DNA of 37,832 nt from a virus (IMGVR_UViG_3300036987_000262:1-37832), one strand, 5' to 3'. Counted from the stretch's first letter, positions 1 through 37,832 are shown. The notes: generated from the sequence alone by a model not told the origin. A program made the numbers and translations.

Positions 1-293
1 CCAACCACCGTAGTGGCGGCCTTGAGCCCGCCCTGCGCCATCACACAGGCAACGGCGAGGCAGCACTGGATTTTGACACAGCGCCCTTCTTACAGGGACA
101 CGTCATCAGAGATGAAGAGCCTGCTCCCGCTTCGCCTGCACACATTTCGATTCTTGCCGCAGTCACATAAAACTGAACGAGGTACGCCAGATTCTCGTAT
201 TCACCGAAGACTTCGCAATCAAGCGAGGTGCCCAATTCTCGGAGCTTAATCGGCCACAGCCTTATCTCGCGGCAAGCTACCTATCTAATCGTT

Positions 294-368
294 ATAGATA
301 ATACAGTTTTCGGGTGAAATGGGATTAAAGAACTTCGTTCTTGTTGTGCATTGATCACAGGCAAATGG
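294..368 (+). repeat. Left copy of a ~75 bp imperfect inverted repeat (partner at 3019-3094)
   Basis: The reverse complement of 294-368 aligns to 3019-3094 with about 8 differences in 76 positions (manual alignment). Confidence 0.9.
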
Positions 369-745
369 CGCGACTCTCGTAGCAGGGGCCAGCAGTCCCG
401 CAAGAGTCGTCACCGGCGACGGGAGACTGATGCGGCGCAGTAATCCTGAGGGGGCGTAGGGACAAGAGGCCGCAAAAACTGCAGGGCGTTTCCATCGCAC
501 CTCCCGAAATTGGCCTAAATCCTCTTCAGCCTAACTACCCGTTCATATAGTCTTTGGTAAATCTAGGTTTACAATCAGCCGATCGCGATTAATCGGCATC
601 AGTGATAGCAAAAAGTAAATCCACAATCCGCCGCGAACCATAAGGGGGTTTGGGCCTGAAAATATCCTTATAATAATATCTTGTGGTTTGATGGATACCG
701 AAAAAAGAGGGAATGGATTACAGGTTACACACACCAATCTCCAAT

Positions 746-2593
746 CTATCCGACTCTAACTGCTTTCCAGCAACCGGTCGACTCGCCATCGGGATTAGGA
801 CTACCATGTGTAGTGTACGTTCCGCTCATGGTGTCTCCGTCTATTGTTCCCTCGTAAAAAGGGGGATACATGGTCAATTGGTGCTTATCGCCCACGTCGC
901 CACGGTATATGCTAGCCTGGGCAGGGCTCCAGCTGACCGTATTGCCGCTTTGTTTCCACGTAAAAACTGAGTCTGGATCGGTATCTTCTTCATCTAGTAA
1001 GGTACCGTCTTCATTGAAGCTAGCAATCCACACCATGTTTTTTTCAATATGTCCATCGCATCCCCAATCTCCCTGAATTTTCCATTTCCCGACAATGCTA
1101 TTTTTGGAACCCTTCGTAGAAGATTTTGTCTTCGTAGAAATCTTTGCAGAATGCTTTGAATCTTGTTCCTGCACTTTCGATAAGCGGATAGTATAAGTTT
1201 GGTCGTCTTCAATAACTTCAAGCACATCGTCTACAGGTATGTGTCCAAATGCTATAGCACGGAGGTGCCATCTTCCAGAAACTCCCGTAATTATAACACG
1301 CCCGTTACTATCGGTCGTATGCTCAGAATCGGTACCCAAACCATCTTCGCATTTGACCTCTGCCCCTTTTATGAGCAGGTTGCTGTCTGGTGAGCTATCT
1401 CTAGCCTCTCTGACGTAAAGTGTCAGCGTAACCTCAGATGGATTCACCTGAGATGTGAAATTTTTGCGCTCTTGATTGACAAGCCGTGCCTTGCTGGCTG
1501 CGAACCGTTCTTTGATGGAGAGAGAGCTAGACTTTGCGCTCGTGGATGAGGTTTTCTCATCATCTTGGGCATCTACCATCTGCAAGAATGCATTCTTAGT
1601 GCAAGATCCGGTTATTTCTTCATCCCAGTTATTGGTTTCATATCCGTTTGCAGAAGCCGAGAACGACCAAGTCCCTGGAGTTCCTTTAATTGTAACATAA
1701 TTAATGCTATCGAAAGTCTGTTCGAAGGTTTTGCCTGCACCGTCCTGCCCGTTAACACGAGCATCAGGTATGATGGGTCCGCTTGCACTTCCATCGCGGA
1801 CGTATAGTGTCAGCGCAACCTGAGAAGATAGTTGATTGACTGATTCGGGATTAGAATGGACAAGCTCTTGGAGCCGTACCTTGCTGATTGACGCTGCCAT
1901 CAGTTCCTTGATAGAGAGAGACACAGACTTTGCGCTTGTGGATGAGGTTTCCTCATCATCTGTGCTTGGATTGTCTGCCAAAGCCGAGCCAGTGATGAGA
2001 TTGGTATAAGTATTTTTACTTGAATCCCATAGATATTCTTCACCCTTAACATTGGCATAATAATCATTGGGTGCCACATGTGCTATTTGGAAAGGTAAAT
2101 TTTTTACTCCAAATCCATTCAATACATCTATCGTAGCACTGAGACAATTATTTGTAACTACGTTATATCCTCGTTTTGGAAGATCCTTAATTACACTATT
2201 TGCGTTACCCGGGTTAGGATCACTGACTTGGATTATCTTGAATCCATCGTAACCGAGCGAACGGAATTTAGCTTCTGCATCCTTCAAATCGAGATTTTGT
2301 TCTACCCATGCATCGTTATCTGAGAACGGACTTTGGCCATCTGATGCCCCAATTTCTGTTCCCATAAGTCCTTTTTGATCAAGCACGACAGGAGATCCTC
2401 CGCTGTTTTCAACTGCACCTATAGTCCATGTGCCATCGTCATTCTGAAAACCAACTCCTACATGCCCAAGACTTCCTACCGCAGTTGTCCGAACAGCAAT
2501 AATAGCCATCCCATTTGGTTGACTACATACAGGTACAATCTCAATAGAAAGAACCACGAGGCAAATTGCCAAAACTATATTACGATATGTCAT
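746..2593 (-). CDS. Secreted protein with an N-terminal permuted papain-like (NlpC/P60; LRAT/PPPDE-type) peptidase domain and two carboxypeptidase-regulatory-like/Ig-like repeats
   Basis: 615-aa ORF with a signal-peptide-like N-terminus. His motif GHVGVG precedes Cys motif YNVVTNNC (permuted order). Duplicated segment DDExTSSTSAKSxSLSIKE...VxLTLYVR. Confidence 0.7.
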   Translation of the reverse strand: MTYRNIVLAICLVVLSIEIVPVCSQPNGMAIIAVRTTAVGSLGHVGVGFQNDDGTWTIGAVENSGGSPVVLDQKGLMGTEIGASDGQSPFSDNDAWVEQNLDLKDAEAKFRSLGYDGFKIIQVSDPNPGNANSVIKDLPKRGYNVVTNNCLSATIDVLNGFGVKNLPFQIAHVAPNDYYANVKGEEYLWDSSKNTYTNLITGSALADNPSTDDEETSSTSAKSVSLSIKELMAASISKVRLQELVHSNPESVNQLSSQVALTLYVRDGSASGPIIPDARVNGQDGAGKTFEQTFDSINYVTIKGTPGTWSFSASANGYETNNWDEEITGSCTKNAFLQMVDAQDDEKTSSTSAKSSSLSIKERFAASKARLVNQERKNFTSQVNPSEVTLTLYVREARDSSPDSNLLIKGAEVKCEDGLGTDSEHTTDSNGRVIITGVSGRWHLRAIAFGHIPVDDVLEVIEDDQTYTIRLSKVQEQDSKHSAKISTKTKSSTKGSKNSIVGKWKIQGDWGCDGHIEKNMVWIASFNEDGTLLDEEDTDPDSVFTWKQSGNTVSWSPAQASIYRGDVGDKHQLTMYPPFYEGTIDGDTMSGTYTTHGSPNPDGESTGCWKAVRVG

Positions 2594-3018
2594 GTTTCAT
2601 CCCTCCAAGACTTGCTCATGATTGGAGGATCTAACGAAAAGGCTTTGGGTAGCGAATTCACTCACATCGATTGGCTAATTGTTGTTGCGAGTTAGCTGAT
2701 ATTTATCCAGGCATCAAGTGACATCGACTGAAACAGTACCTTAACAGATGCGGTATGATCCTATTTCGCTGCCTCACTTTGCCCGGCCGAGGGTGCGGGA
2801 GTAGTTGCCGCAGATGAAAAGAGGATCTTGTAGCGCTGCAATTCCAGGTGGCTGTTCAGGGCACCAGCCAGCAGCTCCACGGGGCGACCAGGACGCTGAA
2901 GGTTTCGGGGAGCAAGGAGACGGTCGGGTGGAGATCGATATCGATGATAGGATATGGGTGGATCTGGGGATATCAGGGCGAGGCAAGGGGGCGGGGCGAA
3001 AGTGCTGGTATCCAGAAA

Positions 3019-3094
3019 CCATGTGCCTGTGATCAAACGCACAACTAGAACCAAGTCCTTTAATCTCATTTCATCCGAAAACTGTATTATCTAT
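3019..3094 (-). repeat. Right copy of the ~75 bp inverted repeat
   Basis: Matches the reverse complement of 294-368. Confidence 0.9.
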
Positions 3095-3366
3095 GCCTGG
3101 CCCAGCAACCTCTCCAGATCAGCTATTCGAGCCATTTCCTTGTACTTGTTTCCGTTGCCGCTAAATGCCATTTAGGGATTTTCAGCCAGCTCATCTCGCC
3201 ACCGGGATGGGAGACCTGGATGAATCCCATACTCGCGGGAAATCTGAGCCACTGGCTTGCCGCTTTCAAGCTCAGCCACTACGGATATCTTGAACTCCCG
3301 GTCGTAACGTCGTCTCGTCTTCTTCATGTGCACCCCTCAATTGGGCATCATCGCTTAACTCATTGT

Positions 3367-4224
3367 CTACTCGGAGGGGTCCAGTCCACCTGCCACTTCG
3401 GGGGCTTTCGAACCGCTGCCTTCCCAATTAATTATACCACTATCTCCGGAAGCAAATTTTCCTCCAGGGTGTTTATTTGATCCTTCTAGGTTCATCCATA
3501 TATTGTGGCTATCAAAATTCACATGGTAAAATAATTTAAAATATAAATCAGGATTTTCTTCCATCATCTTAAACATAACATCTATTATTGAATTAAATAC
3601 CATATTGCCTAAAAATACTTCGGCATATGCATGGCAACCATCATCGCCACAACTATGGATAATTCTTGTTCTACCTCCAATGGCCTCTATGAGAGATGCC
3701 ACTAGAACTGCCGCATCTTCACAATCGCCTACACCTGCACACCCTGATTTCTTTCCAATTTCTATAGATTCAGACGCGGAATTTATGTATTCTGTGTTGC
3801 TAGGATCGTTTACATAGCGCCACTCACTATTCACATAATTAGCAATCGCAAAAACTTGTTCTATCGAGTAAGACCCAGGGTATTCAGATGCAATCTCAAG
3901 AGCTTTAGCCCGAACTACAGGATTGTTTGGTTCAACTTTCTCATCATACTCTTCTTGTCTTATGACTGTAGTTGAGATGGGCGGGATATCATTGAATTCC
4001 TCTGTATTGGATAGGTCAATGACGGCCTCATTGCCACCATCACTCACACAAGCAAGCATTGGGATCTCAAGTTCTCCGTTTCTTACTTTTTTAATATCCT
4101 CTTTTGAATAAACATTATAATACCCTCCTTTTCCTAAATCGGTATAGCATCCATCCATTGATGCCGAGACGACAGCCATATTTATCAATATGATTACACA
4201 TACTAATTTTCCTAGAGCATTCAT
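3367..4224 (-). CDS. Secreted transglutaminase-like (cysteine protease fold) protein
   Basis: 285 aa with a hydrophobic N-terminal signal. Motifs GDCEDAAVLVASLIEAIG, HAYAEV and WMNLE give a Cys-His-acid triad. Confidence 0.85.
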   Translation of the reverse strand: MNALGKLVCVIILINMAVVSASMDGCYTDLGKGGYYNVYSKEDIKKVRNGELEIPMLACVSDGGNEAVIDLSNTEEFNDIPPISTTVIRQEEYDEKVEPNNPVVRAKALEIASEYPGSYSIEQVFAIANYVNSEWRYVNDPSNTEYINSASESIEIGKKSGCAGVGDCEDAAVLVASLIEAIGGRTRIIHSCGDDGCHAYAEVFLGNMVFNSIIDVMFKMMEENPDLYFKLFYHVNFDSHNIWMNLEGSNKHPGGKFASGDSGIINWEGSGSKAPEVAGGLDPSE

Positions 4225-4680
4225 TGTAATGGCCGTCCCAATTTATCTATTATTTTCGTCACTTCAGAACATCCCACCAATCTTTTTTATTCTTAATCTC
4301 ACCCTAGCTTAAAGATAGCGGTCTAATGCTTTTGCAATGGCTTCAAAGTTAATTCAAATATCCAAGTGCCTATTTCCATACACCTAGGCTAACGAAGTAC
4401 ATATAACCTGTAAACCTACCCTTCAATTTTTTGGAGCTTCAAGGCCAGAGAATAATTTATAAATATCTTCTTCGATTGTAAAGGCCTTATAGTGCGCGGC
4501 GAATTATAGGGTGATTTCTAAGTTCACAGATAACAATTAGTCGGCATTGGGCAACTGTCGTAAAATCATTCCATAGTATGCTGGAATGGCCAGGTAGGCA
4601 GAAGCGGATTTAGGCAGATTTGAGAAGGTTGCAACAAGACAATATGGATAACATTTAGTTAGCATCCATCTCCAGAAAAA

Positions 4681-4722
4681 TTCTATGGCATTTTTATCAT
4701 TTAGATATCAAATGTCATAAAA
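4681..4722. repeat. 42-bp palindromic site, copy 1 (TTCTATGGCA-N22-TGTCATAAAA)
   Basis: Same arms and same 22-nt spacing as 7690-7731. Confidence 0.75.
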
Positions 4723-5109
4723 AGCATCGATGAAATTACAATTCGCACCTAAAACTATGAAATTTTCAAGTATTTTCATGGTAACTTATTAGATTACTAA
4801 CGCAGTGAAATATTCCAGACCGCAGAGATGACACCCGAAAGGCCCTCTCTCCAAAGCCCCCGGGCGGCCTCCTCTCCGCCCTACCACCCAGGGCACGGTA
4901 GAACGCCAAGATACTCGCCTCCTGGGCATCCTTGGGCCTCGGATTCTGCTATTTATATAAAAATATGTCACCACCAGGCACCGCAGGCACCACAGAAGAC
5001 GCTCTAAAACCTCCCTCGTGATACTTCCGCCGTCTCCTTTCCGCCTCCCGGAATACGCCCATGGCCTGCCGGGCCGTCAGTGAAAGGAAAAAGAGCAAAG
5101 GAAAAAAGG

Positions 5110-5349
5110 TCAATCGATAGGATCGTAGTCGCAGTCTTTTCTATCTTTTTCGCAGTCGTTCTCCCAATCTGCCCTAGCATCTATGATATCTTTCCTGCGA
5201 AGGGCTGCAAAGGCCCTTTCTGCCAACTCCATTTGGTCTGCGATGTCTTGAATCCAAAGAGACAAAAATTTCATATTTACCAGTTCTGCGATGCTGGGCG
5301 ATGTGTGGGTAGATACCACCTTTTCAACCAGTTCGTTTTCTGATGACAT
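5110..5349 (-). CDS. Hypothetical protein (79 aa)
   Basis: Last ORF of a tightly packed minus-strand operon; AAGGA upstream. Confidence 0.6.
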   Translation of the reverse strand: MSSENELVEKVVSTHTSPSIAELVNMKFLSLWIQDIADQMELAERAFAALRRKDIIDARADWENDCEKDRKDCDYDPID

Positions 5350-5350
5350 T

Positions 5351-5509
5351 TTAATTTTCCTTCTGAATAGATTTATGGATATGTAGCATCAGGCTCACGG
5401 TGACCATTCCCTGCGCGCCTATCTTTTTTCGAGCGAGCTGGAAGGCTGCCTCCCTATCTCTGCGAGGAAGGCACGCAAACTCGTCATGTTCTGGCTGCTT
5501 GTAGTTCAT
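5351..5509 (-). CDS. Small hypothetical protein (52 aa, MNYKQPEHDEFAC...)
   Basis: Translated by hand (below the ORF-track cutoff). GGGGAG SD; abuts the next gene. Confidence 0.6.
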   Translation of the reverse strand: MNYKQPEHDEFACLPRRDREAAFQLARKKIGAQGMVTVSLMLHIHKSIQKEN

Positions 5510-5583
5510 TTCAACTCCCCCTAATCCCGTTCCAATGCATTATGGAGAGATCCCGGACGGCCACAAAAATAGATGGAAGAGCC

Positions 5584-6444
5584 TTAAGCCGTAGCAGTTG
5601 CACGCGCTCTCCCCTCCGGAAGCTTGCCGGTCATGACGTACTCCACCGCCTCGCGGGCCTGCTTGCTGGCCTTCAAAACCCATTTAGGATTATTCTGCAA
5701 AGCCTTCAGCCAGGAGCCAATATAGGCCGTGGAGTTTTGCAGGGTCTGGGATGTGTCGAGGGCGGCAATCTGGCAGAGGAAGGCGGCACCCATCTCGGCA
5801 GTGAGCTCCTCCTGGCTCCTTACGTCCTTGCCTATGTGGTAGCTGCTGACGCTATCCCGGCAGAGCCTGCCAGCTCCTCCCGTCCAGTGGGTCAGCTCGT
5901 GAAAGGCCGTGGCGTAATACTCCTCACTGCTCTCGAACTGGTCGAGGGCAGGCAGAAAAATCTTATCGCTATGCGGGAGATAATAAGCCTGCTTTGTGTC
6001 GGTTTCGATGCAGGGGCCTCTCCGCCGTAGTAGCTCCTCAGCGCCGGGGATCTGCTGATTATCCCTCTCCACCGGCACCTTTTCCGGCAGGCCTTTGGTC
6101 TGGCACCAGTTGAAGACGGTGTAGTATTTGAGGAAGTGAATGGGCCTAAGAACTACTTGCCCTTCCTTGTTTGTCTCTTCCTTGATCATACGATCTACAA
6201 AGACGATTGGCGAGCCCTTCTCCCCGGCCCGGATGGAGCCTCCCATCTTCTGGGCCTGGCGGAAGGTGAGCCAGTAGGGGCTCTCGTAATTCGACTGCAA
6301 GAGGAGGGTATTGATCCCTTGATATTCTTTGTTGGTGGCGTAGGATGTCGGGCCGTTGGAGGTCCACGGCCGGCGCCAGGGAATTATTCCACCCTCCAGC
6401 TGCTTTAGTATCTGGCCGGTCACGACCTCGAAGACGTCCTTCAT
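5584..6444 (-). CDS. ardC: ArdC-family antirestriction / ssDNA-binding protein with a zincin-like C-terminal domain
   Basis: Motifs PWRRPW, YQGIN, WLTFRQAQKMGG-I-AGEKG, YTVFN, AYY, HELTHWTG (HExxH), EELTAEMGAAFLC, AYIGSWL. Confidence 0.92.
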   Translation of the reverse strand: MKDVFEVVTGQILKQLEGGIIPWRRPWTSNGPTSYATNKEYQGINTLLLQSNYESPYWLTFRQAQKMGGSIRAGEKGSPIVFVDRMIKEETNKEGQVVLRPIHFLKYYTVFNWCQTKGLPEKVPVERDNQQIPGAEELLRRRGPCIETDTKQAYYLPHSDKIFLPALDQFESSEEYYATAFHELTHWTGGAGRLCRDSVSSYHIGKDVRSQEELTAEMGAAFLCQIAALDTSQTLQNSTAYIGSWLKALQNNPKWVLKASKQAREAVEYVMTGKLPEGRARATATA

Positions 6445-6569
6445 CTTGCCAGCCTCCCGGATTTGGCTTGCAGCTCACCCAGGATGCAATGGGCCAGTCT
6501 ATCGGCTATCTCCTCCTGTTCGGAGAGAGAAAGCTTGAGGGCCTCCTCAAGGATCTCGGCAGGGCTCAA
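6441..6569 (-). CDS. Small helical protein (42 aa), weakly resembling addiction-module component proteins
   Basis: GGAGGTG SD before a TTG start that overlaps the upstream stop; EILEEALKLSLSEQEEIADRL; its stop overlaps the ardC ATG. Confidence 0.55.
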   Translation of the reverse strand: MSPAEILEEALKLSLSEQEEIADRLAHCILGELQAKSGRLAR

Positions 6570-6706
6570 GGCTTCCACCTCCTGACTATATCCCGGTGCC
6601 TGGGAGCCTGGATCCAGGATCTCCACCACACGTCAAGGGCGACAAAGGCCACGGTCACGAAGAGCAGGCCAAAAAAGAGTAGATCAGTATCAACTAATTT
6701 CTGCAT
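6566..6706 (-). CDS. Small single-pass membrane protein (46 aa)
   Basis: Hand translation MQKLVDTDLLFFGLLFVTVAFVALDVWWRSW...; fills the gap between two operon genes. Confidence 0.55.
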   Translation of the reverse strand: MQKLVDTDLLFFGLLFVTVAFVALDVWWRSWIQAPRHRDIVRRWKP

Positions 6707-6708
6707 TT

Positions 6709-7449
6709 TCAATACCCCAGGCTGACGCAGTAGCGGTGCTCCTCCCGCTCAAGGTCCTTGTATTCCTGGCATTCCCACTGGCCGGCGTCTCCCAGGGCTT
6801 TTAGCCGGGCCTGTATCTTTTCCAGCCTGCGGGCCGCTTTGCAAAAGTTTTTGTAGTCCATGGGGTGGAATTCATGCACTCGGTGGGCGGCGTAGTCGTT
6901 CTGCAGGTATTCTTGGTATTCTTTGACCCTCTTGGAGTCGGCCAGGGCCGGGAGATTTTCAGGCTCTTTCCGGCCGGCTTTGGACTGTTGAGAAGGGGCC
7001 TTCACCTGACGAACCTCCCGGCGGCTTTCTGAGCAGTTCCCGTTTTCTCGCAGGGCGACGAGTTCCGGGAAAGCGGCTTTAAAGTGCCTGCACTTTCCGC
7101 GGTAGACAAAGCCCTTGCAGGTGCAGCCCTGCGGCGTGACACGATAATAGAACTGGCCTGTAGAGCTGAGCACCAGTGCAATTTGCTCGTAAGGGGTCTC
7201 AGGCATCTTTACCATGTCAGGCTTGGCCACTGTGGCCCGGCCGGTCATAATCTCGACCAGGGCTTGGACGAATCTAACCTCAAACATTCCTTCGCTGGCA
7301 GCGGGCGGCAGAGGCAGCTTTGCCTTTATACGCTCGGCTTCGGCCTGGGCACTGGCCGCCATCTGGTTTGCTGCCTGCTTAATCCTCTGCTGCTCGGCAA
7401 GCATATCTTGAACCATCCAGCTTGCCTGCTTTTCTTCTGCTTCAGTCAT
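6709..7449 (-). CDS. SWIM zinc-finger protein
   Basis: CTCKGFVYRGKCRH matches CxC-xn-CxH. Likely start is the ATG at 7449 after an AGGTGG SD (the track starts at 7461). Confidence 0.8.
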   Translation of the reverse strand: MTEAEEKQASWMVQDMLAEQQRIKQAANQMAASAQAEAERIKAKLPLPPAASEGMFEVRFVQALVEIMTGRATVAKPDMVKMPETPYEQIALVLSSTGQFYYRVTPQGCTCKGFVYRGKCRHFKAAFPELVALRENGNCSESRREVRQVKAPSQQSKAGRKEPENLPALADSKRVKEYQEYLQNDYAAHRVHEFHPMDYKNFCKAARRLEKIQARLKALGDAGQWECQEYKDLEREEHRYCVSLGY

Positions 7450-7469
7450 TTTTCGGACCACCTAAAGTT

Positions 7470-7535
7470 CTTAATATATACCCTACTTTTGGACTTATAA
7501 GTATTGCGCTTGCGCAAACGCTTGCGCTTGCGCAA
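7470..7535 (-). promoter_or_regulatory. Leftward promoter (TATA-like CTTATAAG near 7494-7501) with an adjacent GCGCAA-repeat operator
   Basis: TTGCGCTTGCGCAA occurs twice in 7504-7535; the same motif occurs at 8187-8211. Confidence 0.7.
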
Positions 7536-7689
7536 AAAGCTATTTTCGGACCTGACAGAGGCCAAAATCGATAACATGCGCGACGAAGAGAGCACTAAAA
7601 TCGTTATCAACAGACATCATACACAGAACAAGAACGGCCACATGGATGACGCAGAATAGCACGCCAGGAATGGGCCGCCCTAAAAATAA

Positions 7690-7731
7690 TTCTATGGCAC
7701 TTTTTAGCATTGCGCATATAATGTCATAGAA
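7690..7731. repeat. 42-bp palindromic site, copy 2 (TTCTATGGCA-N22-TGTCATAGAA)
   Basis: Direct-repeat partner of 4681-4722. Confidence 0.75.
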
Positions 7732-7857
7732 CAAATCCGGCCCGATGGCCGACCCTCCAATCAACCAAGGCCATCTCGCCCGTCCGTCCCCGTCAGTAAA
7801 CCCCACGGCCTGGCCTGGGGTTTACGTTAATTCCCACAGCGACGAGCACGGACCCCT

Positions 7858-8158
7858 ACTGGTTGGGGTCCGCGCGCAGGAGCGTGCCTACTCGCATGCC
7901 ATGATCAACCTAAAAGGAAGCCGTACAGGAAAGCTCATGCCCCCTGATAACTGGCAGAGTCCCTGTGCCCCCTGGATTGCGGAGCAAAAAGCTCCCGCCC
8001 GGAAACGTCCTCGAATCCAAGCCTTCCCGGCGTTGAGGGAGCCCCACCCTCCCGCGCGTTTTACCGCGCGCGGCACCCCAGAAGAAGCTCAAGCAGCAGC
8101 ATTTAGGTGGAGAGGCCCCAACTGGCCCTGGAGAGGGCCATCCAGGCCCTCCTCCTAA
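7858..8158. other. ~300 bp GC-rich multi-hairpin non-coding element, copy 1
   Basis: Stems GGAGC-N5-GCTCC, CGCGCG-N6-CGCGCG, TGGCCCT-GGAG-AGGGCCA and TTAGGTGGAG...CTCCTCCTAA are conserved in copy 2, with loop changes and frame-breaking indels. Confidence 0.7.
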
Positions 8159-8174
8159 CAGTCCCGCAATCTCC

Positions 8175-8211
8175 GAAAAGTATATATGCGCAAGCGCAAA
8201 CGCAAGCGCAA
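8175..8211 (+). promoter_or_regulatory. BRE/TATA promoter (GAAAAG-TATATAT) with a GCGCAA-repeat operator; probably a leaderless transcript
   Basis: TATA at 8181-8187, then TGCGCAAGCGCAAACGCAAGCGCA running directly into the ATG at 8211. Confidence 0.8.
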
Positions 8212-8414
8212 TGGCAGAGAAGCGAGAGAAGGTAATTGACCGGATCAACGTCCCGGTCCTCGGCACGGCCAAACGTGTCCTGAACGAATTTCAGGAAACA
8301 AGAAATTACGGCTCCCAGAGCGATGCTCTCAGCGACCTGCTTCTGGACTACGGAAGGCTCCAGGAGAAAGTAAAAGAGCTTGAAGCCCAGCTTGCCGAAG
8401 CAAAGAAAGAGTGA
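8211..8414 (+). CDS. Ribbon-helix-helix-like regulator with a C-terminal coiled coil (copy 1)
   Basis: Alternating strand RINVPV, helix, SQSDAL helix, tail VKELEAQLAEAKKE. Confidence 0.75.
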   Translation: MAEKREKVIDRINVPVLGTAKRVLNEFQETRNYGSQSDALSDLLLDYGRLQEKVKELEAQLAEAKKE

Positions 8415-8460
8415 TGCCATCAGCTAATGCCTTAAAATTGCAAGAAAAATATATTGCAGG

Positions 8461-8661
8461 ATGCAAATGTCTAAACCACTTAGCGCCTACGTCCCCTGCC
8501 TCTACTGCCGGAGGGGGCCGAGAGGAGACGACCCGGACCCCTGTTCCGGTGTGCGTCACATCCGGTCCTTGCAGGCCGGCGGCTGCTTCCTGGGAGAGGT
8601 CACGCCGGGAAAAGAGGCGCTCCACGCCAAATTCATCAAGACCCTGGAGGTGAAAGCCTGA
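8461..8661 (+). CDS. Small Cys-rich (Zn-binding) protein, copy 1
   Basis: CLYC...PC...GC; frame conserved in the paralog at 9566-9766. Confidence 0.75.
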   Translation: MQMSKPLSAYVPCLYCRRGPRGDDPDPCSGVRHIRSLQAGGCFLGEVTPGKEALHAKFIKTLEVKA

Positions 8662-8921
8662 AGATCGAGCGCAGGGACGACCCCCAGACCCAAGAGCATG
8701 TGATTACGATTACCCTGACTCGGAAAGAGATGGTTCGGGCAAGCGACGAGATGACCCCGGCTGAAAAAGAGACCACCTATCTCATGAGCCAGAGCCCATT
8801 GCCCTCCACTCAAATCTGCTCCCTGGTTGAGATTGTATCCGCCCTTGAGAAGGCCGATGCCAAGGCGGCCATGAGCCAGGACGCCCTAATGGATGATGAG
8901 GAGAATCAGGATGACCTCTGA
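8658..8921 (+). CDS. Hypothetical acidic protein, copy 1 (probable CTG start)
   Basis: GGAGGTGA SD, then an in-frame CTG overlapping the upstream TGA; conserved in the paralog. Confidence 0.7.
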   Translation: MKIERRDDPQTQEHVITITLTRKEMVRASDEMTPAEKETTYLMSQSPLPSTQICSLVEIVSALEKADAKAAMSQDALMDDEENQDDL

Positions 8922-8924
8922 GCG

Positions 8925-9260
8925 ACTGATTGGGGTCCGGCGCGCAGGAGCGTGCCTACTCTCACATCCTCATAAACCTGGAAGGAAGCCGTACAGGAAA
9001 ACTCATGCCCCCTGATTGCTGGCAGAGGCCCTGTGCCCCCTGAATTGCGGAGCGAAAAGCTCCCGCCCCGGAATTGCCGCCGCATGAAAGGTCCCCCGTG
9101 TATGGGGTTAGGGGAAGCCCGCACGGCGTGTGAGTGCGCCCCAACCTTCCCGCGCGTAACACCCGCGCGCGGCACCCCGGAAGAAGAAGCTCAAGCAGCA
9201 GCAGTTAGGTGGAGAGGCCCCCACTGGCCCTGGAGAGGGCCATCCGGGCCCTCCTCCTAA
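8925..9260. other. ~335 bp GC-rich multi-hairpin non-coding element, copy 2
   Basis: Same stems as 7858-8158, with a different and longer internal segment. Confidence 0.7.
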
Positions 9261-9275
9261 TCATGTAGTAATCTG

Positions 9276-9321
9276 CATAAGTTTAAATATCTAGCTAGCT
9301 TTTATAGTTAGCTAAAGCTAG
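9276..9321 (+). promoter_or_regulatory. TATA promoter (TTTAAATA 9282-9289) with a TAGCTA/AGCT-repeat operator
   Basis: CTAGCTAGCTTTTATAGTTAGCTAAAGCTAG lies between the TATA box and a GGAGG SD. Confidence 0.75.
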
Positions 9322-9334
9322 GAGGTTTTAAAAA

Positions 9335-9520
9335 ATGGGAAGAAACCGGCTATCCGTAACTATTTCAGACGAGGCCAAAGAGGTCCTGGTAGGATACCAG
9401 ATGGATCACAGGATCAAGACAAGAGATGATGCCACAGAAGCCTTGCTATTCGACTATGAGAAACTCTCGAAGAGGGTAAAGGAGCTTGAAGCCCAGCTCG
9501 CCGAAGCAAAGAAAGAGTGA
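9335..9520 (+). CDS. Ribbon-helix-helix-like regulator with a C-terminal coiled coil (copy 2)
   Basis: RLSVTISDEAKEVL...TRDDA; tail VKELEAQLAEAKKE identical to copy 1. Confidence 0.8.
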   Translation: MGRNRLSVTISDEAKEVLVGYQMDHRIKTRDDATEALLFDYEKLSKRVKELEAQLAEAKKE

Positions 9521-9565
9521 TGCCATCAGCTAATGCCTTAAAATCACAAGAAAACCGATTGCAGG

Positions 9566-9766
9566 ATGCAAATGTCTAAACCACTTAGCGCCTACGTCCC
9601 CTGCCTCTACTGCCGGAGGGGGCCGAGGGGAAGCGACCCGAACCCCTGTTCCGGTGTGCGTCACATCCGGTCCTTGCAGGCCGGCGGCTGCTTCCTGGGG
9701 CAAGTCACGCCGGGAAAAGAGAGGCTTCATGCCAGGTTCGTCAAGACCCAGGAGGTGAAAACCTGA
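9566..9766 (+). CDS. Small Cys-rich protein, copy 2
   Basis: Paralog of 8461-8661. Confidence 0.75.
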   Translation: MQMSKPLSAYVPCLYCRRGPRGSDPNPCSGVRHIRSLQAGGCFLGQVTPGKERLHARFVKTQEVKT

Positions 9767-10026
9767 AGATCGAGCGCAGGGACGACCCACAGACTACAGA
9801 GCATGTGATTACGATTACGTTGACTCGTGAAGAGATGGTCCGGGCAAGCGACGAGATGACCCCGGCTGAAAAAGAGACCACCTATCTCATGAGCCAGAGC
9901 CCATTGCTCTCCACCCAAATCTGCTCCCTGGTTGAGATTGCATCCGCCCTTGAGAAGGCCGATGCAAAGACGGCCATGAGCCCGGACGCCCTGATGGATG
10001 ATGAGGAGAATCAGGATGACCGCTAA
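9763..10026 (+). CDS. Hypothetical acidic protein, copy 2 (probable CTG start)
   Basis: Paralog of 8658-8921. Confidence 0.7.
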   Translation: MKIERRDDPQTTEHVITITLTREEMVRASDEMTPAEKETTYLMSQSPLLSTQICSLVEIASALEKADAKTAMSPDALMDDEENQDDR

Positions 10027-10057
10027 ATCCCGCTGCCAGAGCGAGGAGTACAGGTAG

Positions 10058-10456
10058 ATGCAGGCGTTCTTTGTGGCCAGTGAGGAGGCAGACGGCCTTT
10101 ATGGTCCCTACAGCAAGCCGGTTGCAGACCGGGTTTTGAAGATCGTTCGCATGGCCTCGGACGAGACGGCTGAGCTTGAAGTGGCTGAGGTCGACATGTT
10201 CGGCGAGCAGCTCCAGAGCGGCCTTTTGCCCTTCAAGGTTTGTGTGGTTGTGCAACAGGGCAAGGTACAGGATGTGGAGGTCTCGCTCTGCTGGCCTCCG
10301 GTCCCGGAGGGCATCCTGGTCGAGCGAGAGGACTACAGGGAGTACTTTGTCTGGGCCCGGAACCAGAGCGAGGCCAAGACCAGATTGGCTAGCCTGCGAA
10401 AATGCCAGGCTCCGACAGCCGGCGAGGCAGAGGGAGTGGAGATGAATGAAAGCTAA
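10058..10456 (+). CDS. Hypothetical protein (132 aa)
   Basis: ORF in a plus-strand operon with an upstream GAGGAG/AGGT. Confidence 0.75.
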   Translation: MQAFFVASEEADGLYGPYSKPVADRVLKIVRMASDETAELEVAEVDMFGEQLQSGLLPFKVCVVVQQGKVQDVEVSLCWPPVPEGILVEREDYREYFVWARNQSEAKTRLASLRKCQAPTAGEAEGVEMNES

Positions 10457-10468
10457 GAGGCTGATCTA

Positions 10469-10843
10469 ATGCACTACCCAGAAGGTCCATTCTTTTGCGA
10501 CATCTGCGGCCATGGTTTTAAGTATATACATATAATTCGAGTGGTACATAATGAGAATTTCACCCGGATAATCTTACAGCTTCATTGTCATAACGAGAAA
10601 GCCCACGAGGTTATCCCTCATCTGGTCCGAATTTCGGTCCGCGTTGAGAACCTTATTGCACAGGATCTTGACGGACAGGGATGGATGCAAATTCCAGAGG
10701 CTGCAGTTCTCAAAGATTTCGATTACTATGAAGAAAGAAAACAGGACGATTTGATCGATAAAATGGGACCCTGCTATAAATGCATTGATAATTGTCGTGA
10801 CTGTCCGGAGATGCCAAATGGACCTAAGGCAAAAGAAGAGTGA
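10469..10843 (+). CDS. Cys/His-rich hypothetical protein (124 aa), more AT-rich than its neighbours
   Basis: CDICGH, HCH, CYKCIDNCRDC. Confidence 0.7.
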   Translation: MHYPEGPFFCDICGHGFKYIHIIRVVHNENFTRIILQLHCHNEKAHEVIPHLVRISVRVENLIAQDLDGQGWMQIPEAAVLKDFDYYEERKQDDLIDKMGPCYKCIDNCRDCPEMPNGPKAKEE

Positions 10844-10858
10844 GGATGTGTACGCTTC

Positions 10859-11134
10859 ATGAGAACAGATCCTGCCAAGTTGGCAGATAGCCCTGAGATA
10901 AAGGAGATGCGTGCGAAGGCTGACAAAACCGCAGGGGACATCATGCATGAGATGCTGAAGCGCAAGGAGGCACTGCTGAAAGCGGCACTGGAGTACAATG
11001 CTTTTGCCAGTCAGTTCAGCCAAGAGGCCGTAGCAATCGACTTCAAGACCGGCTTGCGCGGCCCGTTCTGCAGGATCGCCCTGACAGAGCCAGGGATGTC
11101 CCTCGATACGGCTGCCGATCCTGGAGAGGGATAG
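10859..11134 (+). CDS. Hypothetical protein (91 aa)
   Basis: Tightly packed operon ORF. Confidence 0.7.
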   Translation: MRTDPAKLADSPEIKEMRAKADKTAGDIMHEMLKRKEALLKAALEYNAFASQFSQEAVAIDFKTGLRGPFCRIALTEPGMSLDTAADPGEG

Positions 11135-11135
11135 C

Positions 11136-11402
11136 ATGAAGCCCATTGACCTCACAGAGGAGGCTAAACGAAAGCTCCGAGAACGGGATGAGGCAATCTC
11201 TGCCTTATTCCCTGCCCCGGACCAGGCCCGCATACGAGAGATAGTGAAAGCCGGCATGAATGAGATGATTGGATACCAACCTGACCCAGAAGAGCACGAG
11301 ATCAGCATCCACCCAGGCCCTGGCACTTGCTGCCCAAAGATGCTGGTGAAAGACGGCATCTGCCAGAACTGCGGCCATCTATGGCCACGAACGATATTGT
11401 AG
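11136..11402 (+). CDS. Hypothetical protein with a C-terminal Zn ribbon (88 aa)
   Basis: CCPK...CQNCGH; GAGGG SD. Confidence 0.7.
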   Translation: MKPIDLTEEAKRKLRERDEAISALFPAPDQARIREIVKAGMNEMIGYQPDPEEHEISIHPGPGTCCPKMLVKDGICQNCGHLWPRTIL

Positions 11403-11554
11403 GCTGGCGGGATTACCGGTGGTGCGTGACCTGCTGTGAGACCTGCAACAATTGGACAGAGCACACCGACCTGCTGGACGGCCACTGCCTGCCTCACGAC
11501 ATGGACACCAAGCCCGGATATTTTTGCAGGCAGTTTGAGAGGGATACGCGATGA
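11381..11554 (+). CDS. Small Cys-rich protein (57 aa)
   Basis: CCETCNNW...GHC...YFC; its stop overlaps the next ATG. Confidence 0.6.
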   Translation: MATNDIVGWRDYRWCVTCCETCNNWTEHTDLLDGHCLPHDMDTKPGYFCRQFERDTR

Positions 11555-11655
11555 CTGATGCCATCTGGGCCCGGAACCAAAGCGAAGCCAAGACCAGATT
11601 GGCTAGCCTGCAGAGAAGCCGGGCCGAGAGCCTTCGGCAGAAAAATCATGACTGA
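11551..11655 (+). pseudogene. Chimeric 34-codon mini-ORF / recombination scar
   Basis: The first 16 nt are identical to the ASCH gene start (11648-11663); 11564-11611 matches 10350-10397 at 46/48. Confidence 0.7.
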
Positions 11656-12052
11656 TGCCATCTTCTCGATCAAGCACCGCTACGCAGAGCGCATTTACAG
11701 CGGCCATAAGTGCGTGGAGTTGCGGCGAACGGCTCCAAAGACGCCCATAGAGCGGGCCTGGATCTACGAAACAGCGCCGGTAAAAAAGGTTACAGGCTGG
11801 TTTGAGCCCGGCCTGATTTATCCAGCGATGGACTGCGAGGCCCTCCTGGAGAGCTTCGGAGAGGAGAAATGCCTGGGGATGCAGATCGCCGGGACCAAGG
11901 AAGAGCGGCTCCTGGCGATGATCGAGGCCCTGGGAGACAAGCCTCTGCATGCAATCAGTATCAAAAGAGCCCAGAGAATACGCCCGGTGGAACTGCGCAT
12001 CCGGCCACCGCAGAGCTGGATGTACTGCATGAAGACAGAAAAGCTCGGTTAG
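11648..12052 (+). CDS. ASCH (PUA-like) domain protein
   Basis: IFSIKHRYAERIYSGHKCVELRR, IYETAPVKKVTG, PPQSW.Y. Confidence 0.85.
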   Translation: MTDAIFSIKHRYAERIYSGHKCVELRRTAPKTPIERAWIYETAPVKKVTGWFEPGLIYPAMDCEALLESFGEEKCLGMQIAGTKEERLLAMIEALGDKPLHAISIKRAQRIRPVELRIRPPQSWMYCMKTEKLG

Positions 12053-12383
12053 AAGTGCCTCCGAAGATACCGGCCTGCCGGAGACGGCACCTTTGCACTC
12101 CCGGCTATCTCGCCGCAGCCGTGACCACCGAGGAGAGAGGGTGGGGTCCGGGGAGGGGGAGAGGAGGACCTTTTTGAACGAGGATGAGAAGTAGGCACGA
12201 GCAGGTGCGTGTTCACTTGGGCCTGGTCCAACCAGCCTGAAGAGAGGGTGACGGTGAGGGTAACAGTCTGCGAGACCACCGAGCCGGCAAAAGGGGAGTC
12301 TAAAACCCTTGCTGTGCCCCCCCGCCCTGCACACCCAGCCCTAGATGCGAGTAACTGGATCTTCAGGATCTGGTTTGCGTTCC

Positions 12384-12569
12384 TTATTCGTCTTCTCCAT
12401 CTTCCTGCTTTTTCTTGAGCTCTTCTTTTCGTTTTGTCAACTCTTCTTTTCGTTTGGCCAGTTTTGGTATTTTTTCGTTTGGTGGGCGTTCTGTGATCTT
12501 AGCCAATTTCTCCCGGTTCATTTTTATCTTTTCTTTCATTGCATCCAGTTTTTCTTTTCTTTTTCCCAT
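12384..12569 (-). CDS. Small, very basic (Lys/Arg-rich) helical protein (61 aa)
   Basis: Starts 2 nt after the stop of the 1005-aa gene, with an AGGTGA SD. Confidence 0.75.
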   Translation of the reverse strand: MGKRKEKLDAMKEKIKMNREKLAKITERPPNEKIPKLAKRKEELTKRKEELKKKQEDGEDE

Positions 12570-12571
12570 CC

Positions 12572-15500
12572 TCAGTCACCTATCCATATTGCGTTGTAAT
12601 TGCTAACAACCTCTTCTGTTATTGGATATTCAAGACATTTTGAGTAAGTATCTGATTGTTCTTTGATGCCCAGTGAGTCCAATGCTGCGTCGAAGTAGTA
12701 CTCAGCTTTGATATATTCCTCCATGGCATTCTGTGCAGCCTGGAGGGCGTCTAGGTAATCTTCGTGATAAGCATCAGCTTCTGCGGCGGCGTTCCGGGCA
12801 TTTTGAAGGTAGGTTGCTGCATCTGCCTGTAGCTGTGTTGTGTCGTGGGCATCATAGATTGATTCTGCCCTGATATAGTCCTCCATGGCATTTTGTGCAG
12901 CCTGGAGGGCAGCCAGGTAAGCTAAATGATAAGCATCAGCTTCTGCGGCGGCGTTCTGGGCATTTTGAAGGTAGGTTGCTGCATCTGCTTGTAGCTCTGT
13001 CGTGTCGTGGGCATCATAGATTGATTCTGCCCTGATATAGTCCTCCATGGCATTTTGTGCAGCCTGGAGGGCGTCCAGATAATCTTCGTGGTAAGCATCA
13101 GCTTCTGCGGCGGCGTTCTGGGCATTTTGAAGATAGGTTGCTGCATCTGCCTGTAGCTGTGTTGTGTCGTGGGCATCATAGATTGATTCTGCCCTGATAT
13201 AGTCCTCCATGGCATTTTGTGCAGCCTGGAGGGCGTCCAGGTAATCTTCATGATAAGCATCAGCTTCTGCGGCGGCGTTCTGGGCATTTTGAAGGTAGGT
13301 TGCTGCATCTGCCTGTAGCTGTGTTGTGCCGTGGGCATCATAGATTGCTTCAGCCGCATCATAATTATCCATCGCCTCATTTACTATTGCCATTGCTTCC
13401 AGGCCATCGTAATATTCGGCTTGATCCAGGCAGGCATTCGCATTTTCTAAATAGGTTGCAGCATCTGCGTAAAGTGAAGTCGGGTCGTATGCATTGTATA
13501 TTGATTCTGCTGAATTGTACTCATTTAATGCATCTTCTGCAATTTGTGTAGCTTCATTGCCCAATGCAAAATAATAGTCTACCTGGCCCATGCAGTCGCT
13601 TGCATTTTGGGTATATGTTGCCTGATCTGCATAAAGTGGAGCCGGGTCGTATGCGTTGTATATTGCTTCTGCTGCATCGTAATTATCCATCGCCTCATTT
13701 ACTATTGCCGTTGCTTCCAGGCCCAGGCCCTCATAATATTCGGCTTGATCCAGGCAGGCATTCGCATTTTCTAAATAGATTGCAGCATCTGCGTAAAGTG
13801 AAGTCGGGTCGTGTGCGTTATATATCACAGCAGCGGCATCGTACTCCGCTAATGCACTTTCTGCAATTTGTATGGCCTGGTTTCCTAAATCATTGTAAAA
13901 ATCTCGATTATCATAACATTCTATTGCAAGATCAAAGCACTGCTCGGCTTCTAAATAGCATTCATCTGCTTCATCGTATTGCCCGTCCTCATAATACTCA
14001 TCCCCGAGTGCAGCCCATTCCATCCCCAGGTCGTAATTCTCATCGCCCAAGTCCTGGTAATCGTTAGCCTCCAGATAGGCCGCTTCTGCTTCATCTAGTG
14101 CCTCGTTTGCAATCGCACTGCACTCTACCATTATATCCCATTGCTCGGCCTGGATATCTTCGCACTCTGAAGCCGTTGCATTTGCTTCTTCTGCTAATGT
14201 TATCCAATCTGCTGCAAGATTGCAGTATTCATTATATGCAATATAAGCTGCATCTGCCTCTCCCTGAGCCTCTTCTGCTATGTTGAGATATTCGTCCATC
14301 AGTTCTTGCTGCTCTGCCTGGATGTCCTCATACAGAGATGCCAAAATTGCTGCTTCTTCTGCCAGGTCAAGCCAATCATTGCATAGATCCAGCCAAGATG
14401 CGGATTCTGCATATGCTGCCTCTGCTTCATCTAATGCATCATTTGCAATATCTTCTGATTCTGTCATGATTGCTTGCTGTTCTGCCTGAATATCTTCATA
14501 CTCTGAAGCAGTTGCATTTGCTTCTTCTGCTAATGCGGTCCAGTCGTCGGCTAGATCACAGTAATCTTGATATTCAGCATAGGCTGCTTCTGCTTCTCCC
14601 TGAGCCTCTTCTGCTATGTCGAGATACTCCGCCATCAGTTCCTGCTGTTCTGCCTGGATGTCCTCATACTCAGCTATCAGAAGCATTGTTTCGTCAGATT
14701 CTGCTTGCCATCCAGCAGCTAAATCGAGATAGTATTCCTCAGACTCAAATGCATCTGCCGCAAGAGCCTGCTGAGCTACTACTATTGCATCGGCTGCATC
14801 CATGAGGGCTCGCTGTTCGGCCTGGATTGCCTGGTATTCTGCGATCGCGTCTAAGGCAGCCTCATACTGGGCCTGCCATCCATCAGCAACTCCCCGGTAA
14901 TATTCCTCAGACTCCAATGCATCTGCGGCAAGAGCCTGCTGAGCTACTACTATTGCATCGGCTGCATCCATGAGTGCTCGCTGTTCGGTCTGGATTGCCT
15001 GGTATTCTGCGATCGCGTCTAAGGCAGCCTCATACTGGGCCTGCCACCCATCAGCAACTCCCCGGTAATATTCCTCAGACTCCAATGCATCGGCTGCAAT
15101 AGCCTGCTGAGCTACTACTATTGCATCGGCTGCATCCATGAGGGCTCGCTGTTCGGCCTGGATTGCCTGGTATTCTGCGATCGCGTCTAAGGCAGCCACA
15201 TACTGGGCCTGCCATCCATTAGCAACTCCCCGGTAATATTCCTCAGATTCTAAACAATCGGCTGCAATAGCCTGCTGAGCTACTACTATTGCATCGGCTG
15301 CGTTCATCAAAAGTTGCTGCTCGTCTAATATCGATTCTTCATTTGCATTTTCGTCTTTTACTTCCTCTAATATTGATCTAAGCGCTTCCAGTTTTGCCCT
15401 GCTGATGCAGGTTATCTCAGTTTTGTTCCACGAGCATTTGCAAAGATTGTGAGCTGGCAGCCTGTAAGGCTCTGTATCTGTGTTTGTTGCATATGTTTTG

Positions 15501-15589
15501 CCCATGTTGTCCAGGCAAGCTGGACATGATCCTGCTTCAGCAGAGCCTTCGTGAATCATTATTGTAATTTCTTCAACTGAGCAGGTCAT
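12572..15589 (-). CDS. 1005-aa acidic alpha-helical repeat protein with an N-terminal MuF-like Zn motif; predicted long antiparallel hairpin
   Basis: N-terminal CPAC...GKTY...LPAHNLCKC, about 8 x 56-aa repeats, a YEDGQY turn, then about 7 x 54-aa repeats; GGAGA SD. Confidence 0.85.
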   Translation of the reverse strand: MTCSVEEITIMIHEGSAEAGSCPACLDNMGKTYATNTDTEPYRLPAHNLCKCSWNKTEITCISRAKLEALRSILEEVKDENANEESILDEQQLLMNAADAIVVAQQAIAADCLESEEYYRGVANGWQAQYVAALDAIAEYQAIQAEQRALMDAADAIVVAQQAIAADALESEEYYRGVADGWQAQYEAALDAIAEYQAIQTEQRALMDAADAIVVAQQALAADALESEEYYRGVADGWQAQYEAALDAIAEYQAIQAEQRALMDAADAIVVAQQALAADAFESEEYYLDLAAGWQAESDETMLLIAEYEDIQAEQQELMAEYLDIAEEAQGEAEAAYAEYQDYCDLADDWTALAEEANATASEYEDIQAEQQAIMTESEDIANDALDEAEAAYAESASWLDLCNDWLDLAEEAAILASLYEDIQAEQQELMDEYLNIAEEAQGEADAAYIAYNEYCNLAADWITLAEEANATASECEDIQAEQWDIMVECSAIANEALDEAEAAYLEANDYQDLGDENYDLGMEWAALGDEYYEDGQYDEADECYLEAEQCFDLAIECYDNRDFYNDLGNQAIQIAESALAEYDAAAVIYNAHDPTSLYADAAIYLENANACLDQAEYYEGLGLEATAIVNEAMDNYDAAEAIYNAYDPAPLYADQATYTQNASDCMGQVDYYFALGNEATQIAEDALNEYNSAESIYNAYDPTSLYADAATYLENANACLDQAEYYDGLEAMAIVNEAMDNYDAAEAIYDAHGTTQLQADAATYLQNAQNAAAEADAYHEDYLDALQAAQNAMEDYIRAESIYDAHDTTQLQADAATYLQNAQNAAAEADAYHEDYLDALQAAQNAMEDYIRAESIYDAHDTTELQADAATYLQNAQNAAAEADAYHLAYLAALQAAQNAMEDYIRAESIYDAHDTTQLQADAATYLQNARNAAAEADAYHEDYLDALQAAQNAMEEYIKAEYYFDAALDSLGIKEQSDTYSKCLEYPITEEVVSNYNAIWIGD
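12686..13333 (-). repeat. 4 x 162-bp coding tandem repeat (54 aa)
   Basis: GTGGGCATCATAGATT recurs at 12845, 13007, 13169 and 13331. Confidence 0.95.
14648..15319 (-). repeat. 4 x 168-bp coding tandem repeat (56 aa)
   Basis: The unit QRALMDAADAIVVAQQA... recurs at 168-bp spacing. Confidence 0.95.
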
Positions 15590-15610
15590 TATTTATCTCT
15601 CCAAAAAATT

Positions 15611-16942
15611 CTATATCTCTTCAATCATGCCATCGAAGAGAGTCAGCTCCATAACATCCCCCCCGAGTCGATTATATTCAAATGCCTTTCCCAGGATACG
15701 CATATTGTACTGTCCATCGTAGGGCTCACTGGTGATGGTGACCCTCACAAAATCGCCTGCCATCAGTGTCCAGTCTGGCAGTGCCCAGATCTTCAGGTAT
15801 CTCTCATCTCCAATCTGGCTTATGGTCGTATGTGCTCGAAATTCCAATTGCGTATCTGCCATGTTTGTTCTATATGGCACAAATTCTTTGTAAATTCCAC
15901 CCGCAAGTGGATCATCCTGGCCAAGCGCTTTCAGGCGTCCCCATCTCTTGGGTGCATACAGAGTATAGTCTATGATACTTGCCGAGCCACGCAGTATTAT
16001 TGAATCGAATCCGAATTTTGTATCATCCATTGTGCCGGTCTCGAAATCAATGAGATCTGCCTCGACGTAAGTTTTTGCAGGCGAGTCATACCACCCGTTG
16101 TAAAGTCTGCCCATCGCTGCATCAAGATTCTGGTCTCCGTCTGCCCGATTTGTGAAGCGGAATTCCAGGCCCTGGTTATCATAGAGCCTTGCAAACGTAG
16201 TCCAGATCCTTTCGTTGGGCACATCCATTCCAGGATCAATCAAGTTGTCTTCTGAGAGGATCCCTGCTTTTAGATGATTGTTCTTCCATCCAATTATGTA
16301 GCACGGATAATTCTGAGGATCTCCCTCTGGCGCAGCTACACCAGTCCTGACATAGAGTCTTTCTGTATCCCTGAACCACTGGTTAATTGCCATCCCTGCC
16401 AGGCTCGCCGCTTTTGTAAGAAGCGTTGCCCCTAAATAAATTACAGGATCTGCTGCAGGAATCCGGGGGGTGTATAGCGCATTCGTGCCCGCCTGTCTCA
16501 TGCAGTATGTCCCTGCTGGAGAGCCTTCATAATATGACACCTCCCAGCCACTTGAGAGGGAACTTGCCTGGAAGAGCAAGCCTTGGGTGGTTACATCGTC
16601 CCCCAACATCTCATCTACAGTAACCGTGCTTGCATAATTCTTTTGGAATGCGTGCCTGTAATTCAACAGTTTTGAGAATCCAGAGCAATGATATTGCTGA
16701 GGCAGCCCAGACTTGAATGAAGGTCTCTTGATGCGGTCGAAAAACCCGCAGAATACAGGCATAGTCTGCCCTGACTTATGGACGTTTATTCTTGCTCTCT
16801 CATCGATCAACTGGCCATCATAACATTTGAAGCTCAGGCTCTGGTGTCCCCCGAGTGGCCAATCTGCTCGGTATTCGGTTGGATTAAGTTCTATCACCGA
16901 TGCGTCCGGGTTTGTTACCGTGAATAATAATCCTGTTGCCAT
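15611..16942 (-). CDS. Putative tail hub / baseplate-hub-like protein
   Basis: 443 aa, beta-rich; position after the neck genes; hub-like patterns VFCGFF.RI, C.GFS.LL and a C-terminal LMAGDFVRV...MRILG...MELTL. Confidence 0.55.
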   Translation of the reverse strand: MATGLLFTVTNPDASVIELNPTEYRADWPLGGHQSLSFKCYDGQLIDERARINVHKSGQTMPVFCGFFDRIKRPSFKSGLPQQYHCSGFSKLLNYRHAFQKNYASTVTVDEMLGDDVTTQGLLFQASSLSSGWEVSYYEGSPAGTYCMRQAGTNALYTPRIPAADPVIYLGATLLTKAASLAGMAINQWFRDTERLYVRTGVAAPEGDPQNYPCYIIGWKNNHLKAGILSEDNLIDPGMDVPNERIWTTFARLYDNQGLEFRFTNRADGDQNLDAAMGRLYNGWYDSPAKTYVEADLIDFETGTMDDTKFGFDSIILRGSASIIDYTLYAPKRWGRLKALGQDDPLAGGIYKEFVPYRTNMADTQLEFRAHTTISQIGDERYLKIWALPDWTLMAGDFVRVTITSEPYDGQYNMRILGKAFEYNRLGGDVMELTLFDGMIEEI

Positions 16943-16949
16943 TTTTACC

Positions 16950-17975
16950 TCATGGTGCGACTGTAAAGCTTATAGTCGTCCTTGCATCATAGCTTCCTTT
17001 GCCTGCATGTTTCCCATCTATGACATCAACCCGGATACTGTTTGTTCCGGAATCTGCAAGTTTCGGCTTCCAGCGTATCCAATTTTGTGTTATCCAGAAA
17101 CTCAGATCCTTCCAGTACGAGGCTCCAGGCGGCTGATGCCAGAACTTGTATTGCAGTTCATTTCCATCCGGGCTTGATGCTGTGCAGATGATATCTATCT
17201 CGATCCCCGGTGGCTGGGGGCTTGCCAGGCACGCAGCCAGGCTGGTGATTGTCGGCACTGTTCCTATGGCGGCTGCGGCTGTTATCGTGTAACTAGCAGT
17301 TGTGCTTTGGTCTGCTGCCCCTTTTGATATGCCTCCCCGCACCTGCACTGTGATAACAGAGGCTCCTACATCCTGGTCTCGACTCCGCCAGGAAAAGCTA
17401 TTACGAGTCTGCCAACCCGTCATATCTCGGGCTACTGAGCCAGTCCCTGGCCCAGTTACGAAAAAGCGATACTCCAGGCCCTGCGAAGGCGTCGCAGCTG
17501 CAATGAATATAATCTCCTGGCCGGCACCCTGGGGGCTGGCAACTGAAGGTGTGAGGGACAAGGTGTAGCTGACTTTTACATGGCAATGTACCTCAAGGCG
17601 GCAGCGGAAGGCCGCAATATTTTTGTCAAAGGCTACCTCCCCCTGGACCTTAAGGACCTCGGCACCAGAAAATCCATCGTCCAGAATAGTACGTACTGTA
17701 TCGGCAATCTGGGCGCAATACTCAGCCCCTCTGTCGCCTGCGGTCTCTTTCCTGGTCCTGATGTCCACGATGAATATTTGGTCTGCAGAAAGGATCTGGC
17801 CGCTCATGTTCGATAGCTCGCAGGAGATCTGGCTTTTGGTGACGGATCCATTGATATCTACCGCACTGGCTGAGATGGCTTTGTTCTTGAAGATCTTGGA
17901 ACTAACCAGAGCCATTAGTGCCGAATTGCCGGTTAATGCTGCAAGCAAATTATCTAGTGGTGTGTAGCCTGCCAT
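16950..17975 (-). CDS. Putative tail-terminator-like domain fused to two Ig-like (Y_Y_Y-type) domains
   Basis: N-terminal ~135 aa (L..NSALMALVSSKIF...FIVDIRT...QIADTVRTILD), then two repeats SPQ..G.EI...A....GLEY.F...W...N...W......G...I.V.V. Confidence 0.6.
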   Translation of the reverse strand: MAGYTPLDNLLAALTGNSALMALVSSKIFKNKAISASAVDINGSVTKSQISCELSNMSGQILSADQIFIVDIRTRKETAGDRGAEYCAQIADTVRTILDDGFSGAEVLKVQGEVAFDKNIAAFRCRLEVHCHVKVSYTLSLTPSVASPQGAGQEIIFIAAATPSQGLEYRFFVTGPGTGSVARDMTGWQTRNSFSWRSRDQDVGASVITVQVRGGISKGAADQSTTASYTITAAAAIGTVPTITSLAACLASPQPPGIEIDIICTASSPDGNELQYKFWHQPPGASYWKDLSFWITQNWIRWKPKLADSGTNSIRVDVIDGKHAGKGSYDARTTISFTVAP

Positions 17976-17984
17976 CGTTCTCCC

Positions 17985-18305
17985 TCAAATCATGAACTGC
18001 CCTAAGTATGCCTTCCTCATATGTTCCGGTCCCATGCTCGGATCTTTGCCCAGGCCAATCACCGGCCAGGAGTAGCCGCCTCTCGTGATTAGGTCGTCTC
18101 TCTCAAGCGGGTCAGATGTCAGAATATAGGCAATCTGTTGCAGCTGCCTGCCCTCTTCAGAGGAGAATGGCCTTACCTCATCGTACCACAAAACAGTAAT
18201 TTTAGAGTCTGAATAAACTGGATCCACGTTTGCATCTACGCCTGTTTTGTGCCGCCAGATAACAGATTCTCCCATCGAATCCTTGTATGCATCTAATAAT
18301 CCCAT
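17985..18305 (-). CDS. Putative head-closure (stopper) protein
   Basis: 106 aa, beta-rich; ESVIW....GVD...PVY...DDLI...G.SW.V; directly upstream of the terminator-like gene. Confidence 0.6.
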   Translation of the reverse strand: MGLLDAYKDSMGESVIWRHKTGVDANVDPVYSDSKITVLWYDEVRPFSSEEGRQLQQIAYILTSDPLERDDLITRGGYSWPVIGLGKDPSMGPEHMRKAYLGQFMI

Positions 18306-18326
18306 TGAATATTATCTCCCTAAAAA

Positions 18327-18596
18327 TTATGCGTAGTGTCTTGTGCACCAATCAATTATAAACACAAAACATGCTGCTGTTGCCCATTTAATAACGCCCC
18401 TGTTATCTAGCCACGAAAAGGCGCATCTCGAAAATTTCAGAATGACTATATTCTTATCAGTCTCATTGATTTGTGCAAAAATCTTATTATGATCTTCTGT
18501 ATTTGATTCAATTAAGGTGTCTAGGCGGGCTATAATCATCCCTAATGTGACTAATTCATTCTCACTCAGCTTAGTTTCGTTAAGGTTCTCCTCCAT
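18327..18596 (-). CDS. Small coiled-coil protein with a C-terminal hydrophobic helix (holin-like candidate)
   Basis: GGAGG SD; VIKWATAACFVFIIDW; ARLDTLIE...EDH coiled segment. Confidence 0.55.
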   Translation of the reverse strand: MEENLNETKLSENELVTLGMIIARLDTLIESNTEDHNKIFAQINETDKNIVILKFSRCAFSWLDNRGVIKWATAACFVFIIDWCTRHYA

Positions 18597-18696
18597 GCAC
18601 CCTCCTGACCTAAAAGCATCAAACTCTTAAAAAAAGTATGATTTTATGTCTCTCATAGTTGCATTTATCTTATTCTCTTGTCCCTGGTTTTTCTCT

Positions 18697-19434
18697 TCAA
18701 GCTGGCGGCTCATAAAAAGGATAACAGACAACAGGCAGCATATTTGTTTTTTCCTGGATAGTCGTCAGCTTAACCCCATTGGCATCTACGACGGTCTTTG
18801 TGGCCGGGAGGTCTGTATCATGTAGATCATCCAGGATACTATCCATAGTGTTTACAGAGCTTTGCGATGCTGCCGTCTTGGCTGCATCGTAGTCTGAATT
18901 GAGCGCATACCCAGTTTTAGCGGTGACTGACGCAGCCACCACAGCTCCACCACCTAAATTGTAGGTGCCACCGTCGCAGGCAGCCTCCAGATTGTCTGCC
19001 GCGCCTGCATCAGTACTAATCTGCTTGATATTGCAATCAGGCAGACCAGCCGTGGCCGGGGCAGCCCAGGCAGTGTCGAGGAGCTGAACTACATCTACCT
19101 GCAATTTATCTGAGGAGAAGAATGAATCAAACACATTTGCCGGGAATACCATGAAATTCTCCCATACTGGCAAAGCGCCCGATTTGTGAATCCTGGCTCG
19201 AAGATGGCCCAAGGTTGCCGTGTCCGTTGTGTCAAGTGGTACATCATAATCACCACCCTCATCATGTGTCGCCCCTGCGCTATTATGACTTTGTGCCGAA
19301 TCTCCACCGTTCTTGCTGAGGCGAATGTCTGCTTGGGCAATCGACAAGGTAGTTTCTGCAGTTTTGCCGTCTGTGTCATCAAGGAACGGTCCCGCCTTCC
19401 AGGTATATGCGGTCGATTGCCTTAATGGTATCAC
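18697..19434 (-). CDS. Putative virion structural / fibre-associated protein (245 aa)
   Basis: Lies in the structural operon; Ala/Thr/Asp-rich; IRLSKNGG...G.Y...L...DT.TLG.L pattern. Confidence 0.6.
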   Translation of the reverse strand: MIPLRQSTAYTWKAGPFLDDTDGKTAETTLSIAQADIRLSKNGGDSAQSHNSAGATHDEGGDYDVPLDTTDTATLGHLRARIHKSGALPVWENFMVFPANVFDSFFSSDKLQVDVVQLLDTAWAAPATAGLPDCNIKQISTDAGAADNLEAACDGGTYNLGGGAVVAASVTAKTGYALNSDYDAAKTAASQSSVNTMDSILDDLHDTDLPATKTVVDANGVKLTTIQEKTNMLPVVCYPFYEPPA

Positions 19435-20337
19435 CTAATTCCACCTCCGGATATATTGACTCATAAAGACTGGGATAACTATAGCGGAAGACCCCTCTGA
19501 ATATACTTCAGTTGCAGAGAGTACTGTGATTCCTTGGCTATTTAGACCACCCATACAAATTGCATTTGATGAGCTGCCGCCTCCTGCTAATTGGTATCGT
19601 CCAGTTAATAAATCGCCACCATTTGCCCAGGCAGTGCCGTTATATACCTCTGTTTTTTTGGTTGCTCCATAAGGGGACCAAATCATGCCAGCTGTACAAA
19701 TTGCATCGGTAGAATTGCCGCCTCCTGCTGCCCCCTCTCTCCCTACCCCAAGGTTTCCACCAGTTCCCCAGGCAGTGCCATTATATTCTTGGGTTGTAAT
19801 GAAGTCTTCGAGATCACCGGTACAAAAAGCATCTGACGAATTGCCGCCGCTTACGGTATGATATACCTCTGTGCCAAGATCCCCTCCCGCACCCCAGGCC
19901 GTTCCATTAAGTTCTTCCGTTGTTACGAGGTAACTTTGCTCTTGATTTTCATCCATCAGGTGGCCACCCATACAAATTCCGTTTGAGGAGTTACCGCCAC
20001 CCGCTGGACGCTGTCGTTTTGATGCTAAATTAGGACCAGAACTCCAGGTAGTGCCATTATATTTTTCAGTTTCTAGAGTCGGTTGATAATCATTTGTATC
20101 TAGGCCACCCATAACAATTGCATCAGTTGAGTTGCCCCTCCCCACAAATTCAATCCGTACTATTGATACATCACCGCCAGAACTCCAGGCAGTGCCGTTA
20201 TATTCCTCAGTTTTAGCAGTATCATCATAAGACCCATCCATGCCCCCCATACAAATAGCATCTTGGGAATTACCGCCACCTCCCAGTTCCATTCTTGCGG
20301 TTGCTAAGTTTGCTCCCGCACTCCATGTCCCTGTCAT
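19435..20337 (-). CDS. Kelch-like six-blade beta-propeller protein (candidate adhesin / receptor-binding protein)
   Basis: About six ~47-aa repeats TEEYNGTAW..GGDL...R...GGGNS..AICMGG. Confidence 0.85.
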   Translation of the reverse strand: MTGTWSAGANLATARMELGGGGNSQDAICMGGMDGSYDDTAKTEEYNGTAWSSGGDVSIVRIEFVGRGNSTDAIVMGGLDTNDYQPTLETEKYNGTTWSSGPNLASKRQRPAGGGNSSNGICMGGHLMDENQEQSYLVTTEELNGTAWGAGGDLGTEVYHTVSGGNSSDAFCTGDLEDFITTQEYNGTAWGTGGNLGVGREGAAGGGNSTDAICTAGMIWSPYGATKKTEVYNGTAWANGGDLLTGRYQLAGGGSSSNAICMGGLNSQGITVLSATEVYSEGSSAIVIPVFMSQYIRRWN

Positions 20338-20338
20338 T

Positions 20339-20998
20339 TCAGGCACCACGGAGAAGTTTCTTTGATCTTTCGACTAGCTGTTGTGGTAGTTTGATATTGC
20401 GTCTCTCGCATTCAGCAAGCATGGTCCTAGCCTGGGCTATGACATTTATGGCCCCTCCTACGTCATTTCCTGCTCTACAGGCCGCTGGTAACTCCCAGAG
20501 ATATCGTAAAGTAAGGCCCTTCAATTCATCTGCGTCTTTATCATTGATATCAAAATCATCGGACTCAGCGAGATCCTCCTTGATTTGGGACCACATTTTT
20601 AACTCTCTGATACGTTCTTCGCCGTCCTTGCGCATCCACATAAGTTTAAACTGGAGCCTGTCCCTCTTTACTTCTAGTTTCCTTAGTTTAGAGCCTTCTG
20701 CCTTACTCAATTTAATTAGAACTTCGTCTAGCTCAATATTAGTAAGTCGATAATTAAATGAGAGTCCCATGAGGTTTTCAAACATCACCAACTGCTCGCG
20801 TTTTGCTTGATGATATTTGCTTGCCGCGGTAGGGTGTTTGACATCATTTAAAATACTGAAAAGGGCTTCAGTAGTTGTCCTGTAGATTGTATGGCTCTGG
20901 ATGGCCGTTTCAATCTCTGGGATCAGCCCTTGTAGTGAGATCTGATCTTCTTTGGAGAGAACACAACTTTCTACAATATTCTTTAGGGCGTCTGACAT
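20339..20998 (-). CDS. Helical/coiled-coil hypothetical protein coupled to the kelch gene (219 aa)
   Basis: Abuts the kelch gene; FSILNDVKHPTAASKY.Q..REQ motif. Confidence 0.75.
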   Translation of the reverse strand: MSDALKNIVESCVLSKEDQISLQGLIPEIETAIQSHTIYRTTTEALFSILNDVKHPTAASKYHQAKREQLVMFENLMGLSFNYRLTNIELDEVLIKLSKAEGSKLRKLEVKRDRLQFKLMWMRKDGEERIRELKMWSQIKEDLAESDDFDINDKDADELKGLTLRYLWELPAACRAGNDVGGAINVIAQARTMLAECERRNIKLPQQLVERSKKLLRGA

Positions 20999-21001
20999 AA
21001 T

Positions 21002-21271
21002 CTACCAATCCTCCGCCACCCAGGCAAAGTGTCTGCCTACAGAGACCGTTATGTGAAAATGAGTGGTGTCCACCGTTCGATTAGAAAAAACGGTGGACTC
21101 CCCGACATCAAGGGGAATCAGTTTAAACTTCTTCGGTAAAACAGTGAAGCCATGGCTGATCTCCTGGTCGTCCCCGGTGCCCTCCGAGGTGCCGGAGTGG
21201 CGCACAATGACCCCTTCGACTTCTTGTAAGAAACCAGCACCGGCATTTATTTGGAGGGCCTTCATACTCAC
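21002..21271 (-). CDS. Small putative fibre/decoration protein (89 aa)
   Basis: Its N-terminal GAGFLQE resembles GAGILQE in the upstream gene; ISHGF...P...F.W.A beta domain. Confidence 0.65.
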   Translation of the reverse strand: MSMKALQINAGAGFLQEVEGVIVRHSGTSEGTGDDQEISHGFTVLPKKFKLIPLDVGESTVFSNRTVDTTHFHITVSVGRHFAWVAEDW

Positions 21272-21783
21272 ACCAGCACGATGGGGATCTTGTCGGGGTC
21301 GAACTTTATTGCAGTCTCGCTGCTCGCTTCACCGACGCACTGGACCATATTGCCTGATCCTGAAGGTGCAGTGGTCGATACTGTGCCTGGTGTGGTCGTC
21401 AGATAGTATTTCGCACCCGGAGTGAGGGAAGTTCCTGGTAGCTCGCCATCTAAATAAACTGTGACATCTGCCCCTGCTTCGACAGTGTCCTTTACATACG
21501 CCTGTGCCCTCTTAGTGGCGTCTGTAGCGTCTGCCTTATCTGCTGTGAGGGTGACAGTTACCAGATGGATATACACTACATCATTTGCAGCTAGTCCCCC
21601 AACACCTGCTTTGCATACCTGAGTCTCAGCGGACACTCCTGCTGGCATCATGTTCTCGTTGAACCTTCCATCTTCGTCAAGACATGCAATCTTGCCCGCG
21701 CTACTCGCGCCTGCACTCGTGTCGATTGCCTGCGCTTCCTGTAATATTCCAGCCCCTTTCTTTAGAAATTTCTCAGCTACCAT
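21268..21783 (-). CDS. DUF2190 / capsid-cement-like structural protein
   Basis: AGADVTVYLDG...LTPGAKYYL...PGTVSTTAP...VQ.VG.A. Confidence 0.6.
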   Translation of the reverse strand: MVAEKFLKKGAGILQEAQAIDTSAGASSAGKIACLDEDGRFNENMMPAGVSAETQVCKAGVGGLAANDVVYIHLVTVTLTADKADATDATKRAQAYVKDTVEAGADVTVYLDGELPGTSLTPGAKYYLTTTPGTVSTTAPSGSGNMVQCVGEASSETAIKFDPDKIPIVLV

Positions 21784-22239
21784 TCATATCACCAAAACTG
21801 GTTCACCCAACTTAATGATCAAAGTCGTCCGATTCTTCGCGTTTCCGACCTTCTGCCAGAAACCTCTGCTCGGTGGTGTTCTTGATATCGTTCCGGCGAG
21901 GGCCAGATAATAGATCTCGCCTGCATCTAATTCCCATAATGGATTTGTGATCTCCCCTGCGATCTGAATTGTGACAGGTTGCTCTGCAGCTCTTGCCTCT
22001 GCCGTGATTCCGACTACAAGCCCCGCATGTGACGGGTTCTCACCATCTGCACAATGACAGGTTCCATCAGGTGCAATTATCACAAATTGGTAGGCAGTCA
22101 GGCCACCCGATACCGCAAATATCGAATGGCCCGTCAAGTTGAAGATAGGGGGATCAACTCCCACCCCAATCTGAAATCCTATGGACGAATCTGTCACAGT
22201 CACCACAGGAGACAGATTAGTCACTGTGACAAGCGTCAC
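21784..22239 (-). CDS. DUF2190 / capsid-cement-like structural protein (paralog of 21268-21783)
   Basis: VTIQIAGEI...LDAGEIYYL...GTISRTPP...QKVG.A. Confidence 0.6.
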   Translation of the reverse strand: MTLVTVTNLSPVVTVTDSSIGFQIGVGVDPPIFNLTGHSIFAVSGGLTAYQFVIIAPDGTCHCADGENPSHAGLVVGITAEARAAEQPVTIQIAGEITNPLWELDAGEIYYLALAGTISRTPPSRGFWQKVGNAKNRTTLIIKLGEPVLVI

Positions 22240-22553
22240 GGCACCACGTTTTCCTTTATGGTCAATTTGCCAACGAACAACGTCTCTTTAATTCCTGATT
22301 GATACGTGACCTCACATGCGAAGTAGTAGATGGGATTTGCCAAGGTGGCCATCAGTGTAGCAGAAACTATTATGACAAAGGTTCCTGCAAGGTCATTTCG
22401 AGTTATTGTGTAGCCGCTTGATAACTCCGTAATCTCCCCCAGTTTAAACTGAATTAGGGCACCTACAAGAGATATTGCTACACCTTGTGAATCAGTTAAG
22501 GCCACGGGCAAGACTAAGCTATTTCCATGATACCTTTCGATGCCGAGATCCAT
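22236..22553 (-). CDS. Small beta-sandwich structural protein (BppU N-terminal-like)
   Basis: LTDSQG.AISL.GA...G.F.I......T..L...Y...EV...G..ETL..G...I pattern. Confidence 0.55.
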   Translation of the reverse strand: MDLGIERYHGNSLVLPVALTDSQGVAISLVGALIQFKLGEITELSSGYTITRNDLAGTFVIIVSATLMATLANPIYYFACEVTYQSGIKETLFVGKLTIKENVVP

Positions 22554-22588
22554 TATTTACACCCCCTGTTGCCCCTTCTGTGTAGCAA

Positions 22589-23083
22589 TTACCTTAATCT
22601 CGATCCCAGATACTTTCGCAATATTTTGCGAGCTACAGAGCTTTGCAAGTACTGACTGCCTGCACCTACTACAAAAGTCTCTGATAGTTTGCCAGAGAGA
22701 GCAAAAGACTGCACCCCCTCATCTTGTAACCTCTTGCGGCCACCTAGACCAGCAAGATAGATCTCTAACGCCTCTTCGATGCATGCCGATTTAACATCCT
22801 GGGGGACTATTGCAAGCCCACTGGAGCTGTTGTAGTCCAGGATCACACCATCGATAATTCGGGGGAACGCCCTTTTCTGATCTAGGATACCAGCAGTTAT
22901 GCCTGTATCGTATTTTGTGCCCCTAAACTTCCCTGAATCAATAGCCTGGGTGGCCCGGTTCAGGTAAGAGGTCTTCTGAGGGTCTGCTAACGCCAGAAAT
23001 TCTGCTGCCCGGCCATCCCCTGCTAAGTAGGTTGCCATTTCGGCCAAAGTCGCATAGGCGTCTAATACGGGTGGATTGGCCAT
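22589..23083 (-). CDS. Head-tail adaptor/connector protein
   Basis: AYATLAE...YL, L.RAT.AID..F.G.K, Q...FPR, VPQDVK.AC.E.A; located shortly after the major capsid gene. Confidence 0.75.
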   Translation of the reverse strand: MANPPVLDAYATLAEMATYLAGDGRAAEFLALADPQKTSYLNRATQAIDSGKFRGTKYDTGITAGILDQKRAFPRIIDGVILDYNSSSGLAIVPQDVKSACIEEALEIYLAGLGGRKRLQDEGVQSFALSGKLSETFVVGAGSQYLQSSVARKILRKYLGSRLR

Positions 23084-23103
23084 AATGCACACCTAAAAAA
23101 AGA

Positions 23104-23280
23104 TTATTTGCCGGGCTTTACCGGCTTATCTTCCTTCTCGCCCTTGTCTATCTCTTTGGGATGATCTTCTTTTGCTGGCCCGATCTCATATTTCTCAGGA
23201 TATTTCCGTAAGTGCTTGAGAGTGCTCTCATCTGAGATCTCCCAGGTTGTCTTTTCGATCTTGTTAAAGACTCGGACTAT
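23104..23280 (-). CDS. Small charged protein (~58 aa; start uncertain)
   Basis: Open frame filling the gap. The only SD-adjacent candidate start is an ATA overlapping the upstream TAG; the track start at 23385 overlaps the upstream gene. Confidence 0.45.
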   Translation of the reverse strand: MVRVFNKIEKTTWEISDESTLKHLRKYPEKYEIGPAKEDHPKEIDKGEKEDKPVKPGK

Positions 23281-23723
23281 CTTAACACCTTCAGAATGGC
23301 CATAGTGGCTGTGGTTACGTTTGTAGTCGAGAACTTGAGATACTTTGTAGTGTTCAGGAACCGGGCTGACTCCAACGGGCCGCACAGGACCGAGCGGTTG
23401 ACTGCAAGAGGGACAGCTAGATTGCCAATACCTGCCCGGAATGCAGGCGGGTTATTTCCGGCCAAGATGTTCAGTTTTGGACTTGTTCCCACTGATGTAG
23501 CGTTGATAATCACGAAATACCTGTAGGCGCTATCGTAGGCGATATACTTTGTATTCGTGCTCGTGGGAGCTGCACTCCAATAGGCAGTCGTGACATAACT
23601 ATTCTCACCCGTTAGTGTCCCGGCTGCAGTGAGCGCGGTATCTGTAGCCTGTACCTCTGCCACACCGGCTAGTAGTAAAGCACCGGCTAGCAAAAAATAT
23701 AGAATCCTATTCATCTTATCCAC
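23277..23723 (-). CDS. Signal-peptide-bearing beta-rich protein immediately after the major capsid gene
   Basis: MNRILYFLLAGALLLAGVAEVQA|TDT is a Sec-type signal; GAGGTG SD. Confidence 0.8.
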   Translation of the reverse strand: MDKMNRILYFLLAGALLLAGVAEVQATDTALTAAGTLTGENSYVTTAYWSAAPTSTNTKYIAYDSAYRYFVIINATSVGTSPKLNILAGNNPPAFRAGIGNLAVPLAVNRSVLCGPLESARFLNTTKYLKFSTTNVTTATMAILKVLR

Positions 23724-23727
23724 CTCT

Positions 23728-24597
23728 TTAGTTGAAGTTGCACGTCATGACGCCCAAGCACGCCGGCTTCACTACTTTTCTGCCGAACACGTACTGCCCG
23801 TCTACCTTTCTGGCATACTGCTTTTCCATCGGCAGGATACGAGTATCATCTACCTGAGATGCGAAGGTTATGGCATTCTTAGTGCCGAACAAGATCTTGT
23901 CCAGTGTCCCGTTGGTGTTAGGCACGTTGTTGGATACCAGTAGCTCAAATCCTCCAATGTGGCCAATCGAGCCGTTTAAGATTGATGGAGTTGCCACAGT
24001 TGGCGCGCTGGAACCCTGATCGTGAAGGTCGTTTACAATTAGTGCCTCCATCTCGGGAGGTATGATCATCCACTTTGGCGTCGCTGCCGGCACCTTGGAC
24101 TTTTTGAGCTTGGTTCCGCAGTCCGTGATTAACTTGAATATGTTGGAGGCGTCTCCCTTGGTTACGTTGGGTGTCTTGGGGGAGGCATCAGACCCAACCA
24201 GATTAGCGGCACTGGCATCGACATAACAAGAAGCCACAGCCAAATCTACTGCATCAGCCAAGGCATAAGCTGCCTCTACGTTGACCTCATCCATTAGGTT
24301 AATTTTGGTTTGCGCTTCATCTTTTGTGGGGATCTTGAAGTTATAACCCTTCTGGAAATCAATCGTCAGATGCGTATCTGTATCCGCAATGGTTTCAGGG
24401 TCAGGCATATCGACATTATCAACTATATCGAATACAGTAACTCCGCCGATGCCGGTTAGGCGCACACTCTTAGCGTACTTTACGGACCCCTCAAAATTGT
24501 GATTAATCACGCCTTCCTGGGCAAAAACTAACACCCCTTGTAGTTGGTGTTGCACCTCCAACGCCACTACTTCTTCTTTAAACGATTCATAAGCCAA
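23728..24597 (-). CDS. Major capsid protein (HK97 fold, P22-coat-like family)
   Basis: 289 aa; N.NFEG.V...SVR, LTID.QK...F, AAYALAD.VD, KVP, NG.IG.I.GF....SNN.P, AITFASQ, G..VFG.KVV.P. Confidence 0.9.
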   Translation of the reverse strand: MAYESFKEEVVALEVQHQLQGVLVFAQEGVINHNFEGSVKYAKSVRLTGIGGVTVFDIVDNVDMPDPETIADTDTHLTIDFQKGYNFKIPTKDEAQTKINLMDEVNVEAAYALADAVDLAVASCYVDASAANLVGSDASPKTPNVTKGDASNIFKLITDCGTKLKKSKVPAATPKWMIIPPEMEALIVNDLHDQGSSAPTVATPSILNGSIGHIGGFELLVSNNVPNTNGTLDKILFGTKNAITFASQVDDTRILPMEKQYARKVDGQYVFGRKVVKPACLGVMTCNFN

Positions 24598-24615
24598 AGT
24601 ACCACCTCACCAGAC

Positions 24616-25359
24616 TCATTCTCTTACTCGTCCTTCTGCTTCTGCTCGCTTAATATCGGCCAGCACTTCTGCAGTTATGGTTCCAGTCTTGCGAAGTTCC
24701 CGGACCTTTGCCGCAGTCCAAATTGTCTTTCCCTGCTGGCCTCCATTCTGCAATCCCTGGTTCCCAGCCCCTTGTGCATTTCCTCCAGCTCCTTGTGCAG
24801 CCCCGTTACCCTGCTGGCCTTGCTGTTGCTGGCCTTCCTGGGGCAGCATTTTGGCCTGAGCCAGGGCTTCAAGGCTGGCGTTGATCTCTGTAGGAGTCGT
24901 TCCGGCAATGTTCAGGAATTGCAGCAGTACCGGGATCTGACCCGATGGAACATTGCGCTGCATGAGGGCCTTCATCTTGGCCAGTTCCAGGTCAGCACCC
25001 TTTAGCGTCTCGCCCTTCGGCTCCTCTTTGGGCTTCTTGCCGGCTGCCAGGAGAGCCTTTGCGTCTGCGAGCGGCATTCCGAGCGCAGTTTCGAAGTCTG
25101 CTAAACTCATTTTAGCTTCTTTTTGCTGATTCCCTTCTTGACCAGAACCTTGGCCCTGGTCTCCCTGGCCTCCTTGTGCTGCACCTTGTCCTGTTCCTTG
25201 ACCCTGACCCTGGCCACTCTGACCAGAGCCCTGGCCCCCTTGTCCAGTACCCTGGCCTGAGCCTTGACCTGCTCCTTGGCCTGCTCCTTGACCTGCTCCT
25301 TGACCTGCTCCTTGACCCTGGCCACCCTGGCCTTCTCCTGCGTTTCCTTCATTTTCCAT
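24616..25359 (-). CDS. Putative capsid scaffolding protein with Gly/Gln low-complexity tracts
   Basis: Lies between the minor and major capsid genes; GQGA repeats; C-terminal DIKRAEAEGRV helix. Confidence 0.75.
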   Translation of the reverse strand: MENEGNAGEGQGGQGQGAGQGAGQGAGQGAGQGSGQGTGQGGQGSGQSGQGQGQGTGQGAAQGGQGDQGQGSGQEGNQQKEAKMSLADFETALGMPLADAKALLAAGKKPKEEPKGETLKGADLELAKMKALMQRNVPSGQIPVLLQFLNIAGTTPTEINASLEALAQAKMLPQEGQQQQGQQGNGAAQGAGGNAQGAGNQGLQNGGQQGKTIWTAAKVRELRKTGTITAEVLADIKRAEAEGRVRE

Positions 25360-25441
25360 TGGCTTTTCTCCGTTCCTAACTTGTCGTATTCATTGTCTTT
25401 ACTAACAAAAAAAATAGAATTTATGATTTTAAAAATGAGGC

Positions 25442-26224
25442 TTACAAGATCAGTATGTTGTGGATGCAATTGGGGTGAAATATGCCCCCTGCCCTGGCAT
25501 CATCCAGAGTAGGATAGCCAGGTGTCTTGCCTGTCAGGCTCACAATCCGCCCCGCCCAATCCAGGCAATTTTCGCAGGTATAGCTTGTTGATTCGTCTGT
25601 TATCTGAACTAAATCCTGCTCATGTTCTAGGGCTCTGATTTCAGTTCCCTCAAGCATGGCCTCTCTTGTTACCAGTTGCCCCAGCATTTCTACGTAGGTT
25701 ACAATATTCCACTGTTTCCCGGCTGCATCTTTGAATCCGGTTATCCCCTGTTCTGCCAGCTTTTCCCTTTGGGCTTGAGCTACTTGCTCCAGGGTGTCTC
25801 GTTCTGATAACTCGCCTTTGAGTTGCTCCATGGAGAGAAGTCTAATAACCTGCTCCACTCGGCGCTTAATAACCGAATCGACCTCAACGAAGCTCTCAAA
25901 AGCATTGTCTGCCAAGATTTCTTTAGCTTTCTGAAACTGTGGTGTGGCTTCTTTGCTGCCCAAGGATCTGTCCACTTCAGAGGCAGCGAGATCAAAGAGC
26001 ATTTCGATTGCCTCATCACACCAGATGCGACTGCCGGCTAAGACTTCTTGCCTGATGAGATTGATATTCCGCTGTAAATCTGCCAGCTTTTGAAGATTGT
26101 TTGGAGCAATGAGGGCGTTGTTGTACTCTTTTAACAAATCCTTTTCAGCACCCTCGTACATTTGCACCAGGCGCTTTGCTTGGGCACCCGATAATGAGGA
26201 TTGCTGAATTGTCAGCTTAGCCAT
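25442..26224 (-). CDS. Phage minor capsid protein (MuF / Gp7-related)
   Basis: GITGFKD.AGKQW...YVEM, CENC..WAGRIVSLTG.TPGYPTL, GIFHPNC.H. Confidence 0.9.
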   Translation of the reverse strand: MAKLTIQQSSLSGAQAKRLVQMYEGAEKDLLKEYNNALIAPNNLQKLADLQRNINLIRQEVLAGSRIWCDEAIEMLFDLAASEVDRSLGSKEATPQFQKAKEILADNAFESFVEVDSVIKRRVEQVIRLLSMEQLKGELSERDTLEQVAQAQREKLAEQGITGFKDAAGKQWNIVTYVEMLGQLVTREAMLEGTEIRALEHEQDLVQITDESTSYTCENCLDWAGRIVSLTGKTPGYPTLDDARAGGIFHPNCIHNILIL

Positions 26225-27602
26225 TTAACTCCAGAGGAGGGAGCCTGCTCTTCGGTACAATCAGGGCAGCTTGCACACCACGCAGCCTGCCCAATTCTAT
26301 CTCATAAGCTTCGCTGCCTTCTTTTAGGCCCTGCAGTTCGAGCTTGCGTTCTAATGAGATTGCGCCCATTGCATCCCAAAGTTGTGCTGCTTTAGCGATC
26401 TCAATCTGGTCCTCAGGTATTCCGTCCTTGAGCTTGACGTGAATATCTTTGATTGCCACAATGGGAGGGTGCAATTGGGACCACAGATTCAGCACTCTTG
26501 GTATTGCTTCCTCTGCAGCTCGGGCATACTTTCCTACCTGGGCCAGGGTGGGGATGAGCCTGAATTTCAGGGCAGTCCCTGATACCGCAGCGCCGGCGTC
26601 CTTTCCTGCTAAAAGAACCTTGCTAAGCTGGAGCATCTGCAAGAGCTGATCCATCTTTTGCTCAATGGCTGCCTCTACATGGGCGAGCTGGGCGTCCCAG
26701 ACCATCAGGCCAGGCGGTACGTCCCCCGGCATTGTAAATATGGGCTCTCCCGGCCGGTAGACCCACTCACCCAGGCCGTGATCAAATACCGTGGCACTCT
26801 CCGGGATGATTGGTGTGGGCGCAGTAAACTTGGATTGCACCTCATCCCGTTCCGCAAATGAGATCTCCAGGGATTCGATTAAAGAGAGGATCGATGGCTT
26901 GTAATCCGAGCGCCCATAATATCGCTCACTGGAGAGCTGATTTTGCACATGGACCACCAAGACACTATCCACCTCTGGATTTTGTATGCCAAATTCATTA
27001 GCCGTTATGCTTGCAAATGCCAGGAAGTTGCTGAGCGGCACCGGTCCCGCTAATTTTGATCTGGCCAGCTCAAATACCAAGTGCTGGATCTGCCCTTTTG
27101 AGTGGATCGTGAACTTGATATATTCGCATTCCTTTCCATCAATATTTTTCTGTTTAAATTTAGCAAATAATACAAAATGCGTTATATCCTGAATGTTTGC
27201 TGGAGAGACTACCAGATACATATTTTCAGGATTGATAACCGCTATTCCTGTATCTGAAATCTCAAAGGCACCATGACCGTAGCGGCTGGCATCAATAAGG
27301 ACTTGATCATCTGGGCGTTTGGGGATAACCTTCATGGCCTCGGCTTTAACCTCTATCGGTTCGCCGAATGTGAGGTTTAAATAAGTCGTAGTGGCCAATT
27401 CAGGCCAGTCCAGGATGATTACTTGCTTTTTTTCGTTCTCTGCTTTGTCGGCAAGATAAGCAGCATAACGCGGGAAGACCTGGTCATGCAGCCCGTTATA
27501 AATCTGCCTCATTAGCGCGTGCTCAGTTATTCTGGCCGCCTCATCTTTATCCTCGGGAGGCCAGGGTTTGCCATCCCCAATAAAGCCCAGATCATTTAGC
27601 AT
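26217..27602 (-). CDS. Portal protein (SPP1 Gp6-like)
   Basis: 461 aa; WPP, YGRSDY, WDAQL, SGTALK, DGIP.D; lies between terminase and minor capsid. Confidence 0.9.
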   Translation of the reverse strand: MLNDLGFIGDGKPWPPEDKDEAARITEHALMRQIYNGLHDQVFPRYAAYLADKAENEKKQVIILDWPELATTTYLNLTFGEPIEVKAEAMKVIPKRPDDQVLIDASRYGHGAFEISDTGIAVINPENMYLVVSPANIQDITHFVLFAKFKQKNIDGKECEYIKFTIHSKGQIQHLVFELARSKLAGPVPLSNFLAFASITANEFGIQNPEVDSVLVVHVQNQLSSERYYGRSDYKPSILSLIESLEISFAERDEVQSKFTAPTPIIPESATVFDHGLGEWVYRPGEPIFTMPGDVPPGLMVWDAQLAHVEAAIEQKMDQLLQMLQLSKVLLAGKDAGAAVSGTALKFRLIPTLAQVGKYARAAEEAIPRVLNLWSQLHPPIVAIKDIHVKLKDGIPEDQIEIAKAAQLWDAMGAISLERKLELQGLKEGSEAYEIELGRLRGVQAALIVPKSRLPPLELNG

Positions 27603-27816
27603 TTGATATCTTCCCTGCCTCTTCGATAATCAGTTGGTCGTTCTGTTTGATCTTTTTGTAACACTCTTGACAGCAAAATCGATCTGTCAAGATGGTCGTA
27701 CCTAGCTTGTTTTGAGTCACACCGGGAAGGAAAGGCACAATTGGCGTGAATCTTATTTCCGCTATCGGTACAGGAAATTCCTTACCGATATCACCAGAAC
27801 AAATTAGGCACCTCAT
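27592..27816 (-). CDS. Small Zn-finger protein (74 aa)
   Basis: CLIC...CCQECY; GAGGTG SD region. Confidence 0.7.
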   Translation of the reverse strand: MRCLICSGDIGKEFPVPIAEIRFTPIVPFLPGVTQNKLGTTILTDRFCCQECYKKIKQNDQLIIEEAGKISNAK

Positions 27817-27818
27817 TC

Positions 27819-28514
27819 TTAATGCACCCTCCTCTCTAGGTCAGATTTATTCGGTTTCGTATCCAAAACGCCCGTTCTCCTTGGGCGTCTGGAATAGCGG
27901 TACTCGCCATACCAGGCAGATAGAGCCAGGCACAAAACCAGGTCGTCATGCTCAGATTCCCGCCATGCTGAATAAGAATCATGGCCAATGGTGTTTATCT
28001 TGAGCTTGAGGTTGGTTAATTCTCCTTTCAGTGGCTCGGCTAGTGGCAATGCCTCCGCTACCTTAATTCGCTGTGACTGGTAGATAGCCAGCAGGGCAAA
28101 GACCAGATCCCTTTTTGGTACATGGTAGCCCCCAATTACACGAGAGGGCGTATGGCCTGCTGTGATGGTAATTTCTATGACTTCCTTGTTTAGCGCAATC
28201 AGGCCGCTAGTGTCAGGTTTCATGAGTTTGGGATTGAACATATCACAAACCGGAGCCCCTACCCCAGTTTTATCAATGATTAGCAGGGGCGGTTCGCTGG
28301 CTTGCAGTTCCGGCTTTTTCAGTAGCGCCTCGACCTTCTCCACAATCAAAGGGTACGGCATCCCCCGCACCCGTTCCAGATAAGGTAGCTCATACTCGAA
28401 TCTGTGCCTCGACTCAATAAACTTCTGATGCAGGATGCCAAGGGCCGTGTAGTCGTTGGCCTGTCCTAGATCCAGGCCGACTAAATAGCGATGCTCTTGT
28501 TTAGGCGATTGCAA
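27819..28514 (-). CDS. terL: Terminase large subunit, stand-alone RNase H-like nuclease domain
   Basis: GLDLGQANDYTA, IDKTGVG, HDDLVLCLAL; own GGAGGT SD 8 nt before the TTG at 28514. Confidence 0.88.
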   Translation of the reverse strand: MQSPKQEHRYLVGLDLGQANDYTALGILHQKFIESRHRFEYELPYLERVRGMPYPLIVEKVEALLKKPELQASEPPLLIIDKTGVGAPVCDMFNPKLMKPDTSGLIALNKEVIEITITAGHTPSRVIGGYHVPKRDLVFALLAIYQSQRIKVAEALPLAEPLKGELTNLKLKINTIGHDSYSAWRESEHDDLVLCLALSAWYGEYRYSRRPRRTGVLDTKPNKSDLERRVH

Positions 28515-29310
28515 GAACCTGTACCTCCGATGTAAACGCTTGTGCAACTATGTCATAACTGAAGAGCTGGCTATCCGTGTCTGTGAACTGGTTGAAATAT
28601 TCCTGTTTCCAGAACAGCTCGGGCATTCCATCGTCAAGCTCCTGCTGCAAGAACTCCCTGGAGATCCTGGGGCACTGGTGGGCACTAATCTCGTACTTCT
28701 CCCAGCCTTTAGCTGTGGTCCAGGTGTCATGAAAATGGCCCCGCTTGCCAAAGGGCGTGGACATCATTATATACCGACCACCTGAGACCGCCAACATGGG
28801 CGAGACTGAGCGTTTTAAGAGGTCATCCACCCAAGCCGCCTCATCCTCCAGGAGGAGAGTTACGGCAGATTTACCGCGGGAGGTCTTAGCGGACCCTGGC
28901 CGAGCAATGAACCTGTTGCCGTTGCTGAACTTCACGGCAAGCTTGGTGTCCGTGTCTAAGTACTCAGAGGTGAGCTCCACAGCTTGGCGGAACTCGTCAA
29001 ACTTCATCATGAGTTCGCCGCTCTGATCCTGGCTGGGTGCTATGGCCATTCCAAAAGAGGGGCGCCTGTAAATGGACTCATGCAGCCCCAGGGCGGCGCA
29101 GATAGTGCTTTTCCCACTTTGCCGGGAGCAGTTGAGAATAATCCTCTTAGCCCTGGACCGCAAAAGGTCAGCCTGCCATGGGTCCGGTTTGATTCCCAGA
29201 ACCTCCTTAATCCAGATGGCAGGATCGAGAGCATAAAGCAGGTCATCGCTATTTTTCCATTTTATCCTGTGTACCTGCTTGCTGCTCTTTCTGCGCCTCT
29301 TAAACGTCAT
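28501..29310 (-). CDS. terL: Terminase large subunit, stand-alone ATPase domain
   Basis: PWQ, Walker A SRQSGKST, Walker B LLLEDEAA, STP coupling motif, QEY. Confidence 0.92.
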   Translation of the reverse strand: MTFKRRRKSSKQVHRIKWKNSDDLLYALDPAIWIKEVLGIKPDPWQADLLRSRAKRIILNCSRQSGKSTICAALGLHESIYRRPSFGMAIAPSQDQSGELMMKFDEFRQAVELTSEYLDTDTKLAVKFSNGNRFIARPGSAKTSRGKSAVTLLLEDEAAWVDDLLKRSVSPMLAVSGGRYIMMSTPFGKRGHFHDTWTTAKGWEKYEISAHQCPRISREFLQQELDDGMPELFWKQEYFNQFTDTDSQLFSYDIVAQAFTSEVQVLAIA

Positions 29311-29858
29311 CCTCTGAGGTCCTTCAGAGCCTCAATGATCTTCTTTTGCACCTCTGGGTGGTCTTCAACTGCTTTCAGGATCGCTACCCTGGCCTCCTCC
29401 CAGTCAGACATAGCCTGAGCTATGATTCCTTCTGCATCGTCACCTGAGAGCTCCATCTCCAGCTTTGCAGCTTCAAAGAGCATATGCATGCCAATTGGCC
29501 AGTAGACGGAGGCCGATCCCAGGGTTAAGGTGTGCTCGGACCCATCCGAGACCTGGAATTTATCACCTAAATTCATCTCCAGGAGTTGCTTTGCTCTCTT
29601 CAGACCCAGGTGCAGCACATCCAGAGTCTTTACTACTTCCTCGACTGCCTGGCCTCTGGCCTCTTCATGCTTCTGGGCCCTGATATCTTTGGCATCCTTC
29701 ACCAGTCCTTTTAATCCCCAGACCGCCACCTTGTAGCGGTTGATTGTCGAGTAGAGGTTAGGGTTCCCCAGTTCCCTAGCTATCGCCCTGGGACTTTTCT
29801 TGTCAGCAAATCCTTTCTCGATCAGGTCGATAAAAGGAGCCAGGGATTCGAATGCCAT
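29307..29858 (-). CDS. Putative terminase small subunit (N-terminal HTH)
   Basis: SPRAIARELG...YSTINRY HTH; its stop overlaps the TerL ATG. Likely start is MAFESL at 29858. Confidence 0.7.
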   Translation of the reverse strand: MAFESLAPFIDLIEKGFADKKSPRAIARELGNPNLYSTINRYKVAVWGLKGLVKDAKDIRAQKHEEARGQAVEEVVKTLDVLHLGLKRAKQLLEMNLGDKFQVSDGSEHTLTLGSASVYWPIGMHMLFEAAKLEMELSGDDAEGIIAQAMSDWEEARVAILKAVEDHPEVQKKIIEALKDLRG

Positions 29859-29876
29859 AGATATGTCCTTAGGTAG

Positions 29877-30161
29877 TGATGCAAAGAAATTCGTGATGCA
29901 GAACTGGACTGATGCAAACTGATGCAAAGCCATCCGGCAGGCAGTGACCCTATTAGGCCGACTGATGTACTGATGCAAAATGATGCAAAGTTAAGGCTTG
30001 CCCGTTTTAGATGCTTCCCTTAAAATGTGCTGCTCAAGATGGATCAATAGATTGATGTGGTAGAGGATTGCGTTTATTGTCCGTGCTGGCGAGCCGGAAT
30101 ATGCTGCACTCGTCTTGCAATCCGTTTGCATGCTTGCATCACTTTGCATCAATTTGCATCA
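29877..30161. repeat. Two opposed arrays of TGATGCAAA motifs (candidate packaging or regulatory site)
   Basis: Direct copies at 29877, 29894 (1 mismatch), 29910, 29920, 29971 and 29981; inverted copies at 30133 (1 mismatch), 30143 and 30153. Confidence 0.85.
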
Positions 30162-30440
30162 CATCTCGATCTGCACATCAGCCGGTACAGGTCCGTGTCC
30201 CATCTCCGTGAACCAACAGATTGGATCAACACCTTTGCCTTGCTTCTTTGACCAGGCTATGAATCCCTGCCTGGTAAGCCAGAGCTGAGTAGTCGTTCTG
30301 TAAAGCCTCTCCTGGCCTGCTGGTTTTCTTGTTCCGCATGGTATGATTCTGTCTTCAAGATCCTGCGCTATGCACTCTGCTGCCTGGGCTCCGGTAGGGG
30401 ATTCTCCGCAGCAATTGAATCCTTCATCTTCATCAGCCAT
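30159..30440 (-). CDS. Hypothetical protein (93 aa)
   Basis: AGGAGA SD; same strand as the late operon. Confidence 0.65.
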   Translation of the reverse strand: MADEDEGFNCCGESPTGAQAAECIAQDLEDRIIPCGTRKPAGQERLYRTTTQLWLTRQGFIAWSKKQGKGVDPICWFTEMGHGPVPADVQIEM

Positions 30441-30453
30441 TTGTTAATTCTCC

Positions 30454-30564
30454 TTAATTTGGGCCTCTCGTCATGCCGGCATACCTGGCCAGGAACTTGA
30501 TTTGGTTCAGGTCTAGCTTTCGGCCTGCAATTTCAGGAGGCAGAGGATACTGCTGAGTAGGCAT
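30454..30564 (-). CDS. Possible small protein (36 aa, MPTQQYPLPPE...)
   Basis: Non-overlapping part of the 30454-30672 track ORF. Confidence 0.35.
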   Translation of the reverse strand: MPTQQYPLPPEIAGRKLDLNQIKFLARYAGMTRGPN

Positions 30565-30620
30565 GCTTTGCCTTTTCTTCTTCAGCCGGGCTGTAGCTTT
30601 GCTTTTAGCAGTTGGTGGGT

Positions 30621-31115
30621 CTATGATCCCACCACCACTGTAGAATTGAGCTTGAACCTGCCGGAGTGCCACAAGCTAGAGATCTCCACGGGCCGGCTAA
30701 ACTTACCTGGTGCAAGAACCTTCTCCCGAACCTTACCATTTCCAGAGGCCGAAAAGAATGTAGTTCTGGTCAAATTCTCTCCGTCTAAAGATGACAAGAT
30801 TTTAGCTGTGGCGTTTAGATCAGAAGAATTGCGGATCCGTAAAGAATGGCCCTCTGTAGCTACGTAGTAACTGCTCTGATTACCTATGGCTCTTAGTCCT
30901 TGGAAGTTCTGAAAAGGTGTTAAGACCTGGCCGTAATAGATGGACTCTGCACCCCTAGTAAGAACTCCGCCTTTTATTCCGTTGTAATTGCGATCTGTCT
31001 GAAGGTCTCCCTCTCCTGAGAAATCTTCTCGAAACTCTATTGTGCATTGGCCAGGGCTGAAATGCAGATAGAGGATGAAAATCGTGATTAGCAACAGTTT
31101 AGAATAATGATACAA
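30621..31115 (-). CDS. Secreted beta-rich hypothetical protein (164 aa)
   Basis: GAGGAGGAG SD; signal-like LLLITIFILYLHFSPGQC. Confidence 0.75.
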   Translation of the reverse strand: MYHYSKLLLITIFILYLHFSPGQCTIEFREDFSGEGDLQTDRNYNGIKGGVLTRGAESIYYGQVLTPFQNFQGLRAIGNQSSYYVATEGHSLRIRNSSDLNATAKILSSLDGENLTRTTFFSASGNGKVREKVLAPGKFSRPVEISSLWHSGRFKLNSTVVVGS

Positions 31116-31170
31116 TTATTACTCCTCCTCTCCCTACCCTCGCTGGTAGGAATTTTCATGAAGAGATGCC

Positions 31171-31434
31171 TTATCCCTTCACATGTTTCAGCAAGCCCCA
31201 CAACATATCTTGCAAAGTTCTTATGGCACCGTAATCCTGGGCCATGGCCAGAACCTTGGAAATCTCCTCGGATGATACCTGGTCATCATCTGTTATCTCA
31301 TCCAGGGCACAGACGCCCATTGCCACGCACTTGAGGCTTTTCTTGAATGCGACCCACGCATTCGGGTTAGCCAATTTTAGAGAGGCAATTCCTGCTGTTA
31401 TTAGTTTCGAACCTGTGTCTTCAATAATTCTCAT
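31171..31434 (-). CDS. Hypothetical protein (87 aa), probably the first gene of the late operon
   Basis: GGAGA SD; D...SSEEI EF-hand-like loop. Confidence 0.65.
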   Translation of the reverse strand: MRIIEDTGSKLITAGIASLKLANPNAWVAFKKSLKCVAMGVCALDEITDDDQVSSEEISKVLAMAQDYGAIRTLQDMLWGLLKHVKG

Positions 31435-31759
31435 GGTCCTTTTCTCCTAATCCCCAGGCTCACCCCTGGGTATTTCTGGGACGCTCGCGTCCCGAGGCAT
31501 TCATGCACAGGCTGCCGGCAAGGCAGCTCTAAAAGCAAGACCGCCCTGAGGGAAGACGGAGGCCCTGCAAAGAAGGCGGCACGTTTCCCAAAGGGCGGTC
31601 TATTTCCGGGCAGAGGTCGGGGCCAAAAATGGGGAGCATAATTCATTTAGTGAGGGAAAATGCGGGAATATGCATCGACCCGGCCCCTGCTTTCCGGTGT
31701 TGACGTGAATTGGCATAATGACTCTTTTCCATCGCACAAACCCTGCTTTACGGGTAGGA

Positions 31760-31782
31760 AAAGATGCTTATAAAATTGTGCT
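31760..31782 (-). promoter_or_regulatory. Candidate late promoter TATA box (TTTTATAA)
   Basis: TATA-like element between 31858 and the structural operon; strand is ambiguous. Confidence 0.45.
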
Positions 31783-31857
31783 GAATAGAATTGGCACGAT
31801 AATCGCTACGAAGAGCCCTATTACAAAGGCAGTCCGCAAGCCTTGCGAAACTCCAGC

Positions 31858-32118
31858 CTATTTTTCTTGTAGTAGATCCCTCAGAACGGGGTAATGAGGG
31901 CCTCTGCCCCAGACATTACGGCGCTTGCGGTAATCGATTTTGCGCTTTCCCTCAAATTTGAGCACTCCAGCGACCTGCAAGACCTTGGCTATGCCCTGGG
32001 TGGGAAGACCCAGCTCTTTGTAATCCACCTTCTCATGGGTTTCCAGGATCAAGAGCGAATCTGGATCAGCGCCAGCGTCCGCTAGCATTCGTAAAGTATC
32101 CTTTGGCCTGAACGGCAT
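31858..32118 (-). CDS. Hypothetical protein, possibly winged-helix (86 aa)
   Basis: GAGGT SD; L...GVLK..G.R......NVW..G pattern. Confidence 0.7.
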   Translation of the reverse strand: MPFRPKDTLRMLADAGADPDSLLILETHEKVDYKELGLPTQGIAKVLQVAGVLKFEGKRKIDYRKRRNVWGRGPHYPVLRDLLQEK

Positions 32119-32126
32119 AAAAACCT

Positions 32127-32345
32127 CTATTTCTGCTTTGCCAACTCTGCTGCCTTAGCCCAATCTTCCGGCGTTGGGGCTCGGGGGAGGTAGACCACAG
32201 AGCCGGGAGCTTCACCCATCTCTTCGGCATAGATCTCCTCCAGCTCTGGATCGGCCTCAATCATGGCCAGCAGCTCCCTGTCGAGCTTGGCCATCTCTTT
32301 GAATAGCGCCTCTTCTTCCATCTCAAAGAACATATCTGGCTTCAT
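32127..32345 (-). CDS. Small acidic hypothetical protein (72 aa)
   Basis: TAATG coupling with the upstream gene. Confidence 0.7.
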   Translation of the reverse strand: MKPDMFFEMEEEALFKEMAKLDRELLAMIEADPELEEIYAEEMGEAPGSVVYLPRAPTPEDWAKAAELAKQK

Positions 32346-32644
32346 TATTTAAATATTATTCTGCCTCTCTTTTGCTCTTTCAGCCTCCTGTAGCGCTCTA
32401 TATCCTGCCTTGATTTTCTCCTGGGCTGCGACTTTTTGGGTTCAGTCCCGCAAACCGGGCAACAAGGAATCTGTCGCTTATCGAAAGTTACGGCATCCTG
32501 CTTGCAATGCGGGCACATTCGAGGCCGGAAGAGGGTGATATCCTCAAGCACTACCTTCTCAAAACCCCAGAAACGGCCAGCTTTGCCACCGTGATGTTCA
32601 GTGGCAAGTCTTGTCCCAGGTTCCCGGAGGGGCTCAAGAAACAT
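32345..32644 (-). CDS. Zn-ribbon protein with a basic tail (99 aa)
   Basis: CPHC...CPVCG; TATA-like CTTAAATA upstream near 32720. Confidence 0.7.
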   Translation of the reverse strand: MFLEPLREPGTRLATEHHGGKAGRFWGFEKVVLEDITLFRPRMCPHCKQDAVTFDKRQIPCCPVCGTEPKKSQPRRKSRQDIERYRRLKEQKRGRIIFK

Positions 32645-32752
32645 CGACAGAGTCCCCCAGAAGAGATCTGCTCACGAGCGGGAAAGCCTGAGCATTAAAA
32701 GGATCAGTAATTCTTATTATATTTAAGGATTTGTAATAAGGTAAGGTACAAT

Positions 32753-33022
32753 TCACCTCTGCACCTCCAAAGTAATATCAGATAGATCGGCATGGAGGGG
32801 CTCTAACTGGTCCATGAAAGCCCTGGCCAGGGCCTCAATATCGTTATCCAGCCCTGGAAGGTGCATCATGCGGGCCATCTCGGCCATGATCAAGAAGCTC
32901 ATCTGAAGGTCAGATGGAAAGCTATGCATGTCGTATTCGTCTTCCCTGAGGCGGGCTGTGATCTCCTCCAGGGCGGTCCTGGTGCTCTCCAAGGCCACGG
33001 AGCAGGGGCGGCACATCCTCAA
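32753..33022 (-). CDS. Hypothetical protein (89 aa)
   Basis: GGAGGTG SD with a TTG start overlapping the upstream stop; CRPC. Confidence 0.65.
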   Translation of the reverse strand: MRMCRPCSVALESTRTALEEITARLREDEYDMHSFPSDLQMSFLIMAEMARMMHLPGLDNDIEALARAFMDQLEPLHADLSDITLEVQR

Positions 33023-33189
33023 TCCGCCACCTCCTGGGTCTCGACAGTCACCAAGACGCGCTTTCCCTTCGCTTCCTCAAGGAACTGGTTTGCGTCTCCG
33101 ATGATAGACCCAGGCATTTCCAGGCTGAAATGGACGGAGCCCATCATGCCGAAGCTGGTCAGAAGAGTACCCGCAAACTCCTTCTTCAT
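33019..33189 (-). CDS. Small hypothetical protein (56 aa, MKKEFAGTLL...)
   Basis: Hand translation; its stop overlaps the next start. Confidence 0.55.
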   Translation of the reverse strand: MKKEFAGTLLTSFGMMGSVHFSLEMPGSIIGDANQFLEEAKGKRVLVTVETQEVAD

Positions 33190-33429
33190 GAGGTCGCCCC
33201 CATTAGAGCGACCTCTTGCCAGGGCTCATAGGCCTGGCTATTGATACCCACAATTTGGCACATCTCGCTCACCACATTTCTTTTGCAAAATCCTGGTGAA
33301 ACGCGATCTACAGGCTAGCCCGGAGAAGCAGATGTTTTACCCCTGCCAAGCGCCCACACGCTTAGGCAGGAACGAAGACGCCTCTCACACATGCCACCTG
33401 CACAAACCCACCTCACCAAATAATTGGAT

Positions 33430-33610
33430 ATTTCACGACTATTTAAATATTGTAGCAGTATGAGGAAAAAAACTAAGCTTAGTTTTGATCAAGTAAAATT
33501 TACATAAATATACGAAGCATAACGATTAATCGTATGAACTTTATGAATATATAGTTTCAATTCATGCAAAACTGTTTTATATTTTGTTGGCCACGGCAAA
33601 TATAGAATAA
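33430..33610. promoter_or_regulatory. AT-rich divergent promoter region with palindromic operators
   Basis: TATTTAAATA at 33440; perfect palindromes AAAACTAAGCTTAGTTTT (33469-33486) and ACGATTAATCGT (33522-33533); genes diverge here. Confidence 0.65.
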
Positions 33611-33806
33611 GTAGTAAGAAACCTGTCTACAAGTGGGGGATGAAGGCAGGGAAGAATTAGGTCTTCGCGACGAAAAAGTATGGGCTTCTTCGTCGCAAAG
33701 CTTTGCAAAGCCAGTGGTGAGATGGTTTTGCGATGTGCCGACCTGCCTGAAATCTAGCGCCGATACATTCAGCCATGGCTAACCTAGAAGTAAAGAGGCA
33801 AGTCAG

Positions 33807-34073
33807 ATGATATATGTAGAGCGAAAAGATAAAAGGCTTTGCTTTCCAGCCGGGTGCACCGCAACAAGCTTTTTTGGTCTCGCTGCAGCCCAAAATCAAA
33901 CGGCTACGGCACATTCGAACAGCAAGATGCAGTGTGCTACATATAAAATTAAGAGAGCAAGAGTGACAAGGAGAGCTGCCCTTGCTCTCCCAGGCCTGAT
34001 GCGAGTCTTTGGGAGGTTCGCACCACAGCAAGCAATCATGAATCTCGTAGCGAGCTGGGGTTTTCAGGCATGA
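33807..34073 (+). CDS. Hypothetical leader protein (88 aa)
   Basis: ATGA overlap with the 34070 gene. Confidence 0.45.
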   Translation: MIYVERKDKRLCFPAGCTATSFFGLAAAQNQTATAHSNSKMQCATYKIKRARVTRRAALALPGLMRVFGRFAPQQAIMNLVASWGFQA

Positions 34074-35023
34074 ATAAGCTTGCTGCATTTGATATAAACG
34101 ATTTTCGCACTGCGCAGGAGCTTTCCTCCAGCGAGCCGGCTTCACTCAAGAGGACCATTGCAGAGCTCGAGGCCCGGATAATGGAGCAAGATTCACTCAT
34201 TGCCCTGCAAAATGAGGGTTTCGAGAACCTGGCCCACAGGCTCAGGCAGCGAGAGCGTGAGATAATCGAGATAAAGAAGATGCGCAGCAAGACAGACCAG
34301 GGGCTCAACAATTCAACTGAGATTTTCACGCTCGCTCTCGAAAAGGAGAAGCTGGAGAGGGCCAACAGGAACATGGAGGCCCTGATCGAAGAGTTCGAGG
34401 AAGGCTTCCGGTCTCTTCTCTCCGAGCAACGCCAGGGGCTGGATGAATGCCTGGAGGACCTGGAGAAGCTCCCGGTCACACCGGAGACGAAGAGCCTCTA
34501 CGCCCATGTAAAAAAGGAGTGGAAGGCCATAGAGACGGCCAAAAAACGCAATATTATAACACCAGTAAACGCCTTGAAACAATTGGCCGACCTGGAGAGA
34601 GCCGTTGTAACATTCATCTTAGGCAGGCCCAAGCTGAGCCTGACCACCGCAGAGGTGTTTCGGGCCGAGATTCTCCTGTACGCATTCAAAACCGATCGCA
34701 AATTGAAACAGCTTACCACTAACGATTCCATAAGGATCATCTCGACAAGAGAGGAAAAGAAGATCCACCAGAAGCAGGCCCTGCGAGCCATGCGCCGGGC
34801 CGCCTTCTTGTTTCCTGATAAGGTCAATTTTGAGAAGAAGGGCAAGGCTGCCAGGCTCATCAAAGTTGGAGATGGTATTGGCACGAATTCAGCCAGCCGA
34901 TGCATAATGACAGTTTGTCACATGATTTGCCTTTGTGACAGTTTGTCACAGTCCTTCGGCGAGGTGTCGGAAGGAGTGATTTGTACATTAGGGGGAATCT
35001 TCAGGGATACAGTGGCCTTTTGA
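34070..35023 (+). CDS. Coiled-coil plus C-terminal helix-turn-helix-like protein; candidate replication / origin-binding protein
   Basis: 317 aa; long heptad region; C-terminal domain similar to 35992-36708 (A.RAM..A..LFP); palindromic repeats at its 3' end. Confidence 0.6.
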   Translation: MNKLAAFDINDFRTAQELSSSEPASLKRTIAELEARIMEQDSLIALQNEGFENLAHRLRQREREIIEIKKMRSKTDQGLNNSTEIFTLALEKEKLERANRNMEALIEEFEEGFRSLLSEQRQGLDECLEDLEKLPVTPETKSLYAHVKKEWKAIETAKKRNIITPVNALKQLADLERAVVTFILGRPKLSLTTAEVFRAEILLYAFKTDRKLKQLTTNDSIRIISTREEKKIHQKQALRAMRRAAFLFPDKVNFEKKGKAARLIKVGDGIGTNSASRCIMTVCHMICLCDSLSQSFGEVSEGVICTLGGIFRDTVAF

Positions 35024-35150
35024 GATAAATTAATCCGGAAATATGGCATGTAACAGGATGTTATGTTAGTTTACGGTTTATTTGTCTCGGGGTTTTAGGT
35101 CGGGGAGTCTGAGGGGTCTAGAGAGAAACGGGGTTGTGACAAGTTGTCAC
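34907..35150. repeat. Three GTGACA-N3-TGTCAC palindromes (candidate iterons/operators)
   Basis: 34907-34921 (one mismatch), 34935-34949 and 35136-35150. Confidence 0.8.
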
Positions 35151-35479
35151 GAAGGATGATATGACGCAAGGAAAATCCGGGTCGATGCATTCATCGTCAA
35201 TCGGCTTGCTACAAAACAGGACCAATTATTTCCCAAGAGCCTTAAGATATTCTCGCGAATTACTGAGCCCTCATGTTGAGGTCAACATTCTTTAACTAAA
35301 CTAGGTACTATATTAAAATTTGTTAATTTTAAATCCATAGAGCCCAATTGTAAGCTACGGATACGTATTAACACATACCGAGTAATCTATATTTATATAA
35401 TAAATAAGTTTTATATTACAGTACTTTATATTCATTTTAGAAATAAACTTAAATATGACAGAAAAATACATTGTAATAC

Positions 35480-35644
35480 ATGGGCGAAGGGAAGACATCC
35501 GTTTGTGCGAGGATGGATGACGAGTTAGTCGACTGGATGGATCAACAAATTGAAGTGAAGAGATTCAGTACTAGAACCCATGCCCTTAACTACGCTATGT
35601 ATGCACTAAAACAAGCAGAAACCGCTAAAAACCTCATAAAATAG
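35480..35644 (+). CDS. CopG/RHH-type transcriptional regulator (54 aa)
   Basis: Hand translation MGEGKTSVCARMDDELVDWMDQQIEVKRFSTRTHALNYAM...; TATA-like CTTAAATA about 30 nt upstream. Confidence 0.75.
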   Translation: MGEGKTSVCARMDDELVDWMDQQIEVKRFSTRTHALNYAMYALKQAETAKNLIK

Positions 35645-35730
35645 GATGGGATCTAAGAGAAAAATAAAGAAATACTGCTCAGTCTAGGGCTGGCACCCTG
35701 GGCCGAACAACACATTAAGGAATTAGACTT

Positions 35731-35895
35731 ATGATAGACGTAGCTATTGCTAGAATATATAATTTTGCATCGGGAGTGCAAAAGCAGAGGCCATTAGAGG
35801 ATATTCCCGATAAACTTAGCTCGATACATCCCGAACACGCTCATCAACGCATTTTCAGAAAATCAATCCCCCCGAGAGAGGATATTATATTTTAG
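35731..35895 (+). CDS. Small hypothetical protein (54 aa, MIDVAIARIYNF...)
   Basis: N-terminus similar to that of the 35992 gene (MTEIALARINTF). Confidence 0.45.
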   Translation: MIDVAIARIYNFASGVQKQRPLEDIPDKLSSIHPEHAHQRIFRKSIPPREDIIF

Positions 35896-35991
35896 TATAT
35901 AATAGTAGTAAATAATAGTTGAAAAACTAGGTCCAGTCCAGGGTTGCCGCCCTGGACAGGAATACTCCATGGGACACAGGAGCTTTACCTT

Positions 35992-36708
35992 ATGACAGAA
36001 ATAGCCTTAGCTAGGATAAATACCTTTGGGCCTTCGCCCAAAGCCGATTTTGTACCGCCAGATGATCCTATTGTTGAAATCCCTGCCTCGGAGCTGCAGG
36101 CCCTCTATAACTCCTCGGTGGCCTTATTCAATGATATCTTGGACATTGCCAGGGAGGAGCGGCTACTAGACAAGAAAGATTCCGCCGAAATGCTAATCAA
36201 TGCTCAAAACACTATTAAAAACGAAAAATCGCCTATTCAGAAGCTTATTTTGCTCAATCTATTCATACAAAGAGCTTTCAAGCCCATCCGAGAGGCCATA
36301 GGCAGAAGGCCTGCCGCCAATGCCACAGAAAAAATAATTCAGGCATCCACAAAAATCAAGCTCCGGGCCATGATGCTTTTTGAGCACGTAAAGACCATCG
36401 CGAAGGGTGAGAATAGAAAGAAAGATTTTGCGTTTAGCTCTCCAGATGTCCGCACCTTCCTGGCGGGCAAAGAAGGCCAGGCTCCTAGCCGACGTGATGC
36501 TATTAGGGCAATGGAGAAAGCAGAAAGTCTTTTCCCAGCTCTGCGATGCGAACATACCCCTAACGATGGCCGCCAGACTATGCGCATTATTGCCAAGGTT
36601 GATGATTTAGATGGTTGCAATATTATAGAAAAAGGCGGTGAACGTAACAAATGGCAACGGTTCAAAATGACTGAGGTACTGCCCTTTATGAACCATAATA
36701 TGAGTTGA
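35992..36708 (+). CDS. Hypothetical DNA-binding protein, paralogous in its C-terminal domain to 34070-35023
   Basis: RA..L......K....S.D......KE......AIRAM.KA..LFP; AGGAG SD before the ATG at 35992. Confidence 0.7.
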   Translation: MTEIALARINTFGPSPKADFVPPDDPIVEIPASELQALYNSSVALFNDILDIAREERLLDKKDSAEMLINAQNTIKNEKSPIQKLILLNLFIQRAFKPIREAIGRRPAANATEKIIQASTKIKLRAMMLFEHVKTIAKGENRKKDFAFSSPDVRTFLAGKEGQAPSRRDAIRAMEKAESLFPALRCEHTPNDGRQTMRIIAKVDDLDGCNIIEKGGERNKWQRFKMTEVLPFMNHNMS

Positions 36709-37111
36709 AGAGATAAGTAGTGCACTGAAATTCACATAAAAAATATAAAATTATTATGTATATAATTATGCTTGATGCTTGCTTTAGTTGATCTGCTACT
36801 ACCGTTTCGGTTTCGTTTCTATTATAATAGCAAGCAAATATTATTTCCTTGGACGGATAGATATCCTCTTCAGACCGTTGCCAAAGGAAACGAAATACAC
36901 AATTTAAAAAAGTTTTTTATAGAACTTAAGATAATGATGATGACTCTCCTGCAAGGAAGATCAATAGCAGTAGGGCAAAAGAATCATATAGAACAGGCCA
37001 TACTTACCATCCCGCTTTTATGTAATTCGTCTTTTCCTTTTGTGTAAAAATGGTCTACTGCTATCTTTTTCCGGCCAAACTACTTATCTTCGCCGGGCCA
37101 ATAGACTTACT

Positions 37112-37357
37112 ATGGCAGGAGTTCTTGAGCGAATAATCGGTCCTCAAGCCCAGAGGCGGTTGGTAAAGCGTTCCGAAAGGTCTCCCTGGGTGGATCCCAA
37201 GGTACTGGAGCTCCAGACGGCCATGGAGATCCTGGCCGAGGTCTTTGGCATTCAAATCTCGGAGGTGGAGGAGATGCTCCGGCAGCGTGGCGAGGTGGAG
37301 GTCCAATCATGCAGCGAGGAAAGTGCGCTTTGGCCGGAGAGTTTCTGTCTGGAGTGA
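37112..37357 (+). CDS. Hypothetical protein (81 aa)
   Basis: GC-rich coding-like stretch beginning at the ATG at 37112. Confidence 0.6.
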   Translation: MAGVLERIIGPQAQRRLVKRSERSPWVDPKVLELQTAMEILAEVFGIQISEVEEMLRQRGEVEVQSCSEESALWPESFCLE

Positions 37358-37387
37358 ATGCTTATTTCTCAGATTACGATATGACCT

Positions 37388-37832
37388 CTACATTTCTTCA
37401 ATCTCTTTTTCGATCCTCTCAAATAGCTCAGGATATTTCTCCTTAAATGCGGCTTCCAGAGTTTCGCTCACTTCTTTGCTCATTGAGAACCTGGCTGTTG
37501 TGAGTTGCAAGTAGCGCAAAGTTGACATTACAAGAGTCGACCAGGTAGAGATCCTAGGGCTCTGTAGTCCCTCAGCAATGGCCTGTTCGAGAATTTCCTG
37601 GTCGACCGTTTCTATCATCTGCTTGTTCTTAATTACAGGAGAGCGTTGCCTGTTCTTGAGGCCTCTGACCCCAGATTTCTTTCGCTCTTTCTCCTTTTCA
37701 CTTGGAGTAATTACTTCCGGTTTCTTACTAACTACTTCTGACTCATTAGTAATTACTTCCGGCTTCTTACTAACTACTTCTGACTCATTAGTAATTACTT
37801 CCGGCTTCTTACTAACTACTTCTGACTCATTA
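37388..37832 (-). CDS. 5'-truncated protein with NESEVVSKKPEVIT repeats and a C-terminal RHH-like domain; candidate partition (ParA-partner) protein
   Basis: The frame of the 37388-37618 track ORF stays open to the window edge. Confidence 0.6.
   Translation of the reverse strand, partial: NESEVVSKKPEVITNESEVVSKKPEVITNESEVVSKKPEVITPSEKEKERKKSGVRGLKNRQRSPVIKNKQMIETVDQEILEQAIAEGLQSPRISTWSTLVMSTLRYLQLTTARFSMSKEVSETLEAAFKEKYPELFERIEKEIEEM
37706..37832. repeat. At least 3 x 42-bp tandem repeat, each containing the palindrome AGTAATTACT
   Basis: Units at 37706, 37748 and 37790 differ by one substitution; the array runs off the window edge. Confidence 0.95.

Follow-up and report, generated by a model that had tools for sequence, protein, structure and literature searches.

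A giant acidic repeat protein of a putative methanogen virus, predicted to fold back into a rod whose two arms change length together

Why should two unlike repeat arrays in one viral gene agree in copy number and order, and what could a protein built in this manner do for its virus? Both questions are raised by the last gene of the virion operon (12572..15589, minus strand; 1005 aa; an open reading frame) in IMGVR_UViG_3300036987_000262, a virus record of 37,832 nucleotides (37.8 kb) that we analyzed over its whole length and refer to as the window. The completeness rating of the record is 53%; the virion operon is nonetheless continuous. Relatives of the gene, hereafter called the rod gene, sit in genomes titled Methanothrix, Methanotrichaceae, or Methanosarcinales, from which we infer that the host is a sheathed methanogen.

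The rod protein contains 221 Asp and Glu residues against 22 Lys and Arg residues, as expected from a preliminary description that had called it very poor in Lys and Arg, with 22.9% Ala and a net charge of -194, equivalent to -2.8 e/nm. Self-identity peaks at a lag of 56 residues in the N-terminal half (0.63) and 54 residues in the C-terminal half (0.60), and at the DNA level the gene holds tandem arrays with periods of 168 and 162. Repeat analysis divided the chain, all on the minus strand, into a base domain (aa 1 to 64; 15398..15589), four outer 56-aa units (aa 88 to 311; 14657..15328) and four alternating inner 56-aa units (aa 312 to 535; 13985..14656) in the N arm, and an inner C arm of a turn unit plus 54-aa units c1, c2, and c1 (aa 538 to 751; 13337..13978), followed by four outer 54-aa units (aa 752 to 967; 12689..13336). 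A C-terminal cap with the conserved Cys985 (12572..12688) is predicted, from the alignment and a short-form model, to return to the base. With the turn-adjacent unit counted, eight N units and eight C units lie about residue 535; the 4+4 N arm and mirrored C arm of the preliminary description are confirmed, with this one C unit added.

Its further statement that the outer repeats are near identical holds for the C arm (81 to 98% identity) and less well for the N arm, in which outer units are 61 to 96% identical and the innermost is a hybrid. Adjacent units resemble one another in any repeat array. The third inner C unit is 2 aa shorter in the window strain than in the alleles P0002 and P0009, where it is full length. 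The N and C units, initially taken to be dissimilar, are at most weakly alike (z of 2.3 to 2.7 against shuffles), close to the z of 3.3 between outer and inner N units, and shared heptad patterning would account for a likeness of this size. In the N arm the heptad period is 3.505 and Pro is absent; the C arm makes 16 turns in each 54 aa and is interrupted repeatedly by Asp-Pro or Asp-Thr, and each inner C unit after the turn unit starts with an H/Y-D-P helix break. Neither a membrane segment (maximum 19-aa hydropathy, 1.16) nor a signal peptide is predicted in the rod protein, and Pfam, PHROG, and NCBIfam matches to it (CaMBD and similar) were set aside as low-complexity noise. The suspicion of an assembly artifact was allayed in part: the 8/8 layout recurs in two further alleles (P0002/P0007 and P0009), each with its own unit-specific substitutions, and the longest exact repeat within the gene is 101 bp; none of the contigs from four runs spans the gene, and one related-strain run joins an N arm two units shorter.

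The two arms meet at YEDGQY, which begins at residue 533, in line with a turn placed earlier near residue 534. It falls in a TPR-like helix-turn-helix (aa 522 to 548; 13946..14026, minus strand) with the symmetry center at residue 535 and Gly536 at the center of the turn. This segment agrees with 9 of 10 positions of the TPR consensus, compared with 6 at the next best site, and such a match occurs once in the protein; tandem 34-aa TPR repeats were not seen, nor was a Pfam TPR match in the window.

The answer to the first question came from relatives. Measuring the N arm from the invariant Trp54 to the turn and the C arm from the turn to the conserved last Cys, we compared four diverged long lineages (30 to 48% identical) and a short-form family of 229 to 265 aa that has the same base and, in most members, the terminal Cys. 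The N/C unit counts per distinct lineage were 1/1, 4/4, 6/6, 8/8, and 9/9. Arm lengths of the long lineages (257/235, 370/349, 481/450-452, and 537/507 aa) and of the short form fit N = 33 + 56n and C = 20 + 54n with the same n (0.93/0.94, 4.0/3.98, 6.02/6.09, 8.0/7.96-8.0, and 9.0/9.02), and five classes paired at random would all pair correctly once in 120 times. A 785-aa form (6/6) and a 733-aa form (P0010; 6/5) were excluded from this count as possible assembly collapses, since their strains are identical or almost so (the hub gene differs at 0 and 16 nt) and L016 is a clean double deletion of the window gene. The unequal 6/5 form, found in one same-strain assembly, is the one result against strict matching.

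The order of the units agrees with their number. With the turn unit excluded, unit similarity followed mirror order in P0002 and P0009 (rho of 0.86, p of 0.004; parallel order, 0.47 to 0.49), in P0004 (rho of 0.67, p of 0.016), and in P0005 (rho of 0.79, p of 0.05); it was not significant in P0047 (rho of 0.47, p of 0.09), and the 4/4 array of P0046 was too short. Parallel order, with the turn unit likewise excluded, was below mirror order in all six. Co-variation of the two arms among homologues had been set as a test of the preliminary description, and the paired counts and mirror order give good support to both its mirroring about the turn and its growth through matched duplications at the two loci. 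The family was found in 6 of 105 host-family genomes, where two further matches were weak and one of these is a true MuF, and in 1 of 401 genomes of the phylum, which is the seed genome itself.

Structure prediction bore out the proposed fold for the short form and failed for the full-length protein. The full-length AlphaFold2 model, made without an alignment, was poor (pLDDT of 47.6, pTM of 0.26), and at that pLDDT a viral fold search with it (no match at E ≤ 0.001; TM ≤ 0.13) was set aside. The short form P0052 (234 aa, 16 aligned sequences) gave a model with a pLDDT of 91.9 and a pTM of 0.70, consisting of a small beta-rich base, a helix (residues 66 to 138), a five-residue turn, a second helix (residues 144 to 213), and a short terminal helix. 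Residues 66 to 216 superpose on antiparallel coiled coils at 2.0 to 3.6 Å, the top fold match being a chemoreceptor hairpin (Z of 13.7, 3.6 Å), with a dynein stalk (Z of 13.4, 2.0 Å, 141 residues), an SMC arm (Z of 12.9, 2.0 Å, 151 residues), and colicin E9 (Z of 10.3, 2.2 Å, 131 residues) also found. Z values of this size are common among helical proteins, and the superpositions therefore show geometry, not kinship. With the P0052 model, Foldseek found nothing in PDB and BFVD at E ≤ 0.001, the base domain being barely covered, and an ESM Atlas search with a 565-aa form gave no usable match, from which neither absence nor novelty follows.

Given a short form that models as an antiparallel two-helix coiled coil (pLDDT of 92), the rod protein very probably folds back on itself as an intramolecular antiparallel hairpin, as had been proposed. 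Scaled by N-arm length, the rods would measure about 11, 36, 53, 69, and 78 nm; the window protein thus computes to ~69 nm, within the 65 to 70 nm predicted beforehand. Charge density ranges from -2.1 to -3.3 per nm over the forms, and membrane segments are absent. Arithmetic suggests that 54 aa could cover the 8.3 nm of a 56-aa helix if about two residues of the unit are extended.

The preliminary description also noted mirrored cysteines, and its arithmetic was correct: 344+720, 403+666, and 456+612 sum to 1064, 1069, and 1068, and Cys112 is the sole Cys of the outer 4+4 units. The stapling built on these sums fared badly. The 344/720 pair is a duplicate of 456/612, leaving two independent pairs with a chance of about 0.049, and N-arm Cys residues 112, 476, and 490 have no mirror partner. 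Mirrored partners were found for 3 of 7 N-arm Cys residues in P0002, 1 of 3 in P0005 (7 off), 0 of 8 in P0047, 0 of 6 in P0004, and 0 of 2 in P0046, and stapling as a family feature was rejected. Disulfides are described as possible in the envelope of this host (PMC11576556); small-residue packing would account for the mirrored pairs equally well, and a clasp would more plausibly involve C3 and C985 than the arm pairs.

What, then, is the base? Ten residues (C3, H13, C22, C25, P41, Y42, H47, C50, C52, and W54) are invariant in all nine aligned base rows. Residues 22 to 54 carry C-x2-C...P-x-H-x2-C-x-C, the C-terminal Cys/His motif of MuF proteins (SPP1 gp7; PF04233, PF06152, and TIGR01641), and by this motif the base may bind Zn. 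The MuF resemblance suggested earlier therefore stands for the motif, which matched a true MuF protein over 39 columns (hhalign probability of 88%, E of 3e-6), and not for the rest of the domain. The profile match to the minor capsid protein of the window itself was only 7%; no full MuF1 or MuF2 domain was found above cutoff, and the window protein had no match. Relatives weakly match positions 65 to 110 of 112, the last ~40 to 45 positions, the best scoring 15.9 against a cutoff of 29.6 bits for PF04233 and 18.6 against 39.65 for TIGR01641, in the C-terminal part only. In contrast to MuF proteins, the rod base lacks the first ~64 domain positions, carries the motif at its N terminus, and adds the invariant C3 and H13 and the terminal Cys. 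A place directly downstream of the portal gene, described as a mark of MuF proteins (PMC5576092), is taken in the window by another gene (25442-26224), and the rod gene is not beside the portal gene. On the alignments, the rod base is a MuF-derived module and not a MuF protein; in one relative, P0060, the same module stands on an unrelated 350-aa domain.

The rest of the minus-strand operon is of head-tail type, with the SPP1-type portal, MuF2, capsid, and adaptor genes named by Pfam and PHROG profile matches. It includes a terminase large subunit apparently in two ORFs (27819..29310; ATPase, 28501-29310; probable nuclease, 27819-28547; profile matches), the portal (26217..27602), the adjoining MuF2 minor capsid protein of the virus (25442..26224; PF06152), the major capsid protein (23728..24597), and the head-tail adaptor Ad1 (22589..23092). 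Toward the tail end follow a 106-aa probable head-closure protein (17985..18305), so called by size and position, with no family match in Pfam or PHROG; a 341-aa protein (16950..17975) with a tail-terminator-like N domain (weak; E of 0.015 for a homologue against PF11367) and triple-tyrosine-type domains; a 443-aa protein (15611..16942); and the rod gene directly downstream of it. The 443-aa protein is predicted to have the gp27/YQBQ/GPD baseplate-hub fold, since in an ESM Atlas structure search its best rows against YQBQ, GPD, and Sipho_Gp37 gave TM scores by row of 0.73 to 0.79 over 290 to 338 residues, query and targets both being predicted models. Searches of the window with Pfam, PHROG, and PF06199 (0 of 1 record) gave no tail-tube or tape-measure gene, and eight related loci tiled gene by gene held nothing tube- or tape-measure-like between the closure and tip genes. 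Viruses of this group seem to possess a neck and hub of siphovirus type without an intervening tube.

Most loci with a hub gene carry, in the slot behind it, a ~260-aa gene whose product combines a coiled coil at the N terminus with a beta-rich body; it had no family or structure match in the databases searched and is presumably fiber-like. Among 96 rows, duplicates included, 45 had a hub with fiber similarity, 28 a hub with the Zn base, and 13 a propeller-like gene with the Zn base; full-length fiber and Zn-base genes never shared a locus, the four overlap rows holding only fiber relics of 50 to 58 aa. The base was tightly coupled to the tip genes in all 39 rows with both a base and an upstream tip gene, plus 2 relic rows, and the hubs of fiber viruses formed their own clade (100/100) in a tree from which one row with a bad frame was dropped. 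A ~100-bp GC-rich element (12067..12167) follows the slot gene in rod, short-form, and fiber viruses alike. The window capsid protein shares 93% identity with its counterparts in a 9/9 virus and a short-form virus and 89% with that in a fiber virus, and it is unrelated to that of a 4/4 virus. Thus, the tip genes reassort against the head genes, and the rod moves with the tip rather than with portal or capsid.

Because the rod travels with the tip module, we favor a needle or stalk that points outward from the tail tip of a short-tailed Methanothrix-type virus, a reading drawn from the gene slot and exchange pattern to which we give a probability of about 0.5. The chain would fold back at residue 535 into one antiparallel two-helix coiled coil of ~69 nm, in which the N helix runs unbroken (about 8.3 nm for each 56-aa unit) against a C helix made of segments, whose Asp-Pro or Asp-Thr break lets 54 aa cover the same length. 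Both chain ends would meet at the small MuF-derived, metal-binding base, which would dock on the hub or the propeller-like protein at the tail tip, and the TPR-like turn would face outward and make first contact across the host sheath or matrix, much as a P22 needle or a colicin R hairpin does. Length would be retuned in ~8-nm steps, with only matched duplications and deletions kept. Several points count against the needle. A MuF-type motif usually belongs to a head protein; the short forms have a propeller-like neighbor and a hub in 0 of 4 records, so the docking partner is not constant; and conservation of the tip is no higher than that of the arms (39 to 61% versus 36 to 56% among three long lineages). 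Among the roles listed in the preliminary description, a ruler and a DNA mimic fit poorly and a conduit is possible, and the slot and exchange pattern favor a tail-tip appendage instead.

It is possible, if unlikely, that hairpins, either packaged in the virion or kept at the neck, line up laterally as a tube with an acidic lining, which would stand in for the missing tail tube and conduct DNA through sheath and S-layer. Channels made of helical hairpins are known, and the fold matches of P0052 include TcA chains (Z of 10.4 to 10.5). A tail-tube or tape-measure gene was not found by Pfam, PHROG, and PF06199, and the motif in the base comes from MuF proteins, of which the SPP1 one is described as binding the portal (PMC5576092). 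For methanogen sheath crossing, encapsulated proteins are proposed, as a suggestion only, in PMC11576556. Against such a conduit, the rod has no hydrophobic segment for membrane entry, a rod gene is absent from most sister viruses that share the neck, 11-nm and 78-nm forms occur within one host family, and the rod gene follows the tip module and not the head. The bolder version, a new class of virion part in which several polyacidic hairpins on reused MuF zinc anchors make up the entire route of the DNA through the Methanothrix sheath, with tube and tape measure dropped and paired duplications at two places in the gene setting the length in 8-nm steps, seems to us similarly doubtful.

An injected polyanionic DNA mimic that soaks up restriction or other DNA-binding defenses is a good deal less probable. 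A two-helix rod is roughly as wide as DNA, and the net charge is strongly negative; B-DNA, however, has a charge density of -5.9 e/nm, about twice that of the rod, and the short forms contain 8 to 10% Lys and Arg at -2.1 e/nm. Mimics of the Ocr and ArdA type place their surface carboxylates at the spacing of DNA phosphates, whereas for the rod the figure at hand is the overall -2.8 e/nm. MuF fusions have been proposed to deliver cargo into the host (PMC5576092). Nevertheless, the rod gene is a late gene that swaps with a fiber-like gene, an ArdC is already encoded elsewhere on the same element (profile search of the window), and mimicry gives no reason for the quantized length.

We find it still harder to see a tape measure, in which three hairpins would supply six helices and set the length of a tube of the terminator-like protein. 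HFTV1 offers a precedent, with a tape measure described as a hexameric coiled coil that docks in the hub (bioRxiv 10.1101/2024.12.09.627619), the length is quantized, and the gene adjoins the hub gene. However, it lies after that gene and not before, no tube gene was found, and viruses with a 70 to 77% identical terminator domain have no rod or only the 11-nm form; PHROG tape-measure matches of short forms fall on generic coiled-coil stretches. Slightly less credible again is pairing of arms between chains into straight antiparallel dimers or filaments of about 140 nm: matched counts and mirror order fit intra- and intermolecular pairing alike, but the TPR-like turn is unique, with Gly536 at its center, and the short form models as a closed hairpin. 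Least probable is a secreted or cytoplasmic scaffold or lysis helper outside the virion, since the gene, although last in the operon and dispensable in sister viruses, encodes no signal peptide or membrane segment and is tightly coupled to the tip genes (39 rows and 2 relic rows).

No family model or solved homologue of the rod was found in Pfam, PHROG, NCBIfam, PDB sequences, or ESM Atlas, and no published description in the openly readable literature; nor did we find in print a case in which units of unequal size, 56 and 54 aa, are duplicated in pairs over a sevenfold range. As for how viruses reach the membrane of sheathed methanogens, the rod family is a concrete candidate. Its natural length series of ~11, 36, 53, 69, and 78 nm would allow rod length to be compared with gene size in micrographs. 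Besides, the family shows cleanly how two unlike repeat arrays 1 to 2 kb apart evolve as a pair, and it offers a natural plan for a 2-nm rod made of one chain and programmable in length.

Among known systems, a siphovirus tape measure is likewise a long helical repeat protein encoded near the hub gene; in contrast, the rod is predicted to fold back, has no membrane segments, and comes with no tube gene, and its gene lies downstream of the hub in the order closure, terminator-like, hub, rod, not between tube or chaperone genes and the hub. The SMC and Rad50 arms, the dynein stalk, and the colicin R domain share with it a long intramolecular antiparallel coil with both ends at one base, whereas the rod has tandem repeats and no ATPase, hinge, or toxin domain, and at 3 to 16% identity the likeness is of geometry only. 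The chemoreceptor cytoplasmic hairpin is closer in its manner of growth, with symmetric insertions and deletions in both arms in 7-aa steps (PMC5907407); the rod, a viral protein, differs in stepping by unequal 56- and 54-aa tandem duplications over a fivefold to sevenfold range. For P22-like gp26, a coiled-coil shaft 2 to 3 nm wide that varies in length by whole heptads (11 to 16; 22 to 32 nm) has been described (PMC3741392). No Pfam, PHROG, or PDB-sequence match linked the rod to gp26, and gp26 is a parallel three-chain coil, unlike the polyacidic rod of 11 to 78 nm on a Zn-type base, whose short form models as an intramolecular antiparallel hairpin. In its short-tailed virion, its shaft projecting from the tip, and its exchangeable tips, gp26 is nonetheless the system to which we liken the rod, and we favor the view that the rod may work like gp26 without belonging to the gp26 family.

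In the virus group compared here, a siphovirus-type neck is combined with a hub or a propeller-like gene, and no tube or tape-measure gene was found between the two in the window (15611-18305) or in the related loci L019, L020, L012, L092, and L095. The window also encodes a six-repeat propeller-like protein (19435-20349) among the variable genes between the adaptor and the closure gene. Among the head genes, the terminase large subunit (27819-29310) apparently consists of two overlapping ORFs, a layout shared with L019 and L020, and the split is therefore conserved rather than an error. A probable scaffold protein (24616-25359) contains long Gly-Gln low-complexity tracts, which differ in length between relatives.

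A GC-rich element of approximately 100 bp (12067-12167) lies 3' of the gene in the tip slot, the position after the baseplate-hub-fold gene. The element was present in 28 of 96 sequences, following the tip-slot gene of whatever kind (e.g., L012, 14958-15059; L019, 12160-12264; L092, 10730-10838), with 79 to 93% identity in sequences outside the window's own strain and in two copies each in L029 and L082. An Rfam search with this element gave no match; it is possibly a recombination landmark, a terminator, or a small RNA. Three relatives retain a degraded remnant of the fibre-like gene (260 aa when intact) immediately 3' of the gene for the rod or for its short form (L001, 14730-14867; L092, 10797-10955; L082, 62-208), and none was detected in the window. 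Besides, the rod-type MuF-derived base is joined in the relative protein P0060 to an unrelated domain of about 350 aa containing Cys/His.

The window further contains a degenerate tandem duplication of about 1.1 kb (7865-8920 and 8933-10020; 85 to 96% identity in blocks) and, at the end of the record, a 42-bp tandem repeat (37706-37832). An ArdC-type anti-restriction gene (5584-6444) and an ASCH-domain gene (11558-12052) are located in the other arm. Signal-peptide-like, beta-rich ORFs of 164 aa (window, 30621-31115) and 248 aa (L003, 6751-7497) are of similar size to the viral sheath-like proteins described in PMC11576556.
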